A DNA stretch of 64,000 nucleotides, from IMG/VR virus record IMGVR_UViG_3300037264_002228, positions 1 to 64,000 of that record. One strand, written 5' to 3'. Numbering within the stretch: position 1 is the first letter of the stretch; the number at the start of each line of letters is the position of its first letter. The position numbers and the translations under genes were made by a program. The DNA is from a virus. Below the pieces are notes generated by a model. It saw nothing but the letters and a program-made list of their open reading frames with translations. It did no database searches and was not told the origin of the DNA. Below are positions 1 through 64,000 of the stretch, piece after piece.

Positions 1-2
1 GC

Positions 3-890
3 GATTCTAGTGCCTCAAGTGCCTCAAGTGCATCAAGTGCGTCTAATTCTAGTGCGTCAAGCGACTCTAGTGCGTCAAGTGCATCTAATTCTAGCGCATC
101 TAGTGCATCAAGTGCATCTAATTCTAGTGCGTCAAGCGACTCTAGTGCATCTGCATCTAATTCTAGCGCATCTAGTGCATCTAGTGCCTCAAGTGCATCA
201 AGTGCATCTAATTCTAGCGCATCTAGTGCCTCAAGTGCATCTAATTCTAGTGCGTCAAGTGCATCAAGTGCATCTAATTCTAGCGCATCTAGTGCCTCAA
301 GTGCATCAAGTGCATCTAATTCTAGCGCATCTAGTGCCTCAAGTGCATCAAGTGCATCTAATTCTAGCGCATCTAGTGCCTCAAGTGCGTCAAGTGCATC
401 TAATTCTAGTGCGTCAAGTGCGTCAAGTGCATCTAATTCTAGTGCGTCAAGTGCCTCAAGTGCCTCAAGTGCATCTAATTCTAGTGCCTCAAGTGCATCA
501 AGTGCATCTAATTCTAGCGCATCTAGTGCCTCAAGTGCGTCAAGTGCATCTAATTCTAGTGCGTCAAGTGCGTCAAGTGCATCTAATTCTAGTGCGTCAA
601 GTGCCTCAAGTGCCTCAAGTGCATCTAATTCTAGTGCGTCAAGTGCATCAAGTGCATCTAATTCTAGTGCGTCAAGTGCCTCAAGTGCCTCAAGTGCATC
701 TAATTCTAGTGCGTCAAGTGCATCAAGTGCATCTAATTCTAGCGCATCTAGTGCCTCAAGTGCGTCAAGTGCATCTAATTCTAGTGCATCTAGTGCATCT
801 AGTGCATCTAATTCTAGCGCATCTAGTGCCTCAAGTGCGTCAAGTGCATCTAATTCTAGTGCATCTAGTGCATCTAGTGCATCTAGTAAT
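3..890 (+). repeat. Coding tandem repeat built from 9-nt (AGTGCVTCW; SAS) and 15-nt (AGTGCATCTAATTCT; SASNS) units
   Basis: Directly visible mosaic of the two units over about 890 nt. Confidence 0.95.
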
Positions 891-944
891 AGTAGCTCTA
901 GTAGCAGTCTTTCTAGTGAATCTAGCTCTTCGCAGTTGGGTTAA
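3..944 (+). CDS. Serine-rich repeat protein, C-terminal part (5'-truncated by the window)
   Basis: Frame starting at nt 3 reads DSSASSASSASSASNSSASS...SNSSSSSSLSSESSSSQLG, stop TAA 942-944. Repeat variation (gca/gcg/gcc, tca/tct, agt/agc) is synonymous in this frame and non-synonymous in the 10..957 frame. Confidence 0.85.
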   Translation, partial: DSSASSASSASSASNSSASSDSSASSASNSSASSASSASNSSASSDSSASASNSSASSASSASSASSASNSSASSASSASNSSASSASSASNSSASSASSASSASNSSASSASSASSASNSSASSASSASSASNSSASSASSASNSSASSASSASSASNSSASSASSASNSSASSASSASSASNSSASSASSASNSSASSASSASSASNSSASSASSASNSSASSASSASSASNSSASSASSASNSSASSASSASSASNSSASSASSASNSSASSASSASSASNSSASSASSASSNSSSSSSLSSESSSSQLG

Positions 945-953
945 AGATATAAT

Positions 954-1628
954 ATGAACGGATTTAAAAGTGTTTTCCAAATTCTTGATGTTGATTTTAA
1001 TGCTAGACGTACTGATTATCATATAATAGAATTAAATAATATTAAAATTGGTAGAGTATATCCTGGATTGCTTGATTATATTGATCAAAACATAATAATT
1101 GAAATAAGTCCAATAAACTTTTTAAAACTTGGGTCGTATGCATTAGAGGGACCTATTGGTCTTGGACATTATTATCCACAATATGATTCTTTTACAATAA
1201 ATACTTATTCAATTACACCACGCATATTATTAAGAACCGATACATTTAGTGATGGATTTTTATTCATATCAAGATTCAGAGATGAGTATAAACGTAGGCA
1301 GGTATTTATTAGAAGCGACTTCAAATCATCTATTATTGAACCAAACATTATAAATTCTATATGGTTACATGAATTATCAAATTTTACGCCAAATGGATTA
1401 ATTGACATTAATCTACTTAATAATAATCGACATGAAGATGGGACACAAGATACACATTCTTTTATAAATGCATATACTTTTCTACACAATATGCATGGTG
1501 AAGTTACTATTTATTATTCTGATAAAGATACATTAGGCAACCCAGCAGGACTTAATGCTGATTATGTTGGTAGTGGGACATCTGGCATAGACCCTAGATT
1601 TAACATTCCTACATTAGATCCACAATAA
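954..1628 (+). CDS. Hypothetical protein (possibly virion-associated)
   Basis: 224-aa ORF preceded by the AAAGATA-N4-ATG motif; no family recognised. Confidence 0.6.
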   Translation: MNGFKSVFQILDVDFNARRTDYHIIELNNIKIGRVYPGLLDYIDQNIIIEISPINFLKLGSYALEGPIGLGHYYPQYDSFTINTYSITPRILLRTDTFSDGFLFISRFRDEYKRRQVFIRSDFKSSIIEPNIINSIWLHELSNFTPNGLIDINLLNNNRHEDGTQDTHSFINAYTFLHNMHGEVTIYYSDKDTLGNPAGLNADYVGSGTSGIDPRFNIPTLDPQ

Positions 1629-1635
1629 ATAAAGT

Positions 1636-2979
1636 GTGAAATTAGCTATTATTGTAATTAGTCAGGCTGCTGATTTACAAAATATTCATCAATTCGTTCC
1701 AAAATTTAAATTAACTACAATAGACAAAATACTTAATGAGTCACAAATAGTAATTCATTTTAATACGCCAAATTGTGATAAGCTATTACAAGATATATCA
1801 ATTTTAAAACTATATGATTTTGAAATTAAAGCTATTATAATACAATATCAAACTAGCATTGATAATTATAAATCAATATTAACACAATTAAAATGTTATG
1901 ATATAGAGAATATTGTTATAGGCAGTGATAATGTTAGTAATTCAGAATTTGTCAAAATATTAGTACAAAAATTGATAATAAACAATTCATCAAAGCAAAC
2001 TGTAATTGAACAGAAACAAACAACAAATAAGTTAATTGCGCCTAGTAATATTAAGAATGACAATAACGACATAAGTAAACAAAAACATGGACGAGAAAAG
2101 CATAAAGGACATTTAATTGGTCGATATTTACAATCACCATCGATGTTGTTTAGTAGAGATAGTCATAACATATGGATGGGAGACATGTATCGTGGGCGTA
2201 GTGCTTTTCTAATTTTAGGTGGTCCAAGTTTTGCACAAGTCGATAAAACAAAACTAAATAATCCAGGAATATTAACAATGGGTGTTAATAATTCTGTTAA
2301 ATCATATAGACCAAATATGTGGGTATCTGTCGATGATCCATCACATTTTATTAAATCAATTTGGTTGGACCCAAAAATAACGAAATTTGTACCATTTTCA
2401 CACACTGAAAAAACAATTTTTGATAATGAGTATTGGAAAGAAACAACTATTAAAGTTGGTGATTGTCCAAATGCTTGGTATTTTAAAAGAAATGAAAATT
2501 TTGTAGCTGAACAATATTTATTTGAAGACACAATAAATTGGGGCAATCATAAAGATTTTGGTGGTGGCAGAAGTGTTATGTTAGCTGCCATTAGAATATT
2601 GTATTATTTAGGCATTAGAACAATTTATTTATTAGGTTGTGATTTTAAAATGGACGAACAGTCCAAATACCATTTTGATCAAGATAGATCAAAATCATCA
2701 ATTAAAGGAAATGCATCAACGTATAAATTGTTAATTGATAGGTTTACTAAATTAAAACCAATATTAGATGAAAATGGATTAGAGGTGTTTAATTGTAATC
2801 AATCTTCTGGTTTAACTGTGTTCCCATTTGTTGATTTTAATGATGCAATTCGTATTGCTAGTTCTGAAATGCCATTAGATATAGAAAATGAACGTACAAA
2901 TGGTTTATATGATCGTCTTGCTAAAATAAAAGAAGCCAAAGAAAAAGAAGCCAAAGAAAAAGAACAGAAAATACAATGA
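1636..2979 (+). CDS. Maf/DUF115 (MptE-like)-family putative glycosyltransferase with N-terminal extension
   Basis: AFLILGGPSF...GVNN...VSVD...SVMLAAIRILYYLGIRTIYLLGCDF pattern typical of the Maf/DUF115 and Cst-II-like transferase fold. Confidence 0.7.
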   Translation: MKLAIIVISQAADLQNIHQFVPKFKLTTIDKILNESQIVIHFNTPNCDKLLQDISILKLYDFEIKAIIIQYQTSIDNYKSILTQLKCYDIENIVIGSDNVSNSEFVKILVQKLIINNSSKQTVIEQKQTTNKLIAPSNIKNDNNDISKQKHGREKHKGHLIGRYLQSPSMLFSRDSHNIWMGDMYRGRSAFLILGGPSFAQVDKTKLNNPGILTMGVNNSVKSYRPNMWVSVDDPSHFIKSIWLDPKITKFVPFSHTEKTIFDNEYWKETTIKVGDCPNAWYFKRNENFVAEQYLFEDTINWGNHKDFGGGRSVMLAAIRILYYLGIRTIYLLGCDFKMDEQSKYHFDQDRSKSSIKGNASTYKLLIDRFTKLKPILDENGLEVFNCNQSSGLTVFPFVDFNDAIRIASSEMPLDIENERTNGLYDRLAKIKEAKEKEAKEKEQKIQ

Positions 2980-3707
2980 ATTTAAATGATATAACGTTAG
3001 TAATAGCTATAGATAAACACCATTTAAAAGAACTATCTTATACATGGCCTACATGGATGAAATTTAAACCAGAAATTAAACTAATGAAAAAAATTGTAAT
3101 TTATGATAAAACACAAATAAGAATGAAAGATTTATCATTATTTGATGGCCATGATGTTCGTTTTGTGCCATGGGACATGGATGGTGTATGTCAGCGAGAA
3201 AAGATGTTAACTTCCTTTATAGTTGTGCCGCCTGCTGAAGTAACAACCAAATGGTATCTTAAATTAGACGTAGATGCTATAGCTACAGCACCAGGAGAAT
3301 GGATAAAAGATGAATGGTTTGAGCCACAAAATGGTAAAAACCCTGTCTATATTTCACATGGTTGGTCATTTAGTAAACCAGCCAATGTGTTACAAACATT
3401 AGATGAGTGGGGTGATACAATAGAGCCACTTAAATTTCATCAACGCCTTAATATTCCATTTAAATCAACGTCAGATAGAGTAATGTCTAAAAGAATAATT
3501 TCTTGGTGTTTTTTTGGTAATACTGAATGGACTAAATTTATTAGTAAATTATGTGGAAATAAATTGCCAGTAGCTTCTCAAGATACTGTGATGTATTATT
3601 GTGCAACTCGCTTAGGTGAACACACAGTTCGTACTAATATGAAAAAATTAGGTTGGGATCATTTGAGATTACATAATTTGCGAAAATTAAGTGAAAAATT
3701 AAAATGA
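2976..3707 (+). CDS. Putative GT-A glycosyltransferase
   Basis: WYLKLDVDA DxD motif, downstream SQDT; overlapping start/stop within the GT cluster. Confidence 0.6.
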   Translation: MNLNDITLVIAIDKHHLKELSYTWPTWMKFKPEIKLMKKIVIYDKTQIRMKDLSLFDGHDVRFVPWDMDGVCQREKMLTSFIVVPPAEVTTKWYLKLDVDAIATAPGEWIKDEWFEPQNGKNPVYISHGWSFSKPANVLQTLDEWGDTIEPLKFHQRLNIPFKSTSDRVMSKRIISWCFFGNTEWTKFISKLCGNKLPVASQDTVMYYCATRLGEHTVRTNMKKLGWDHLRLHNLRKLSEKLK

Positions 3708-4516
3708 CAAGTGGTGTAGTTTATTATAATGTTGGTAGGTCTTGTGCTGTTAGGCTGTTAGTGTCTGCGCATAGTTTAGTAAAACATTACACAGGTGACA
3801 TTACTATCTTATCTGATGGTAATGAATCACATTCTTATTGTAAACAGATTGCATCAGCCCTAAATATTAACTATAAAGAAGTATTATTAGATATGGATCG
3901 TGATCAACATAATTACCCATATTTGGTAAAAACACGTATAAATGAAATAGCGCCTTATGACTATAATGTTTTTATTGATGCTGATACATTAATAGTTGGT
4001 AGTATATCTGAACTTTTTAATTCATCTCCATTTACAATAACAAGAATGTGTGAATGGAGCACACAAAAAAGAACAATTGCTAATAGAATTTCTTCGTGGT
4101 CACATTTAAAACCAGAATTAGTTGATAAAGCTATAAAATATGGTAAGGCAATTAACACTGGTGTATATTCTTTTGATAGGAATGCATCAATATTTAATGA
4201 ATGGTATGATTTAACTTTAGCTAACAAACAATCTTTTATACCAGATGAAGTAGCATGTCAATTATTAATTACGGTACATGAACACAAATTATTAGATTGT
4301 AGATTCAACTATTCATGTAAATATGGTCCAAATATTGATGACATTAGAATCATTCATTTTCATGGTAGAAAACATTGTAGGCCAGGATTGCCATATAATG
4401 GTATAAAATGGGTAACTGCATATAATGAAGTAGTAAAACTTAATTTGGCGAATATTAAAACATGGCAACCAGCAGGTGATAAGATGTTATATAAATATTT
4501 GAAATCTAATGAATAA
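3704..4516 (+). CDS. Glycosyltransferase, GT8-like
   Basis: VFIDADT, INTGV, PDE, FN..., IIHFHG motifs of GT8-like enzymes. Confidence 0.75.
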   Translation: MTSGVVYYNVGRSCAVRLLVSAHSLVKHYTGDITILSDGNESHSYCKQIASALNINYKEVLLDMDRDQHNYPYLVKTRINEIAPYDYNVFIDADTLIVGSISELFNSSPFTITRMCEWSTQKRTIANRISSWSHLKPELVDKAIKYGKAINTGVYSFDRNASIFNEWYDLTLANKQSFIPDEVACQLLITVHEHKLLDCRFNYSCKYGPNIDDIRIIHFHGRKHCRPGLPYNGIKWVTAYNEVVKLNLANIKTWQPAGDKMLYKYLKSNE

Positions 4517-5141
4517 AGTATCGATTTGTATTACTGTAAAAAATAGGAGTAAAGTATTAGGAAGAACAATACTACTTAATACTGTTAGGTCAATAATAAA
4601 CAACATAACAGATAAAGACAATATTGAATTAATAATAACAGATTGGAATTCTACTGATTGGCCGTTAAAAGAATGGATTTATGATGAAGTTAAACATGTT
4701 CAATTTAAGTTGATAACAATTGATAAGCAAGGTTTTAATAGAGGTATTGGATTAAATACTGCAGCTGAACATGCGACTGGTAATGTGTTGTTTTTTAGTG
4801 AGTCTGATGTGATGATTGATAGGCCAACAATTGATTTGGCTTTAAAAATTGAAGATAAAGCTTTATTTCCTCGTATAAGAAGGACAACACCAACTAGTCA
4901 TTTAATAGTTAGAGAAAGTAGGCGTTGGTTGCGTGGGTTTGGGATTGCTATAGTACGACGCGAGTGGTGGGAAACGGCTGGACATTATAAAAGTTTTTGG
5001 TTTGACTCTACTAACTGGGGTGGCGAAGATAATCAATTCCATGCTGATATTGTATCATTAGGTATACCTATAGAACGACCAAAAATGAATAATTTAATTC
5101 ACCAATGGCATCCAAGGAAAATGTTCAATGAACAAGTTTGA
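4509..5141 (+). CDS. Glycosyltransferase, GT2/GT7-C-like
   Basis: VSICITVKNR, DWNSTD, FNRGIGLN, ESD, WGGED, HQWH. Confidence 0.8.
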   Translation: MNKVSICITVKNRSKVLGRTILLNTVRSIINNITDKDNIELIITDWNSTDWPLKEWIYDEVKHVQFKLITIDKQGFNRGIGLNTAAEHATGNVLFFSESDVMIDRPTIDLALKIEDKALFPRIRRTTPTSHLIVRESRRWLRGFGIAIVRREWWETAGHYKSFWFDSTNWGGEDNQFHADIVSLGIPIERPKMNNLIHQWHPRKMFNEQV

Positions 5142-5844
5142 AATTTGTGTGCAGCAATATTCTTTTACTAAAAGATGTTGGTGGCAATTAAGTAGTTTGG
5201 CAGAACAAACATTAAAAACCAACTTTACGCTTAGATTGAGTATTCATAATAATGATCCATTTCGTGAATTAAATAATAAATTAATATCAACATTTAGTAA
5301 TTTAATTGATTTAAAAGTAAAAATTTGGACTAATGATACGTTTTTTAGACGTGGTGATGTTCGCAATACTGATTTAGTTGAATCATCACGGCAATGGATA
5401 ATATTTGCCGACGCTGATGTAATATTTGATAAATCATTTTTTGAAAAACTTAATAATATTACATTGATACAAAATAAAATGAGTGTTATTAGACGGTTTA
5501 ATACGTCAATAGATGATGGTTATAAACTTATTAATTCAGAAACATATAATACTTATATAAAACGACCAATAACTAAAATAATGAAATTTCCGTTACAACG
5601 AAGTTCGTCAATTGGTGCTGGATATTTCCAGTTAATTAATGCTGATTTTGTTCGTAATAAAGGATTAAAATATAGTAAAGATACCATAGATAGACCATTA
5701 ATAGAACGTAGAGGCCCAACATATAGATCAGATAGACAACTTAGAGGGATTCTAGGCCTTAATCGTATAGATATTGCGCCCATATATCATATTAATCATT
5801 ATAGATTAAAAAATAAAGAAAGAATAGCGACAGGATGTCAATGA
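5128..5844 (+). CDS. Glycosyltransferase, GT-A (GT2-like)
   Basis: RN...WIIFADADVIF, GYFQL, YHINH. Confidence 0.7.
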   Translation: MNKFEICVQQYSFTKRCWWQLSSLAEQTLKTNFTLRLSIHNNDPFRELNNKLISTFSNLIDLKVKIWTNDTFFRRGDVRNTDLVESSRQWIIFADADVIFDKSFFEKLNNITLIQNKMSVIRRFNTSIDDGYKLINSETYNTYIKRPITKIMKFPLQRSSSIGAGYFQLINADFVRNKGLKYSKDTIDRPLIERRGPTYRSDRQLRGILGLNRIDIAPIYHINHYRLKNKERIATGCQ

Positions 5845-6404
5845 ACACTTTTACAAAAGACTGGCACGGTAGGCATGCTAAAAATTGGAATAGAATATTG
5901 GGCCAATATAAAAATCAGCCAAATATTCGTTATCTTGAAGTAGGTGTATATGAAGGTAAATCGTCATGTTGGGTGATGGACAATATATTAACACATTATA
6001 CGAGTACAGCTACTGGCATCGATCCATGGGTAAATTCAGATGAACAATTCAGAATAGCTACGTCTAATTTAAGAAAATATGGTAATAGATACACAATCAT
6101 GCGTGGATATTCAACAACAGTATTGCCAACATTAACTAACATAGAAGACATAATATATATTGACGGCGACCACCATGCTGATGCTGTTTATAATGATGCG
6201 ATTTTATGTTGGCCAAAATTAAAAATTGGTGGTATATTAATATTTGATGATTATAATTTGCGTTTGCGCAGACATAACCGTTCAGGCGGTGAAGCAGGTA
6301 TACCAAGACCTGGTATAGATAAATTTTTATCATTAATGAGTAATTGCATTAATATCGAAAAAACAAGAACTCAAGTATTTGTTAAAAAAATTATTAAAAA
6401 TTAA
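5835..6404 (+). CDS. Class I SAM-dependent methyltransferase (Methyltransf_24-like)
   Basis: LEVGVYEGKS, IDPW, IYIDGDH, LKIGGILIFDDY. Confidence 0.85.
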   Translation: MSMNTFTKDWHGRHAKNWNRILGQYKNQPNIRYLEVGVYEGKSSCWVMDNILTHYTSTATGIDPWVNSDEQFRIATSNLRKYGNRYTIMRGYSTTVLPTLTNIEDIIYIDGDHHADAVYNDAILCWPKLKIGGILIFDDYNLRLRRHNRSGGEAGIPRPGIDKFLSLMSNCINIEKTRTQVFVKKIIKN

Positions 6405-6413
6405 GGTTGTAGT

Positions 6414-6992
6414 ATGAATTCGAGATTAACATATAGTAATATTGTACAATCAATTGTTCCTAAAAATTTTAAACGTAAAATTCTAATCGATTGTGGTTTC
6501 CATAAAGGGCTATATACAAAAGCATTTTTACAGAAGAATCATGATTTTATAGTGTATGCATTTGATCCAATTAAGATTGAACCCATATTACCAAATGTTA
6601 ATTTTATTAATAAAGCCGTTTGGATAGAAGATTGTGTTAGAAAAATATATTTAAGTCATAGAGATGATGCTTCATCACTAATTAGTACAGTGGCTGTTGA
6701 TGTTAAAAAATCAATAGATATAGAATGTATTAATTTTAATAAGTGGATTAATGATAATTTTACTAGTGATGATTATATTCATGTAAAACTAGACATTGAA
6801 GGTGCTGAATATCAAGTTTTACATAACATGATTAATGGCGGATCTATAAAATTGATAAGTGAATTAGTATGTGAATGGCATAGTAAAATCTGTTCTAGAC
6901 AATATAGACAAATTATGTATATAACTGATGATTTGTTTATGGAAAAATTAAAAACATTTGATAATATAAAACTTTTAAGTAAATGGATATGA
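6414..6992 (+). CDS. FkbM-family methyltransferase
   Basis: IDCGFHKG, AFDP, KAVW, VKLDIEGAEY, EWH. Confidence 0.85.
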   Translation: MNSRLTYSNIVQSIVPKNFKRKILIDCGFHKGLYTKAFLQKNHDFIVYAFDPIKIEPILPNVNFINKAVWIEDCVRKIYLSHRDDASSLISTVAVDVKKSIDIECINFNKWINDNFTSDDYIHVKLDIEGAEYQVLHNMINGGSIKLISELVCEWHSKICSRQYRQIMYITDDLFMEKLKTFDNIKLLSKWI

Positions 6993-7735
6993 AAACATTG
7001 ATATTCCTATGCGGTTATGATGATTTTTATTTCAAACTAGCTAACATGACCGCGCATACAATTCGTTTATCTGGTTATAAACAAGACATAGTTATTTTTA
7101 CTATTGATGATCGTAAATCAGACTATGCAAAATGTATAAACCTGGCGTCACATAAAGAGTCTAATTTAATTATAACACAGAAAGAAGGTGGTTTTTTCCA
7201 TCGTAAATTATGTAAAGAATTTGGACATAAGCAGTATGACAAACAGTATGATTTCTTTGTAATAAAAACACTTCCTGGATCTATAATCAAAAAAGAAGAT
7301 TATGATTTTATATTGTATATGGATTCTGATATGTTGGTCCATTCCTCATTAGATAAAATTTTTACATATAAAACAGTTGTATCTGATTTTAATAGTAAAA
7401 ATGCTTATAAAGACTTAAAAGGATTATCTAAACACTTAACATCGCAAGAAGAAAGTGTTGCACGTAGTTTATCTGGCATTGGTGGTGGTGGATTTGGTGT
7501 CCCGTCTAGTCACTATAGATGGTTTGATGATTATAGAAAAATTTATCTTCAATATATCAATGAAATCCCACATGATCAACCAGCTCTGACTATGACTATG
7601 ATAAGACATTATAATGATTATAAAGTGGAAAAATTACCAAATCGTGCTTATTGGATACATTATTGGGGCTATAGAAAAGCACAAATGATAAAAGATTATG
7701 ATGCAAAATACGCAAATTGTATTTTAAATAAATGA
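6983..7735 (+). CDS. Putative GT-A glycosyltransferase
   Basis: ILYMDSDM DxD motif, HDQPAL, IHY. Confidence 0.65.
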   Translation: MDMKTLIFLCGYDDFYFKLANMTAHTIRLSGYKQDIVIFTIDDRKSDYAKCINLASHKESNLIITQKEGGFFHRKLCKEFGHKQYDKQYDFFVIKTLPGSIIKKEDYDFILYMDSDMLVHSSLDKIFTYKTVVSDFNSKNAYKDLKGLSKHLTSQEESVARSLSGIGGGGFGVPSSHYRWFDDYRKIYLQYINEIPHDQPALTMTMIRHYNDYKVEKLPNRAYWIHYWGYRKAQMIKDYDAKYANCILNK

Positions 7736-8826
7736 GAGTACTGATCACATCGGATATACACTTTGGTGTTCCAGGAAAATTAGAACATACATTGTGGGCC
7801 TCTAAAGTTATAAGAGAATACGCACATAAGCACGATATTGGTACTATTTTGGTGCTTGGTGATTTATTTCATGATAGAAATAATCTTAATATACAGGTAT
7901 TAACTACGGCATACGATTTTTTCGACGAGACAAGTCGGGACTATTCACAAGAATGGATAGCATTTCCAGGCAACCATGATATGTTTTTAAAAAATTCATG
8001 GAAAGTTAATTCTGTAAGGCCATTGAATCGACTTATTACAATTATTGAAGATATTAAAGCTTTTAGCATAGATGGTAGAAAATTCTGGGTTCTGCCGTTT
8101 GTACATTATGAGTCAGCTTATATGCAAGTAGTACGAGCTATAGAAGCGAAAGCTTCTCCAGAAGATATATTGTTGACTCATATTGGTGTGCATGGTGCAT
8201 CATTAAATGAATGTTTTTTATTGAAGCATTGGAGTCTTGTTAATTTTTCTGATACGATTTTTAAACGAGTGTACTCAGGGCATTTTCATTGTTATCAACA
8301 AGTTGGTGAAAAAACTTGGTATTCTGGAAGCCCAATACCATTTAGATTCGATGAGGGTCTAGTAGAGCATGGATTTTTAGAGTTTGATACTACAACATGT
8401 GAACATAAATTTATAAAGATATTCGAAGCAGGTAAGCAATTATTACCAGACCTGCCACCAGCTCCTGATTTTGTAACTTGTATTGATACATCAATAAATA
8501 ATATTGATTTTACAAATAGTAATGCTAGAATTTGTTTGTCACGTGATTATACCAGCAATGAATTATCAGAATTACGATTGATGTTAACTAACAAAGGTGC
8601 ATTATCAGTGAAATGGATAAAGGCCAAACAACAAGAAGACAAAGAACTACAAACAACAACTACGTCTAATATGGGTGATGGTGCCGCGTTATTTCATAAA
8701 TGGATTGATCATGATAAGCCAGAACATATAGATTTGAATACACTTCAAGAATTAAATAAACAGGTTGTAGAAGAAGGCATGGAGAGGCTGTCCAATACTG
8801 AGGACCATAATGGCGATTCCGCTTAA
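7732..8826 (+). CDS. Recombination nuclease, T4 gp47/SbcD/Mre11-like
   Basis: Metallophosphoesterase motifs SDIH, GDLFH, GNHD, SGHFH; adjacent to the gp46-like gene. Confidence 0.92.
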   Translation: MRVLITSDIHFGVPGKLEHTLWASKVIREYAHKHDIGTILVLGDLFHDRNNLNIQVLTTAYDFFDETSRDYSQEWIAFPGNHDMFLKNSWKVNSVRPLNRLITIIEDIKAFSIDGRKFWVLPFVHYESAYMQVVRAIEAKASPEDILLTHIGVHGASLNECFLLKHWSLVNFSDTIFKRVYSGHFHCYQQVGEKTWYSGSPIPFRFDEGLVEHGFLEFDTTTCEHKFIKIFEAGKQLLPDLPPAPDFVTCIDTSINNIDFTNSNARICLSRDYTSNELSELRLMLTNKGALSVKWIKAKQQEDKELQTTTTSNMGDGAALFHKWIDHDKPEHIDLNTLQELNKQVVEEGMERLSNTEDHNGDSA

Positions 8827-10951
8827 AATAAAAACCATAGAATGGTCAAATTTCATGAGCTATGGTGATTATCAAACATCACTTGAGCTAAATTCTTTAG
8901 GGCCAGTTTTAATTGTAGGCCAAAAGGATGGTCAAAAAGATGAAAGCAACGGTGTAGGCAAAACAACTATCACAACTGCTATAATATGGTGTTTGTTTGG
9001 TAGAACACCTAGACGTGCAGCCCCTGGAGATAAAGTCATAAATTTTTATACAAAGGGCGAATGTTATGTCAAAATAATAACAATTGATGACTGGGTTATA
9101 ACACGCACTAGAAAATTAAATGGCCATGATGATTTATTGGTCCATAAAGATGGCGAAGATGTAACATTGTCAACAACAAAGCATGCTCAACTATTGTTAA
9201 AGAAATTATTTAATCTTGATTACGACATATTCATTTCAAGTATGTTCTTTGGACAAAGAACAGAATCGTTTCTTGAAATGAGTGATATGAAGCGTAAAGC
9301 AGCATTAGAACGATTATTAGGTTTGAATCGTTTAAATGTATGGGGCGATGTAGCAAAAGAAAAACGGATAGTTGCTGAATTAGAACAACAGAAAATAAAA
9401 ACAATAATTGAATCAAAACAATGGGCTGTTAATACTGTTCAGACCCAAATAGATAACGCCACACAATTAGAGCGCACATTTGAGAGTGACAGGTGTAATA
9501 AGATAGAATCTATTAAATCGGAATCTGAAACACTAAGTTCAATAGAATTCGATCACAATAAATTTGAAGAACTAAAAACTGAATTTAATATTTACAATGA
9601 TAATAAAAATAAATTGTTGGATATCAATAAAAGACTCGGACAAGCTCAAGATATGTGTGTCCAACTTAAATCTGATATCGACCAGCAAAGCAAATTAATC
9701 GTGCAATATAAGAATAGATTGATGTTGCTTGGATCTATTGATGTTGATGTTATTGAGACCGCACATAAAAATGCCAATTTGGCTGAACAAAATAAATTGA
9801 CACTACAAGATAAAATTAATAAACTAGCATTAGAAAAACGAAAACTAGAACAAGATCTTCGTCAGCTGATTGATTCAATTAATGGGTGGAACAATAAAGC
9901 TGGTACAAATTGTCCATCGTGTCAACAACCAGTTACAAAAGGCCATACAGACAATATTTGTAAACCATATTTAGATCAGGGCAAGTTATTGAAATCTAAA
10001 ATTAAAACAATTAGTGATGATTTAATTATTATAACTAATGAATTCAATAGAATTAAAATTGAGCGACCAACAACAACTTTGGTCGCAGCTATCAGAGACA
10101 AACAAGAAACTGATATAATAAATGCTAATATTAAAGAATTAAATGATAAAATTGTTATTAAAAAAGAACAATATAATAAATTATGCAAAATGGTGAACGC
10201 ATATGGAGTACAGAATAGTAAATTAGGTCTTATAGTAGATAGTTCAGATATTCAAACTAGATATGATGCTATGCAAATTGAATTTAATGAATTTAATAAC
10301 AGGTTAGTATTGATTGGTCAACTAAACTCACGACTAGTAGAAGAACAATCCAGAGAGAATCCGTATCGTGGCATCATTAATTCATTGTCTATTGAACTTA
10401 ATAATGTTAAAAATGAGCTTAGTACTCATTTGTCGAATGTTGCCCAGTTAGATATTAATATCAAATCTTATGATTATATTAGACATAGCTATCATGATCG
10501 TAATAAGATAAAAATGTTCATTTTGTCTGGATTAATACCATATCTTAATCAGAGAATAGAATACTACTTAAATGCTTTTGAATGTGATTTAATATTGAAG
10601 TTTACATCAACATTGTCTATTGAAACATCTAGGTGGGATTACGATTTCCATTCTGGTGGACAACAAAAAAGAATTGATATTGCAATCATGTTTGCGTTAT
10701 ATGATCTATATATTTCGATGTATGGTCAACAGTGCAATGTTATGGTTCTAGATGAAGTTGATGGTGCATTAGATTCTCATGGTGTTAGAATGTTTGTTGA
10801 CATTATCACTAATGATTTCTCTGGTGATAGGCCAGATAAGCCAGACACTATATTGGTAATAAGCCACAAGAATGATATGGTAGATCAATTTCCTAATCAG
10901 ATTATAGTATCTCAAGACGCACAAGAATACTCCCATATTTTAAAGACATAA
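8810..10951 (+). CDS. Recombination ATPase, T4 gp46/SbcC/Rad50-like
   Basis: Walker A NGVGKTT, coiled coil with CPSC zinc hook, signature SGGQ, Walker B VLDE, ISH. Confidence 0.93.
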   Translation: MAIPLKIKTIEWSNFMSYGDYQTSLELNSLGPVLIVGQKDGQKDESNGVGKTTITTAIIWCLFGRTPRRAAPGDKVINFYTKGECYVKIITIDDWVITRTRKLNGHDDLLVHKDGEDVTLSTTKHAQLLLKKLFNLDYDIFISSMFFGQRTESFLEMSDMKRKAALERLLGLNRLNVWGDVAKEKRIVAELEQQKIKTIIESKQWAVNTVQTQIDNATQLERTFESDRCNKIESIKSESETLSSIEFDHNKFEELKTEFNIYNDNKNKLLDINKRLGQAQDMCVQLKSDIDQQSKLIVQYKNRLMLLGSIDVDVIETAHKNANLAEQNKLTLQDKINKLALEKRKLEQDLRQLIDSINGWNNKAGTNCPSCQQPVTKGHTDNICKPYLDQGKLLKSKIKTISDDLIIITNEFNRIKIERPTTTLVAAIRDKQETDIINANIKELNDKIVIKKEQYNKLCKMVNAYGVQNSKLGLIVDSSDIQTRYDAMQIEFNEFNNRLVLIGQLNSRLVEEQSRENPYRGIINSLSIELNNVKNELSTHLSNVAQLDINIKSYDYIRHSYHDRNKIKMFILSGLIPYLNQRIEYYLNAFECDLILKFTSTLSIETSRWDYDFHSGGQQKRIDIAIMFALYDLYISMYGQQCNVMVLDEVDGALDSHGVRMFVDIITNDFSGDRPDKPDTILVISHKNDMVDQFPNQIIVSQDAQEYSHILKT

Positions 10952-10964
10952 TCAAATATAGTGT

Positions 10965-11489
10965 ATGGCCGCTGACAATAAGGCATTTATAGATAATGTC
11001 AAACGAGTATTCAGTGATGAATATATCAAACGTAATTTAATTAAATATTTCTCTGATAAAGGGTTTGATAATTTTAATCGTACTATATTCCCACCAATGT
11101 TACAAGACTTACCATATGCCGTACCAGAGCTTGTTAATAAGGTCGAAATTGTTCCATACGTAAAAGAAACCAACCCAACTACTGGTCAAGTTACTATGGG
11201 ATGGAATTTGTTCGTATTTGGTATCAACCGTATGGATCTTGGTGATTCATTACATAATAACATGAATGATTTTCAACAAGCCATAAATGGACCAACAAAT
11301 CAACAATATAATGCAATGAAATCTCCTAAAAATATAATCGACTTCATAATGAAAGTACTTAAAACTAGTAAACAGGGCATAGTTCATCCACAAGTCAACC
11401 AAACACTTCAACCGCCTCGCCCAGTCAATAGACCAAAAATGGGCCCATCAGCATCTGGCGGCTATTACGAAAAGAATAGACCAGTTTAA
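10965..11489 (+). CDS. Hypothetical protein
   Basis: 174-aa ORF with AAATATA-N4-ATG upstream. Confidence 0.65.
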   Translation: MAADNKAFIDNVKRVFSDEYIKRNLIKYFSDKGFDNFNRTIFPPMLQDLPYAVPELVNKVEIVPYVKETNPTTGQVTMGWNLFVFGINRMDLGDSLHNNMNDFQQAINGPTNQQYNAMKSPKNIIDFIMKVLKTSKQGIVHPQVNQTLQPPRPVNRPKMGPSASGGYYEKNRPV

Positions 11490-12598
11490 TTTTTGGCTCC
11501 TATATTTAGAGCCAAACAATGTACCTTAATTGTCTCGCGTAGTGCATCTATTTCTTTAATGTCTTTGCCGAGATATTCAGCTAGGTTGGCTCTGTGTAGT
11601 TTATCTGTGCCGAATCGTTCAATATAGTCTAATGGAGTATCGATTATGATATCGAACAGTTTCTGTGCATCTGATGACAAGCGTTGTCTTAGAACGATCA
11701 TATCCTCGTTATAATTAGACATATCTGGTTCGGCATGAATGATTTGAGCTTTGTGCTCACAATGGTCACGATGGCTGCTTTCGGTATCGTCGTTAGTACT
11801 ACCACTATCTAAGCTTGTATACTTCGCATATGTTTTTTCAACAATTTGGAAAGATACGGTACTAGGTATTTCTAGGACAGATACAACATTAATGGCATTC
11901 CAATCTAACTGAATTTGTACGCCATGTGTTTCGAACTCGTGTTTGATGTCAACGACTTTCTGTAATATCTTCAACGGAAGAAGTCCAGTTTCGCACCTAA
12001 TTACGTTATGGTCAATATCAATCATTTCTACTTCAGTTTGATAATTTTTAATACTGTGTAGAATCGATATGATCGCCTTTACAGCAATATCAGAAGCGAG
12101 GCCCTCTTCGGTTCTGGTTTCCTTTATTACTGGTGGCTTGTTTTCGCGCAGAATTTGTCTCAAATAATTAAACATTACTGATTGGAAAAACTTCTTGCGT
12201 TTAATTGGATCATTGGCAATTTGTGGCTTAGGGGACCACTTTAAGACTAGATCATACCCACATACTGTGCACTTATCTATTTTATTTTTTGTGGTAACGA
12301 AGTGTTTTTGGCACGAATTATTAGTGCACTGTCTAGATTCATGGAACAACACCATGATAGCTGCTTTCCAGAACGTAATTTGACAATCCTGTTTGCCAAC
12401 ATCAAGATCTTTATATTCATTACCAATGGTACGCCCAAGAGCCATACAGAATTCCATTTTTTGGCCTTGGATGTTAGGGTCTTCCCAGGCATCCTTCATT
12501 AAAGCATTTACTTCTTTCATTTCGTCCTTTGATAATTGTTTTGCTGTGTCGTTCATCAATGAACCACGTAAAAACAGCCGCGCTAATTGGTTGCTCAT
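11486..12598 (-). CDS. Sigma-70-like factor with an inserted zinc ribbon
   Basis: Region-2-like DVGKQDCQITFW...FNYLRQILR, SLD, C-terminal HTH LSSDAQKLF...LAEYLGKDIKEI; CTNNSC...CTVC insert; RBS GAGG. Confidence 0.55.
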   Translation of the reverse strand: MSNQLARLFLRGSLMNDTAKQLSKDEMKEVNALMKDAWEDPNIQGQKMEFCMALGRTIGNEYKDLDVGKQDCQITFWKAAIMVLFHESRQCTNNSCQKHFVTTKNKIDKCTVCGYDLVLKWSPKPQIANDPIKRKKFFQSVMFNYLRQILRENKPPVIKETRTEEGLASDIAVKAIISILHSIKNYQTEVEMIDIDHNVIRCETGLLPLKILQKVVDIKHEFETHGVQIQLDWNAINVVSVLEIPSTVSFQIVEKTYAKYTSLDSGSTNDDTESSHRDHCEHKAQIIHAEPDMSNYNEDMIVLRQRLSSDAQKLFDIIIDTPLDYIERFGTDKLHRANLAEYLGKDIKEIDALRETIKVHCLALNIGAKN

Positions 12599-12643
12599 AT
12601 ATCCTCACTTTCAAGTATTTAAGTTATAACGATTGGAGCTAGA

Positions 12644-13021
12644 ATGAAAAAATCATATGTTGACTCTAAGGCCCTCGAACTTCATTGGACGTCGTGGCTT
12701 GCTGACCAAACCAATAGTAAGTCTTGGACCGAACTTCTTAACGGAATTTACAAAATTTGTTATGGCGTTGCTATTCATTTTCATCCTAAAGATGAAGATG
12801 AACATAACGAGCTTGCGCATGAAGCTTTCATATTGACGGTTGACAAAATTAAGGATGGTAGGTTGAAATTTACTCCAGGAAAAGCCCCAGTTTTCAATTT
12901 GCTGACCACCACTGTTTTTAGGCATTTGTACTCCAAAATGAATAAGGACTCTAGGCGCAAGGTTGTTCTTGCGAATTTCAAACAAAAACTTATTGATGAT
13001 CATGCGTTCGAAACCGAATAG
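12644..13021 (+). CDS. Short gp55-like sigma factor (region 2 only)
   Basis: N-terminal YVDSKAL, YKIC, ELAHEAF, KFTPGKAPVFNLLTTTVFRHL resemble T4-like late sigma gp55. Confidence 0.55.
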   Translation: MKKSYVDSKALELHWTSWLADQTNSKSWTELLNGIYKICYGVAIHFHPKDEDEHNELAHEAFILTVDKIKDGRLKFTPGKAPVFNLLTTTVFRHLYSKMNKDSRRKVVLANFKQKLIDDHAFETE

Positions 13022-13074
13022 CATAACTAATTGGTGTGTCAATGATTTGTAATAACTATAACTAAATATACTAA

Positions 13075-14082
13075 GTGAATTATAGATCACAGCCAAAACC
13101 TCAAATTCAACGTGTTAATGTTCGAATGCATCCAGTACCAGTTGTTAAAAAACAGTCCCCACAAATGTCCGTAATTCATAAACCTGTATCAAGACCCACT
13201 TTACCAGTAGTGAAACATACGTCTAATAATGTACAGAAACCAGTAGTAACTACGTCTAAGCCTCAGCCAGCAGTAAGACAAGAAGCCAGACAAAATATTA
13301 AAGTAAAACCGAATATTCAAGTTAATAGATCACCAAATGTAGTAAAACCAAGAAATATTTCTAGACATTCTAGTTCAATGTCAGCGCAGCACCAAAACTT
13401 GTTACAACAATATAAAGAATCTGTTGATAAGTTGCGTTGTGTTGGCAATAACAAAATACTTATTATTGTAGCTTGTGGACCTTCTATATTAAATGTTAAC
13501 ATTGAAGAATTAAAAGATTATAAAAACATCGACATAATGTGTATTAACAAACCAGACAAAAGAGTATGGCCATCACCATATTGGTTGTTCTGTGATCAAA
13601 GTCAATACGCACGTAACCAAGACACATGGGAACAATATAATGGGATTATCATAAATGCTTCATCGGTTCGTGCTCGGCATAGGCGTCAGGTATTAATTAA
13701 AAGCCTGTCTGGTCGCGGATTTTCAAGAGATTTAGCTAAAGGATTTTATATTGGTAGATCATCAACATACTCAGCAATGCAAGTGGCATTATGGATGAAT
13801 TATAGTAAGATATATATATTCGGTGTTGATATGTGTGCTGTTGATGGTAAATTACATTATTATGGTAAGAATCCTGACGTGTCAGATACAAATAGAGTAC
13901 AACGGTTCGATAGAGAAGCAGAAAGTTATATGCACGCAGCCACTAGCGTTTTAAAACAAGAGGATAGAGAGAAATTTGTTTTTTGTTCATCTTACAATAA
14001 ATATAAATTTGTTGATTATTTTCAGCGGTTGGATGAAAAGGAAGCTGTATCAATTATAATAGAGCAGGCAAATAAACTTTAG
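13075..14082 (+). CDS. Second Maf/DUF115-like putative glycosyltransferase with a basic, low-complexity N-terminus
   Basis: IIVACGPSI...CIN...FCD...SSTYSAMQVALWMNYSKIYIFGVDM...HYYG. Confidence 0.7.
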   Translation: MNYRSQPKPQIQRVNVRMHPVPVVKKQSPQMSVIHKPVSRPTLPVVKHTSNNVQKPVVTTSKPQPAVRQEARQNIKVKPNIQVNRSPNVVKPRNISRHSSSMSAQHQNLLQQYKESVDKLRCVGNNKILIIVACGPSILNVNIEELKDYKNIDIMCINKPDKRVWPSPYWLFCDQSQYARNQDTWEQYNGIIINASSVRARHRRQVLIKSLSGRGFSRDLAKGFYIGRSSTYSAMQVALWMNYSKIYIFGVDMCAVDGKLHYYGKNPDVSDTNRVQRFDREAESYMHAATSVLKQEDREKFVFCSSYNKYKFVDYFQRLDEKEAVSIIIEQANKL

Positions 14083-14090
14083 GAGGAAAT

Positions 14091-14279
14091 ATGGCAGACA
14101 AAGGACATGAAGGCAGCAAACAAAACTTTGGTGATGGCAAGAAGAGCGCCAAGGGTGCTCATGGTGGTGGTACCAAGTATAATGAAATAAAACTAAAATA
14201 TCCAAAGTTTGGGTTAGGTGAAGGATTTAAACAAAAGGATAAGCCTGGGAAGAGTACTCAGGGGAATGATATACCATAA
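14091..14279 (+). CDS. Small Lys/Gly-rich hypothetical protein
   Basis: 62-aa ORF with strong RBS AGGAGG. Confidence 0.65.
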   Translation: MADKGHEGSKQNFGDGKKSAKGAHGGGTKYNEIKLKYPKFGLGEGFKQKDKPGKSTQGNDIP

Positions 14280-14299
14280 TCATAGCCTGTATATAAGGT

Positions 14300-14848
14300 A
14301 TGATGAAGTTATCAGGTACACGAGTATACCTAGCTGGCGCAGTTGAGCACAATTTCGATAATGCTGTCTCATGGAGAGATAGCATAACGGCCAAACTAAA
14401 GCAGTATAATATAACTGTGTACAATCCTCTTGTTAAACCACAGTGGCTACCACAGAACTGCAAAGTAGATCCCGCCTTATATAAAGCGGTATTGTCTGGT
14501 CAATCGACCGACATGACAAAGGAAGAAGTGTTTCAAGCCACTTCTGATGTACGTCGCTTGTGCTTGAGAATGGTCACTTCTGCTGATTTTGTCATATGTT
14601 ATATGCCTAAGGTCTTTACCTGTGGCACATTTGAAGAAATCTACTTGGCAGCTAGCTTAGAAAAACCAGTCTTGTTTTGCATGCCAGATGGTATGATTTC
14701 TACTTGGCTGTTACCTGTTTTTGCGAACGCTAAAAACATGAATGATGTTTATTTTTATAACTGGGACTCACTTCTTGATCACATTGATAAATTAAACAAT
14801 GGGCAAGCCAGAATCGATGCATATAAATGGTTGTCTTCTAATTATTGA
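14300..14848 (+). CDS. Nucleoside 2-deoxyribosyltransferase-like / dNMP N-glycosidase (Rcl/DNPH1-like fold)
   Basis: VYLAG, WRD, YNP, ADFVI, GTFEEI (catalytic Glu), KPV. Confidence 0.75.
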   Translation: MMKLSGTRVYLAGAVEHNFDNAVSWRDSITAKLKQYNITVYNPLVKPQWLPQNCKVDPALYKAVLSGQSTDMTKEEVFQATSDVRRLCLRMVTSADFVICYMPKVFTCGTFEEIYLAASLEKPVLFCMPDGMISTWLLPVFANAKNMNDVYFYNWDSLLDHIDKLNNGQARIDAYKWLSSNY

Positions 14849-14860
14849 TAGGAATGAAAT

Positions 14861-15619
14861 ATGTTTACTACAAGATTTGAAATTAATGTCACAGACCGTA
14901 AGCTAAATCCATTAGTAGCTGTCGATTTAGCTATGAAGCATAGTTGTCCAGCGATTGTTACAATACCTGAATTGGTTGCGCCATTTATTGCTGCTAGATC
15001 TATGCGTAAGGCCCTATTCAAGATTATATTGGCTGTTGATCTTCCTGATGGTGATAATTTTGCGATGTTAAAATTGCGCGATCTTGGAAATGATGCCCTG
15101 GCAGCCGATGGATTTGATATTGTGTCGTCTAAAAGGCGTAAGCCGATTGAATCACTCAATGAAGTAAAGTCATTGACTGAATTTATAGTTAGTATGAATC
15201 CATTTGCTGAAATTAGATGGTCGATTGGTGCCATTGATCGTGCTGAATCTGATTATGCCGAACATTTGAAATCACTACATAAATATCCATGTTCAATGAT
15301 ACGCACAGATCATAGATTATTTGTTGGATCTGGTGTTGGTGTTGATAAGCACAAATTAATTGTTAATTCTATTCGTAAATATGTCGCATCACCAATAAAA
15401 TTGTCTGGTAATATTGATCGTGATACCTATCTTGCATTTGAGAATGACAAATCCATAAGATTTGATGTAACAGCAGATCAATTTAATAGCTTACGCAAAT
15501 CAGTGATTGGGCAAGCCAATGAGCAGAAAAAAGAAGAAAGTACACAAAAAGAACCATCAGCACAAACCATCATCGATGACGAAGAAATCATTGGCACGTT
15601 GGGTAAAGATGTCGAATAA
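14861..15619 (+). CDS. Divergent DeoC (deoxyribose-phosphate aldolase)-like TIM-barrel protein
   Basis: Motif order AIVTIP / AVDLPDG / ADGFDIV / MIRT / IKLSGNI parallels DeoC VCVxP / VIGFPxG / ADEIDMV / FVKTS / VKASGGI; the Schiff-base Lys appears replaced by Arg. Confidence 0.45.
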   Translation: MFTTRFEINVTDRKLNPLVAVDLAMKHSCPAIVTIPELVAPFIAARSMRKALFKIILAVDLPDGDNFAMLKLRDLGNDALAADGFDIVSSKRRKPIESLNEVKSLTEFIVSMNPFAEIRWSIGAIDRAESDYAEHLKSLHKYPCSMIRTDHRLFVGSGVGVDKHKLIVNSIRKYVASPIKLSGNIDRDTYLAFENDKSIRFDVTADQFNSLRKSVIGQANEQKKEESTQKEPSAQTIIDDEEIIGTLGKDVE

Positions 15620-15980
15620 TTTAACCGATGATTTTAGTTGCCCATTTTGTAAAACTAAAAATGCAGCTACATCATCTTCTTGGGATAACGTTGGATATAT
15701 ACCAATTATTTGTATTAATTGTTCGAGTTTGTTTTGGGCTAGGATGCCAGGCAATTCGGAATTGACTATTGTTAATAGAGTACCAGTATTTAAAATGCAA
15801 ATACCTGAATTAGATGAGAATACGTGGATAATAGTTGTAAACAAAGAACATCAAAAACATTTAGAACCAGGCAGGGTAACAAAAAGAGACCATAAACATT
15901 ACCGTGTTGAATTTAATGATGGCGTTCAAATTTGGATGCCACAGCACTGGATAGAGAAAATCCCATGGGAAGTTAAATGA
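15609..15980 (+). CDS. Zinc-ribbon protein with an SH3/KOW-like C-terminal domain
   Basis: CPFC...CINC; ATG at 15609 is a more plausible start than the track's 15507. Confidence 0.55.
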   Translation: MSNNLTDDFSCPFCKTKNAATSSSWDNVGYIPIICINCSSLFWARMPGNSELTIVNRVPVFKMQIPELDENTWIIVVNKEHQKHLEPGRVTKRDHKHYRVEFNDGVQIWMPQHWIEKIPWEVK

Positions 15981-16711
15981 TAATATTAGGCGCAGACGTC
16001 GAAACTAACGGATTAGAAGATTCTAGTGAAATAGTTGAGCTAGGTTTGGTAGTAATGAACTCTACTGATTCTGCTATTTTAGCTATGCATTCTGATTTAT
16101 TTAAGACAAAATCTTGGTCAAAAGAAGCAGAAGCAATTCATCATATAAGTAAAGCATCATCAGACTTAGGTGCCGATGCATCGTTTAATCCATGGGGATT
16201 GATTGGTAAGTATAATCCTGAAGTAATTGTCGCCCATAATGCCGAATTCGACAAAGGCAAAATAGTCAAAAGGTGGCCCGAATTTGGTAAATTACCATGG
16301 GTGTGTACTCATCGTGATTTGCCGCACTCCAGATTTGTACCTAAGGTCAGCTCAAATAAACTACAGCATTTAGCAGTAGATTATGATATTCAAGTTCCTA
16401 GGAAACATCGTGCAGTATTTGATGCGCTGTTATGTTGTGAAATAGCTGCGAAACACGACCTAGAAACAGTATTGAAATTGGCGAATGAGGCTAAATATTG
16501 TGTTTTTTCTTGGTTTGAAGGTAAACCAAATTATAGCGATGAGAAATTTATAATACATAAAGATTATTTGAAAAAAGCTGGGTTTACATGGGATGGAGAC
16601 AACTGGGTGAAATCCAATGTTGCAGAATCAGTATTAAAAAAATACGTGGCATTGGCAACGGCAACAAAAGGATGGAAATCAAGGGTTACGCCAATAGATA
16701 AACAGAATTGA
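15977..16711 (+). CDS. DEDDh 3'-5' exonuclease (DnaQ/epsilon-like)
   Basis: DVETNG, AHNAEFD, HRAVFDA. Confidence 0.9.
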   Translation: MIILGADVETNGLEDSSEIVELGLVVMNSTDSAILAMHSDLFKTKSWSKEAEAIHHISKASSDLGADASFNPWGLIGKYNPEVIVAHNAEFDKGKIVKRWPEFGKLPWVCTHRDLPHSRFVPKVSSNKLQHLAVDYDIQVPRKHRAVFDALLCCEIAAKHDLETVLKLANEAKYCVFSWFEGKPNYSDEKFIIHKDYLKKAGFTWDGDNWVKSNVAESVLKKYVALATATKGWKSRVTPIDKQN

Positions 16712-16718
16712 GGACACC

Positions 16719-17966
16719 ATGATTTTTAAGCCTGGTAAAATAACAATTGTTTTAGATGGTGGAGCCGGTAGCAGTGCTAAAGGGTTACGTGGCGCATATA
16801 TATGGAAGCATATGCGCCGTGATGCCACATTTGCTGTAAACACATTTATGAGCAATGCTGCTCACTCAATTACGCACGAAGATGGTAGAGAATATGTGCA
16901 TCAATGTTTGTCTAGTATAACATCAATCGGAAATTATGAGCGACAATATGTCAGTCCTGGGTGTGCATTTTCAGCCAATGAAATGTTAAATGAACTAAAA
17001 ATTTGTGATGTGAGTCATGATAAGCTTGGTATTCATCCAAATACTGTGATTGTAACCCAAAAAGACATAGATTATGAAAAGGGTCTTGTAGACTTCGAAG
17101 GCAACAAAAAACAAGATCGTGGTAGTGCCAACTTGAATATTGGATCTACACTACATGGAGTAGGTGCGGCTAGAGCACGTCGAGTATTGCGTAGACCAGA
17201 TGTTATGTTAGCGAAGGATGTACCAGAATTCAAACCATATCTGTGTAACACAAACGACGAAATAATGACTAGACTTGCAGCTAAACAATCAGGACTTGGA
17301 GAAATAGCTCAGGGATATCAATTAAGCCTTATGAGCGAGTTCTATCCGCGAACAACCAGTCGCAATTGTTCTGTTGCGGCATTCTTGGATGATTCATTAT
17401 TGCCACCGAATATTGTTGGTCCAGTTGTTGTGAACTTTAGAACGTACCCAATCAGAGTGAATAACAATAAATATCTGCGTAAGTCAGATGGTAAAATTTT
17501 AACATGGAATGAGTTTAATAGTACACCTGACACTGATAAAAATGTGATTGTTGGTGATTCTGGTGGGTGCTATGCCGATCAACATGAAATGTCGTGGGAT
17601 GAGATATCTACAATGGCTGGCGAAACGATATTTGAATGCACTAGTTTGACAAAATTACCGAGACGAGTATTTTCATTTAGTAAAATCAATTTAATGAATT
17701 CATTGAAATATAATAACACTGGAGATGATGTTTATATCAGTGTTAATTTTATGAATTATGTTGATAATTCTGTTAAGGGCAAGTCGACAAAAGAAGAAGT
17801 ATTGACACCAAAGGTTATTTCATGGTTGAAGGATAATATTTTAGCAGATGACGTACTACGATTTTTAAATCTATATAATATCAAATTAAATGGATTATTT
17901 ATTGGTACATGGAAAACTATTGATAGCAGCGTATTTTTAACAAAATCAGATTTAGAATCGTTATGA
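16719..17966 (+). CDS. purZ: PurZ-like N6-succino-2-amino-dAMP synthase (adenylosuccinate synthase paralogue)
   Basis: GSSAKG (Ser where PurA has the catalytic Asp of GDEGKG), NAAH, GSTLHGVG, AQG, YPRTTSR, RTYPIRV, SGGCYADQ, TKLPRRVFSFS, NFMNY (where PurA has TKLD). Confidence 0.75.
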   Translation: MIFKPGKITIVLDGGAGSSAKGLRGAYIWKHMRRDATFAVNTFMSNAAHSITHEDGREYVHQCLSSITSIGNYERQYVSPGCAFSANEMLNELKICDVSHDKLGIHPNTVIVTQKDIDYEKGLVDFEGNKKQDRGSANLNIGSTLHGVGAARARRVLRRPDVMLAKDVPEFKPYLCNTNDEIMTRLAAKQSGLGEIAQGYQLSLMSEFYPRTTSRNCSVAAFLDDSLLPPNIVGPVVVNFRTYPIRVNNNKYLRKSDGKILTWNEFNSTPDTDKNVIVGDSGGCYADQHEMSWDEISTMAGETIFECTSLTKLPRRVFSFSKINLMNSLKYNNTGDDVYISVNFMNYVDNSVKGKSTKEEVLTPKVISWLKDNILADDVLRFLNLYNIKLNGLFIGTWKTIDSSVFLTKSDLESL

Positions 17967-18376
17967 AACTGTTGATTGGAACTGGTGTATATGTTGATTT
18001 TCCTACCATCAATGGTAATATATACACACGCCAAGCTGTAGAGAAAGCAATTTCCGATCAATATTTACGAGATCGGTTAGCTAATGGAGCTATCACTGGT
18101 GGGATATTAGATCCTAAGACATGTAAACCAATTGATGATGTGATGACACATAAAGTATTGGACATTAAATTATATAAGGAAGAAATAATAGTTGAAATCG
18201 ATGTGTTTGATGATACTAATACTAAATCATTTATTAAATCATTGGAACATCCACAGGCAGCAATTGTAATGGTTAGGCCACAACAATTACGCAATGGTCA
18301 AACTATTACTGAAATAGATGAAATCCGTACTGTGCATTTAAGAGAAAATCCAATTTATAAGAGGAACGATGCTTAA
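17963..18376 (+). CDS. Degenerate prohead-protease (gp21)-like protein
   Basis: PTINGNIY...THKV...EIDVF aligns by eye with 60675..61355 (PNSNGRIY...SHVL...ELEVL) but the GISSRG serine motif is missing. Confidence 0.5.
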   Translation: MKLLIGTGVYVDFPTINGNIYTRQAVEKAISDQYLRDRLANGAITGGILDPKTCKPIDDVMTHKVLDIKLYKEEIIVEIDVFDDTNTKSFIKSLEHPQAAIVMVRPQQLRNGQTITEIDEIRTVHLRENPIYKRNDA

Positions 18377-18581
18377 TATTCACGAAGCTGTCCAAAAAAT
18401 TAAAAAGGTTGGGTCTTCTAATGTTCGTGTTATACCGATGGACGGACAACCAGCACTAACTGGTCTGCACAAAATTGAAATTAGAGACCAAGGTGTATGG
18501 ATTACTATTGTTGAGGGGGTCCAAAAACGGATGGCTGAAGATATAGTAACCCAAGCTATTAATAAGGTAATCTTAGGTTAG
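18369..18581 (+). CDS. Hypothetical protein
   Basis: 70-aa ORF with RBS GAGG. Confidence 0.65.
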   Translation: MLNIHEAVQKIKKVGSSNVRVIPMDGQPALTGLHKIEIRDQGVWITIVEGVQKRMAEDIVTQAINKVILG

Positions 18582-18694
18582 TGCATATTCACATATACTA
18601 ATTTCAAGCAAATCTACTATGAGGGTTGAAAAAACTCATGGTGGGTTTCCCTCAGGCCTTTTTCACAATAAGTGCCGCGAGGAGGTGTTAAGCA

Positions 18695-19108
18695 ATGGCC
18701 AGTCAACCAGCAAATACTCTGATCAACGTTCGGTACACGGTTCGTTCATACCGTGACGGCGTCCGACACGAGGCAGTTTTGGCTCTGTTAGGTGGTGTCC
18801 TTGGTGGAGGTATGCGTGGTCTTAAGATGTCCGTCCCAGGTGACGAGACTCTTATGACAGAAACGCGTGAGACTCTAGGATCTACTGAGTCTGCTATCTT
18901 GAGTACTTCAATGACAGAAGGTCGTACAACCGGTCTTCCAGTTGTTCGTACTTTCAAGACAGTAACAACTGCTAAGAATGCTGTAGATAACGCAACATTT
19001 GGAGCTAATTTGGCTCAAATGGTACGTATCGGTCGAGATGTGTTCTTCCACAAGATTAACGCAAATCTGACAGATGATCTACACGCTCAGCTGCGTGGTG
19101 TCAACTAA
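18695..19108 (+). CDS. Hypothetical protein, likely highly expressed (possibly virion)
   Basis: Strong RBS GGAGGTG, promoter-like AAATCTA at about 18610, downstream hairpin, higher GC similar to the sheath gene. Confidence 0.75.
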   Translation: MASQPANTLINVRYTVRSYRDGVRHEAVLALLGGVLGGGMRGLKMSVPGDETLMTETRETLGSTESAILSTSMTEGRTTGLPVVRTFKTVTTAKNAVDNATFGANLAQMVRIGRDVFFHKINANLTDDLHAQLRGVN

Positions 19109-19135
19109 TTTTAAGTAATTAGTCGGAATGGGAAC

Positions 19136-19163
19136 TGGGCCTGGGACGCAAGTCCCAGGCCCA
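19136..19163 (+). terminator. 12-bp GC-rich hairpin with a GCAA tetraloop (terminator or mRNA 3' stabiliser)
   Basis: TGGGCCTGGGAC-GCAA-GTCCCAGGCCCA, 28 nt after the stop codon; no U-tract. Confidence 0.7.
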
Positions 19164-19189
19164 ATCCATATCCGGACAAAAATAGACTA

Positions 19190-19663
19190 ATGAAAATTAA
19201 ATGTCTATTTGAAGACCATAAACGATTATATTATCGAATTTTGTCGGTTGAAAGTGGTGTTGATGGATACTTCAATAATAATTTGTCGAAAATTCTAGAG
19301 ATACTTAGTGGCCTAAAGATTGATAGAAATGATTATGGTAGTGTCACTACATATTTAGATATTGGAGAAGAACGAAAATTCGACCCAACTCGTGGACCAG
19401 ATTGGGTAGCAAATAGAGCAATTGAATGGTTTGCGTTTAAATTTTTGAATGGCAAACCAGTTATTGAATTCCATCAAGATGTTGAAGAACTTGATGAAAA
19501 TAATAGCATGTTAAGATTAGATAAAGCTGTTGATATTAATACATTTACGAATGTTGATGTATCACCATTAGGTGAATGGGTTGGTGGCAAGGGTGCATCT
19601 AGAGAAATAATATTAAACAACGATGTAGATATTATTGATTATCTTAAAAGAAAAATGGAATAA
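19190..19663 (+). CDS. Hypothetical protein (possible internal head protein)
   Basis: N-terminal MKIKCLFE; late-like motif upstream. Confidence 0.6.
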   Translation: MKIKCLFEDHKRLYYRILSVESGVDGYFNNNLSKILEILSGLKIDRNDYGSVTTYLDIGEERKFDPTRGPDWVANRAIEWFAFKFLNGKPVIEFHQDVEELDENNSMLRLDKAVDINTFTNVDVSPLGEWVGGKGASREIILNNDVDIIDYLKRKME

Positions 19664-19698
19664 TCTGGTATCATACGTACCTAAAAATTAGGTGACGA

Positions 19699-20610
19699 AT
19701 GCCAGAATTTGAAAACATCACACGCGTAACAGTGCCAGAATTAGAAGCAATTCTTGGAAAACCTTTTAAAATTTTAAATGACGGTTTTATTAGAGTTGTA
19801 GACTATATGGGCGCAGATGAATCAATAGTTCAAGCTGCCAGAGTTTCTTATGGTAAAGGAACCAAGAAAGTTAGTGAAGATGAAGGATTAATTAGGTTCC
19901 TAATGCGCCATCGACATACTACACCATTTGAAATGTGTGAAATTAAATTACATGTGCGTGTGCCTATGGATCATTGGAGACAATGGATAAGGCATAGGAC
20001 GGCCAATGTTAATGAATATAGCACTAGATATAGTGAAGCCATTGATTCAACTCAAAACACATTGCCTGGAGAATGGCGAATTCAAGGATTAGGTAATAAA
20101 CAAGGTAGCAGTGGCTATATTGATGTTGTTGACGGTGAACAGTTAACTAAAAGTGAAAAAGAATTGCATGAGTATACACGTAAAGTATACGAAGAAAGAT
20201 TGGCTAAGGGTGTTGCTAGAGAGCAGGCCAGAAAAGATTTACCGCTGTCAACATACACTGAAGCGTATTGGAAAGTAGACTTACATAATCTATTACATTT
20301 CTTGGGTTTGAGAATGGACCCACATGCACAATTAGAAATTAGAAAATATGCTAATATTATGGGTGACATACTAAGTAAATGGGTACCACTTACATGGAAG
20401 GCGTATCTTGATTATAGAATGAATGCATTGACATTATCTTCTAGAGATACGGCTATCATAAAGGCACTTAATTTAAGTGATTTTAGTGCTGCCGCTAAAG
20501 AATTAGCAGAAGAATATGGTTGGCTTAAAAATGGCATACCAGCTAAAAACCGTGAGCGTGAGGAATTTGAATATAAATTAGACAAACTAGGAATATCAAT
20601 TCCATGGTAA
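19699..20610 (+). CDS. thyX: FAD-dependent thymidylate synthase
   Basis: AARVSY, HTTPFE, RHRTANVNEYSTRY ThyX motif, HAQLEIR. Confidence 0.97.
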   Translation: MPEFENITRVTVPELEAILGKPFKILNDGFIRVVDYMGADESIVQAARVSYGKGTKKVSEDEGLIRFLMRHRHTTPFEMCEIKLHVRVPMDHWRQWIRHRTANVNEYSTRYSEAIDSTQNTLPGEWRIQGLGNKQGSSGYIDVVDGEQLTKSEKELHEYTRKVYEERLAKGVAREQARKDLPLSTYTEAYWKVDLHNLLHFLGLRMDPHAQLEIRKYANIMGDILSKWVPLTWKAYLDYRMNALTLSSRDTAIIKALNLSDFSAAAKELAEEYGWLKNGIPAKNREREEFEYKLDKLGISIPW

Positions 20611-20629
20611 ATGACAGCAAAAATATTAT

Positions 20630-21205
20630 ATGCCATTATATTCATCTTCAACACGCCGCCCGAACCTAATGGGGCCGGTGCATGACAAGCAGGTACCGTT
20701 TATAGCTTATGCTAATTACCCATCTTCTGTTGTTGAATCTTTAGGATTCAGACGCAGATTTGAAGTTTTTAGAGATCTTGAAAAAGGATCTATCGTAATT
20801 GAAACTGCATTATTAGATGCAGGATTTAATATCGCTACTCCGGTAGCTTTTACTATTCAAATGGCACAGACACCAGCTAGATACACAATAGTTGGTTTTG
20901 CTAGTGAAGTTGATTTGTTAGGTGGAACAACTGGAGATCCAGTTGTTGATCCTGGTGTTGAACCAAATACACAAATTACACATAGTGGAACTATTGACGG
21001 CGAAAAAACGTCACTTATGACGCCACCACAAGGACACCAAACTTGGGGCGATACTCCAACTGACACAAATCGTAATTATGCATTTACGTTGAAGTCAGCG
21101 TTGGAATCTGCTGTTTCTGGATTAAGAATTTTCTATCTTGACATTAATGGTGTCAAATATGGACAAATTCCAAATCGTAAGGGATTCTTTAGTTTCACGT
21201 CATAA
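20630..21205 (+). CDS. Hypothetical protein (late gene)
   Basis: 191-aa ORF; AAAAATA-N4-ATG. Confidence 0.65.
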   Translation: MPLYSSSTRRPNLMGPVHDKQVPFIAYANYPSSVVESLGFRRRFEVFRDLEKGSIVIETALLDAGFNIATPVAFTIQMAQTPARYTIVGFASEVDLLGGTTGDPVVDPGVEPNTQITHSGTIDGEKTSLMTPPQGHQTWGDTPTDTNRNYAFTLKSALESAVSGLRIFYLDINGVKYGQIPNRKGFFSFTS

Positions 21206-21214
21206 GGTCTTTAT

Positions 21215-21538
21215 ATGGCCTATATTCCCGGCGAAGACGAATTAGAAAGTGCCGGTGATGATGATAGACTACTTACGTCAGTTTATTCTGATATAATATC
21301 ATTAGAACCTGGAAAAACATTTCCAAATATCTATGGTTCTACACGATTTGGTAGTCACGGTTATGTAACCGGTTTTACTATAGCTCCAGATATTTCATTT
21401 CTAGAAGTGCATTATCATGAACTTGAATTTAAAATTATACCTGAACATACAGGATCAGGATTACACGACGACGACCAATTTGGTGACACCACTGTTGCTT
21501 TTAGAATCAAAGGATCAAAAGGTTGGCATCTGCCGTAA
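21215..21538 (+). CDS. Hypothetical protein
   Basis: 107-aa ORF co-oriented in operon. Confidence 0.6.
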   Translation: MAYIPGEDELESAGDDDRLLTSVYSDIISLEPGKTFPNIYGSTRFGSHGYVTGFTIAPDISFLEVHYHELEFKIIPEHTGSGLHDDDQFGDTTVAFRIKGSKGWHLP

Positions 21539-21566
21539 GTGATATTCAATTTTTCAAATTTCAAGT

Positions 21567-22355
21567 ATGAAATATGGATTTGTAATTGGAACTTACGGGT
21601 CATTGCCTTCAGTAGATCTCAATATATCTAATATCAAACACTTCTTTGGTAATGTTCCTATATTAATAAATGATGATGCTAGTGGAGTTGATTTTTCTAA
21701 TTTAATTGCGGCTCGTAAATGCTCATTAAATGTTAATGATGTAAATTATGGTCATGTACTAGGTGATCTTTCTGCATTTATTAATGGATTAAAATGGGCA
21801 CGTCATAATAATATCGATGTACTTATAAAAATTTCTCGTAAACTATTGTTTAGATATGATTTAAAACAATACTTAAATAAAATAATTGAATCGCACCATG
21901 ATTTTGAATGCGTGTCTTCTGACTATTATAATTTTGGTTATATGACATCATTGTTTGCAATGCATACTAAACGATTTAGTAATAAACATTTAAAGAGTAT
22001 GAAGATAGCTTTAGATATGATGTGTTTCCCGCCAGAATATGAAAACCATAAGAAGTTGTTAATTTCTAAAAAATTGTATTCTAATCACACACAGAAGATG
22101 AATCAAGAACTTTATTTTAGACATTGTTTAAAAGTTAATCCAATAACCGTTGAATGGTGGCAACATCGAATGTTTGTATGGGGTGGTCTAAAACATTTAA
22201 GCATTCGTACAAATGGTTTTTCTGAATTGCCGCTTACATATCAAAACTTAACACAAGAAGGTAAGTTTATGGTACACCATAAAGCATTAGAAATAAATCA
22301 GGCTTTATGTAAAAAATATGGTCTTTCTTATACGGCAAAAGAATTACTACAATGA
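21567..22355 (+). CDS. Putative GT-A glycosyltransferase
   Basis: GFVIGTY, ILINDDAS, NYGH; AT-rich like the other GT genes. Confidence 0.55.
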   Translation: MKYGFVIGTYGSLPSVDLNISNIKHFFGNVPILINDDASGVDFSNLIAARKCSLNVNDVNYGHVLGDLSAFINGLKWARHNNIDVLIKISRKLLFRYDLKQYLNKIIESHHDFECVSSDYYNFGYMTSLFAMHTKRFSNKHLKSMKIALDMMCFPPEYENHKKLLISKKLYSNHTQKMNQELYFRHCLKVNPITVEWWQHRMFVWGGLKHLSIRTNGFSELPLTYQNLTQEGKFMVHHKALEINQALCKKYGLSYTAKELLQ

Positions 22356-22984
22356 TTAAAAAACCTGTATTAGACCATCAATTATTCTTTTGTGTTGAAA
22401 CTATTTCATCTGGATATCGTCAACTATATTGGTGTTTAGCTAATTTAAGAAAACATTATCCATTAGCTCATGTTTTAGTTATAGTAGAAGGTGAGAATAT
22501 ATCTAATCTTGATATGTTTAAAGTAAATGTGATATATGGTAAAAACTTATGGAATGTCGATATTGGTGGATGCGGTCAATTATGGAATCGTAGATTTAAA
22601 TATTTTCTAAAAAGCAATAAACAATATTTATTTAGGATAGATTCCGACACTAAGATTGAGAAGAGATTAAGCTTCCTTCCTGTTATTGATTGTGTATTTG
22701 GAACTGTTGTTGGATGTAGTGAGCGACGTTTTATACAAGGTGGTTTTGTTGGTTTAACTAGAAATATAGCCGTCAAAATTCTCAAATCTGGTGTTTTGAT
22801 GAATAGAAAATTTAATGACTATAAATATTATGTTAATAAGAAATGGCTAGCATCAGATGATAGGGCATTGAAAGAATTGAATATGATTGGAGTGCCATTC
22901 TATAATCACCCAGAAATAAAATGTGTATGGAGAGGATCTGTACAAAGTGGCAAATATGCTATTACACATCCACATAAAATATAG
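22352..22984 (+). CDS. Putative GT-A glycosyltransferase
   Basis: LFRIDSDT, QGG, SDD, THPHK. Confidence 0.6.
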   Translation: MIKKPVLDHQLFFCVETISSGYRQLYWCLANLRKHYPLAHVLVIVEGENISNLDMFKVNVIYGKNLWNVDIGGCGQLWNRRFKYFLKSNKQYLFRIDSDTKIEKRLSFLPVIDCVFGTVVGCSERRFIQGGFVGLTRNIAVKILKSGVLMNRKFNDYKYYVNKKWLASDDRALKELNMIGVPFYNHPEIKCVWRGSVQSGKYAITHPHKI

Positions 22985-22999
22985 CTTCAAATATATAAT

Positions 23000-23743
23000 A
23001 TGGCAATATTAGGCCCAGCACAACTTCCTCTTGTATTAAAAGTAGATAGCAATCCTCTTAAGTTCCATGCCATAAGTCAGCTAGGTCACCCGGTTGTAAA
23101 TGTTGAACTTATGGAACCACAGATGGAGCAAGTGCTTCGTTCTACTGGTGATTGGATTGCGCAATATTTTCCATTAGAAGAACGTTATGCGTTCTTCATG
23201 ACACAACCACTTCAAGCCGAGTATCCTTTACCAGAGGATGCATATTGGATTAGGCATGTGAGTTGGGATCCAGCAATCTCAAACATTAACAACATTTTCG
23301 GCGCTGAGAGCTTTCTATTTAATATAGGAAATATTTCTGGAATTCAGAACTTGTTAACAGATTACCATTTGTTACAATCTTATCGCAAGTTTAGTCAGCG
23401 TATTCTTAGTAATGAAGGACAATGGGAATTTAAAGTAGAAGCTAACACAATTAGATTATTTCCAGCTCCAAAAGGATCATTTCCAGTTGTTGTTGAATAT
23501 CTTCCAACAATTAATGCATTTAAATCACCACAAGCACGTGAAGTAACATATAGGGCGTTTTTGGCACAAATGAAAATAGCCCTTGGTCATGCTCGTAGAA
23601 AGTTTGGCGGAATTCCTGGGCCAGATGGCAGTACGATCAACTTCGATGGTGGCGATCTTGTAAATGAGGGTCGTGAAGAATATGCCAAAGCAGTAGAAGA
23701 TGCAATATTGCTTGGAGAACCATTGGGACCATACGTTTGGTAA
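23000..23743 (+). CDS. Neck protein, T4 gp13-like
   Basis: QLGHPVVNVEL N-terminus and LG..RRKFGGIPGPDG..INFDG C-terminus. Confidence 0.8.
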   Translation: MAILGPAQLPLVLKVDSNPLKFHAISQLGHPVVNVELMEPQMEQVLRSTGDWIAQYFPLEERYAFFMTQPLQAEYPLPEDAYWIRHVSWDPAISNINNIFGAESFLFNIGNISGIQNLLTDYHLLQSYRKFSQRILSNEGQWEFKVEANTIRLFPAPKGSFPVVVEYLPTINAFKSPQAREVTYRAFLAQMKIALGHARRKFGGIPGPDGSTINFDGGDLVNEGREEYAKAVEDAILLGEPLGPYVW

Positions 23744-23756
23744 CCAAACATATTAT

Positions 23757-24116
23757 ATGATTAATATTGCTAATAAATTGACAGTATTGCCTGGCAATAT
23801 TATATTAATACCCGGCTGTGAACCATTGAGTGAATTATCGTCTTTATCATTGTCGGCTAACATTAATTGCAAATCTTCTGTCATAACGCTAGCAGCTGCG
23901 CTTGAAGCAATACCAGGATCGACAGTTGAAATTCTATCAAACCCAAAATCATTTTTCTTTGTTTTACCAGAAGGACCGCCAACTACGCCTGGATGCAATT
24001 CATGTGATAGTGGTGTTGATTGGTACCAGATATTGCGCGATGCAACTACTCCAACGCAACCTCAGGAACCGGATGTTCCGGGACTATGCGATCCATTTGC
24101 TATGCCGAGGTGTTAA
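23757..24116 (+). CDS. Cys-containing hypothetical protein
   Basis: ATG at 23757 follows AAACATA-N4; the track's 23700 start overlaps the gp13-like gene. Confidence 0.55.
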   Translation: MINIANKLTVLPGNIILIPGCEPLSELSSLSLSANINCKSSVITLAAALEAIPGSTVEILSNPKSFFFVLPEGPPTTPGCNSCDSGVDWYQILRDATTPTQPQEPDVPGLCDPFAMPRC

Positions 24117-25394
24117 ATGGATACAATGAAATTTCGTCTCAAGTTGCGTCAATATCTAATGGAAGAAGTGCAGCCACAAGAAGTTATTATGATGGCTGGT
24201 TTCCCAGATCAAGGTGATAAAGCTGAATGGGGATCATTTTTAAAAATTGTCGGATTTGACCGTGCCATGAGTTCTGGTGTTACTGGATTCGGTAAAGAAG
24301 GTGATGAGGATGCTGGTGCGTGGAAAGTATCAGGATTACCAGAGGTAAGTGAACTAGGAAAACAAAATCCATCACCATGGTCATTGTTCATGGATTGGAT
24401 GTGGAAATATTTAAAGGACAAGGGTTTTAGTCCAGCACCAGCTTCCGGGTTTGGTGATGTAAAAACACCGTATGGCAAATTAAAACCATATCAAAAACGT
24501 CAGCGTAAATATGGAGTTCCAGCCGAAATTCCGCCAGAGACGGACCCAGCGACGATTCAGAAATTTGCACATGGTTGGCCGTCTAAACAATATGCTGGTA
24601 GTGGCACTATTCCAGGCGGAGGATACGACGTAAAACGCGATGTAACAATTGCCATTAGCCCAATGGGCAATGATATGGATCAAGTTTTTAAAAATTTAGA
24701 CAAAATATTTAAGTCAGCACCAATTCCATCATGGTTTAAGATTAGATCAGATGAAGATAACTACCGTTGGGCCGTATCTGTAGATATTGATGCGGATGAT
24801 GTTCCAGAAGGATGGAAAGAACGAAAATCATCAATTGATGCGTTCAGGCTTGAAAATCGTGAGCGTTGGAATGATGCAATTACAACCTTATCTGGTGGAA
24901 GAACAAACCCATTACAGCTTGCGCCGTTAGTTAGGGCGTTTTTGGTTGTGAAACATGGTTTTCAGCCACCATTGAGCGTTGATGTTTTAAATAAAGAAGA
25001 TTTTGATAAGGCTGTTGGTATAATTAAAAACACTTCTTTAGAAGATATTGTACAATTTGCTAAGGAAACAAATAGACCAATGCCAATAGTTTCACAAGCA
25101 TCTGCTGCAAGAGAATCTATAAAATCTAAATTGACAACTCGTTGGAATCAAATCGTGCAACACTTAGCTGACCAAGGAGCTACTGAATCATATGTAGTAC
25201 AAGTGGCGTTAGCTGATTATATGGCTAAAAAGGGTGGTTTTTCAGAACCATTTGATGCAGATGATCTAACACCACAGCAATTATCCAAAGCAATCACTAT
25301 TGCTGGCCGATTGATGTATAGCGATTTAGATGTGTCATCTGTTGAAGACGATATTGAACGCCTTAAAGAGACAGACCCTACCAAAGGGTTATAA
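24117..25394 (+). CDS. Hypothetical protein (possible internal head protein)
   Basis: 425-aa ORF; N-terminal KLRQYLMEE. Confidence 0.65.
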   Translation: MDTMKFRLKLRQYLMEEVQPQEVIMMAGFPDQGDKAEWGSFLKIVGFDRAMSSGVTGFGKEGDEDAGAWKVSGLPEVSELGKQNPSPWSLFMDWMWKYLKDKGFSPAPASGFGDVKTPYGKLKPYQKRQRKYGVPAEIPPETDPATIQKFAHGWPSKQYAGSGTIPGGGYDVKRDVTIAISPMGNDMDQVFKNLDKIFKSAPIPSWFKIRSDEDNYRWAVSVDIDADDVPEGWKERKSSIDAFRLENRERWNDAITTLSGGRTNPLQLAPLVRAFLVVKHGFQPPLSVDVLNKEDFDKAVGIIKNTSLEDIVQFAKETNRPMPIVSQASAARESIKSKLTTRWNQIVQHLADQGATESYVVQVALADYMAKKGGFSEPFDADDLTPQQLSKAITIAGRLMYSDLDVSSVEDDIERLKETDPTKGL

Positions 25395-25425
25395 TTTTTA
25401 ATCTGCCATAATACAAATATAAATT

Positions 25426-25548
25426 ATGGCCGATAGAAAGCTACAAAAACATTTATGGTATGTGTCTAATGATTATCAACTCATGTGTATGAATTGCAAT
25501 AAAGCTAAAGGATCTTATGGCGAATGCCCACATGAGGTGAATAAATGA
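25426..25548 (+). pseudogene. 40-aa ORF resembling the C-terminal end of an HNH endonuclease
   Basis: MADRKLQKHLWYVSNDYQLMCMNCNKAKGSYGECPHEVNK; CxxCNxxKG...CPH pattern; absent from the ORF track. Confidence 0.5.
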
Positions 25549-26156
25549 TTCATAATTTCGGTCAACAGCGTGAACAGTATATTACTATAGATAGTGTTCC
25601 CGATTTCAGGACCGAAGTAGAAAAACAATTAACTCCGTTATCGATCTATAATCACGATAAGCCAGATATTGCATATGCCGAACGGATGGCCGAAGAAGTT
25701 ATTAATGTATCTGGTGCATGGATAACATTATTTCTTAAACAACCAAAGGGAGATTCAGCTGAAATTGAAGTATGGGACGAGGATGCTGATCCATTATATT
25801 CAGCTGGTAAGAAAATAAAAGCATATTTTAAGCCTGAACCTGTTTTAGCTGAATTAACTCGTTGGGGCGTAGATGTTCCTATTAGAATTACTGTTGTGTT
25901 TTCTCGCGCATCTTTAATGAACGATGTAAGTATTGGTCCTAGGCTGTTGTTACCTGGAGATGTAATTGAAGCACCATACAATTTGCCGTCTGTTTTAAAT
26001 ATGGGACCACTGAGGTTTAGGGTTCTCAATTCTTCACAAGACGGATTCTTTCATTATCGTTGGCTATATTTAAAGGCCACGTGTGAACTATTGGTTGGCG
26101 ATTTAGCAAACCAAGTAAGAACAAATAATGTTAAGAACCCAGAGGGCCGTAAATGA
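25545..26156 (+). CDS. Neck/head-completion protein, T4 gp14-like
   Basis: EEVI..SG, VWDED.DPLY, LTRWG, PGDVI; position in the neck module. Confidence 0.65.
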   Translation: MIHNFGQQREQYITIDSVPDFRTEVEKQLTPLSIYNHDKPDIAYAERMAEEVINVSGAWITLFLKQPKGDSAEIEVWDEDADPLYSAGKKIKAYFKPEPVLAELTRWGVDVPIRITVVFSRASLMNDVSIGPRLLLPGDVIEAPYNLPSVLNMGPLRFRVLNSSQDGFFHYRWLYLKATCELLVGDLANQVRTNNVKNPEGRK

Positions 26157-26566
26157 TAAAATTGAATAACATAAAAGAATTAAAAGAAGAATTAACGCGT
26201 GGTATTAATAGAGCCGCTAAAGCTTCAATAGAAGCTCTAACGGAGCATGCTAGGTCTTCTGTTGTTGAAGATTACACGAAACGCGTACAGCAATTATTTT
26301 ATCCACTTCGCAATCCAACAACGCGAGCTGTATTGGATAGTATGGCACCAAAAGATATTGCCCGAAAAATTAATAAAATAATTGCTGAAGATAAAGGCAC
26401 TATTTATATAGAACCTAAAACTGAAGCAGATAGATCTGGTCGTATGCAAGAACTATATGGCGGTAAGCCATGGCAAAAAATTAGAACCGATATGCAAAAT
26501 TTGGACTACGTTAATAAAGTGTTAAATCTTATGGGCATAAAGGGAATAAAGGCAATGTCGAGGTAA
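26153..26566 (+). CDS. Hypothetical protein (neck/tail module)
   Basis: 137-aa ORF translationally coupled to the upstream gene. Confidence 0.6.
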   Translation: MIKLNNIKELKEELTRGINRAAKASIEALTEHARSSVVEDYTKRVQQLFYPLRNPTTRAVLDSMAPKDIARKINKIIAEDKGTIYIEPKTEADRSGRMQELYGGKPWQKIRTDMQNLDYVNKVLNLMGIKGIKAMSR

Positions 26567-26569
26567 TTT

Positions 26570-27412
26570 GTGGCAGTCTACGACTTTACGTTTAATCAGC
26601 AACAAAACCGGAATCTAGGTCCGGAACGAGACCCCCTAATTACAGTTGCATTACCACAACAACCAGAATTAGAAGAACAAGATTCATTAACAAATAATGA
26701 TGTCAACCTTAATCAACCAGAAGATGTAAAATCTGTATTGGTCAGAGGTTTCTATGCTATGGATGCTGGCATTAAGAAATATTTTGAAGACATTCAGGTA
26801 CCAACCAAAGACGATACACGCAAAATAACAGTTAGAATTGCTGGTGGAGATAAAACATTTTTACAATGGTCACAAGATTTAAGATCTGGGCGTATAGGTC
26901 TCCCAGTAATGTCAATAAATCGAACTGGTTGGAGATTTAATCCAGAGAAGTTTAGTCCTCCATATATTAATATGTCTCGTAGGTTTGTTAATAATGAAGG
27001 ATCTAGAATGGCTTTGACATATAGGCCATGGCCAGCATTAATAGATTATTCATTATCTGTATGGACTGAACGTAAAAGAGATATGGAAAATATAGCATAT
27101 CAAATTCAAACTAGGTTTAACCCATTAGCCGAGTTTAGGATTGAGGACGAATCTGGATTACGTGGGTATGTGCAATTACGTTTTGGTGATGTAACGGATA
27201 ATTCTGATATTGATTTGGGAGCAGAGGAGCAGCCAAAAGTACGGTATGATTTTAGCGTGACTATGGAAGGATGGTTACCATTGCCGGAAAAAATACTTCC
27301 GACGACTCTTGGCAAGGTAATGTCCTTGCATGAGATTAATGGTAAATTTTTGGAGTCAGCTAATTCAAACGGAGCTATTATACAGGACTTTTTTAAAAGC
27401 CCGCTAGGATGA
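26570..27412 (+). CDS. Tail terminator / sheath stabiliser, T4 gp15-like
   Basis: LPVMSI, P..IDYSLSVW, QIQTRFNP, FSVTMEGWL. Confidence 0.7.
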   Translation: MAVYDFTFNQQQNRNLGPERDPLITVALPQQPELEEQDSLTNNDVNLNQPEDVKSVLVRGFYAMDAGIKKYFEDIQVPTKDDTRKITVRIAGGDKTFLQWSQDLRSGRIGLPVMSINRTGWRFNPEKFSPPYINMSRRFVNNEGSRMALTYRPWPALIDYSLSVWTERKRDMENIAYQIQTRFNPLAEFRIEDESGLRGYVQLRFGDVTDNSDIDLGAEEQPKVRYDFSVTMEGWLPLPEKILPTTLGKVMSLHEINGKFLESANSNGAIIQDFFKSPLG

Positions 27413-27416
27413 CAAT

Positions 27417-27689
27417 ATGGAAAATGATTTCAACAACTCGACCGAAGACATCAAGAAAATTGCTAAGATGCTTGATGAAGACGTTGCTGGTCCATCGGCT
27501 GGTAATAAGGAACTAGCACAATCTATCCTAGATGCAATAGAAGGCAAACGTTCCATTGATCTTCCTGGATTATATGATGAATTGGTATCAATGGGACCAA
27601 ATTATAATGATTTGGCGCAAAGTGTTCTAGACGCAATGCAAGGCAGACGCTCTATTGATCTTCCAGGGTTATATAATGCATTAATATAG
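27417..27689 (+). CDS. Small protein with an internal tandem duplication
   Basis: ELAQSILDAIEGKRSIDLPGLY / DLAQSVLDAMQGRRSIDLPGLY. Confidence 0.7.
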   Translation: MENDFNNSTEDIKKIAKMLDEDVAGPSAGNKELAQSILDAIEGKRSIDLPGLYDELVSMGPNYNDLAQSVLDAMQGRRSIDLPGLYNALI

Positions 27690-27733
27690 GCTATGCACTT
27701 GAACTTGTAATATGAATAATAAGGAGATCTAAG

Positions 27734-28009
27734 ATGGTTAAGAGACATTTGTCGCAAAGGGAATTGGCGCAAGCCAAGAGCGCACAGGAATCTGCATTTA
27801 TTACTTTGTATAATCGTACAAAGAGTCAAGCAGTGTCGATTCAATTGCGTGCTCCTAAAGGTGTAGATTTCTACATTGGTGAGCAGACAATAATTTTACA
27901 TTGTGGTAAGACTGCTAAATTCCCTATTTCAAGACTTTACAAAGAGCAGATTGTTAATCACACTAAAGCTGGACGTATTTCGATTTTATCTGGTAGTCTT
28001 GATCTATAA
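27734..28009 (+). CDS. Hypothetical protein
   Basis: 91-aa ORF with RBS AGGAG, just upstream of the sheath gene. Confidence 0.65.
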   Translation: MVKRHLSQRELAQAKSAQESAFITLYNRTKSQAVSIQLRAPKGVDFYIGEQTIILHCGKTAKFPISRLYKEQIVNHTKAGRISILSGSLDL

Positions 28010-28074
28010 TTCGACGTCAAAAATATTCTGAATTGGACGAGGCGCATAAAATTTAAGGCGCTGGAGGATTAAAA

Positions 28075-30906
28075 ATGGCCGTTTTTCTGTCGCCAGGGGT
28101 TTATCCCCGCGAAATAGACCTTAGTGCAATACCAACTAACGTTGGGCCACTAAGACCAGTATTCATAGGCACAGCCAAGAAGGGTCCGGTAAATGTACCA
28201 ACCTTTGTGTCTAACTCTCAACAGTTTATTGACACATTCGGTGAGCCTATTACCGAGTCTCCGCTAGGCTTCGCAGTCCTGAATTACATGGAACAAGGTA
28301 ATCAGGCTTATATACTGCGTGTAGGTGTTGAATGTGAAGAAGGTCAGGTCGATGATTTAGCAGATGTGTGCATTGATACAAGCGGTTTAAAGATAGGCGG
28401 CTGGGGCCGCATTCCATTATTCGCTGGTATCGATTATGGACGCATCTCTCTCCGTGCGCCGAGCGTCGAAGCTCCGTACGAGTTCCATGATGACTCTGTT
28501 TTTAATTTGGATTATAATGACATCGATGTGAGTTCTACTGCAGGCCCAACGACTGCCGCACTAGTATTTACTGTTAGCACATACTTAGATGCTATCGATG
28601 ACCATTTTACTGTTTTAATCACACAAAGCCCAGATCCAATGACTGGATCTACTATTGATGGAGCGAAATTCCAAGTCATCAGAAATAGTGATGGCAAGGT
28701 AACGAATTCTGGTGTAGTAACCGAATTCACTCCAGGAGTTTCTGACCCAATTCAGGTTGGTACTGGCGACGACGATAACGGATTAATTTTCACAATCGTT
28801 GTGACTGGAACTAGCCCAATTGAAGAGAATGACACATTTACATTCCAAGTGGCCCCAGATAATCGCAGTTTTGCATTCTCTGTAGAAGGCGCTGTGGCTA
28901 CTACATTCTCTTTCGGCACTGTGGCGTTTACAGATACTGACACATTTGTCGATGCATTCAACACACTAGTTGGTGCAGGTGAAGATTATGCTGCGCAGAA
29001 TGTAGGTGGAGCACCTCAAATCGTAACTGATACAGCTGGAGACAGACTTCAGTTAACGTTTGGTGAAGCATGGGCACTAGAAGTAGGCTCAGCGCTCTAT
29101 ACATATGATATTCCAAGGAGCTTCTTGATCGGTAATGATACTGGTCCTTTCAATATTACTAGTTCTAACAACCGTGTTAAGATTACTAGTATTGAATCAG
29201 ATTTAACAACAGATTTAGAAATATCTATCCCAAGTGGATTAGGTCAGGATTCTGCAGATATCGCTGCAGCATTGCATCTTGGTGGTATAAAGTTAGGTAG
29301 ACGTTATTTCAACAGCTTCGCATTACAGATTTCTGATACTGATTACATTGTAACAATAGTAGCATCTGATGACGCTATGTTGTCTACACTAAAGATGCAG
29401 GCTAACTATTCTAACTTAAAGACATTGAGATTCTCTGAAGAGTTAGATATTCCATTCCCTTACACAAGGAATTTCAGAGGCTTCTCTGACCCAAGGGTTT
29501 CTCTACCAGCCGGTGGCGAAATTACACCATCTGTTCCTCTCAGTTGTGAAGACGCTCCTGCAAGCGACGAATGTGCCGCAGACAGCGCTTACTATGAGAA
29601 TGTAGTTGGATTCTTGGTCGCCAAGAGCCCTGGAACATGGGTTGACGAACTTCGTGTAAATCTAGAAATCTATAACGAAGTTGGAAACAGGTATTCTATC
29701 AGAATTTACCAAAATGGACTAGAAGTTAGTCGTATCGATGACGTAAGTTTCGATCCGCGTGAGTCAAGATATGCTTCTAATGTTTTGAATTCTGGTAGTA
29801 CTCTTGGTGGTATTAATGGAAACGAATTCGTTGAATTCGAGCCACGTCCAGCATTCTTAAACAACGATCCACTAGATACTATTTCATTTGAGGTTCGTAA
29901 TCCTACGGCATTTAGCAATAGAGATTTCGATGGTCAAGCTAACGGCATTCCAACAGATGCAGTATATAGCTCAGAGCTAGATAGGGCAATCATTGGAAAT
30001 CCTGCAGCATCGACTGGCTTATTTGCTTTCCAGAACCCAGAAGTGTTTGACATTAATCTGTTATGCATTCCTGGAGCGAGCTCTGGTGCCGTAATTGGTC
30101 AAGCCTTACAGCTATGTGAAGGTCGCGGTGACGTATTGTTCATTGTTGATCCTCCATTCGGTTTGAGACCACAGCAAGTTGTTGATTGGCATAACGGCAT
30201 GTTGCTAAGCGACCTGTCGGCAGCCATCAATTCTAGCTATGGTGCTCTATACTGGCCATGGCTGAAGATCTTTAACCAGTTCTCTGGTGAAGAATTGTTC
30301 GTTCCACCAAGCGGATTCGTTTCAGGTGTATTCTCTAAGACCGCACGTGAACGTGAACAATGGTTTGCCCCAGCCGGTCTACAACGTGGTCATTTGCTAA
30401 CGGCTCTTGATGTTGAATTCAATGCAACACAGGGCGAGCGTGACCTACTTTATGGTTCCGGTAATGCAGTTAACCCAATCGTCAAATTCCCACAGGATGG
30501 TATTACGGTCTTCGGTCAGCGTACATTGCAACGTCGTTCAACAGCGCTTGATCGCGTAAACGTAAGAATGTTGTTGATCTTCTTGAAGAAGAATCTAGTC
30601 AGGCTATTGAGATTCTTCCTCTTCGAACCAATAGATCGTCTATTGTATGCCGAAGTGAGATCTGCAATTACGCCATTCCTTGAAGATGTTATGGCACGTA
30701 GAGGCCTACAAGCCTTCAAAGTAATATGCGACGAGTCGAACAATACACCTGAACGTATTGATCGTAACGAATTGCATGTGGCAGTATTGCTGAAGCCTAC
30801 TAGAGCGGCAGAGTTTATCGTTTTGAATCTTGTGATCCTGCGTACGGATCAGAGCTTTGCAGCCGAAGAGGTTCTGGCAGCAGCTGGAGTCGTAACAGGG
30901 GTCTAA
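28075..30906 (+). CDS. Contractile tail sheath protein (gp18-like) with inserted domains
   Basis: FLSPGVYPREIDLS N-terminus; YWPW, PPSG, WFAPAG, GQRTLQ, LDRVNVR, FEP, PTRAAEFI. Confidence 0.97.
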   Translation: MAVFLSPGVYPREIDLSAIPTNVGPLRPVFIGTAKKGPVNVPTFVSNSQQFIDTFGEPITESPLGFAVLNYMEQGNQAYILRVGVECEEGQVDDLADVCIDTSGLKIGGWGRIPLFAGIDYGRISLRAPSVEAPYEFHDDSVFNLDYNDIDVSSTAGPTTAALVFTVSTYLDAIDDHFTVLITQSPDPMTGSTIDGAKFQVIRNSDGKVTNSGVVTEFTPGVSDPIQVGTGDDDNGLIFTIVVTGTSPIEENDTFTFQVAPDNRSFAFSVEGAVATTFSFGTVAFTDTDTFVDAFNTLVGAGEDYAAQNVGGAPQIVTDTAGDRLQLTFGEAWALEVGSALYTYDIPRSFLIGNDTGPFNITSSNNRVKITSIESDLTTDLEISIPSGLGQDSADIAAALHLGGIKLGRRYFNSFALQISDTDYIVTIVASDDAMLSTLKMQANYSNLKTLRFSEELDIPFPYTRNFRGFSDPRVSLPAGGEITPSVPLSCEDAPASDECAADSAYYENVVGFLVAKSPGTWVDELRVNLEIYNEVGNRYSIRIYQNGLEVSRIDDVSFDPRESRYASNVLNSGSTLGGINGNEFVEFEPRPAFLNNDPLDTISFEVRNPTAFSNRDFDGQANGIPTDAVYSSELDRAIIGNPAASTGLFAFQNPEVFDINLLCIPGASSGAVIGQALQLCEGRGDVLFIVDPPFGLRPQQVVDWHNGMLLSDLSAAINSSYGALYWPWLKIFNQFSGEELFVPPSGFVSGVFSKTAREREQWFAPAGLQRGHLLTALDVEFNATQGERDLLYGSGNAVNPIVKFPQDGITVFGQRTLQRRSTALDRVNVRMLLIFLKKNLVRLLRFFLFEPIDRLLYAEVRSAITPFLEDVMARRGLQAFKVICDESNNTPERIDRNELHVAVLLKPTRAAEFIVLNLVILRTDQSFAAEEVLAAAGVVTGV

Positions 30907-30929
30907 TTTTTTAATAGGTAGGAGTCAAA

Positions 30930-31463
30930 ATGCCTGGATTTAACATTGGTGGTGGTGGTGGCGGAAACGAGCCAAGTAACGTCACTGAAACTCGCCGTAA
31001 GCATAGATGGCTCTTCGAAGTTGTAGGTCCTATTCAAAGAGAGGCACTTCTGTTCTTACAGAAAGCCTCCAGACCTAACTTCAAGTATGAAGAAGCTATA
31101 ATGCATCATGACCAAGAACAGGCTTACTTTGCTGGTAAGCAGTCTTGGGAACCAATTACATTAACATGGTATGATGCTGAACAGAGCCCAGACGTGTCAG
31201 AACAAATTCACAATTGGGTATTGACAGTAACGACGAGTGGATTAGGTGCAGGTGGCGGTCCAGTGACTGTTGCAACGCCTCAATCTTACAAGAAGGAAGC
31301 TAAGCTGTCAATGACTGATGGTGCAGGAGCGCCAACTGAAACATGGACACTAAAGGGCGTATGGCCAGCTCAGACAAATTGGGGCGATTTAGATTACACA
31401 AATACTGAAATTCAGTTAGTAGAAGTAACAATGCGATTTGATCGCGCTGTTAAAGACCTATAA
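30930..31463 (+). CDS. Tail tube protein (gp19-like)
   Basis: FAGKQSWEPITLT, W.L.GVWP...WGDLDY...VTMRFD; directly after the sheath gene. Confidence 0.9.
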   Translation: MPGFNIGGGGGGNEPSNVTETRRKHRWLFEVVGPIQREALLFLQKASRPNFKYEEAIMHHDQEQAYFAGKQSWEPITLTWYDAEQSPDVSEQIHNWVLTVTTSGLGAGGGPVTVATPQSYKKEAKLSMTDGAGAPTETWTLKGVWPAQTNWGDLDYTNTEIQLVEVTMRFDRAVKDL

Positions 31464-31487
31464 ACTTCAATTCTCAAAAAATTATCT

Positions 31488-31507
31488 CAACTGTAAATAT
31501 ACAGTTG
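31488..31507. promoter_or_regulatory. Inverted repeat containing the late-promoter-like motif
   Basis: CAACTGTA-AATA-TACAGTTG between the two tube genes. Confidence 0.5.
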
Positions 31508-31517
31508 GGAACTATAT

Positions 31518-32048
31518 ATGCCAGGATTTAATATAGGCGGCCAAGAAGGGCCTAGCAATACTACAGAATTGTATCGTACCTATCGATGGTTTATAGAAAC
31601 AATGATGGTAGATGGGCGATCAATGTTAAATCCATATAAATTGTTGTATGTAAAAAGCATCCAACTACCTGGGTTTAATATCGAAGAAGAAATGATCCAG
31701 GGCTCTGCGATTAAGTACAAATTTGCAAAAACAGTAAATTGGGATGATGTTTTAGTTACATTCTATGATACTGAAGGTATTATGGAAGGTTTAAAGAGTT
31801 GGCAAGATTTGGTTTGGACACCAGAACTGGGTGTCCAACCAGCCAGTAAATATAAAGGTGTAACAACGTTTGTATTAACTAATGGCGAAGGAAGCCCAAC
31901 TGGATTTACATTCATCCTTAGAAATTGCTGGCCAAAAAGCATAAAACATGGGTCATTGTCATATGATAGTAGTGAAATAAAGTTGGTAGAGCTTACTTTG
32001 TCATATGATTGGGCAGAATATGGTACTGCAACTCGAGCCACTCGATAA
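31518..32048 (+). CDS. Second tail-tube paralogue
   Basis: Same MPGFNIGG start as 30930; L.NCWP...GSLSYD...LTLSYD. Confidence 0.85.
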   Translation: MPGFNIGGQEGPSNTTELYRTYRWFIETMMVDGRSMLNPYKLLYVKSIQLPGFNIEEEMIQGSAIKYKFAKTVNWDDVLVTFYDTEGIMEGLKSWQDLVWTPELGVQPASKYKGVTTFVLTNGEGSPTGFTFILRNCWPKSIKHGSLSYDSSEIKLVELTLSYDWAEYGTATRATR

Positions 32049-32102
32049 TTATTAGACTTCATATATCTCAATAATAAATATTTATGTTAGGAGCTTATTT
32101 AT

Positions 32103-32966
32103 ATGACCGAAGACAATAAAGAATTAAAGCCTCAAGACATATTAGACGTAGTTCTAAATATGCCAGAGGACAAGGTAATGCCATGGGAAGATGTGGTATT
32201 ACCTAGTCGTGGATTATATTATGATGGTGCAGTGCCAGATGGGCGCGTAAAAGTTCGTCCAATGGGACTGGCTGCCGATAAAATTCTTGCTACTCAGCGA
32301 CTTGCACAGAGTGGAAAGTCCATTGATTGGCTATTTAGGAAGTGTGTTCAGTTTCCAGATTCAAAATTCGATCCATTGAGTTTACTGGCAGGTGACAGAA
32401 TTTTCTTGCTGTATTATTTGCGAGGCATTACTCACGGAAACATGTATGAATTCGTTGTTAAATGTACGAATGCAGAATGTGAACAATCGAGCACGCATGA
32501 ATACGACTTAAACTTATTGTCATCTACTATTACTAATCCAGAAACTAGTCTTGGTACTGAGCCATTTAAGGTTGTATTACCTCATATGTCTAAAGTTGCT
32601 GGCTCAGATTTTTGGGTAAAAGTTCGTTTCATGCGTGGGTATGATATGCAATCAATGTTGAATCAACGCAAAATGGTTCGTAAAGTTCAAGGTAAGGCTA
32701 TTGAGGCTATAGATGACACTATTGAAGACAATTTAAATATGTTAATAGTAGAAGCTATGGGATCAGAAGATAGAATGAAGATTAAAGGACTTATTAGTCG
32801 TCTACACGCTTCTGATACGGCTGCTATTCGTGAGTTCTTGCGTAAAAACTCGCCTGGTATAGATACTATAACTACTGCTCAATGTCCAAATTGCAGTAAT
32901 GAAATGAAAATGGAGTTGCCTATAACCGAAAGCTTTTTTCGCCCTACGTCCAGCAGAAGCACTTGA
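32103..32966 (+). CDS. Baseplate hub / tail assembly chaperone (T4 gp26/gp51-like)
   Basis: LPSRG..Y, VRPM, GDRIFLL..LRGIT.G, CxxxxC and CPNC, C-terminal SFF. Confidence 0.75.
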   Translation: MTEDNKELKPQDILDVVLNMPEDKVMPWEDVVLPSRGLYYDGAVPDGRVKVRPMGLAADKILATQRLAQSGKSIDWLFRKCVQFPDSKFDPLSLLAGDRIFLLYYLRGITHGNMYEFVVKCTNAECEQSSTHEYDLNLLSSTITNPETSLGTEPFKVVLPHMSKVAGSDFWVKVRFMRGYDMQSMLNQRKMVRKVQGKAIEAIDDTIEDNLNMLIVEAMGSEDRMKIKGLISRLHASDTAAIREFLRKNSPGIDTITTAQCPNCSNEMKMELPITESFFRPTSSRST

Positions 32967-32985
32967 AGAAGAATGGCGTCATCTA

Positions 32986-33171
32986 ATGGAGCAGTCATTT
33001 TTGCTAAAACATTACGGACATGTTAGTTTGCATGAACAAATGGATATGACTGCTGAAGAACGCCATTGGTGGTTGGAGCGGCTGGACAGTGAGAATAGAA
33101 AGGAACGCGATGCTGCCAATAAGCATACGCCTTCTAAAGCTCCACCAACACCAGGAAAGCCGCCGATATAG
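32986..33171 (+). CDS. Small tail-chaperone partner; probably the frameshifted extension of 32103
   Basis: F.L.HYG..S..E...M...ER.WW pattern; its frame is open from 32926 across the T6 run. Confidence 0.65.
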   Translation: MEQSFLLKHYGHVSLHEQMDMTAEERHWWLERLDSENRKERDAANKHTPSKAPPTPGKPPI

Positions 33172-33187
33172 GAATAAAATATAACAT

Positions 33188-33958
33188 ATGGCCAATCTAC
33201 CTAGGATATCAAGTCATACAGGCGGCATTGTTGATTTAAATGTCACATTTTATCGTAATGGCATACCAACAGACCCATATGCAATACGCCGTGTAGACAT
33301 TTATGAAGGTTCTGAAAAACCTGAGAATTTAGTTGCACAGATACCTATTTCTGATTTGTTATATCCAGATCCATTAGTTAGAACATTGCAAGGTACTGGT
33401 AGCCCACTTCTTGGTGTGTTCACTTTGCCATTTGCGATACCAAGCTCATTTAATGCGCCATCTGTTTATTTGGACGTATGGCGTTTTGTCGGTACGGATC
33501 CAGGCACTGGTGGTGACTTGACTGACGAAACAGCGTGGCAGTCACAATGTAATAAATTCTGGGTATTCCCTGATGGATTCTATCTTGATGATGGTTTGAT
33601 TGTTCCACGGTTTGCATTTGAAGCATTAGATATGACTTTTAGAAAACCAGAAGTCAGATCTTTAGAAGTTGGACTAATGCCATTACCATTGTATGATTAT
33701 GATTTTAATAGAATAGCACCAATCATACCGCAACTGAGAGCAACTATTGAGATTAAAACAGAAAATTGCGAAGTATTAGTTGAAGATGTATGTCGTATTG
33801 GAGTTAGACAAGGCAGTTATCGTACCAACCCATTTGTGATTCAATATCAATTGAACACCGCAAATTTCTTAGTTGGGACTTATGTATATCGTATTACACT
33901 TCATCTCCCAAATGGCGAAACAAGAGTATCAGACGATCTAAGAATGACTGTGTACTAA
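33188..33958 (+). CDS. Hypothetical virion-associated protein
   Basis: 256-aa beta-rich ORF; AAATATA-N4-ATG. Confidence 0.6.
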   Translation: MANLPRISSHTGGIVDLNVTFYRNGIPTDPYAIRRVDIYEGSEKPENLVAQIPISDLLYPDPLVRTLQGTGSPLLGVFTLPFAIPSSFNAPSVYLDVWRFVGTDPGTGGDLTDETAWQSQCNKFWVFPDGFYLDDGLIVPRFAFEALDMTFRKPEVRSLEVGLMPLPLYDYDFNRIAPIIPQLRATIEIKTENCEVLVEDVCRIGVRQGSYRTNPFVIQYQLNTANFLVGTYVYRITLHLPNGETRVSDDLRMTVY

Positions 33959-34380
33959 AATCTGCTATACTCTTCTTTAGATTTTATAACAGATTTTAGT
34001 ACATGTAGTTCCTGTATTAGCCAGCATTTCTGAGAACAATATTGGTAATTATTAATACGATTTGTACATTTGGCATGTGTTATTAATTTCTTGGCGTTTA
34101 TGTAATCACCTGACATTAAGAGATTATGGAATTCGCTATCGTCTGATACAACCATAGGTCTGCATAGAGTTGCGTATGGTCCTATAGCAATTATTGGGAA
34201 TTCTTTACATTCTTTAGGTAGACTATAATATTTTGGAACATCAATATCGAAATGCGTATCCCAATCTTTGCCTGGATATGGTCCAACCCACGCTTCTGTA
34301 TAAATATTGAAGTATAGTAAAATACCACCATTGGTCTTGTATATATGATCTACATATTTCGAAGTTTTAATGCGATTCAT
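33955..34380 (-). CDS. Hypothetical protein
   Basis: 141-aa ORF filling the gap; divergent from the primase-like gene. Confidence 0.55.
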   Translation of the reverse strand: MNRIKTSKYVDHIYKTNGGILLYFNIYTEAWVGPYPGKDWDTHFDIDVPKYYSLPKECKEFPIIAIGPYATLCRPMVVSDDSEFHNLLMSGDYINAKKLITHAKCTNRINNYQYCSQKCWLIQELHVLKSVIKSKEEYSRF

Positions 34381-34401
34381 AGTATTTAATATACTACGAT
34401 T

Positions 34402-35427
34402 ATGTCAGTAATTATTCGTCCAGATCAAATTGAATCATGGATAACTAAACACTTCGATTATAAACGTCGGAAGGGTGGTGCTGAATTATTAATTAATAAT
34501 CCATTTGATGGAGACACCAAATTTAAATTCAACATTAATACAGTAAAAGGTGTTTGTCATGATTGGCGTCCTGGTCATCAACATCATGATGGACCGTTCT
34601 TAAGATTCGTACAAAACTTCAAAAAAATATCGTTTTTTGAAGCCGTTCGTGAGGTGTGCGGACAAGAGGTAGACCTAAGATCAATATTTAAATCTGCGAG
34701 GGCGAAGGAAATACAAGAAGACGAACCGGAAATAGTGCCGGATGCCAGCATGCCATCGTCAGCCAAATCGTTTAGAGATATTAATGAAGACGATAAAATA
34801 GGTAAAATAGCATTAAACTATTTAATATCTAGAGGCATTCATATCGAGACAGCATGTAAACATAATCTTCACTATGGCATAGATAAAGTCTATTTTCCAT
34901 ATTATGAATATGGCGTACAAGTATATTGGCAAGCTAGAACAATAACTAGCAAAAGGTTTGAATTCCCTAGTCTTGAGGTTACTAAATATGGGAAAGAACA
35001 TTATTTGTATGGGTTTGATAATGCAGAACCTGGCCAAAATTTGTTTGTTTGCGAATCAATAATAGATTCTATTACATTAGGTGATGGCGCTGTCGCGACT
35101 GGCGGTGCCAGTATGGGTGGTGGAGATGCTGTTAAGAGCAGACACCAGTGTAAAAAGATTAGAGCAATAGGACCTAGTACTATTATATTATCTCCTGATA
35201 GAGACTTTGAGGGTTTGTCGTCAATACTGAAGAATACTGAACTAATTGAGTCGATATGCGATGCTGAAATCAGATTTGTAGTTCCACCTCCACCATTTAA
35301 AGATTGGAACGAGATGTTACAAAAATCTGATGACAAATTGTACCCACGTAAATATGCTGAATCTAATACACTTCCAGTTTCACGTACATTAACATTTCAT
35401 GTCAATAAATTGTTCGCCACGATCTAG
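34402..35427 (+). CDS. DnaG/Toprim primase-like protein
   Basis: YLISRGI, FPYY..G...WQAR, YLYG, FVCESIID, PDRD, KDWNE. Confidence 0.8.
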   Translation: MSVIIRPDQIESWITKHFDYKRRKGGAELLINNPFDGDTKFKFNINTVKGVCHDWRPGHQHHDGPFLRFVQNFKKISFFEAVREVCGQEVDLRSIFKSARAKEIQEDEPEIVPDASMPSSAKSFRDINEDDKIGKIALNYLISRGIHIETACKHNLHYGIDKVYFPYYEYGVQVYWQARTITSKRFEFPSLEVTKYGKEHYLYGFDNAEPGQNLFVCESIIDSITLGDGAVATGGASMGGGDAVKSRHQCKKIRAIGPSTIILSPDRDFEGLSSILKNTELIESICDAEIRFVVPPPPFKDWNEMLQKSDDKLYPRKYAESNTLPVSRTLTFHVNKLFATI

Positions 35428-35449
35428 CCATCCAAATATATAATATCAC

Positions 35450-35734
35450 ATGCAATTATCGTGGTTACAATACCAAAAAGGTAACCAAGCTAAGTATTAT
35501 TTAGTCTTGGTATTATTAGACTTAGAAGATAAATATGTTGCATTAATGGCCAAAGACATTAATGACGCTGATATAACTAATATTAGGAAAAATATGGCAT
35601 TATTGGATAATTATTCAATAGAAGAAAAAATTAAGTGGTTTAAACAACATATTTCTACCTATAATAGAGCGTATCGTGAGTTTAAAAAGAAACAAGCGAA
35701 GATTGATAGTATGTTTCCATTAAAGGCGGTCTAA
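35450..35734 (+). CDS. Hypothetical protein
   Basis: 94-aa ORF; AAATATA upstream. Confidence 0.6.
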   Translation: MQLSWLQYQKGNQAKYYLVLVLLDLEDKYVALMAKDINDADITNIRKNMALLDNYSIEEKIKWFKQHISTYNRAYREFKKKQAKIDSMFPLKAV

Positions 35735-36961
35735 ATGGGCGAACCTATACGTACACATAAGCCAATAGTTGAAATTTCAATAGATGGTGGCTCAGACATT
35801 GGTGCGAATTTTACAAAATTTGAATGGGCTAGTTTTAATAATGGTGGATATATTATTAAAGCTAAAATTTTTGATCCATATTTTAATATATTAAAGAATT
35901 TAGCTACTAAAGGTTATTTAAAAGATGGTAGACAAAAAGAAACAGAAGTAAAATTTAGAATTAAATGGTCATCTGGTAAAGAAACTCAAAACCGCACAGC
36001 ATTCATGACATCGTTAAGTGCGCATGGTGTTAATGAATCTGGTGAAATTGAATTTATAGCCATAGATCCACCAAGTTTTTACTTAAATGAAGGTACTGCT
36101 GATGGCAAAGCATATAAGGGTAATGTAAGTTCTGTTATCAAACAAGTTATAAATGAGTATGCACCGAATGTGTCTCTTGAAGTAACAGAAACAGATGATA
36201 ACAAAGAGAATATTTGGTATATGATGCGTCAGGATCCAAAGACGTTTATACGATCAATGCTTGATTGGTCTGCTAGCATAACACCTAAGAAAACGCATTG
36301 GATTGTTGCTAGTAATGATAAAAAATTAATTATCAAAGAACAAGATGAGATTAAAGTAGAAGATTTCGGTGTTTATCATTTAAATCGTAATGGTCAAACA
36401 GCTAAGGATGTAAAATTATATGAAGTATTGGCTGACAATTTTATAAGCCCGCTACAAACTAAACTCATTACTTCTGGTATATCGGCCATTTCTGGCGAAT
36501 ATCTTGATAAAATCACTGATGCAGAAGAAAATAAAGTTTTTGTTAAAGATGAAAACACAAGTAGTAAAGTAAATGTGAATGTCCAGCCAACGCAGGGCTT
36601 TAAAAAACCAGACAAGAAATGGGCCACTAGTGTAAAATCTATCCCTGAGCATAGCGCTGGTGACCTTGGTATACCATATAGTAAATATATTGATGGAAGA
36701 GCACGCGGCATATTCATGAACATGCTTAATCTTGTCATGCGCATGCGTTTGCGAGTAATAGGCGACTTTATGTTCGATGATAGCAGTAAAATTGGAGTTG
36801 CAAAATGCAATATTAGCTGGAAAGATATAGAAGGAGAACCATATTTCCTTGGAGGGAATTGGTTAATTTACGGCTTTCATCATATAGTATCTGTACAAGA
36901 TTGGGACACAGACCTTTATTTGGCTCGTCTCGATCATGATGCGTCGGCTAAGAAGGTATAA
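35735..36961 (+). CDS. Baseplate hub protein (gp27/gpD-like)
   Basis: KAYKG.VSSVI, FLGGNWLI.G.HH; size and position before the tape measure gene. Confidence 0.6.
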   Translation: MGEPIRTHKPIVEISIDGGSDIGANFTKFEWASFNNGGYIIKAKIFDPYFNILKNLATKGYLKDGRQKETEVKFRIKWSSGKETQNRTAFMTSLSAHGVNESGEIEFIAIDPPSFYLNEGTADGKAYKGNVSSVIKQVINEYAPNVSLEVTETDDNKENIWYMMRQDPKTFIRSMLDWSASITPKKTHWIVASNDKKLIIKEQDEIKVEDFGVYHLNRNGQTAKDVKLYEVLADNFISPLQTKLITSGISAISGEYLDKITDAEENKVFVKDENTSSKVNVNVQPTQGFKKPDKKWATSVKSIPEHSAGDLGIPYSKYIDGRARGIFMNMLNLVMRMRLRVIGDFMFDDSSKIGVAKCNISWKDIEGEPYFLGGNWLIYGFHHIVSVQDWDTDLYLARLDHDASAKKV

Positions 36962-39900
36962 TGGCAGACATTAATACATACGCTCTTGGGTTAGAATTCC
37001 AAATGCAGACCAAGCCTGCTATGGAAGCTATGGGTCAATTGCTAGATATGGCTGCTAAACTACAAAACAAAATGTCGGCTGCTGCTGCGTCGTTGTCACC
37101 ATCAGATACTGCATTAGAAGAAATAATTGATCTTACTGATCCGTTGGAAGCAATGGGTCTATTAACTGGTCAGCTAGAACGAAAAATGGATGATCTTGCG
37201 AAAGCTGAGCAATTTCTTGCATTGGCTACGTTTGAAAGCGAACAAGCGGCGGCAGCTACAGAAGAAACAGTTTTTAAACTTAAACATGAAATTGATGATG
37301 TAAATGAGGCTGTAAAAAAGTTACATAAAACATGGGAAAAATGGCCGTACTTATTTGAAGAACATGATAAACAAATAAAGAACGCAACAAGAAATTTTGA
37401 TATTAATAAGCGTTCAATCGATAGGCAACATAAATCATTAAAAGAACAAAGTGCAGTATTCTTAAGCGTGCGGAATGCAATACTTGGAGTCACTGAAGAA
37501 ACTAAACAATTAAACAACATTATTACTGCAGGTCTTGGAAAATATGGTGCTCTTGCTGCGGCTCTTGCATTTATTGGAATTGGCTTCAAAGATGTAATGG
37601 AAATGCAAGATACTTATGCTAAAGTTACATTTACTGCAATAGGTGGTCAAACGGCATTAATAGCTAGCACTAACAGACTACGTGCAACAACTGGTGCGTC
37701 TTCAAAAGAAGCAATTAAAGCATTAACGGCGCTTGCTGAGGTTGGGTTTAGAGCAGAACACAATATTTCTGCATTAGCAGATGCTAATTATAAGTTTAGT
37801 AAAGCAACTGGTGTATCAGAGTCAATAACAGCACAATTCCAGCGACAAATTGTCGCGATGGGTGGCAGCGCAAACATGGCTAAAAACAGTTTGGCGGCTA
37901 TGTCTGCGATTATTAGAAACAGCGGATTGACGGCAAAAGAAGCTGAGTCATTAATGAGCGGATTTAGCAAAACGATGTTACGTATGGCATTATTTGGCAA
38001 AACCAAAGAAGATTTTGCAGCAACAACTACTGAATTAGGTAAGCTATCTGGCGCATTTAAAATGGCAGGTGGTAGTGCTGAGTCTGTTAATCAACAATTT
38101 GGTAAAATGCTAGAAGATCCACTTGAAATGGCTATTGCATTAGGAAAATTAGATATTGAGATGGATGAAAATGCAAGCATGCATGAAAAAATGCAGGCTT
38201 ACATGAAGGGCACTTCTGCTATTCTAGCTGAAACAGCTGGGATGACAGATATAGAAAGACAGAAAACACTAGAGGCTAGAGGTGTTAATTTAGATTATGC
38301 TGCTTCGTTTGTGTTGCTTGAACAAGAATTGTTAAAAACCGGCAAAACACAAGAACAATACTTAAAAGGAGTGGCTGCTGCGCCAGATATTAATAAAGAT
38401 TGGCAGACAGCCACAAGTACATTAACTGAACAACTAAAACAAATACTGACACCTATAATGAATATAGCTTCGACTATTGGTTCTGTATTAGTGCCAGCTG
38501 CAACTAAATTGGCTAGTGTGGTGTCATATTTAACTACCACGTTTGGAAAATGGTGGAGCGATTTACAAACGAATTCACCGATTTTAGCTAACATTATATC
38601 AGCTGTAGCTGTTGGTGCTATTGGATTTCTTGCATTTGGTGCAGTAGCAAGCAAATTAATTGGTATGTTTTCACCATTGACAAATGCTATTAAGGCCGTG
38701 TTGAATCCAATAGAACAAGTTAATAAAACGATGGATGTGGCGCAGAAAGCCTCATCATCTGCCGGATTGGGAGTTAAAACATTTTTAACGAATTTGGGTC
38801 AAGGCTTAAAGGCACTAGCAGCACCTGGCGCATTACAAGGTGCTTTAATATTGGGTGTATTGGCAGTTATTGTTGGTGGAACATTGTTGGCATTGGCCAT
38901 TGCGATGAAGGAATTGGGAATTAGCGTCGGAGAACTTGTTGGCGCATCTGTTGGATTATTGATAGCTGCAGGTGCATTTTATGTTATGGCTGCTGCACTT
39001 GCTGTTCTAGGTCCAGTATCTGCGATAGCGGCTCCATTATTATTACCATTAGCTGTTGTATTCTTAGCCATTGGTGCCGCTGTCCTTTTAGCTAGTATTG
39101 GCGTATCATTAATGGCGTTGGCTTTCACGGAATTATTTAAAGCAATACTGCCACAAGCACCAATGTTTGTTATGATTATGGCATCAATGGCTATTTTAAT
39201 GCCCGCCCTAGCAATTGGGTTTGGCTTGTTGGCTGCATCATTAGCTATTTCTGCTCCGATTATTTTGATCGGATTCGGTGCATTATTGGTAGCAGCATTA
39301 ATGGGTTTTATTATAAATCCGGTACTAGAACGATTTGCGAATAGTTTGAGCCTTATTTCGAGCGCAATGTCTGGGCTTGGTGCTGGTGCTGGTGTGTCAT
39401 TGCTAAGTTTAGCTATTGGCATAACGGCTTTCATGGCTTCGTTGATGGGAATTGCTGTTGGTGGTGGTATAGGATCATTGTTCGGTGTTAAGAATCCAGT
39501 ACAACAAGCAGCAGAAATCGGTGCTGCAATGTTTTTAGTTGCAGCACCAGCCGCAATGCTATCAAATGCATTAGGAAAATTATCTGACATTGGCGATATA
39601 TTTAAACCGTTTATTGATAGTGTGCTTGGTCGTAAAAACGAAATAGCAGAGGCAGTATCATTTATATCATCAATAGCAACACAAATTGAACTTGCAAGAA
39701 AAACTATTAATGGAGCCACAGCTGGTGTTGGATTAATAATTCCAGTTAAGTTTGCAGAACCAGTACGTAAACCAATAATTACTGAAGACACTGCACGCAA
39801 GATCCGTGAAGAGCGTAATCAGTCAAATCTTGTTCGTGGTACTGAAGACATGAAAAACGCTATAGATAAAGTAACTAATCGTTTAGATAAGGGTGCAGGC

Positions 39901-40005
39901 ATTGGTGAATTAGTTGAATTGTTAAAAATATGGCTACCTAAGATCGCAAAACCAGAAGACAGTGGTGCTGCTGGTTTGTCTAGTGTAGCTAACCAATGGA
40001 TGTAA
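36961..40005 (+). CDS. Tape measure protein
   Basis: 1014 aa, Ala/Gly-rich helical N-terminal region plus a long hydrophobic segment; located in the tail module. Confidence 0.85.
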   Translation: MADINTYALGLEFQMQTKPAMEAMGQLLDMAAKLQNKMSAAAASLSPSDTALEEIIDLTDPLEAMGLLTGQLERKMDDLAKAEQFLALATFESEQAAAATEETVFKLKHEIDDVNEAVKKLHKTWEKWPYLFEEHDKQIKNATRNFDINKRSIDRQHKSLKEQSAVFLSVRNAILGVTEETKQLNNIITAGLGKYGALAAALAFIGIGFKDVMEMQDTYAKVTFTAIGGQTALIASTNRLRATTGASSKEAIKALTALAEVGFRAEHNISALADANYKFSKATGVSESITAQFQRQIVAMGGSANMAKNSLAAMSAIIRNSGLTAKEAESLMSGFSKTMLRMALFGKTKEDFAATTTELGKLSGAFKMAGGSAESVNQQFGKMLEDPLEMAIALGKLDIEMDENASMHEKMQAYMKGTSAILAETAGMTDIERQKTLEARGVNLDYAASFVLLEQELLKTGKTQEQYLKGVAAAPDINKDWQTATSTLTEQLKQILTPIMNIASTIGSVLVPAATKLASVVSYLTTTFGKWWSDLQTNSPILANIISAVAVGAIGFLAFGAVASKLIGMFSPLTNAIKAVLNPIEQVNKTMDVAQKASSSAGLGVKTFLTNLGQGLKALAAPGALQGALILGVLAVIVGGTLLALAIAMKELGISVGELVGASVGLLIAAGAFYVMAAALAVLGPVSAIAAPLLLPLAVVFLAIGAAVLLASIGVSLMALAFTELFKAILPQAPMFVMIMASMAILMPALAIGFGLLAASLAISAPIILIGFGALLVAALMGFIINPVLERFANSLSLISSAMSGLGAGAGVSLLSLAIGITAFMASLMGIAVGGGIGSLFGVKNPVQQAAEIGAAMFLVAAPAAMLSNALGKLSDIGDIFKPFIDSVLGRKNEIAEAVSFISSIATQIELARKTINGATAGVGLIIPVKFAEPVRKPIITEDTARKIREERNQSNLVRGTEDMKNAIDKVTNRLDKGAGIGELVELLKIWLPKIAKPEDSGAAGLSSVANQWM

Positions 40006-40011
40006 AATAAT

Positions 40012-40572
40012 ATGTCATTTTCATTGTCTGGTGCTGATAGAAGCATAGTCCGTAATGTTAAGATGAAAATCTTATCAAGTCCTGATATAGTAAGCGGTTT
40101 GCCAATAGGCGAGGATGTAAAATTTCAATTTCCACCTAGAATTACTGATGATAGCAAAATTGCAAACTGGAAGGAAGATGAAAAAGCTACATTTGAGCCT
40201 TTGGTTACATGGATGGGTTCTAGTGCACGCAAAATTTCTATTGAAATAACATATATAGTAACTGGTGAAGAATTTACTACTAAAACTATTGCTGAAATCA
40301 CGCGTCAATTTAAGGCATACTTCTATCGTTCGATTAAAAGTGGTTCAAATGTTCCAATCATAAAACTACGTATGTATGAACATAATCCACAAGAAACAGA
40401 TTTTAGATTAAATGACGTTAGCATATCATATGGTGAAACATTAATTCAAGATGGAGCAGGTATATTTCCATTATTAACAAAAATTAAATTGGGTGCAAGT
40501 TTGATAACTCAAGTAAATAAGAAACAACAGATACCAAATTTAAGAAATACGCCTCCAAAGGAATGGTATTAA
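40012..40572 (+). CDS. Baseplate tube-initiator-like protein
   Basis: FQFPP.ITD...NW, EP...W.GS.AR.ISI; follows the tape measure gene. Confidence 0.6.
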   Translation: MSFSLSGADRSIVRNVKMKILSSPDIVSGLPIGEDVKFQFPPRITDDSKIANWKEDEKATFEPLVTWMGSSARKISIEITYIVTGEEFTTKTIAEITRQFKAYFYRSIKSGSNVPIIKLRMYEHNPQETDFRLNDVSISYGETLIQDGAGIFPLLTKIKLGASLITQVNKKQQIPNLRNTPPKEWY

Positions 40573-40573
40573 T

Positions 40574-40891
40574 ATGTCAATTGCAAAAGATCCGCACTCA
40601 CGATTTTTATTGTCAAATCCGATTATCCATAATGGTGTTGAGGCGTTTGGTATAATGACAAAACACTTTTTCCTTGACCAAAATAATCTTAAAGATGATC
40701 AAATAATATCTGTTGAAATTACGCCAGATCTTGCTGGAAAACCGTGGGCCGTGGCTAATAAATTATATAATTCACCAGTATTGGATTGGGTTATTGTACT
40801 GTTTAATAGACCTATAAATCCTGTTAATTGGCCATATATCGGTACTGTTATTAAAGCACCAATTGAAAGCGTGGTTGTACCGAATGTCTAA
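40574..40891 (+). CDS. Baseplate wedge protein, gp53/LysM-like
   Basis: GKPWAVANKLYNSPVLDWVIVLFN...G.VIKAP. Confidence 0.8.
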   Translation: MSIAKDPHSRFLLSNPIIHNGVEAFGIMTKHFFLDQNNLKDDQIISVEITPDLAGKPWAVANKLYNSPVLDWVIVLFNRPINPVNWPYIGTVIKAPIESVVVPNV

Positions 40892-43403
40892 TGACAATCT
40901 TAATTTGGTTTTTCAGAAATTTTTTAAAGAACGTACTGAAAATTTATTTGACAGGTTTGATGGTCTATATCGGGCTATTGTAGAAGAAACTAATGATCCA
41001 CTACGCATTGGACGTGTTAGGGTTCGTATACCAGAATTACACAATAAAGATGTAAAAAGAGATGAATTACCATGGGCTGCCCCGGCATTTTCTCTTGGTG
41101 GTAAAGGCTGTGGATGGTGGGGTAGTCCGATTATTGGCGATGTAATTTTTGTTCAATTTGAGAAGAACCATCCATATGCACCTGTTTGGGTTGGCTCTGC
41201 AAGCCCAACTAGAAGAAAATTTTATCCATTACAATCAATACATGGTGTTACACCACTTGCAGTAAATGATAAGGGTGAGCCAGCAGATTCACCATCAGAT
41301 TATCAAAAAGAATATCTTCCTAAAGACGAGCGCCCATTAAGTGTTGGTGTTCGTGATAGATATGGCACATTTTTCATGCTGAATTCTGTTGGGTTCTTTC
41401 CTAAAGAACACGAAGAGCAAGCAGCAGCCGCTGGTACTGATGGTGTTGCAAAATCTGAATTTAAGGCAGCAAAGGAAGCACCAAAAGAAAATGATCCAGA
41501 TACAAAATATGCCGTTTTGCATACAAAGTATGGTCATACCTTTTTAATGACAGATGTTGGGTATGATTGGAAAAAAGAATTTAAAGGCGACCATAATGAA
41601 GATGAAAGTTTCGAAATAGCTAGAGCTAAATATTTACAAAAGCTGTTTAATGAAGATAAACCGAAAGATAGAGATCAGCGCCGTATAGAATTGCGTACAC
41701 GGTATGGTCACAAGCTTGAAATGCGCGACGTAGGTTGGAAGAAGAATCGTCCAGGTGAATTCGACAAACAAGTTGAAGTTGCCAAAGGTGACGAAGATGA
41801 ACGTTGGGTTAAATTGCGCACTAAGGGTGGCCATGTTATTCAATCTATTGATAAAGGTTGCGACCCAGAATCAGACAAATTCGTAAAGCAATTATTAAAA
41901 ACTGATAAAGGTGCCGATTTAGATGGTGAGGATGAAGAAGATTTTAAAGACGATGCGCGTCAAATTAGGTTTGTCACAAGACATGGTGCAAAGTTTGCAT
42001 TAGATGATCGTGGCTCTGATAAAACTGATGCACTTGGTAAAGAAGAACCACGTGGTAATGGATTATTAATTAAGACAAGACGTAAATTTGGTATTGACAT
42101 TAACGATAAAGACCCTGCAAATCGCATGTTGTTTTATACACCTAAATCTAAAGCTTTAGATTTTAATGATCGTTTTGATTATATCATGATGACAACCGAT
42201 ACGTCTGATAAAATCCCAGAAGATTTTAAAGGTTTAAAGAGCAATGAATTTGCTAAAACAGTAGCATTAACACACGATCCAGAAAAGACTTCATATCATA
42301 TTAAACTAGACAAAAAGAATCATTATGTTAGTATGAAGACGCCAGAAGGTCAAGGTATCGAGATGCGCGACGGAGATGCTCCGTGTGCAAGTTTCACTGA
42401 AACAACTGGTCCAGATGATCGTGGTATGTGGATGTCTAGGGACCATAATAGATCTGTTTGGCGTAGTAAGAATAATGATATGTACATCATCTTAGATGAT
42501 GGTAAGCAATTGATACTCATTAAGAATGAAACCGATAAAATACAGATTTATGCCAAAGGAAACGTAGAAGTAATATCGGAAGCTGATATATGTTTAAAAG
42601 CTAAAAAAGATATTTCTCTCAAAGCCGGTGGTCAAATCAATATGGAAGTAGGCAATGGTACACAATTCACCGTCAGACCTGGCCATTGCGGCACAAATGA
42701 TGAACTACGAGCTGGTCGCGTAAATTGTATTACAATGTTTGGATTGCATGAATCTATTGATATTCCTCAGCATCCTGCTGGCCCTGCTCCTACTGGTTCA
42801 GCAACGCAATGTACTGTATGTGATCCTGAAGAAATTATTATTGAACCACGTAAACCTAAACCATTTAATGAAGAGCGTAATTGTGCTCCAAACAAATCAG
42901 AAGCTAAACCATTACCTAAAACTGTATTCCCAGGAGGCTCTGGTGGGTTTGGTGGCGGCGGTGGCGGTGGCGGCGGAGAAGGACCACCACCACCAAGCGA
43001 GTTCGCGCCATCAAGTGAACCAGATGTTACTGTGAATCCAGAACAACAGCCAACGGACCCACTTAGCCCATCTGGTGGTACATTGTTCTATGGTTGCTCA
43101 AATATCTTTAAGACAGAAATTGAAGAGTTTGGAATTACGCTTGATTCATTTGCTAATAATGATAATATACCACCATTAACTAATGCATCTAAGATTGTGC
43201 TATTCTTTGATACATTCCAAGCAGCCGATGCGGCAGAGAAATCAAAGAAAATTCATGGTGGCCGTTCGATAATTTATAGAGTGACTGGTGTTCCTGATCC
43301 TACATTGCTGACATATCTGACAACCGATAGATTAGCAGAGTACAAAGGAAATATACCTCCAGAGGCTTTTGAGTTGTTTGAAGAAGAACCAGATTTAACA
43401 TAA
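40884..43403 (+). CDS. Baseplate central spike (gp5/VgrG-like) with a C-terminal extension
   Basis: OB-fold YRAIV..TNDP.RIGRVRVRIP...PWA...P.IGD.IFV.FE; repeated T.yGH beta segments; Gly/Pro linker; extra C-terminal domain; ATG 40884 preferred as start. Confidence 0.85.
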   Translation: MSNDNLNLVFQKFFKERTENLFDRFDGLYRAIVEETNDPLRIGRVRVRIPELHNKDVKRDELPWAAPAFSLGGKGCGWWGSPIIGDVIFVQFEKNHPYAPVWVGSASPTRRKFYPLQSIHGVTPLAVNDKGEPADSPSDYQKEYLPKDERPLSVGVRDRYGTFFMLNSVGFFPKEHEEQAAAAGTDGVAKSEFKAAKEAPKENDPDTKYAVLHTKYGHTFLMTDVGYDWKKEFKGDHNEDESFEIARAKYLQKLFNEDKPKDRDQRRIELRTRYGHKLEMRDVGWKKNRPGEFDKQVEVAKGDEDERWVKLRTKGGHVIQSIDKGCDPESDKFVKQLLKTDKGADLDGEDEEDFKDDARQIRFVTRHGAKFALDDRGSDKTDALGKEEPRGNGLLIKTRRKFGIDINDKDPANRMLFYTPKSKALDFNDRFDYIMMTTDTSDKIPEDFKGLKSNEFAKTVALTHDPEKTSYHIKLDKKNHYVSMKTPEGQGIEMRDGDAPCASFTETTGPDDRGMWMSRDHNRSVWRSKNNDMYIILDDGKQLILIKNETDKIQIYAKGNVEVISEADICLKAKKDISLKAGGQINMEVGNGTQFTVRPGHCGTNDELRAGRVNCITMFGLHESIDIPQHPAGPAPTGSATQCTVCDPEEIIIEPRKPKPFNEERNCAPNKSEAKPLPKTVFPGGSGGFGGGGGGGGGEGPPPPSEFAPSSEPDVTVNPEQQPTDPLSPSGGTLFYGCSNIFKTEIEEFGITLDSFANNDNIPPLTNASKIVLFFDTFQAADAAEKSKKIHGGRSIIYRVTGVPDPTLLTYLTTDRLAEYKGNIPPEAFELFEEEPDLT

Positions 43404-43412
43404 ATATAATTT

Positions 43413-44129
43413 ATGATATTGCGTTTCCCGTCAGGCTTATACCAAGACGCTGGGCAATTACCGGAAGGTGTTGCTGCTGGCAATGTGACTTTCGTTATTT
43501 CTAACGAAGAACCTAAGCGCTCTGACATAGTTGTTGTACAACTACCTGTCTCAGAAGAAATAAAACCAGCACCAGCTTCACTATATAGTGAAGCTGATAG
43601 GCGCGAAGCGTTTGGTGAACTGGTTTATACACTGGTAGAATCTAATCGTACCGAATCTGGATCTAATAAAAAATTGTTTGGTATTGGTGATTTTTTGGAG
43701 TTTGATGACGACGATATTGCGTTGCCTGATTTGCTTGGTGTTCCAAGACAAGTTGATATTCAACACAATACTAATTTAATAGATTATGCCGATGCTGGAT
43801 TAACTGTAGAAGAAATAAGTGAAATTACCATTTCGGCTACCACAAAAAAACGTGAGCTTGAATCAGAAGTTGCACTATTACAATCGCAAGTCGTAAATTT
43901 ACAATCTGCTGCATTAGAAAATCAAAAACGCATAAATGAAACAAGAAAATTGATATCAGCAGTTTCACAAATAGTTGGATCTAATGATTCGATATTAATA
44001 AAATTAAAAACTAGAGAATCTGATTTGGAACTAGAACGAGATACTATTATTAGTTCAATAAATACAACCAATGACCTATTGAAAGATACTTATAATTCAT
44101 TACTTGAAATTTCAGGATTGGTACATTAA
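43413..44129 (+). CDS. Hypothetical baseplate-region protein with a C-terminal coiled coil
   Basis: 238-aa ORF; AAATATA-N4-ATG. Confidence 0.6.
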   Translation: MILRFPSGLYQDAGQLPEGVAAGNVTFVISNEEPKRSDIVVVQLPVSEEIKPAPASLYSEADRREAFGELVYTLVESNRTESGSNKKLFGIGDFLEFDDDDIALPDLLGVPRQVDIQHNTNLIDYADAGLTVEEISEITISATTKKRELESEVALLQSQVVNLQSAALENQKRINETRKLISAVSQIVGSNDSILIKLKTRESDLELERDTIISSINTTNDLLKDTYNSLLEISGLVH

Positions 44130-44545
44130 TGGCTAAATCGACATATTTTGGTTTTAATCCGCCGTTTTATCGTGATGGACACGTAATGCCTGTTCAGACG
44201 GATGAGCGTCTGATTAAAAACGATTTACTACAATTGTTGTTGACGTCTCCTGGCGAGAGAGTCTTTAGACCAGATTTTGGTACCGAGTTGCGTAGATCGA
44301 TGTTTGAACCAATAGACGATTTTCAAGTTGATAGTATTAAAAATTCGATAGCGCTTTCGATTGACCAGTTTGAGCCAAGAATAAAAGTGTCTGAAATATT
44401 TATAGAACGTGATGATGACAATAGCCAATTAAATGTTAAAGTATATGCTGCATTAACAATAGATCCTAACAGAATTTTAGAATTGAATTTATCATTACCT
44501 ATTGGACCAAATGCATCACAAGCAGCACCTAAACGTACGGTATAA
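44129..44545 (+). CDS. Baseplate wedge protein, gp25-like
   Basis: LLLTSPGERVFRPDFGT...FEP...FEPRI. Confidence 0.93.
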   Translation: MAKSTYFGFNPPFYRDGHVMPVQTDERLIKNDLLQLLLTSPGERVFRPDFGTELRRSMFEPIDDFQVDSIKNSIALSIDQFEPRIKVSEIFIERDDDNSQLNVKVYAALTIDPNRILELNLSLPIGPNASQAAPKRTV

Positions 44546-44547
44546 AT

Positions 44548-46221
44548 ATGACAGAAGAAACAGTATTTAGTTTACCAACAGACCCACAAGAATTTGGTAT
44601 CATATTACCTCCAGCCGATCTACGACGTATTAATTTTAGTGCATTAGACTTTGTAACATTACGTCGTGCATTAGTAGAGTATATTAAAACGTATTTTCCG
44701 AATGATTTTAATGACTTTGTTGCAAGCAACGGCTCAATAATGTTCATGGAGTTGGTATCAGCAGTTGGTAATATTCTATCAGAGCGCAGCGATATTCTTG
44801 TTGATGAATCTTTTTTGCCTACTTCTCAGACTAAAGAGGCAGTAATTAATCATTTGGCGTTGATAAATCAGCAAATTTTGAGAGCTACACCAGCTGTAAT
44901 TGATGTTGAAGTTAGCATCAATAACGCAGCACAAACTCAGATCTCACTACCTGCCGGTTTAAAATTTAATCTTGTTGGTGCTGATGGTCGAGCTTTAATA
45001 TATGAAATATATAGGGCTCCAAATGATTTTACTAGTAATATTATAATTCCACCTAATAAACGTGGTGTTATTGCATTTGGTATTGAAGGATCGTTTGCTG
45101 ATCCTATTATTGTAGAATCTGCTGGTGGACCAGATCAAGAAATCGAAATATTAGATCCCGATGTGTTGGATGATCCAATATTTGTTGATGTGACAACTGG
45201 CATTGATACAACTCGCTATGCGCGTGTTGATAGTATAGAAAGATACAATTCTAATGATGCTGTGTTCCAAGTTGTATTTGGTGATGATCGTGCTAAAATC
45301 GTATTTGGTGATGACATAGCTGGCAAAGCACCGTTGGCTGGACAAACTATTACTGTTCGTTACCGCTCTGGTGGTGGTATACGTGGACGTATAGGCACAA
45401 ATATCATTAATGAGACAAGACCTGTAGTGCCATTAGCTCCAGCTAGCGCACCTGTTGAAGTATTATTTAGAAATCCATCACCAAGTTCAGGTGGTACAGA
45501 TGAAGAAAGTCTTGAATCAGCAAAGGCACGAGCTCCTAAAGACGCAGCAACATTAAATTCAGCTACCACTGGTGAGGATTATGCACAGCTATCTTCGACT
45601 TTTGCTCATCCAGTATTCGGATCTGTATTAAAGGCTGTTGCTGTTCTAAGAACTGGTGTAGAAAATGCTGCTAGCATTGCACAAATGGTTAGGTCGGCGG
45701 CTACAATAGACGATGCTGTTGAGATATTAGATGCCAATTTTATAAATCGGAATATTGTTGAACTATATGTTCTAGCCGAAGGTCCTGATAATATACCAGT
45801 TAAACCAAGTGCAGGTTTAAAGCAAGGATTAGTACAATTCTTTTCAGAGATTGCGGTATTAACCGATGAAGTTAGGGTCCTTGATGGAGAAATTAAACCA
45901 ATTAATTTTAGAGCCAATGTTATTATGAATAGGACGTCCGACGCTGGTACAATCAGAGAAGCTGTAAACAAAGTTGTGAATGATTTCTTTGCTGTCGACA
46001 AGTTTGATATGGGCAAAGCTTTGTATGTAAGCAAACTATATGAAGCTATTCAATCAGTTCCAGGCGTAAAATTTGCTAAAATTTTCGAGCCAGCTGACGA
46101 TGTATTACCTACTAAGCAATTAGCAGTTTCTGGATCTATTGGTGTAGGATTTAATGAGCTGATAACGCTTGGTGAAAAGAATATTCTATTCTTTTTTGAG
46201 CGTGGTGCGGCTGATCGTTAA
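44548..46221 (+). CDS. Baseplate wedge protein, gp6/baseplate J-like
   Basis: FSALDF...FNDF, FGDD..G..P, Y..GGG..G, GGTDEES, T.EDY. Confidence 0.9.
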   Translation: MTEETVFSLPTDPQEFGIILPPADLRRINFSALDFVTLRRALVEYIKTYFPNDFNDFVASNGSIMFMELVSAVGNILSERSDILVDESFLPTSQTKEAVINHLALINQQILRATPAVIDVEVSINNAAQTQISLPAGLKFNLVGADGRALIYEIYRAPNDFTSNIIIPPNKRGVIAFGIEGSFADPIIVESAGGPDQEIEILDPDVLDDPIFVDVTTGIDTTRYARVDSIERYNSNDAVFQVVFGDDRAKIVFGDDIAGKAPLAGQTITVRYRSGGGIRGRIGTNIINETRPVVPLAPASAPVEVLFRNPSPSSGGTDEESLESAKARAPKDAATLNSATTGEDYAQLSSTFAHPVFGSVLKAVAVLRTGVENAASIAQMVRSAATIDDAVEILDANFINRNIVELYVLAEGPDNIPVKPSAGLKQGLVQFFSEIAVLTDEVRVLDGEIKPINFRANVIMNRTSDAGTIREAVNKVVNDFFAVDKFDMGKALYVSKLYEAIQSVPGVKFAKIFEPADDVLPTKQLAVSGSIGVGFNELITLGEKNILFFFERGAADR

Positions 46222-46348
46222 TTCGTCTGTAATTAGTGTTATTAAATCTTCAATAGTTGCTTTAATAGTAGTATTAATTGAAATGTAGTTATTATCGTTT
46301 ATTGTAGTGTGTACCATATAGCTGTTTGGTGTGCCTTCTATCTTAAAA

Positions 46349-46627
46349 TCAACCCAAATCTGTTTCAATTGATTCTCTAAACTTCTTATATACACTACCA
46401 ACTAGTTTTGTGATATCATAAAAATGTCCATGGTAAACTATAGCTATTTTGCCATTTTTATCTTCAGCCATTGTTATAGCATTTGTTATTCCTTCTGATA
46501 CTAGAAGTGGGCCCAACACATCATCAATTTTTTCATCTAATGATTTTTGTTGAATTGGTAATTGTTCTGATTCAGTTGGGAGCCGCTTTTCCTCGGAAGG
46601 ATCAAGTTTTTTGTCATTATCATTCAT
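46349..46627 (-). CDS. Hypothetical protein
   Basis: ATG at 46627 (MNDNDKK...) preferred over the track start. Confidence 0.55.
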   Translation of the reverse strand: MNDNDKKLDPSEEKRLPTESEQLPIQQKSLDEKIDDVLGPLLVSEGITNAITMAEDKNGKIAIVYHGHFYDITKLVGSVYKKFRESIETDLG

Positions 46628-46668
46628 AATCAACCAGTATTTAAAGTCAGTTAAAAATAAGACGTTCA

Positions 46669-47310
46669 ATGAATAACCAAGACGAAGTTACAACTATTTA
46701 CGAGTGTTATAAGCGTGCGATGGCAAGTGTTGGATATAATATACAATTGCCCGCCGACACAGACCCAGAAAAAACATATGCATTTCGTGCAATAAAGAAA
46801 TTTATACATCAAACTAAACAATGGAATTTAAATACTGATATTACTAGAGCATTGGTACGTGAAGTTGTTTTATACGGTAAACAGAATGGTCTTCTAAGAA
46901 AAGGCACTGCTCTTCTAAACATGAAATCTGTTCTTACTATTTGCCATAATTATTTGGCGAATCAAGTTACTAGAACAAATGCATTGGTTGTTGATATAAC
47001 GAGAACAAAGAAATTTATTGATCACCATATAATTAATGATGATGTCATTGGTACGTTAGTAACTAAAATTAATCGAGATGGCTACTCAAATATTGTGTTG
47101 TGGTATCGGTCTGGTGATATTTCTATTAGTTTTATTTCAATTTCTAGCAATAGTAGAAGGGCATTGAATTTATTATCACCTGATGAACGAGCCAATTTTC
47201 CGTCTGATGAAAAATTAGTCAGCAATAGAATCAAAATTTTGAAAGATAATGAAATTCGATCCAAATTAGTAAATATTTTGGGAAGTGATTTACTAAAAAT
47301 AGGTCCATAA
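46669..47310 (+). CDS. Hypothetical protein
   Basis: 213-aa ORF upstream of the RNR gene. Confidence 0.65.
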   Translation: MNNQDEVTTIYECYKRAMASVGYNIQLPADTDPEKTYAFRAIKKFIHQTKQWNLNTDITRALVREVVLYGKQNGLLRKGTALLNMKSVLTICHNYLANQVTRTNALVVDITRTKKFIDHHIINDDVIGTLVTKINRDGYSNIVLWYRSGDISISFISISSNSRRALNLLSPDERANFPSDEKLVSNRIKILKDNEIRSKLVNILGSDLLKIGP

Positions 47311-47321
47311 CGGGTGGGAAA

Positions 47322-49835
47322 ATGACTGGCGATAAGATAACATATACACATGAAGCAGTATTAAAATCATGTCTTGAATATTACGATGGAGACATAATGC
47401 AGTCTTCTATTACACAAAAGAAGTATTTGTTGCGTGATAAAGACGGAACGTTTTATGAATCAAATCCTGACCATATGCATGATAGGTTGGCGCGTGAATT
47501 CGCTCGCATAGAAAAGAAAATGAATCAGACTATTGATGAAAATGCATATTTTGCTAGAGTGCGAGCATTATTAAATCGATTTTCTAAAACAGTGCCACAA
47601 GGTAGCCCAATGGCAGCAATTGGTAATGATTTTCAGATTCAATCTCTGAGCAATTGTATGGTCATTGCTGCGCCGCATGACAGCATGGCAGGCATTTTTA
47701 AATCTGGACTGGAAATTGCCGAATTACAAAAACGCCGTGCTGGTGTTGGTATAGATCTATCGACCTTACGTCCAGTCGGTTCTAAAGTGAACAACGCCGC
47801 CCTTTCGTCATCAGGTGTACCATGCTTTTCTGATTTTTATTCTGATATTACACGTATGATAGGCCAGCGAGGCCGCGTTGGGGCTCTGATGCTGACGTTG
47901 GATATTAGACATCCAGATGTTGAATATTTTACATGCATGAAATCAGATCTTACTAAGGTTACTGGTGCAAATGTCTCTCTAAAATTAACTGATGAATTCA
48001 TGAGCGCCGTTGAAAATGATAAAGAGTTTGTACAACAATGGCCGATTGATGTACCACTTGAACAAGCTAAAGTTGTTAAAAAAACTAAAGCTAGAGATCT
48101 ATGGAATATTATTATTGAACAAGCGTGGAAAACGGCTGAGCCTGGTCTTTTAATGTGGGATAATTACACTAGGATGCTTCCAGCACATCAATATCCAGGA
48201 TTTGAGACACAAAGTACAAATCCATGTTCCGAGATTGCTTTATCACCAAACGATTCTTGCAGGTTGATTTCACAGAATTTATTTGGTTGGGTAAAAGACC
48301 CATTTTTAAAAGATGCACGTTTTGATTTCGATGAATATTTTGAAGACACACGTATTGCACAGAGAATGTCAGATGGTATAGTTGAATTGGAATTAGAATC
48401 AATTCAAAAAATTATTGATGTCTCAGATTCTGATTTCGAACGTGAGCTGTGGAATAAAGTACTGCTTGCTGCATGTAATGGTCGCAGAACTGGTTTAGGC
48501 ACACATGGTTTAGCTGATGTGTTCTTAGCACTCGGAATACGATATGATTCAGATGATGCTATCGATCTTGTTGACAAAATTTACAATACGCATAAGTTAG
48601 CAAGCTATACAGAATCTATCCAAATGGCTAAAGAACGCGGTGCTTTCCCTGCTTGGAATTGGAAATATGATGAACGATCAGAGTTTATACGCGCATTACC
48701 AGAGAAAATGAAACTAGACATAAAGAAATATGGTCGTCGTAATATTTCTAATCTGACTATTGCACCGACTGGTAGTGTGTCAGTTGTATCTGGTACTTCA
48801 TCTGGCATTGAACCTGTGTTTAGATTAGTATATGATCGCAGAGTTAAAATCACACATGTCGACATGTCAATTCCAGTCGATTATGTTGATGCAGTTGGTG
48901 ACAAATGGACCAATTTTAGAGTAGTACATCCAATGGTTAAGCATTATTTTAAAGCTAAAGGCATTAAATGCCCAATTAATAGTGGTCGAGATTTTTCAAT
49001 GACTCTAGAAGATGCCAATGAAATCATTGAAAAACAACTACCAAAATGGTTTGTTACTTCTAATAAAATAAATTACATGCAAGGAATTAAATTGCAAGCT
49101 ATGGCTACAAAACATTTAGACCATGGTGTGTCTAAAACCATTAATTTACCGAAGGGCTCTAAAAAAGATGAGGTTAGTCAAGTTTATTTTAAAGCTTGGA
49201 AAATGGGTTTAAAAGGTGTAACGGTATATGTTGATGGATCTCGTGATGGCGTATTGATCTCTGAAACAAAGAAAGAACCAAGCGATGAGAATAGGCCATC
49301 ATCTATAATTGATAATCATGCGCCTAAGCGTCCAAAATCACTGTCTGCAGAAATTCATCACATAAAAATCAAGGGCAAAGACTGGGCGGTTGTTGTTGGA
49401 TTATTGGGTAACAAACCATATGAAACGTTTGCTGGTAGAGGATTGGTATTACCTAAAACTGATAAAATTGAATCAGCAACAATTACCAAAGTTTCTAATG
49501 GGCGTTATAAACTTTCAATTAAAATAGTTGATAATGGTATAGAAGAATATAATGACTTACGTGAAATTTATGACAACAATGAAGAAAGAGTAATTACACG
49601 GTCAGTATGCCGAGAACTTCGACATGGAATTCCAATTGAATTTATTGCAAAGGATCTTGCCGAACATTCTGGTTCAATTGCAAATTTCTCTGCCGCATTG
49701 GCTAGAGTATTAAAGAAATATGCAAAAAATGCTAATCGCTTAATGAAGAAGTGTCCACAATGTTCTGGTACTGATTTTATTATGCAAGACGGGTGCGCAA
49801 GTTGTGTAACTTGTTATTTTTCTAAATGCAGTTAG
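47322..49835 (+). CDS. nrdJ: Adenosylcobalamin-dependent (class II) ribonucleotide reductase
   Basis: SLSNC, TNPCSE, RRTGLG, IAPTG, SKTIN, KGVTVY.DGSR; C-terminal domain ending CPQC...GCASCVTC..SKC. Confidence 0.9.
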   Translation: MTGDKITYTHEAVLKSCLEYYDGDIMQSSITQKKYLLRDKDGTFYESNPDHMHDRLAREFARIEKKMNQTIDENAYFARVRALLNRFSKTVPQGSPMAAIGNDFQIQSLSNCMVIAAPHDSMAGIFKSGLEIAELQKRRAGVGIDLSTLRPVGSKVNNAALSSSGVPCFSDFYSDITRMIGQRGRVGALMLTLDIRHPDVEYFTCMKSDLTKVTGANVSLKLTDEFMSAVENDKEFVQQWPIDVPLEQAKVVKKTKARDLWNIIIEQAWKTAEPGLLMWDNYTRMLPAHQYPGFETQSTNPCSEIALSPNDSCRLISQNLFGWVKDPFLKDARFDFDEYFEDTRIAQRMSDGIVELELESIQKIIDVSDSDFERELWNKVLLAACNGRRTGLGTHGLADVFLALGIRYDSDDAIDLVDKIYNTHKLASYTESIQMAKERGAFPAWNWKYDERSEFIRALPEKMKLDIKKYGRRNISNLTIAPTGSVSVVSGTSSGIEPVFRLVYDRRVKITHVDMSIPVDYVDAVGDKWTNFRVVHPMVKHYFKAKGIKCPINSGRDFSMTLEDANEIIEKQLPKWFVTSNKINYMQGIKLQAMATKHLDHGVSKTINLPKGSKKDEVSQVYFKAWKMGLKGVTVYVDGSRDGVLISETKKEPSDENRPSSIIDNHAPKRPKSLSAEIHHIKIKGKDWAVVVGLLGNKPYETFAGRGLVLPKTDKIESATITKVSNGRYKLSIKIVDNGIEEYNDLREIYDNNEERVITRSVCRELRHGIPIEFIAKDLAEHSGSIANFSAALARVLKKYAKNANRLMKKCPQCSGTDFIMQDGCASCVTCYFSKCS

Positions 49836-49853
49836 TTTAGTATTTAAAAAATT

Positions 49854-51356
49854 GTGTTAGCACGTATTACAGACAATGACTGGGTCTATTTAGATCAAGT
49901 AACAATGGGTGTAGAGCCTAGGTTAGTTGAATATTTTAGTGTAAAACACCCAAGAGCACACTTCATAGATACAATGCAACAAAGTTGGGATGGTGTCTAT
50001 CGCAAATATGACACCAGGAGACAACGTTTAGCAAGACCGTTGTTATCTGAGCTTGTTCAGATGTGTCAAATCAATGATATACCACTCGAAATTAAGGACG
50101 AGCGACCTATATCAGAGCCACCAGATCCCAGTGTTGTTGGTACGGATTGGTTGTCTGGGATTGTGTTAGAACAATATCAAATTGATGCAATTAAAACTAC
50201 AACAAACGAAGAAGTTGGTATATTTAAACTACCAACTGGCGCTGGCAAGGGAGAACTGATTGCTGGAATTGCTAAGTTATTTAATTGCACGACAGTGATT
50301 ATCGCTGAACAACGTGTTGTAATTGAACAACTTAAAAAAAGATTATTATTACGTGACATATTTGATGTTGGTTTATTTTACGGTGGCGAAACGCCAACTG
50401 GACAAAAGATCGTCGTTGGTTCAATACAATCTATGGCGACACCACCAGAATCGTATAAAGTTAAAAACCCACAAGCCTATGCTAAACGTTTTAAACACGC
50501 AAAACAATTCCAGGCAATCGCAAAGAATGCTGAATTATTAATGGTCGATGAAGTTGATAGGGCAGTTAGTAAACACTATAGAAATCTATTTAAATTTCAT
50601 TTCAATGGACGTAGGAAATATGGCTTCACCGCCACGCCATTCGACGCTAAGAAGCCAGTACAAAACTTAATATTAAAAGAACATATGGGATCAATCATTT
50701 ACGAAGTTGATCGTAACTCTGTTGAGGATCTTGGTAGAATCATACCAGCAAAATTTTACATGTTAGCTGTTGGAGAAGATGGTAATAAAAATGATAAAAC
50801 CGCATTTGATATAGCTGAACGTGAACAGCTAATTGACAATGTGGAGTTTCATCAACGTGTTGCTAAAATAGTAAGTGCATTTCCAAATGATTCAACATTA
50901 ATCCTTGTTGATACCCTAAACGTAGAAGATCTTGGTACAGCTTTAGAAAAAGAAATACCTGGCTCAAAATTTATATTCGGCAAAACGCCAAACACAATCA
51001 GGCGTTCATCTCTTGAGGCCTTTGAAAATAAGGAATTAAGATGCCTAATTGGTGGTAAAATTCTTAAACGCGGACTAGATTTAAAGGGTGGTGTTGATAA
51101 TTTAATAATCTGCGGCGGTGGCCAATTGTGGTCAGATTTAGAACAAAAAATTGGTCGCGCACTTCGTGTTAATGAACGAAAATGGTCTAGAGTTTTTAAT
51201 TTTTTGTTTCTTAATAACTATTATTTGTATCGACATGGCCGTGAGCAACTTAAGGCGATAGTTAGCATGAGATATCAGATTAATGTGGTATTCAAAAACG
51301 CTACAGTAGATGGTGCTCAGTTTGTATCGTCTAGATTTCGCAAACCTAAAGTATAA
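49854..51356 (+). CDS. uvsW: SF2 DNA helicase, UvsW-like
   Basis: PTGAGKG, DEVD, GFTATP, GLD, QKIGRALR. Confidence 0.85.
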   Translation: MLARITDNDWVYLDQVTMGVEPRLVEYFSVKHPRAHFIDTMQQSWDGVYRKYDTRRQRLARPLLSELVQMCQINDIPLEIKDERPISEPPDPSVVGTDWLSGIVLEQYQIDAIKTTTNEEVGIFKLPTGAGKGELIAGIAKLFNCTTVIIAEQRVVIEQLKKRLLLRDIFDVGLFYGGETPTGQKIVVGSIQSMATPPESYKVKNPQAYAKRFKHAKQFQAIAKNAELLMVDEVDRAVSKHYRNLFKFHFNGRRKYGFTATPFDAKKPVQNLILKEHMGSIIYEVDRNSVEDLGRIIPAKFYMLAVGEDGNKNDKTAFDIAEREQLIDNVEFHQRVAKIVSAFPNDSTLILVDTLNVEDLGTALEKEIPGSKFIFGKTPNTIRRSSLEAFENKELRCLIGGKILKRGLDLKGGVDNLIICGGGQLWSDLEQKIGRALRVNERKWSRVFNFLFLNNYYLYRHGREQLKAIVSMRYQINVVFKNATVDGAQFVSSRFRKPKV

Positions 51357-51495
51357 TGAATTTGCGGGAAGAAGCTATAAATCGCAAAGACCCATTAATG
51401 CATGCTCTGCTTCTAAGATTTAACACAAATAACTTAAATATATTCATCAAATATTTTCATACGTAAATAATATTATAGCTTTACGATGAGGATAT

Positions 51496-52305
51496 ATGGC
51501 AAAGAAAGACCAGAAAACTACTAAAATAGATCAAAAGGCACAAAAATCTAAACAAAAAATAGACCCAAAACTTGTAAAGCAGCTAGCACAAACAGCTATT
51601 TTGCCAGAACATGAAGCTAAGTCCAAAGGGTATTATTTTGATAATTATAAAGTAGAGCAATTGCTTACTGTATACGTTAAGGGTGGTTGTGTCGATGTTA
51701 AGCTTCGTGACGAAATAATGTTAAATGCCATGGAGCTTTTAAGACAAATAATTCGTACACATAATTTCCATAACATCTATCCAGGTCACGATCCAGCGAG
51801 CTTTGGTGATTTATTCCAAACTGGTTGGTGTCAAATTGAAAAAACATTATATAAGTTTAATTATGAGCCTGGTCACACTAAAGTGTTTAATCTATGGTCT
51901 CAAGTTGCCAAAACCGTTATATTAGCATATATTAAACGTGAGATGCGGGACAAAAAGAATTATGGATCATATAAAAATCATCAAATAAATCATTATAAAC
52001 CAAATAGTGCAGTTCTAGAACGATTTATAAATGAAGCACGGTCTATGGGTCAGTATGATGAAGATGGTTTGCGTATTGTAGATTGTCTTGAAAAATTATA
52101 CAAAATTGATGAAAAACCGTATGATGGTCTCATTGGAAAGTTAGTCAGGCTTAGTGGGTTGTCACGCCAAAGAATAGTAAGTTTTTTGAAGCAAGTACGT
52201 TTGCGTAGCTTTGAATTTACTGATTCTCCATTAAATCAGGAACGTAGTCAGCTATCAAAGGGCGGGTCGTCAAGAGACGAAGACGGCGAAGAAGACTACA
52301 ACTAA
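51496..52305 (+). CDS. Late-transcription sigma factor, gp55-like
   Basis: YYFDN...DLFQTG..QIEKTLYKF...KVFNLWSQVAK..ILAY; position before the terminase. Confidence 0.65.
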   Translation: MAKKDQKTTKIDQKAQKSKQKIDPKLVKQLAQTAILPEHEAKSKGYYFDNYKVEQLLTVYVKGGCVDVKLRDEIMLNAMELLRQIIRTHNFHNIYPGHDPASFGDLFQTGWCQIEKTLYKFNYEPGHTKVFNLWSQVAKTVILAYIKREMRDKKNYGSYKNHQINHYKPNSAVLERFINEARSMGQYDEDGLRIVDCLEKLYKIDEKPYDGLIGKLVRLSGLSRQRIVSFLKQVRLRSFEFTDSPLNQERSQLSKGGSSRDEDGEEDYN

Positions 52306-52343
52306 ATTGTTAGATATTAACTATCCCCAGTCGAATATATAGT

Positions 52344-53102
52344 ATGGATAGTGTTGACCCATCTGGTGACAAAAAGCCAGAAATGCATGATGATGATAAA
52401 TTTGGAGACGAACCAATAGCTTCAACATCCATTTATGTTGGTGCGCCAGACGGTAAAGTAGTATCAGATGCTAAACTACGTCAAATATTTATGTCTGGCA
52501 TACAAGCATATATAGACAAAGTGACCGAATTAGGTGGTGAGCCAGATTGGGATGGTGTAATTGAATGGTATATTGGTGATCATAATTATTTCCCAAATTT
52601 GGTTGCTGAAGGATTATCACCATTATCTCATGACAATTCAATTCAACGTAAAATTCGTAAACACAAAACACCACGTGCACGGAGGCATATGAAAGGCAGT
52701 GACAGATATCGTAGAACAGACCCGGTCAAAAGGGTTAAAGCTAGACTAAAACGCGATTCAAGGCACCAACCAAAACCAGAAGTAGAAGAAGCATTTTCAT
52801 TTATTGCGAAATATGTTGGCAAACCGATTACAGAATCAGATTTACAGAACATTGGTAATATAGAACTATTTGCAGATTCAATTGATTTATTGTCGGCAAT
52901 GGCATTCGGTGGATGGTCTAAAACTAATGATGGGATATCTAATGGTCGATACGTTTTGGAAAATGAGAATTTAGATATTAATGATGGGCAACTTATCTAT
53001 AATAAGTTGCCATTAAAATTGAATTGGGATTGGTTATATTCTGTAAAGCAATTAGTTGACAAACGAATATCAGACGATAATCGTAAATCGTGGACAGGAT
53101 AA
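52344..53102 (+). CDS. Hypothetical protein with a central basic tract
   Basis: 252-aa ORF; GAATATA-N4-ATG. Confidence 0.6.
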   Translation: MDSVDPSGDKKPEMHDDDKFGDEPIASTSIYVGAPDGKVVSDAKLRQIFMSGIQAYIDKVTELGGEPDWDGVIEWYIGDHNYFPNLVAEGLSPLSHDNSIQRKIRKHKTPRARRHMKGSDRYRRTDPVKRVKARLKRDSRHQPKPEVEEAFSFIAKYVGKPITESDLQNIGNIELFADSIDLLSAMAFGGWSKTNDGISNGRYVLENENLDINDGQLIYNKLPLKLNWDWLYSVKQLVDKRISDDNRKSWTG

Positions 53103-53103
53103 T

Positions 53104-53613
53104 ATGGACATAGAAGAGACGCCAGAACAAGAAAATAATGACCTACATGACTTACTAGCAGAATCTGAAGTTCCGACATATATTGAAGTAGAAAAACCAG
53201 AAACAAAGTCTGAAGTAGTATCTGGTCCTAAAGTTGAGATTAAGCAAGATAAACCAATTCCAGACGATGAAGTACAGAAAATATTTAAAAAATTCTTAGA
53301 TATTAGTAATACAATATTACTTAATTATAATGCTGACCGCGAACAAATTGAAAAGACAATTCAATATCTTGATACAATGACACAAATGGGACCAAAGAGC
53401 GGTAGAGTGTACATTGAAATGTTAGTTGCCGCTCTTAGAACAAAAGCCGAAACAAACACAAATGCTGTGAAATTACTTGATGCAATGGCAAAATTCTTAT
53501 CTGCTGGCAAAGGCACGCAGATATTCGTGCAGCAGAATCAAGCATCAGCACCATCTGATTTGGTTAAACTGCTTGAAACTCCCGAATACCCAGACGAGAA
53601 GCGGGTAATGTAA
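53104..53613 (+). CDS. Possible terminase small subunit
   Basis: Helical protein of about 170 aa directly upstream of terL; assignment is positional only. Confidence 0.45.
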   Translation: MDIEETPEQENNDLHDLLAESEVPTYIEVEKPETKSEVVSGPKVEIKQDKPIPDDEVQKIFKKFLDISNTILLNYNADREQIEKTIQYLDTMTQMGPKSGRVYIEMLVAALRTKAETNTNAVKLLDAMAKFLSAGKGTQIFVQQNQASAPSDLVKLLETPEYPDEKRVM

Positions 53614-53615
53614 CA

Positions 53616-55457
53616 ATGGCAATAGATCCAGTTACCGCCAAGTTAATTAAGCGTTGTCAGAAGAGTCCGGCTTTCTTCCTAGATAATTTCGCTAAGATTC
53701 AGCATCCTAAGTTGGGTGTTATCCCATTTAAGTTATTTAAATATCAACAGAAGTGTCTATCTGATTTCTTAAGCAATAGATTCACAATCTTTAAGAAAGT
53801 TAGGCAGTGTGGGATTTCTACGATTTCTGGTGGTTTCGCATTGTGGTATGCAATGTTCTTTAATAATAAGAACATTCTAATTGTTTCAAAACGTGATGAT
53901 GACGCGATGGATTTTTTACGTCGCAATGTTAAGGTCATCCATGACAATTTACCAGATTGGATGAAAGACCTGTGGCCACGTGTTGTTGATAATGAACATG
54001 AAATTTTATTTCCAAATGGATCTCGAATAAAGAGTTTAACATCGTCTAAAGAAACATTGCGTTCACAGGCTGCATCATTGAACATTATTGACGAGGCGGC
54101 ATTCATTCCAGATATGGATGATATGTGGGCAGCAGGTTTACCATCAATCCAACACGGTGGTACTGTAATAGTAATTTCTACAGTTAAAGGTGTTGGTAAC
54201 TGGTATTGGCAAACATGGACTGACGCAGAAGCCAATCAGAACGATTTCCACCCAATTGTTATTGATTGGTGGGATATGGATTGGAAACTTGAATTTGGTG
54301 ATGAGTTGTCTGGTAGGACTATTTCAATTGATCCTACTCGTGGCAAACGTGAATGTCTTACAAAGGAAGACAAAGACAAATATGGCCCATATTGGTCACC
54401 TTGGTTAGAAGAACAATACCGTAATTTGACACAAAAAGGTGATTCTACTAAATTTAGACAAGAAATATTGTGTGCATTCGTCGGCACAGGTGATAGTGTT
54501 TTGAACCGTGAGGCCCTACAGGCAATTACTGAATCTGTCGATAAAAATTACAAGACTATTGATAAAGTTGATTATGTAAACCCATATTCAGAAAATAGGG
54601 ACGTTTTAGAGTTTCAAGATAGACTATGGATATGGAACACACCTGAGGCTGGCCATATTTATACAATGGGTGTTGATACATCATCTGGTGACGCTAGCGA
54701 TTATTCCACCATCGAAGTCTTTGATATAAACGAACAAGAACAAGTTGCAGAATTGCAAATCAAGGTGCTCCCAAGAGTATTTGCAAAGATGGTTGATTAT
54801 GTTGGTCGTTGGTATAATAATGCTTTTGCGGTAGTTGAACGCTCTGGCATCGGTGTTGCAATTTGTCAAGAACTTTCTGAAAATTTAGGATATCAAAATC
54901 TATACCGTAAAGCTAAGAAAAATGCATACAATAAAGACATAAAATATGGTGATGTTGGTTTTGCAACTACAACAACATCTAAACCATTACTAAATAAATC
55001 ATTAACTGACAATATCGGTCAAGATGGTTGGACAATCAAATCAATGCGTTTACAGAGAGAGTTCTTAATATATGTTCATTTAAAAGGTGGCCGCACTGGG
55101 GCTGAGCCAGGCAAAGGCAATAATGACGATTTAGTAATCGCAGCCAGTTTGTGTTTTATTGGTGCCAATCAGGCGGCAACAAATGATGTTACTCCATTAA
55201 TACCTTTAAGGAACATGGACTTAGGACCAACTTTGCGCGATCCGGGTGGGTCAGTCCATACATTGCAAAATATTGCAAATACAAATAACATTATGTTACC
55301 AGTACAGATTATTGATAATTCTTCACAACCACTATCAATTATGCAAGAACTATCCAAATTTACATCACAACTTGGTTCAATGCCTATGGATAGAACCACA
55401 GTAAATCCAATAAATCCTCAAAAACATGCAATTAGATGGTATAAGAACAAGAAATAA
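53616..55457 (+). CDS. terL: Terminase large subunit (gp17-like)
   Basis: YQ, RQCGIST, IIDEAAF, VIST, GVD...DYS, DDLV. Confidence 0.95.
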   Translation: MAIDPVTAKLIKRCQKSPAFFLDNFAKIQHPKLGVIPFKLFKYQQKCLSDFLSNRFTIFKKVRQCGISTISGGFALWYAMFFNNKNILIVSKRDDDAMDFLRRNVKVIHDNLPDWMKDLWPRVVDNEHEILFPNGSRIKSLTSSKETLRSQAASLNIIDEAAFIPDMDDMWAAGLPSIQHGGTVIVISTVKGVGNWYWQTWTDAEANQNDFHPIVIDWWDMDWKLEFGDELSGRTISIDPTRGKRECLTKEDKDKYGPYWSPWLEEQYRNLTQKGDSTKFRQEILCAFVGTGDSVLNREALQAITESVDKNYKTIDKVDYVNPYSENRDVLEFQDRLWIWNTPEAGHIYTMGVDTSSGDASDYSTIEVFDINEQEQVAELQIKVLPRVFAKMVDYVGRWYNNAFAVVERSGIGVAICQELSENLGYQNLYRKAKKNAYNKDIKYGDVGFATTTTSKPLLNKSLTDNIGQDGWTIKSMRLQREFLIYVHLKGGRTGAEPGKGNNDDLVIAASLCFIGANQAATNDVTPLIPLRNMDLGPTLRDPGGSVHTLQNIANTNNIMLPVQIIDNSSQPLSIMQELSKFTSQLGSMPMDRTTVNPINPQKHAIRWYKNKK

Positions 55458-55495
55458 TGTAAAACATTGTCGGATGGAAGATATATAAAGAAGAT

Positions 55496-57355
55496 ATGAG
55501 TTGGCAACTATTCGATAGAGTCGCTGCGTTTTTTAAAGCGACTAATATATACCGTAGTGAAAATCTGTTTCAGGACCAGTCGTCACTAGCTAGAATTTCA
55601 GCGGCTGGTGAATTTTTAAATTTTTCTACACAACATCAACTATTAGAGCAGACAAATCTGCAAATCAATAGGTTAGAAAGATATAAAGATTTTGACCAAG
55701 AAGACCAAGTCGGTGAAATATCGGCGGCACTTGATATGTATGCCGATGAAGCAAGTTTGATAGATCCTGAAGTACATCATTGCTTAATGGTCAAATCAAG
55801 ATCATTACGTGTTAAAGAAGAATTAGAAGATTTTTTCTATAATACAATAATGATCGACAATATTCTAAGACCAATGGTTCGTTATTTGTGCAAGTATGGC
55901 GATTTCCCAGCTGAAATAGTACCAACTCAAAATAGAAATGGTATATCGTCAATACGTCATATGAATGTATACAATTTTACAAGAGTAGAAACTAAATATG
56001 GTGATTTGGTTGGTTTCTTCTACCAAGATGAATTTAGTACGCAACCAGTATTCTTTCATCCATGGCAAGTAATGCATTTAAGGCTTACTAGTTATGAAAA
56101 CATTTATCACCCATATGGTAGATCTATCTTAGACCCGACACGTAAACATTTCAAACAATTGCGTCTAATGGAAGATGCGGCGTTGATATATCGTCTAACA
56201 CGTGCCCCAGAAAAGAGAGTATTCAAAATCCCAGTTGGTAATATCCCAGCAAAGGAAGTCCCACAATTTATACAGCTTATTGCTAGGGAATTTAAGAAGA
56301 AGAAGATTTTTGATACAGCCAGCGGCGATGTTAGTGAACGTTGGTCGCCACTAATCCAAGAAGACGACTTTTGGTTACCTAAGCGCCCAGATGGGTCTGG
56401 CCCAGAAATCGAAACACTTCCTGGTGCTGAGAATCTTGATCAAATAGCGGACATAGAATACTTCAAAAAGAAAATGGTTTCAGCATTGAAAATACCATTC
56501 TCTAGAGTTGGTATTGGTGAGCCGTCTGAGGGCGATGGTGAACCATTATCGAAAGTTGCCCCTGAATTCGCAAAAGCAGTTCAGTGGATACAACGAGAAA
56601 TAGCTATTGGTCTCAAGAAAGTAGCTATCACACATCTAGCATTGCGTGGATTTTCTGCAGAAGATATTAGAAATTTCGATCTATACATGACGGCATCAAG
56701 TGCTATTGATGAATTATATCGCATTGAAACATGGGCATCAAGAGCAGATGTTATAGATGCATTAAAGGGAACAGGATTATTCCCAGGACGTTGGTTATTG
56801 CGTCGTTTTACCAATATGACAGATGACGAAATAGATCAAATGGAAGAAGAATTTAAGAAACGTGGTGATATTAGTTTCGAGGGTGGTGGTGAAGGCGGTG
56901 GAGGTGGAGGCGGCGGCCTCGGCGGTGGTGGATTAGACGTAGATATTACGGCACCATCATCTCCTAGTACTCCAGATCTTGGTGGACCAGATGAAGGTGC
57001 TGGTGCTCCAGAAGCTGGTGCTCCTGAAGGTGGCGTTCCTGCCGGGGCTGGTGAAGCATTAGAGGCATTACCTATAGAAGGATATGATTACGCAAAAGAA
57101 AAGAAAGTAATCCTAGAATTACGTCAATCGAATAATAAAGCCAAGATATTAAAATTTAATAATGGTTTTACATATTTGTTAAATCATGGTGAACTTGATA
57201 ATTTACCAAGTGCAGATAATAATATATTGGTTGAACGAATAATTACTGATCAGATGGCTAATGAGGCTATTACTGAGGCCAAGACATTAATGACTCATAA
57301 TACCTCATCTAAAATAATATCTGAGGACATAACACCAGACGATTTACCGAATTAA
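55496..57355 (+). CDS. Portal protein (gp20-like)
   Basis: YGRSIL, LMEDAALIYRLTRAPEKRVF, EDDFWLP, IETLPG, DIEYF.KK...ALKIP. Confidence 0.96.
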   Translation: MSWQLFDRVAAFFKATNIYRSENLFQDQSSLARISAAGEFLNFSTQHQLLEQTNLQINRLERYKDFDQEDQVGEISAALDMYADEASLIDPEVHHCLMVKSRSLRVKEELEDFFYNTIMIDNILRPMVRYLCKYGDFPAEIVPTQNRNGISSIRHMNVYNFTRVETKYGDLVGFFYQDEFSTQPVFFHPWQVMHLRLTSYENIYHPYGRSILDPTRKHFKQLRLMEDAALIYRLTRAPEKRVFKIPVGNIPAKEVPQFIQLIAREFKKKKIFDTASGDVSERWSPLIQEDDFWLPKRPDGSGPEIETLPGAENLDQIADIEYFKKKMVSALKIPFSRVGIGEPSEGDGEPLSKVAPEFAKAVQWIQREIAIGLKKVAITHLALRGFSAEDIRNFDLYMTASSAIDELYRIETWASRADVIDALKGTGLFPGRWLLRRFTNMTDDEIDQMEEEFKKRGDISFEGGGEGGGGGGGGLGGGGLDVDITAPSSPSTPDLGGPDEGAGAPEAGAPEGGVPAGAGEALEALPIEGYDYAKEKKVILELRQSNNKAKILKFNNGFTYLLNHGELDNLPSADNNILVERIITDQMANEAITEAKTLMTHNTSSKIISEDITPDDLPN

Positions 57356-57425
57356 TTAATTGAAACTAAACTGACATATCTCATTCAAATATATTCCTGA
57401 AACAGTTACTAGAGGAGCTTTAGAC

Positions 57426-60400
57426 ATGAGCAATGAACAGAAACATGTTCCTGCGTCCTTAAACATGGATGCTAGGAATTTTCTGCATGCTATTAACAAC
57501 TCGGCCCAGAGCAAAGTTGTTTTCTTTGAAAGCGTTGTGAAACGCTTGGGCCAAGAAGCGAAAAAGAATTTTCGGTTAGTTGCACTGCAGCCAGCTAGCT
57601 TGATGTTCGAGGATGCCAACACACATGATTATTATGTTGGTGACATCAAGAAAGATGGTGTCCGCTATACAATTGACAATATTAAGAAAATTAATGTTGT
57701 TGAAGAAAAGAAAGCTGATCTATTCGAAAAGAATTGCAGCGATCTTGTTAGCGCGATATCTGAACAAGACTTTAAGAGTGCTGAAAAAACATTTAATAGA
57801 ATTGAGCTTCAGCGCTTCCGTAGTCGTGTAATCCCAGAGAGTGGATACGTGATGACACGTGACGGTGAAGTCCGTAAGGTTAATCTAAATAATGGCACAG
57901 TAAAAGAAAGTAATATCCCGCTCATTGTCAAAGCGTTCGCTGATGCAGTAACTGACTCAGTTGAACTTTCAGAAGGTCAAGTTGTTAGTGGTACATTTAC
58001 AGAAACTGGTGAACAATTTGTTATTCCTATTGATGAATTAGCTCGCCGTCGTGTTGTGGCTCGCAAGATGCGCCAAGTCGCAGAAAGCGCGCACCACTCA
58101 CCATCTTTCCAGAAATTAGTTGCTAATGTTGCGGCTTTGGTATCTGAACAAAAAGTTGCCGCTGCTGTTGAAATGGCCGCTAAGTTCTTGAAAGAAGAGC
58201 AAGAATTCTGCCTATTAGGCGCTAATGGTGTTTATAAATTAGTTGAATCAGCTCTTGCAACTCAAATGGAATTTAATTCATTCCTAGTAAACGACGTTGC
58301 AATGTTGATGCATAAAACAAATCTAAAGGTTAATCGAGACTCAATAGTTGAATGCTGGTCTAAGACAGCTCAAAAGGCTCAGAATGCTGAGCTTTTAACG
58401 AAAGCAAAGAATCTATCAGAATCTGAGAGCTTTGCTTCTGATTATGAGGTATTCTTGGAATCAGTATTCAATGAAACTGGTGATATTGATTCAAACCGCG
58501 CAAAAGCTTATTTGACATCTTTACGTGTTATTCGTGGTGTTCTAAAACACATGGAAGGCCAGGAACAACTAGTACAAGATATGGACCGTATGGTTGGTGC
58601 ATTAGAGACTGACCAACCTGCTACAGACGTGATTCAACAAGCCGAAGAACTATTGGCTAGCTTGAGTGACGAAATTGTCGGAAGAGTTGATAATCTCAGC
58701 AATTTCGACCGTATGCCAGGGGTTGAGGAAGAGCCAATGCCTGGTGATGGAATGGAAGGCGAAGAAGGCGAAGAGCCACCAGTTCCTCTGCCTGAATTGG
58801 GTGATGAAACTGCTGGCCCTGAAGTACCTGGAATGTCTGCTGATGAATTTGGTAACGCTATGGGCGCTCCAATGGAACCAGCAATGGCTGGCATGGAATC
58901 AAAGAAGAAAGTATCAAAACCTCTATCTGAGGGTGAATTCACTCCAGTAGAGAGAATGAGCGTTCTTGAATTACAAGAAGAGCTATTAAGCTGGAAGACA
59001 GATGGTCATATCTTCCTTAAAGAAGATGGATTTGAAGATTGCTATGGTCAACTAAATCGTTATATTGACCGTTGCATGTCACTCGGTCAACCAGCTGATC
59101 CAGTCCGTGAAGCGTTTGAACAAATCCGTGATGTCGTTATCGATTCTGGTAATGACGTCGACTTAGACATGCCACATGATCCATATGCTAAGGCTGTGAA
59201 TCTGAAGGAAGGCGCTAAGATTAAGGATTACATGCCAGTCTTTGAAGATCTTGGTGGACTAGCTGGTCCAGCAAAGGGTGTAAAACATGGTAGTGATGCC
59301 TCTGGCATGAATGAGCTACAAGATGGTGAAGGCCTCTCTAAGAAGGAAACTAAGAAAGTCGATGGCACTGATGCTAGTGGCGCGCCAAGCGCAACTGGCG
59401 CTGAGAGTCAAGAAGTTGGTCTCGGTATGTCGAAAGACCATCAGAGCAAGACCAAAGGTCTTGCGTCCAAAGACTTGAAGAAAGTTAGTGGCCAAGATGC
59501 TTCTAATACGCCAAATCCAGGTGGCGCTGTAAAGGGCGACCCAGATATGGCAAAGGATTTGCTTGATAAATCAAAGAGCATCGCTGAAGGATCATTTATT
59601 GACAAAATAGCAGCTACTCTTGGTGAAGAAGAGTTTAAATTAGGTACAACTCATAAGAGTGGCGCTGGTTATACTAAGGGTCATGATCTTAAGATGGATG
59701 AGCTGCAAGGTAGCGATGGCGTTGATGGTGATGACTTGAAGAAAGTCGATGGCACTAGCGCCGCTGGTACTCCTTCCGCTAAGGGCGCAGAGGGTGGTGA
59801 CACCGATATGGCCAAAGACTTCCAGGACAAGACAGATGGTTTAGCTGAATCTGAAGAAGGTGGCGAAGTTGTCTCTGAGGTACCAGAGAATGAAGAGGCA
59901 GCTACAGAGGATCAGCACAAAGGCCCACGTCAGCACAAATGGGGCCGCAAAAAGGCAGCTCTTGCTCCACGCGAAGTGAAGAAAGAGAGTGTCGAAGGAA
60001 TAGCGAACTCATTAAGTGAAGATGTTGCTATCTTTAAGACCGATGATCGTCTTGATGACGTAATCATGAAGGTATTGGAGCACATGAAGGGCGATGAACC
60101 AATGGGTGTTGATGCTGGCATGATGCCACCAGCACCAGTTGGCGATATGCCTCCAGGCGATATGCCTCCAGGCGATATGGGTATGCCTCCAGGCGATGGT
60201 ATGCCTGCAGGTGATATGGGTATGCCTCCAGGCGACATGATGGGCGGTGACGAAGAGGCCGTTGGCCATACGTTCGATGCTGAAAATATGGCCGCAGGAA
60301 TTCCACCAGAGGGCGCTCCAGGCCATGATGAAATGGAATCACCAGAAGAAAAAGCAGCCGAATCTGAAGCAGGTGGTCCACCTTCATTCGTAAAGGACGA

Positions 60401-60665
60401 AAAGAAGGATGAGAAGAAGGGTCCACCACCTCCTAAGAAGGAAAAGAAGGACGACGACAAGGAAGAGAAAGGCGAAAAAAAGGAAAAGAAGGACGACAAG
60501 GACGACAAGAAAGAGAAGAAAGAGTCTTTCGACGCCGCTCTTAATAACAAATTAGGAACATTGACCGAAGAAGGTTATTGTGTTGATTGCGATCAGAAGG
60601 GCGACAAATGTAAGTGCCCTCCGATGTGCAAGAAATGTGGTCAAGACAAATGTGAGTGCAAATAA
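57426..60665 (+). CDS. Very large acidic prohead core/scaffold-like protein
   Basis: Lies between portal and protease; acidic, with internal repeats and a Cys-rich C-terminus. Confidence 0.55.
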   Translation: MSNEQKHVPASLNMDARNFLHAINNSAQSKVVFFESVVKRLGQEAKKNFRLVALQPASLMFEDANTHDYYVGDIKKDGVRYTIDNIKKINVVEEKKADLFEKNCSDLVSAISEQDFKSAEKTFNRIELQRFRSRVIPESGYVMTRDGEVRKVNLNNGTVKESNIPLIVKAFADAVTDSVELSEGQVVSGTFTETGEQFVIPIDELARRRVVARKMRQVAESAHHSPSFQKLVANVAALVSEQKVAAAVEMAAKFLKEEQEFCLLGANGVYKLVESALATQMEFNSFLVNDVAMLMHKTNLKVNRDSIVECWSKTAQKAQNAELLTKAKNLSESESFASDYEVFLESVFNETGDIDSNRAKAYLTSLRVIRGVLKHMEGQEQLVQDMDRMVGALETDQPATDVIQQAEELLASLSDEIVGRVDNLSNFDRMPGVEEEPMPGDGMEGEEGEEPPVPLPELGDETAGPEVPGMSADEFGNAMGAPMEPAMAGMESKKKVSKPLSEGEFTPVERMSVLELQEELLSWKTDGHIFLKEDGFEDCYGQLNRYIDRCMSLGQPADPVREAFEQIRDVVIDSGNDVDLDMPHDPYAKAVNLKEGAKIKDYMPVFEDLGGLAGPAKGVKHGSDASGMNELQDGEGLSKKETKKVDGTDASGAPSATGAESQEVGLGMSKDHQSKTKGLASKDLKKVSGQDASNTPNPGGAVKGDPDMAKDLLDKSKSIAEGSFIDKIAATLGEEEFKLGTTHKSGAGYTKGHDLKMDELQGSDGVDGDDLKKVDGTSAAGTPSAKGAEGGDTDMAKDFQDKTDGLAESEEGGEVVSEVPENEEAATEDQHKGPRQHKWGRKKAALAPREVKKESVEGIANSLSEDVAIFKTDDRLDDVIMKVLEHMKGDEPMGVDAGMMPPAPVGDMPPGDMPPGDMGMPPGDGMPAGDMGMPPGDMMGGDEEAVGHTFDAENMAAGIPPEGAPGHDEMESPEEKAAESEAGGPPSFVKDEKKDEKKGPPPPKKEKKDDDKEEKGEKKEKKDDKDDKKEKKESFDAALNNKLGTLTEEGYCVDCDQKGDKCKCPPMCKKCGQDKCECK
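60120..60245 (+). repeat. Coding PPGDM/GDMGM repeats
   Basis: GGCGATATGCCTCCA-type units. Confidence 0.85.
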
Positions 60666-60674
60666 GGTAAATCG

Positions 60675-61355
60675 ATGATAATTTCAAGATCTTCTGTTGC
60701 ACAAACTGGCCAATTAGGCAATTATCAATTGCTGCGTGAATCAATACCATTACTAATAGTTAAATCTGAAAGCGTAATGGTTGAGGACGCAAATGGCCAG
60801 AAGCGTCCAACTCTGCGTTTGGCTGGTCGTTTTCAATACGGCAATAAGCCAAACTCAAATGGCCGTATCTATGAATCTGCTATTTTAAAACAAGCAGTAT
60901 CTGAGATTCAAGAAGACCTTAAAGCACGTAGAATTTTAGGCGAATTCGATCATCCACCAGATGCTAAGATTCATTTGGATCGTATTAGTCACGTTCTAAC
61001 TAAGCTGTGGATGGAAGGTGATGAAGTTCTTGGCGAACTAGAAGTTCTAGAAAAAACACCATGTGGAGCTATTCTAAAAGGTTTAGTTGAGAGTGGTGTT
61101 AGTATTGGTATTAGTTCTCGTGGCGTTGGCGATATGGAAGCTGCAATGGTTGAAGGCCAAGAATATTATAAAGTTATGCCTGGATTTACATTTGTAACGT
61201 TTGACGTTGTTGCAGAACCAAGCGTCCATGGTAGTTATCTTAATGTTATGGAATCTCGTAATAGACTCATGAAAGACAAGCAGATTTCTGAGTCGTTTAA
61301 AACTAAAGAACGCAATGTTCTTAAAGAGATTCATAATTATTTCAATAAGATTTAA
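60675..61355 (+). CDS. Prohead core protease (gp21-like)
   Basis: N.NGRIY, LGEFDHP, ISH, TPCG, GISSRG.G, FDVVAEPS. Confidence 0.95.
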   Translation: MIISRSSVAQTGQLGNYQLLRESIPLLIVKSESVMVEDANGQKRPTLRLAGRFQYGNKPNSNGRIYESAILKQAVSEIQEDLKARRILGEFDHPPDAKIHLDRISHVLTKLWMEGDEVLGELEVLEKTPCGAILKGLVESGVSIGISSRGVGDMEAAMVEGQEYYKVMPGFTFVTFDVVAEPSVHGSYLNVMESRNRLMKDKQISESFKTKERNVLKEIHNYFNKI

Positions 61356-61424
61356 ATAATCAGATTGATCTCTATTTGCAAATATATTATAACTTTCGTA
61401 GTTTGAGAGTACCTTGAGGAATAT

Positions 61425-62291
61425 ATGAGTTATCCAGATCCTTATCCAGATTATGATGATCAACATAAAGACAAATTTTTAGAAATAGAACCAGATACTG
61501 ATGATGTTCAAGTTCCACCACAACCTAAACCAGAAGGTCTTCATGATGAAGATGAATTTACAAATGATCAGCAGGACCCGGAATTCAACACGTGGGGGAA
61601 ACGTGTATATAATTGGGTTTTAGAAAAATGGAATTCTGGTGAATTTAATGAGGACAATAAAGACAGTATTACTGTTGATCAAGCAAAAACCATGTTTAGT
61701 AGAGATACCGGGATCGATCTAATAAAACAACCTAATGCTCATTATGCTGAGGCGGTATTTTGGTCAAACGATGACATGTTTAATACTGATGTAGAATCAT
61801 ATTTTAATGAATCTAAAAAGTCTAATCCATGGGCTATTTGCACCAACTCCGTTGGTCGTGAAAACAAAAAGAAATATGAGAGATGCATTATGTCAGTAAA
61901 GAAAAAGACTAATTACAAAGAATCTGTTGATCCAGTTCAGCAAATTGCTGAAATGTTAACAGATGACCCAGATGTAATGGTTGGTGATTTTGATGATGAA
62001 CAATCAAATGATGTTGGTACACTAACTGCAGAGCCGCCAATTGCTGAGCCAGTTGCTGAGCCAGCACAAGATTTGGATGTTAACGAGTTTGATGCTGCTT
62101 TAGATAGGATCTTAGCAGACATGGGAGGCCCAACTGGTGGGCCGACCACAAAACCGGTTGAACCAGAAACAATGCCTGATGTAGATCCTGGCGCTCCTGG
62201 CGCTCCTACTGAACCATCTGAGCCAGACCCTTTTACACCAACAAGACCAGCAGTTATGCCAGAACCAAAAGCGAGAACAAACAGGTATTAA
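61425..62291 (+). CDS. Acidic, Pro-rich hypothetical head-region protein
   Basis: 288-aa ORF; RBS GAGG; NPWAIC...KYERCI segment. Confidence 0.65.
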   Translation: MSYPDPYPDYDDQHKDKFLEIEPDTDDVQVPPQPKPEGLHDEDEFTNDQQDPEFNTWGKRVYNWVLEKWNSGEFNEDNKDSITVDQAKTMFSRDTGIDLIKQPNAHYAEAVFWSNDDMFNTDVESYFNESKKSNPWAICTNSVGRENKKKYERCIMSVKKKTNYKESVDPVQQIAEMLTDDPDVMVGDFDDEQSNDVGTLTAEPPIAEPVAEPAQDLDVNEFDAALDRILADMGGPTGGPTTKPVEPETMPDVDPGAPGAPTEPSEPDPFTPTRPAVMPEPKARTNRY

Positions 62292-63329
62292 ATGAATATC
62301 ATTGAATTGGCATTTTTTAATGACGATGAACTACTTCTTGAAATGCATCCATCAATACAAAATGCATTTGAGAAGGGTACTCATCCATTAGCAAAACATC
62401 CAGTGTTTAGTAAACATGGTCAAAAAATGTCTAATGACCAATATATTCATTTAATGGCACAATATAAATCAAGGTCTGGTAAAGAACAGTTTGATCCAAA
62501 TGACGTCATGACTACGTATAGGGCCATTACGTCTATAGAAAGAATGCATCAGAACGAATTAAAACAACTGGCAATTAAAATAGTGTGCCAAGTATGGAAA
62601 GTCGATCCATCATTATTTGCTGAGCCAGAATTAACACAAAATATTAGTATTGGTGGTGATGATGAAGACGCAGAAGAGGAAGTTGAAGAAGAATTGACAC
62701 CAGAACAACTAGAAGAAGTAGAAAAGCGCATTACAATGAACATGTTGACCCATGGTAGTTCTATTCATATGATGACTACTATGTATCATTTGGCAAAAGA
62801 TGCATTAGAAAAGATGGATTCAAGACTTATAAAACTATATGATGTATTTAGTACTGGTGCTAATTTAAGTTCTTGGTATATGAATATAGAGAACATGCTA
62901 CAATTAATGGGTGTAATGACAGGTGGCACTGAAGAGGTTGAGTGGGAAGGCGACAAGCCAAAAATCAAAGCAAAAGCTATGATGTTTCCAATCTTATTGC
63001 ACGAAATGTCTAAGGGTGTGATGGAAGTATTAACGATGCATCAGTTATCATCGTTAGAACCAGACACTCTTAAGAAAGTATATAAGCACGCTGACAAATA
63101 TGAACACGAATTTTTCCATTTCTTTGTTGGGCCAGCTGTGTGGAGAAAATTCATTAGAGTAGTACCTAAAGATAAACTGGCGCGTGTTATTGCTGCTTTA
63201 TCTAATCCAAAATTAAAATCTAAAGATGTAACTGCATTTATTAATGCCACAATTGAAGATTCTGAGTTGGCTGTTCAGATGATTAATGATTTGGTGCGTG
63301 ATCCAAAAGGCACAGTTGAAAATCTATGA
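62292..63329 (+). CDS. Hypothetical protein (possible head protein)
   Basis: 345-aa ORF; FPILLHEMSKG.ME. Confidence 0.65.
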   Translation: MNIIELAFFNDDELLLEMHPSIQNAFEKGTHPLAKHPVFSKHGQKMSNDQYIHLMAQYKSRSGKEQFDPNDVMTTYRAITSIERMHQNELKQLAIKIVCQVWKVDPSLFAEPELTQNISIGGDDEDAEEEVEEELTPEQLEEVEKRITMNMLTHGSSIHMMTTMYHLAKDALEKMDSRLIKLYDVFSTGANLSSWYMNIENMLQLMGVMTGGTEEVEWEGDKPKIKAKAMMFPILLHEMSKGVMEVLTMHQLSSLEPDTLKKVYKHADKYEHEFFHFFVGPAVWRKFIRVVPKDKLARVIAALSNPKLKSKDVTAFINATIEDSELAVQMINDLVRDPKGTVENL

Positions 63330-64000
63330 AATTAGTTTGTTTATTAGAAGATATAACAGCTAAACTTGAGAATCTTAAAAAGATTTTACTTGGTAAGAAA
63401 TCTATATGGCTACAACGTAAATTAAAAAGACCTGTTGATGCATCTATACATGAGCCTGTTGCAGGAGCATCGTCAATTACGCCAGAACTACAACAAGCAG
63501 CTGCTGAAGAAATTAAAAACTCTGCACAATGGGATCCAACAACTAGACGTGAATTAGATGGCATATTCATACAGTTTATCGTAAGAAATATTGCCAACAA
63601 TAGCATAAAACTGCCTGAAGATGGCCCACCATTGAAAGAAACATTAGACACATTTGTTAAAGCATCTAAAAAGGGTAGTTGGATAGACAAAAAAGATATC
63701 ATGCAATTTACTGATTGGCGTGAATTGCAGCGTTCAACGATGGAATGGACAAAGAAAAACCAAGAAGGTAGTAGACCATCATCTGAAACCGAATGGGTTA
63801 AAAGAGCCAAAGCAGGATCTGAGAAAATAACAGAATTTGATATTACAACCACAGGCGGTAATGTGCCTGGTAATAAACATTATGTTGTGATTCAATTAAA
63901 CACACCAATTGCAGTAACGGTGTATGGTAGGGGCACACAATGGTGTACATCTTGCTCATTATATAAGACGATAAGGCCACATGAGCTAGAACAAAATCTT
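63326..64000 (+). CDS. Hypothetical protein, 3'-truncated by the window (possible internal head protein)
   Basis: ATG overlaps the previous TGA; MKLVCLLED...YGRGTQWCTS; open to the end of the window, so absent from the track. Confidence 0.7.
   Translation, partial: MKLVCLLEDITAKLENLKKILLGKKSIWLQRKLKRPVDASIHEPVAGASSITPELQQAAAEEIKNSAQWDPTTRRELDGIFIQFIVRNIANNSIKLPEDGPPLKETLDTFVKASKKGSWIDKKDIMQFTDWRELQRSTMEWTKKNQEGSRPSSETEWVKRAKAGSEKITEFDITTTGGNVPGNKHYVVIQLNTPIAVTVYGRGTQWCTSCSLYKTIRPHELEQNL

Follow-up and report, generated by a model that had tools for sequence, protein, structure and literature searches.

A putative fibre-glycosylation cassette beside a serine-tailed fibre gene in a large uncultured phage

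A phage genome in which glycosyltransferase and methyltransferase genes lie next to a gene for a serine-rich protein raises the question of which molecule these enzymes modify. The window examined here, 64,000 nucleotides of virus record IMGVR_UViG_3300037264_002228 (a 98,443-bp IMG/VR contig with a CheckV completeness of 23%, corresponding to a genome of roughly 400 kb), begins with such a locus, and the genes described below are all encoded on the plus strand. The original prediction had placed a Ser-rich gene, an uncharacterised gene and a coupled run of enzyme genes at 3-7735 and proposed that they serve to glycosylate the virion; the gene run itself was recovered as described.

The serine-tailed fibre gene and its neighbour

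The reading of ORF 3..944 is open from base 1 of the record, and the gene is therefore cut at its 5′ end by the contig start. What remains is the 3′ part of a fibre-like gene, encoding a Ser/Ala/Asn-rich tandem-repeat tail of at least 313 amino acids (64% Ser, 26% Ala and 7% Asn in frame 3), in which most of the 23 Asn residues fall inside a recurring A-S-N-S-S unit. The mismatch rate between repeat copies was 0.52 at codon position 3 versus 0.26, i.e. twice as high, an excess consistent with synonymous drift in frame 3. A complete homologue was found in the closest relative (L016:7355-9310), a 651-aa ORF with the same repeat at its end, whose full-length product has an Ig-like domain besides two Gly-X-Y tracts and finishes in an exchangeable C-terminal module. 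Both collagen-like Gly-X-Y tracts are invariant in the fibre family alignment (A2) and, with the Ig-like domain, lie in a conserved N-terminal part of about 430 aa. The first gene of the window probably encodes a modular, trimeric fibre, whose swappable C-terminal module is here a serine-rich, mucin-like tail. The collagen-like tracts and the gene neighbourhood suggest that this fibre is part of the particle: members of the family are surrounded by tail-fibre-type genes in L171 and L194, and in L025 a tape measure gene is followed by a 314-aa ORF, a Ser-rich 649-aa protein and then Maf. The record (98 kb) and the closest relative (123 kb) each contain exactly one genuine Ser-rich ORF, and in both it adjoins the enzyme cassette.

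The next gene (954..1628) encodes an uncharacterised 224-aa protein with no Pfam or PHROG match, which travels with the fibre gene. Its identity is 52% in L016 and 38% in L004. In cassette-negative relatives the fibre gene is followed by one for a 911-aa protein, the first ~190 aa of which are homologous to the 224-aa protein (G006; E 1e-14).

A translationally coupled glyco-enzyme cassette

The ten genes that follow the fibre gene form one translationally coupled unit, composed of the fibre-associated small protein and nine soluble cytoplasmic enzymes. All gene junctions from 954 to 10951 lie between -17 and +13 nt, the genes overlapping or abutting, and no cassette protein has a segment hydrophobic enough to span a membrane. 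The existence of a glyco-enzyme cassette is thereby confirmed, the classes named in it being one Maf/DUF115-type enzyme, five GT-A-type transferases and two SAM methyltransferases. Its first enzyme gene begins 692 nt past the stop codon of the Ser-tailed gene, and the cassette adjoins recombination genes (gp47/gp46), outside the structural block at 28-64 kb.

The first enzyme (Maf1, 1636..2979) is a Maf/DUF115-like transferase with a flavodoxin/CheY-like domain (residues 1-121) and an MptE/GT42-like catalytic domain (residues 146-413). PF01973 matched residues 287-339 only, with 25.8 bits, below the gathering cut-off of 34.6; the family is nevertheless listed for Maf1 in the precomputed table of the large database, and phrog_4603 matched with E 2.8e-10. 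In the AF2 model (pLDDT 78), residues 146-413 superposed on Maf (5MU5_A) with Z 13.3 and rmsd 3.8 over 201 residues, the first rank among 48,161 chains, followed by MptE HPPK (Z 10.6) and Cst-I (Z 9.1), and Foldseek returned CstII at E 1e-3. Judged by this model, the catalytic domain of Maf1 has a Maf-like (MptE/GT42-like nucleotide-sugar-binding) fold. The family is large, with 816 homologues detected, on contigs up to 500 kb. No CMP-sugar synthetase (CTP_transf_3) was found in the 98 kb of the record; of five related contigs, a single one carries such a gene, at a distance of 12 kb from Maf.

Two putative transferases complete a trio with Maf1. The product of 2976..3707, with no Pfam match, is GT-A-like by virtue of a DVD motif containing the invariant D98, a match to a GT8-like family in hhalign (prob 28%) and the Atlas label 'putative glycosyltransferase'; its family occurs together with Maf1 in about 20 loci. 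The product of 3704..4516 resembles retaining GT8 (glycogenin-like) transferases, with weak PF01501/PF11051 matches (PF01501, 15.1 bits, below the cut-off of 24.3) and a family profile of 16 homologues that matches glycogenin-2 (E 8.5e-5) across the DxD segment only; D92, D94, H218 and H220 are invariant in this family. The remaining enzymes are a GT2-family glycosyltransferase (4509..5141; PF00535, 39 bits against a cut-off of 23.3, residues 5-160), a probable GT-A transferase (5128..5844; PF00535/PF01501 at E ~1e-3, below cut-offs, with DAD at residue 95) whose homologues adjoin Maf1 in several loci, a class I SAM methyltransferase of the Methyltransf_24 family (5835..6404; PF13578, 75.1 bits against 26.3) that is a candidate sugar O-methylase, an FkbM-family methyltransferase (Methyltransf_21; 6414..6992; PF05050, 27.0 bits against 22.7) and a probable GT8-like transferase (6983..7735). 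The latter, with no Pfam match, aligned with a GT8-like family over the DxD region (hhalign prob 50%, E 1.6e-4) and is the most conserved gene of the cassette (80% identity in L016). DxD motifs, weak profile-profile matches and the one Atlas label suggest a GT-A identity for 2976..3707, 5128..5844 and 6983..7735, and from their context both methyltransferases may act on sugar. Of these enzyme identities, the Maf-like fold, one GT2 and both methyltransferases were borne out, the latter three above Pfam thresholds, and the four further GT-A assignments are weak. The argument that a late-like motif favoured particle modification fails, because the motif evidence is unsupported: TATAAATA precedes 2 of 125 ORFs, and a looser ATATA-type element also precedes non-structural genes.

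A second DUF115/Maf-like paralogue (Maf2, 13075..14082; phrog_4603 at E 1.6e-8, PF01973 30.2 bits, hhalign prob 72% against family alignment A1) may not belong to the system, since almost all the relatives examined carry it, with or without the cassette (G001, G006, G007, G010, G011, G012 and G014).

Association of the cassette with serine tails

The lineage has the gene order volactin-like / fibre / slot / gp47 / gp46. The cassette occupies the slot only in G000, G001 and L004, the fibres of which all end in Ser tails, and eight relatives whose fibres have globular ends lack it, among them complete genomes of 370 kb and 395 kb. Within the lineage, a fibre gene with the cassette downstream was always of the serine-tailed version. 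In other relatives the slot is empty or holds other protein-modifying enzymes, either a GT2 with an HPAT-family hydroxyproline O-arabinosyltransferase (E 4.6e-33) and an epimerase, adjoining a fibre with a short S/T/P-rich tail, or a prolyl-hydroxylase-type oxygenase (2OG-FeII_Oxy_3). The relation between slot content and fibre end (Fisher P 0.035) amounts to roughly one evolutionary event, because the three cassette-positive genomes form one clade.

Co-occurrence of Ser-rich and Maf genes, which had been proposed as a check, was positive. Ser-rich ORFs were defined by at least 50% S/T over 40 aa, tracts embedded in a longer ORF being excluded, and in 11 of 34 loci such an ORF lay no more than 2 kb from a Maf1-family gene; these loci come from two collections and have GC contents of 37-62%. 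The binomial P ranges from 3e-9 to 3e-4 at a background of 3-10% per locus, which is an assumption (a rough count on fetched contigs gave about 5-7%). The globular parts of the paired ORFs are mutually non-homologous, the Ser tract being their only common feature. We found no published description of a Maf/poly-serine pairing.

The comparison of relatives suggests that the cassette enzymes sugar-coat the serine tail, and cytoplasmic O-glycosylation of the Ser-rich tail of the fibre is the function that we favour, with modest confidence. Points against it are the position of the cassette beside recombination genes and outside the structural block, the CMP-sugar synthetase missing from the 98 kb, the PF01973 score below its cut-off and the four weak transferase assignments. 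An unlikely alternative is that the acceptors are different phage proteins, for example subunits of the capsid, sheath or tail, or ordinary surface Ser/Thr residues on several proteins, the Ser tail being a flexible spacer that adjoins the cassette by chance. A transferase cluster without a Ser-rich gene had been named in advance as evidence against the original prediction, and such cases exist in part: the Maf/GT243/GT8 trio persists with 50-63% identity in three contigs without a nearby poly-Ser gene, one in which no poly-Ser ORF was found (G002, 88% complete) and two with the trio 13-72 kb from Ser-rich genes (G003, complete, and G005), so that the conserved acceptor of the trio may be something else. 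Ser-tailed fibres also occur without Maf1 in G014 (complete), L171 and probably L194; the first two lack the cassette, and their poly-Ser linkers are further points for another acceptor, and the mycobacteriophage acceptors summarised in PMC12619734 are capsid and tail-tube subunits. The pairing in 11 of 34 loci, in which the partner proteins are unrelated, and the joint gain or loss of Ser tail and cassette in the fibre slot speak against such an acceptor.

Proposed function and comparison with known systems

Remodelling of host glycans is the usual reading of glycosyltransferase clusters in jumbo phages, which were interpreted as outer-polysaccharide modification systems by Iyer et al. 2021 (PMC7824862). 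Applied to this locus, it would have the cassette enzymes act from the cytoplasmic side on a glycan of the host surface (LPS/LOS core, capsule or a different glycoconjugate), blocking superinfection or changing the cell surface. Besides that published reading, Cst-type sialyltransferases of the same fold act on lipooligosaccharide, and the genome encodes KdsA, a KdsD-like isomerase and an NDP-sugar dehydratase; the Kds genes are, however, also present in cassette-negative relatives. No ORF of the cluster gave a match to families of lipid-carrier transferases, flippases or polymerases, and the trio is conserved at the identities given above across phages of GC 26-66%, which implies that their hosts and the glycans of these differ widely. 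The link to Ser-rich ORFs would also be left unexplained, and we consider this reading slightly less probable still than that of another protein acceptor. Hypermodification of phage DNA with a glycan, as by T-even glucosyltransferases or newer 5hmC glycan systems, is highly improbable: we know of no DUF115/Maf-type enzyme that acts on DNA, neither the 98 kb nor five contigs with the trio (one complete) yielded a thymidylate-synthase-type hydroxymethylase, five to six transferases and two methylases would be a large set for base modification, and the Ser-rich association would again go unexplained. Its support comes from the adjoining gp47/gp46 recombination nuclease genes, from the trio of G003 lying beside DNA ligase, PARP and RNA ligase genes, from a PurZ-like gene, which indicates that the phage does alter its DNA, and from known phage transferases that place diverse glycans on DNA (bioRxiv 10.1101/2023.12.21.572611).

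If, as we favour, the serine tail is the acceptor, the Maf-like enzyme, in the manner of Maf acting on flagellin, would place the first sugar on tail serine hydroxyls in the infected cell. The GT-A enzymes would then lengthen the glycan and the methylases would cap it, so that the distal end of the fibre would bear a dense brush of glycans. Gene order, folds, families and the comparative association are observed; acceptor, order of steps, donor sugars and the place of the fibre in the particle are suggested by them. A broader reading, which we hold only tentatively, is that the DUF115/Maf enzyme and two partner transferases of large uncultured phages turn poly-serine stalks (fibres, tail proteins) into mucin-like glycan brushes, and that the post-fibre locus of this lineage is an exchangeable slot for fibre modification. 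Its chemistries, at least three in number, would be O-glycosylation of serine, extensin-like arabinosylation of hydroxyproline and prolyl hydroxylation of the collagen-like kind, and each would suit the end module of its fibre. Phage-particle glycans are so far documented for a few mycobacteriophages, in which they change how antibodies recognise the particle. Were Maf-type enzymes to glycosylate poly-serine stalks, giant phages in the environment would widely carry modified virions, with a bearing on adsorption and host range, on how stable the particles are and how readily they stick to mucus or particles, and on how grazers and immune systems see such phages. The DUF115 family would also gain a second, non-flagellar class of protein substrate, and compact, soluble, self-contained enzyme sets would be at hand for cytoplasmic glycosylation of serine-rich tags.

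Among known systems, the Maf flagellin O-glycosyltransferases (Magnetospirillum magneticum Maf, 5MU5; PF01973, MptE-like/DUF115) provide the top solved-structure match of Maf1. Both are soluble and cytoplasmic and have genes paired with that of a Ser/Thr-bearing external-filament protein, a role that is predicted for the fibre. Maf1 shares only 14% identity with 5MU5, with PF01973 below its cut-off, and has a flavodoxin-like N-terminal domain where Maf has flagellin-binding regions. The phage has no flagellin, nor a nonulosonate pathway or CMP-sugar synthetase within 98 kb, and its presumed acceptor is a low-complexity tail, whereas that of Maf consists of folded flagellin domains.

Mycobacteriophages encode transferases that modify the C-terminal ends of their own structural proteins (Freeman et al. 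2023, Cell Host Microbe, as summarised in PMC12619734), an activity that for the present locus is predicted from its genes. The systems in that summary comprise one to few transferases acting on capsid and tail-tube subunits of small siphophages; the window locus combines a Maf-type enzyme, five GT-A-like transferases and two methylases with a poly-Ser collagen-like fibre in a ~400-kb phage. The SRRP loci of Gram-positive bacteria also place a long Ser-rich repeat acceptor gene beside cytoplasmic glycosyltransferase genes, and it is this arrangement that stands from the SRR-like label originally given. SRRP loci use a GtfA/GtfB GT-B pair and accessory Sec, whereas a Pfam search of the ten ORFs at 3-7735, read to E 0.1, gave no match to a GT-B/GT4 (GtfA/GtfB-type) family; the repeats are of the SSA/N type here and of the SASASAST type in SRRPs, and release would presumably be by lysis instead of secretion. 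The likeness is one of analogy, not of membership. Among giant viruses, chloroviruses carry capsid glycans with methylated sugars, and mimivirus has glycosylated fibrils and collagen-like proteins. These viruses infect eukaryotic hosts and use other enzyme families and acceptor motifs; with the system predicted here they would share virus-encoded, host-independent, cytoplasmic glycosylation, methylated sugars and modified collagen-like proteins.

Cassette enzymes and the Ser-tailed fibre

The predicted ORFs were all present, with a Ser-rich ORF (3-944) and a 224-aa ORF (954-1628) followed by a cassette of nine enzyme genes, and the original prediction that these enzymes glycosylate a virion protein was supported in part, by the pairing of Ser-rich with Maf-like genes and by co-variation in the position behind the fibre gene. 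Its argument from a late-promoter motif failed, as TATAAATA lies upstream of 2 ORFs out of 125; ATATA-type elements close to start codons are found with structural and non-structural genes alike. The function we predict as most likely, with confidence slightly better than even, is cytoplasmic O-glycosylation and methylation of the Ser-rich distal tail of a collagen-like fibre.

The genes from 954 to 10951 are separated by +9, +7, -4, -4, -8, -14, -10, +9, -10, -4 and -17 nt, and none of their products has a hydrophobic stretch of transmembrane strength. Assignments were solid for a GT2 (4509-5141), a Methyltransf_24 (5835-6404) and an FkbM protein (6414-6992). The family profile of the GT8-like protein (3704-4516) matched glycogenin (E 8.5e-5), a candidate GT8-like protein (6983-7735) aligned with that family over the DxD region (probability 50%), and two putative GTs (2976-3707 and 5128-5844) had DxD motifs and weak matches. 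The predicted set of four GT-A proteins plus another GT is thus plausible, firmly so for the GT2 and partly or weakly for the others. The DUF115/Maf-like protein Maf1 (1636-2979) scored below the PF01973 cut-off and was assigned by fold. Its structure was modelled with AlphaFold from 28 homologues (pLDDT 78). Among 48,161 chains, the C-terminal domain best matched 5MU5, the Maf glycosyltransferase of Magnetospirillum (Z 13.3, rmsd 3.8 over 201 residues), followed by MptE (Z 10.6) and Cst-type and mammalian sialyltransferases (Z 8.5-9.1), with concordant Foldseek results; residues 1-121 were modelled as a flavodoxin/CheY-like domain. The Maf1 family profile had no match among PDB sequences, so that the link to Maf is one of fold comparison only. 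A second DUF115 paralogue, Maf2 (13075-14082), holds a fixed place after a 370-aa reverse gene in nearly all relatives examined, with or without cassette or Ser-rich genes.

ORF 3-944 is already open where the contig begins, hence the gene is cut there. Two reading frames are open across its repeat. Mismatches between repeat copies are twice as frequent at codon position 3 as at positions 1 and 2 (GCA/GCC/GCG, TCA/TCT, AGT/AGC) in frame 3 (64% Ser, 26% Ala, 7% Asn), which identifies it as the coding frame; the Val/Leu/His-rich frame 1 of 1-957 was rejected on the same pattern. The tail's 23 Asn residues fall mostly inside a recurring A-S-N-S-S unit that reads as an N-x-S sequon, and any glycan may alternatively be linked to Asn rather than Ser. 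The locus of the closest relative (L016, on a contig of 122,824 bp) keeps the window's gene order from ORF 954-1628 through gp46 (52-80% identity), and a complete 651-aa ORF there ends in the window's SNSSASSASSA repeat. An exact-sequence search with the Ser-repeat DNA gave no match. Another locus cut at its contig start (L004) ends like the window, indicating that assemblies break in the repeat; since repeats of this kind seem to interrupt short-read assembly, counts of Ser-rich genes in metagenomic phage contigs are probably too low.

The N-terminal part of the fibre (about 430 aa in L016, with 33 relatives) contains two invariant Gly-X-Y tracts, one of six triplets and one of four, and has a Cys-rich end. 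A monomer model of mediocre confidence (pLDDT 65) placed an Ig-like sandwich between the tracts, matching generic Ig folds (Z ~7) and collagen-repeat phage proteins (TM <0.2); neither this domain nor ORF 954-1628 had a match in Pfam or PHROGs. The C-terminal module is variable, being a Ser tail in the closest members and elsewhere an Ig-like domain, a 'CCRGY' domain or a very long extension. Phage fibres usually combine a conserved anchor, a collagen-like shaft and a swappable tip. From this layout, and from two loci (L171 and L194) in which the family lies among genes matching tail-fibre, collagen-like minor tail and endosialidase chaperone proteins, the Ser-tailed protein is likely located in the virion.

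Ser-rich genes beside Maf genes in related phages

The window covers bases 1-64000 of a 98,443-bp IMG/VR record (G000) with a CheckV completeness of 23%, which implies a genome of about 400 kb; complete relatives measure 341-395 kb and have terminal repeats. The record encodes gp47/gp46-type recombination nuclease genes, a tail sheath and a PurZ-like gene. The phage is distant from all cultured ones: bases 1-12000 had no megablast match among them, and the best cultured-phage matches of the gp46-like protein share about 25% identity with it. A locus search using Maf1 as a single protein gave no match. The Maf1 family comprises 816 proteins, found on contigs as long as 500 kb and 50-65% identical over the C-terminal 300 aa. 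Of six MAG contigs with close Maf1 homologues (L155-L160), five were binned as Verrucomicrobiota (Roseibacillus, Verrucomicrobiia, Akkermansia, Opitutia), perhaps a clue to the host phylum of some members of the phage group, or else an effect of mis-binning.

We compared 34 loci (27 non-redundant viral, six from MAG contigs, and the window). About 20 of them share a conserved trio formed by Maf1, the 2976-type GT and the GT8-like GT. Counting as Ser-rich any ORF with at least 50% S/T over 40 aa and not inside a longer ORF, we found one within 2 kb of a Maf gene in 11 of the 34 loci (window, L004, L016, L021, L022, L023, L025, L027, L155, L159 and L160) and anywhere in the flanks examined in 16, so that the predicted co-occurrence was borne out. 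The 11 pairings correspond to P 3e-9 to 3e-4 at an assumed background of 3-10% per locus, the loci being partly non-independent; a rough count of Ser-rich ORFs on the contigs examined suggested about 5-7% per 4-kb neighbourhood. The globular parts of the Ser-rich partners are mutually unrelated, and most partners had no match in Pfam or PHROGs; recognisable modules are surface- or adhesion-like (FG-GAP, LamG, Big_13, RHS). In L025 a tape measure gene (E 2e-33) is followed by a 314-aa ORF, then by the gene for a Ser-rich protein of 649 aa, and Maf comes last. The Atlas matches of a putative L026 tail protein were all unnamed viral clusters.

Enzyme sets in the slot behind the fibre gene

Gene order is conserved in the lineage as volactin-like gene, fibre, a variable slot, gp47, gp46, a 174-aa ORF, a 370-aa ORF and Maf2. 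The volactin-like gene (L016:6060-7337 and relatives), directly upstream of the fibre gene lineage-wide, encodes an actin-fold protein (Pfam Volactin, E 2.5e-56).

A Ser-tailed fibre is followed by the 224-aa ORF and the Maf1/GT/methyltransferase cassette in the window, G001 and L004, the last with the trio and no further cassette genes. With an Ig-like fibre end (G006, L161), the slot opens with a 911-aa protein, homologous over its first ~190 aa to the 224-aa ORF, and continues with a 2OG-FeII_Oxy_3 (prolyl-hydroxylase-type) oxygenase, located in G006 at L123:10435-11028. With a short Ser/Thr/Pro-rich tail (G007, L164 and its identical copies L165 and L168), it holds a GT2, an HPAT-family hydroxyproline O-arabinosyltransferase (E 4.6e-33), an unknown ORF and an NAD epimerase. 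HPAT enzymes are known from the glycosylation of plant extensins and CLE peptides. The GT2, HPAT and epimerase genes lie directly 3' of the collagen-like fibre gene (L164:11466-14749; also L165, L168 and L069), and L068, with a fibre that lacks this tail, has HPAT and the unknown ORF. Between slot and gp47, L164:15115-17928 is a helicase gene with an intein and a LAGLIDADG endonuclease. Where the fibre end is globular (G012, G013), gp47 follows immediately. Profile and tblastn searches of the complete genomes G010 (370 kb) and G011 (395 kb) detected no Maf1, 2976-type GT or GT8-like GT, and neither genome has a convincing poly-Ser ORF.

Our strongest argument that the fibre would be the enzymes' substrate is that three different sets of enzymes for protein modification occupy the slot, each fitting its fibre end. 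Cassette presence against fibre type (3/0 versus 2/8) gave a Fisher P of 0.035, the three cassette-positive genomes forming one clade, so that the correlation amounts to about one event.

Acceptor, donor sugar and known systems

Several genomes depart from the pairing. The complete 341-kb G014 encodes a poly-Ser fibre and two further poly-Ser proteins without the Maf1 trio; one of the latter two, 1339 aa long and encoded next to Maf2, combines a LamG domain with two poly-Ser tracts and, judging by its sequence, apparently a beta-helix domain. No cassette lies within 9.5 kb of the L171 fibre, whose Ser tail measures 160 aa; a Mom-family protein with an HTH (E 1.2e-21) is encoded 4 kb downstream of this fibre (L171:16070-17479, on a 355-kb contig). 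In G003 (complete, 192 kb) and G005 the trio lies 13-72 kb from Ser-rich genes. G002, 88% complete, also carries the trio; it lacks poly-Ser ORFs and encodes just a collagen-like protein with Gly-Tyr-Ser repeats. The trio of G003 neighbours DNA ligase, PARP, RNA ligase, FkbM, sulfotransferase and GT2/GT92 genes; the PARP gene (L034:10941-12293; WGR, PARP-regulatory and PARP-catalytic domains) is flanked by DNA ligase and RNA ligase 2 and adjoins the trio, the sulfotransferase and a radical-SAM fusion. Given its strong conservation across dissimilar genomes, the trio could have a primary acceptor other than the variable Ser tract.

Remodelling of a host glycan, the published default for jumbo-phage GT clusters (PMC7824862) and consistent with the soluble Cst-like fold, we regard as an unlikely role for the cassette, since the cluster ORFs include no lipid-carrier, flippase or polymerase match, conservation spans hosts of 26-66% GC, and the Ser-tract association does not fit. 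Glycosylation of phage DNA is consistent with neighbouring genes but highly improbable, as neither the window's contig nor any of five trio-bearing contigs encodes a thymidylate-synthase-type hydroxymethylase.

No CMP-sugar synthetase, CMP-Kdo synthetase included, was found in the 98 kb. Beyond the window, G000 encodes KdsA of the Kdo-8-P synthase family (76412-77188; L002:12412-13188), a KdsD-like SIS+CBS arabinose-5-P isomerase-like protein (88438-89382; L003:4438-5382) and an NDP-sugar 4,6-dehydratase/epimerase (95462-96460; L003:11462-12460). The Kdo genes were rejected as the donor pathway, because cassette-negative relatives likewise encode KdsA and KdsD-like proteins, and five trio-bearing contigs lack KdsA.

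We found no paper connecting DUF115/Maf enzymes with phage proteins or poly-Ser tracts. Virion glycosylation is established in mycobacteriophages, as summarised in PMC12619734, and that paper cites virion glycosylation as a possible role of the four core GTs of the jumbo 'moraphage' lineage.

Follow-up and report, generated by a model that had tools for sequence, protein, structure and literature searches.

Positions 14300-17966 of the DNA analysed here, a window of 64,000 nucleotides, hold five adjacent genes that end in purZ, and raise the question of how a phage with such a locus might make 2-aminoadenine (Z) DNA when the usual partners of purZ are not beside it. The classic cluster, purZ-mazZ-datZ(-dpoZ), is that of cyanophage S-2L, Vibrio phage phiVC8 and Acinetobacter phage SH-Ab 15497. 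A preliminary description of the window proposed an alternative route of adenine exclusion, in which an exonuclease frees dNMPs (or removes misincorporated dA), an N-glycosidase-like enzyme destroys dAMP or exchanges bases, and PurZ channels dGMP to dZ; the sugar-phosphate that such glycosidases release is the substrate of DeoC. We lean towards the view that these genes form the core of a pathway for Z nucleotides, carried by a large, DnaE-replicated myophage with a T4-like capsid. Because PurZ stands beside a base-splitting enzyme and an aldolase-shaped protein that lacks the catalytic lysine, its route to Z-DNA, which the phage probably makes, would be in part published (2026) and in part undescribed.

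The window belongs to a 98-kb record from a large, uncultured phage of sediment; CheckV puts this fragment at about 23% completeness, leaving 77% of the genome unseen. The five reading frames are real and tightly packed, and, as first described, they are contiguous and co-oriented on the plus strand with purZ last, in the order NDT-superfamily protein, DERA/DeoC-fold barrel, Zn-ribbon protein, DnaQ-type DEDDh exonuclease and PurZ-type synthetase; successive spacings are a 12-nt gap, an 11-nt overlap, a 4-nt overlap and a 7-nt gap. The module and its neighbours are as follows.

13075..14082, + strand: MptE-like/DUF115-like (sialyl/KDO-transferase-like) protein, 335 aa (PF01973 under cut-off, phrog_4603)
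14091..14279, + strand: small Gly/Lys-rich protein, 62 aa (homologues at the same position in relatives)
14300..14848, + strand: NDT-superfamily protein, 182 aa (Pfam PF15891 and PF05014 over cut-off)
14861..15619, + strand: DERA/DeoC-fold TIM barrel, 252 aa (AF2 model and Foldseek)
15609..15980, + strand: Zn-ribbon protein, 123 aa (two CxxC pairs, corrected start)
15977..16711, + strand: DnaQ/PolC-type DEDDh 3'-5' exonuclease, 244 aa (RNase_T, phrog_192)
16719..17966, + strand: PurZ-type succino-amino-deoxyadenylate synthase, 415 aa (PF00709, phrog_1211, diagnostic residues)
19699..20610, + strand: ThyX thymidylate synthase (Pfam Thy1, 8.2e-53)

The presence of ThyX marks the surroundings of the module as a nucleotide-metabolism region. 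The MptE-like gene (PF01973 at 30.2 bits, phrog_4603 at 1.6e-8, and a weak WaaZ match) is a constant upstream neighbour, and between it and the NDT-like gene lies the 62-aa protein, with homologues of 60-75% identity likewise placed in four related loci (L007, L008, L009 and L020) and similar small ORFs in four others (L131, L133, L135 and L136). Collinearity with the closest relatives extends over the whole stretch from 7.7 to 24 kb. Promoter and terminator scans were uninformative.

Judged by its diagnostic residues, the last gene encodes a genuine PurZ. The protein matches PF00709 (1.4e-10) and the PurZ family phrog_1211 (3e-36); among solved relatives the best match is phiVC8 PurZ (1.3e-34), accompanied by S-2L PurZ, with archaeal PurA at 5e-14. 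The best NCBIfam model is PurZ (NF038379), at 148.3 bits against 43-101 bits for the purA models, a score that misses the curated PurZ cut-off of 300 bits; the subclade to which the protein belongs is divergent, having an insertion and an extended C-terminus. Its P-loop reads GSSAKG, with Ser at the position of the PurA catalytic Asp13, a substitution seen in 122 of 125 aligned relatives, the window protein included; PMC12884076 gives 99% conservation of Asp13 among true PurA and Ser in every phage PurZ. Ten of the 12 diagnostic PurZ positions listed in bioRxiv 10.1101/2025.10.22.683976 agree with phiVC8 PurZ (S14, P233, Y244, W252, T262, S273, F295 and Y298 among them), the two deviations being F12->A and G256->S. 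Of the residues around the dGMP 2-amino group, S14 and T262 are kept and F12 is Ala in the window subclade; F295 and Y298, which accommodate the ATP adenine, are both kept. In the tree the protein falls within a 29-row clade (SH-aLRT 99), in a distinct subclade common to Flavobacterium phage MaF61. These residues, and the closer relationship to PurZ than to PurA, bear out the original naming of the gene.

The first gene of the module scores over cut-off against two Pfam families, Nuc_deoxyri_tr2 (1.3e-8) and Nuc_deoxyrib_tr (5.8e-7), and its AF2 model (pLDDT 86.6) retrieves NDTs as the top Foldseek matches, followed by DNPH1, MilB and BcmB. Y10, R85, E112 and E113 are invariant across 14 homologues; E113 aligns with the nucleophile Glu of T. 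brucei NDT, and T107 with the Asp that binds the 5'-OH in that enzyme. The NDT fold, the catalytic Tyr (Y10) and the nucleophile Glu (E113) are features expected of an enzyme of the DmtZ kind, and all three are found here. The protein is a candidate deoxynucleotide N-glycosidase or deoxyribosyl(phosphate) transferase, and a putative functional analogue of DmtZ, although its specificity for base and sugar-phosphate cannot be read from sequence.

Such an enzyme beside PurZ had been put forward as part of a possibly undescribed architecture, and on this point the literature has precedence. DmtZ, which hydrolyses dAMP and transfers dR5P to Z, acts with DutZ and PurZ0 in the actinophages Ghobes and Wayne (Poubanne et al., NAR 2026; PMC12884076), and NDT-M2, a PF05014-family enzyme of dZ-enriched aquatic phage contigs that prefers dA as donor, is statistically tied to dZ phages (Yang et al., bioRxiv 10.1101/2025.10.22.683976). 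As in the Ghobes/Wayne pathway, an NDT-superfamily enzyme takes the place of DatZ beside a Ser-type PurZ. It shares with DmtZ the catalytic Tyr and Glu, an uncharged residue where NDTs bind the 5'-OH and an acidic residue six after the Tyr (Y6/D12 in DmtZ, Y10/E16 here, a correspondence of spacing only). A dUTPase-fold (DCD) gene abuts the NDT/DERA pair in two complete relatives, an echo of the DutZ-DmtZ arrangement; unlike the DutZ-containing pathway, the 98-kb fragment yielded no dUTPase or DCD gene. There are differences too. The window PurZ belongs to another subclade than PurZ0, and the NDT-like protein lies outside the monophyletic DmtZ group of PurZ0 phages, with no detectable sequence similarity to the Supakev DmtZ-DutZ fusion (BLASTP, E 0.095). 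The DmtZ pathway is carried by 40-50-kb PolA siphophages and the present locus by 300-390-kb DnaE myophages, with an obligatory DERA-like partner that is not described in PMC12884076. NDT-M2, for its part, has nucleosides as substrates and is found together with DatZ and PolA, neither of which accompanies the enzyme here, where Thr107 also replaces the 5'-OH-binding Asp.

The DERA-like partner, the second gene, has no Pfam (PF01791 included), PHROG, NCBIfam or PDB sequence match, and was recognised from its AF2 model (pLDDT 85.2): the top 50 Foldseek PDB matches are all DERA (E down to 2.9e-10, TM 0.65-0.75), and an Atlas structure search returned DeoC clusters (TM 0.66-0.74). Like DERA/DeoC (E. 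coli 1JCL) it is a TIM barrel with equivalents of Asp102 and Lys201; unlike DERA/DeoC it has invariant Arg for both Lys167 and Lys137, and an additional C-terminus composed of a low-complexity linker and a conserved G-x-LG-x-DV tail. A global profile alignment, not significant by sequence alone, pairs R119, R148 and K180, invariant in 19 homologues, with K137, K167 and K201 of DERA, and strand order also places R148 at E. coli Lys167 (strand 6). The Schiff-base lysine of class I aldolases is absent, being Arg148 in all 19 homologues, and with Arg at both Lys positions a canonical aldolase was rejected as an identity for the barrel. Of the DeoC-like partner first proposed, the gene, the fold and the linkage to PurZ are real; the aldolase role does not survive the replacement of the catalytic Lys, and cleavage of deoxyribose-5-phosphate cannot be assumed. 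Tentatively, and with more doubt than confidence, we consider that the Arg-for-Lys barrel may be a new enzyme or carrier, partnered with the NDT-type glycosidase, whose target is deoxyribose-5-phosphate or an intermediate of the PurZ pathway, the two providing DatZ-independent adenine exclusion and possibly a second route to dZMP.

The two genes that follow are optional in the module and probably do not encode pathway enzymes. The Zn-ribbon ORF was listed from a TTG at 15507, but the likely start is an ATG at 15609 that overlaps the upstream stop (ATGTCGAATAA); the protein has CPFC...CINC motifs and only a weak match to the Elf1 Zn-ribbon (E 0.005). The NDT gene of three related loci (L133, L135 and L136) carries a fused CxxC..CxxC extension whose resemblance to the Zn-ribbon protein is marginal. 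The Zn-ribbon protein is probably an optional accessory. The exonuclease matches RNase_T (1.8e-7, over cut-off) and phrog_192, 'DNA polymerase exonuclease subunit' (4.7e-21); it carries the DEDDh motifs (DxE, NAEFD, HxxxxD) and a C-terminal extension of about 80 aa, its NCBIfam matches (3'-5' exonuclease, ExoX, PolC and dnaQ families) are all below their cut-offs, and in the PDB it matches best to 2p1j, the exonuclease of PolC. Since it occurs in just 8 of 20 related loci, is of the DnaQ/PolC family and resides in phages that replicate with DnaE, it is most likely an epsilon-like proofreading subunit of the phage DnaE replicase; the dNMP-freeing role once assigned to it is the less likely one.

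The related loci were found with the MptE-like gene as anchor, and comprise 20 loci from 17 related large phage genomes. The DERA-like gene lies within about 4 kb of the anchor in all 20, and wherever its upstream neighbour could be assessed (19 of 19) this was an NDT-superfamily gene, two non-orthologous types being among them. A Ser-type PurZ is encoded within 5 kb in 18 loci and elsewhere in the genome for the remaining two, such that NDT, DERA-like and PurZ genes occur together, at genome level, in every relative checked; the expected co-occurrence of NDT/DeoC-like genes with purZ is confirmed. The Zn-ribbon gene, by comparison, is present in 12 loci. The linked loci all come from a single group of syntenic phages, which makes shared ancestry part of the explanation for the linkage, and the genes might be mere neighbours in a conserved block of replication and nucleotide-metabolism genes with no coupling at pathway level. 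The collinearity noted above, the uninformative scans, and the coming and going of the exonuclease and Zn-ribbon genes agree with that account; yet the NDT/DERA adjacency survives an inversion (L137), deaminase/DCD insertions (L010 and L139) and the exchange of one NDT type for another, and three PurZ subclades occupy the one module slot, which suggests that PurZ has been displaced in situ. We regard simple synteny as very unlikely.

Beyond the module, the record encodes a PurB (90.3-91.7 kb; 356.8 bits against TIGR00928, over cut-off), a dNMP-kinase-like gene at 67.3 kb, a dCMP deaminase and an RNR. Neither HD, PolA nor PolB was found in the window or the whole 98-kb record. HD_3 was found in none of five large relatives, three of them complete, by a search that did pick up an HD_3/YfbR-like gene in relative G003; PolA and PolB were not found in the large relatives searched. 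DnaE is present in seven large-contig relatives (G002, G003 and G090-G094) and was not found in the 98-kb fragment. The three complete relatives (320-388 kb) all have DnaE and lack both HD_3-type DatZ and PolA. Compared with the classic cluster, the PurZ diagnostic residues are shared and a MazG-family pyrophosphohydrolase is encoded (71302-71634 of the record, outside the window). Unlike that cluster, there is no HD_3/YfbR-type DatZ in the fragment or the three complete relatives and no family A polymerase, MazG is 54 kb away from the module and 24% identical to S-2L MazZ, and PurB is phage-encoded. The original observation that datZ, mazZ and dpoZ are missing is upheld for HD and PolA across the 98 kb and the complete relatives, and is qualified by the distant MazG and by the HD_3/YfbR-like gene of G003.

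Two other uses of these genes must be weighed. The barrel, perhaps with the MptE-like, glycosyltransferase-like neighbour, might build a hypermodified base or nucleotide from the PurZ product or the sugar-phosphate. Its pocket retains DERA geometry while two lysines have become invariant arginines, suggesting a new anionic substrate; the MptE-like gene lies within about 4 kb in 20/20 loci, KDO-pathway genes are present in the genome, and the exonuclease gene of L139 is followed, 2-4 kb downstream, by a Mom-family adenine-modification gene close to the PurZ slot of other genomes. The MptE-like gene was the search anchor, however, making its constancy partly circular, and PurZ, PurB and a dNMP kinase suffice for plain dZTP; we consider a further-modified purine unlikely. 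Alternatively, PurZ-like and PurB proteins might raise adenine (deoxy)nucleotides in a nutrient-poor sediment host, with the NDT/DERA-like pair salvaging nucleotides of degraded host DNA and no Z-DNA being made. The many auxiliary metabolic genes of the genome (NAPRTase, PncA-like isochorismatase, KdsA, acyl-CoA dehydrogenase) and the Ala at PurZ F12 would fit. So would two other phages: MaF61, cultured and complete, has a same-clade PurZ and PurB with neither NDT-like nor DERA-like genes detected, from which it follows that PurZ has no strict need of the pair; and the 595-kb phage LR756511, the sole match to the NDT-like protein in a search of a phage collection, yielded neither PurZ nor a DERA-like protein. 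Against this, Ser at the Asp13 position, with T262, F295, Y298, W252 and Y244, fits PurZ and not PurA, in which Asp13 is nearly universal, and the three genes keep company in every relative checked; auxiliary purine metabolism also seems improbable.

In the Z pathway that we favour, PurZ would join aspartate to dGMP, the adenylosuccinate lyase PurB that the phage itself encodes would then free dZMP, and the dNMP-kinase-like gene product with host kinases would raise dZMP to dZTP. By analogy, the NDT-superfamily enzyme would take the adenine-purging role held by DatZ in small Z phages, converting dAMP to adenine and deoxyribose-5-phosphate or handing the sugar-phosphate on to a different base. 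Translational coupling always ties the DERA-shaped barrel to the NDT gene, and the probable task of the barrel is to bind or process the deoxyribose-5-phosphate so released, or some related anionic sugar-phosphate; Schiff-base aldol cleavage is impossible for it, since an invariant arginine stands in for the catalytic lysine. The alternative adenine-exclusion route first envisaged is retained in its PurZ, its NDT/DeoC-like linkage and the lack of an HD_3-type DatZ and a PolA DpoZ in complete relatives; it loses its canonical DeoC and, probably, its exonuclease.

To our knowledge, the Z-genomes so far documented are those of small sipho- and podophages with a PolA-type DpoZ plus DatZ/MazZ or DutZ/DmtZ. 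The module enzymes may serve enzymatic Z-DNA production, and MaF61, having PurZ and PurB without the pair, offers a natural control. A further question posed by the locus is how dZTP versus dATP is handled by a replicase of the Pol III type whose epsilon-like proofreader is separate; were the barrel the new enzyme or carrier considered above, DnaE-replicated giant phages could make Z-DNA with no need of a family A polymerase selective for Z. If confirmed, our reading would bring DnaE-replicated myophages of 300-390 kb, which freshwater sediments commonly contain, among the carriers of Z-DNA, add a third independent solution to adenine purging, and bring in an uncharacterised DERA-derived protein family as its constant partner.

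The module sits within a block of nucleotide and replication genes, alongside ThyX and RNR, in a record of 98,443 bp (completeness ~23% by CheckV, G+C ~36%) whose first 64 kb form the window and which carries T4-type structural and recombination genes (Gp23 capsid, Gp20 portal, large terminase, tail sheath and baseplate). Its five open reading frames are real, share one orientation and are spaced tightly enough for translational coupling, bearing out the co-oriented cluster that the preliminary description had placed at 14300-17966.

Features of the window
7732-10951, Mre11/Rad50-like proteins
14300-14848, + strand, NDT-like protein
14861-15619, + strand, DERA/DeoC-like barrel
15609-15980, + strand, Zn-ribbon protein
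15977-16711, + strand, DEDDh exonuclease
16719-17966, + strand, PurZ
19699-20610, ThyX
47322-49835, RNR

Near-identical copies were found in sediment and freshwater-sediment metagenomes from several studies; megablast of the 10-kb module region against phage records gave no match, and promoter and terminator scans stayed at background level. In RNA-seq run X2 a 3635-nt contig corresponds exactly to 14282-17916, although the whole 10 kb is also covered, which is compatible with DNA carry-over, so that this is no proof of transcription.

The 415-aa terminal protein matched the PHROG PurZ family (3e-36), and its closest solved structures were phiVC8 PurZ (1.3e-34) and S-2L PurZ (2.7e-21), with archaeal PurA behind at 5e-14. 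The top NCBIfam model was PurZ; its 148 bits fell short of the 300-bit cut-off, and PurA models scored 43-101 bits. Judged by sequence, the protein is closer to PurZ than to PurA. A full HMMER scan over 1.84 billion representatives returned 71 clusters at E<1e-30, several carrying intein-sized insertions. Ser occupies the position of E. coli PurA Asp13 in 122 of 125 aligned relatives and references, and 10 of the 12 PurZ-diagnostic positions named in bioRxiv 10.1101/2025.10.22.683976 agree with phiVC8 PurZ (exceptions F12->Ala and G256->Ser). A quick IQ-TREE analysis grouped the window protein and the PurZ-like protein of the complete Flavobacterium phage MaF61 in one clade of 29 rows (SH-aLRT 99); this clade is nested in the Ser-type radiation, separate from the phiVC8/S-2L clade, with a PurZ0 representative basal. 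Together, diagnostic residues, best matches and tree placement identify a PurZ of a new subclade, of predicted activity. A PurZ-like gene in genome G006 was missed by PF00709 and found by a protein query, so negative family searches on these records warrant caution. Lengths of 750-820 aa, with the query matched by two separate segments, are common among PurZ relatives (L010:12042-14297; P0022, P0028-P0030, P0033 and others), a pattern that suggests intein-like insertions, and at locus L005 a gene for a 536-aa LAGLIDADG-like homing endonuclease lies between the DERA-like gene and PurZ.

Both Pfam NDT families matched the NDT-like protein over their cut-offs, and its AF2 model (pLDDT 86.6) was nearest to nucleoside deoxyribosyltransferases, followed by the nucleotide N-glycosidases DNPH1, MilB and BcmB. 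Residues Y10, R85, E112 and E113 are invariant in 14 homologues and E16 almost so. HMMER alignment to T. brucei NDT equates E113 with the nucleophile Glu and Thr107 with the 5'-OH-binding Asp of nucleoside transferases; following the reasoning of PMC12884076, this substitution would be compatible with a 5'-phosphorylated substrate. Comparison with the DmtZ-DutZ fusion of Arthrobacter phage Supakev gave no detectable similarity, which points to an analogue of DmtZ inside the superfamily, outside the DmtZ group. Complex prediction for the NDT-like and DERA-like proteins scored 0.00, giving no verdict for or against contact. In a strain from run X3 the flanks are 98-99.6% identical to the window, but the NDT-like gene is swapped for an equally long, strongly divergent allele, the only alignable stretch of 14298-14857 being 14394-14485 (~79%); the strain also lacks the ORF at 19190-19663. 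It seems that allelic replacement or diversification has acted locally, on the NDT-like gene only.

The second protein was unrecognised by every sequence library searched, and its profile had no PDB sequence match. Its AF2 model (pLDDT 85.2) shows a TIM barrel, and each of the 50 best PDB matches is a deoxyribose-phosphate aldolase; an Atlas structure search concurs. As an E. coli DeoC query on the genome contigs returned only near-identical enterobacterial copies, a more diverse set was used, and residues were mapped by strand order and by global profile alignment to 16 DeoC sequences; the alignment agrees with the strand order and by sequence is not significant (probability 0.5).

Active-site positions of E. 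coli DERA and their counterparts in the DERA-like protein
Asp16: Glu7
Asp102: Asp86
Lys137: Arg119
Lys167 (Schiff base): Arg148
Lys201: Lys180

Among 19 homologues E7, R119, R148 and K180 are invariant and D86 nearly so. The earlier label 'DeoC-like' thus holds for the fold; the defining catalytic lysine is absent and dR5P cleavage is not to be assumed. Residues ~215-252 comprise a Q/E/K-rich low-complexity linker and, at the C-terminal end, a G-x-LG-x-DV-[EK] tail, conserved in 18 of 19 homologues, that looks like a short docking motif.

The complete five-gene order recurs at five related loci (L007, L008, L009, L010 and L020), and a profile scan of metagenome contigs with the DERA-like protein found two loci only. 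Wider sampling, anchored on the upstream MptE-like gene, gave 20 loci from 17 genomes on contigs of up to 388 kb.

Module genes at 20 related loci
DERA-like gene: 20/20
NDT gene of the window's type immediately upstream of it: 15/20
Another type of NDT at that position: 4 (L131, L133, L135, L136)
NDT slot lost at the contig end, so not assessable: 1 (L140)
Ser-type PurZ within 5 kb: 18/20
Zn-ribbon: 12/20
Exonuclease: 8/20

From these counts, three genes make up the constant core, those for an NDT-type enzyme, for the DERA-like barrel and for PurZ, with the Zn-ribbon and exonuclease as accessories. The NDT/DeoC-like co-occurrence that the preliminary description had suggested looking for around purZ is kept at the 19 assessable loci of this sample, all of it from one phage group. 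The slot of L131 holds a different, Pfam-positive NDT of 131 aa, a type that in L133, L135 and L136 bears an N-terminal Zn-ribbon extension. The PurZ slot is filled by members of at least three subclades; in the two complete genomes where none lies nearby, PurZ is encoded elsewhere (G092 at 124 kb, G094 at 34 kb). Neighbours of the NDT/DERA pair include a dCMP deaminase (L010) and a dCTP-deaminase/dUTPase-fold gene (L137, L139). In MaF61, which encodes PurZ and PurB, the pair was not detected; in the 595-kb phage LR756511 an NDT homologue was found, but no PurZ. In G094 (complete, 370 kb), with PurZ 170 kb distant, the exonuclease is followed by genes that include those for a NUDIX hydrolase (L139:13905-14390) and a 484-aa Mom-family protein (L139:15911-17365, - strand); it is this family that modifies adenine at N6 in phage Mu.

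The exonuclease belongs to the DEDDh enzymes of DnaQ/PolC type. The 98-kb record holds no polymerase, DnaE occurs in seven relatives with larger contigs, often as two ORFs, and PolB was found in none of the relatives searched. The simplest reading of these sequences is a proofreading subunit. That the enzyme instead releases dNMPs to feed the glycosidase, as first suggested, ranks low, since 12 of the 20 loci lack the gene and the enzyme suits the role of a DnaE proofreader. The split DnaE comprises ORFs of ~470-480 aa and 730-800 aa with two or three small genes between (L017:5933-7342 and 8733-10934; L018:7081-8523 and 3849-6263, - strand). The Zn-ribbon gene probably starts at ATG 15609, overlapping the upstream stop codon, the listed TTG at 15507 being disfavoured; its product matched nothing in the Atlas, PHROGs or NCBIfam, and showed marginal similarity to the Zn-ribbon part fused to the NDT genes of L133, L135 and L136 (E ~0.01-0.02 in a four-sequence search).

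Beyond the window, the record encodes a dNMP-kinase-like protein (67300-67890), a dCMP deaminase (75408-75905), a bona fide purB (90323-91729) and a MazG-family gene (71302-71634). The last goes some way towards the refuting case named in the preliminary description, a canonical datZ or mazZ elsewhere in the genome; its identity to S-2L MazZ is just 24%. MazG was found in one of five large relatives. A search for HD_3, to which DatZ belongs, found no member in these five, three of them complete genomes, and generic HD matches there were weak. The proposed absence of datZ holds to that extent, but relative G003 has an HD_3/YfbR-like gene adjoining DnaE, lacking at the same place in G002. DatZ is therefore not a fixed part of the system, though the unseen 77% of this phage's genome may encode one.

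The same genome has two MptE-like/DUF115-like (sialyl/KDO-transferase-like) genes (window 13075-14082, the constant upstream neighbour of the NDT/DERA pair, and 1636-2979), KdsA and a KdsD-like SIS+CBS gene (L003:12412-13188; L004:4438-5382), which may form a KDO-type glycosylation system. It further carries an unusual auxiliary set: a 589-aa acyl-CoA dehydrogenase, a PncA-like isochorismatase with NAPRTase (NAD salvage) and an ADP-ribosylglycohydrolase (record 73124-74893, 78711-80538 and 82657-83676, equal to L003:9124-10893, 14711-16538 and 18657-19676).

Our literature search found no paper linking PurZ to a DERA-like partner, to DnaE-replicated large phages or to phage-encoded PurB. In PurZ0 actinophages, the NDT-superfamily member DmtZ hydrolyses dAMP and also passes dR5P on to Z, acting together with the dUTPase-like DutZ (PMC12884076, 2026), and a dA-preferring NDT has been associated with dZ contigs (bioRxiv 10.1101/2025.10.22.683976, 2025). 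The central idea of the preliminary description, an adenine-exclusion route put forward as possibly undescribed, had therefore already been described in kind. Overall, the observation is confirmed and its original interpretation is supported in part.
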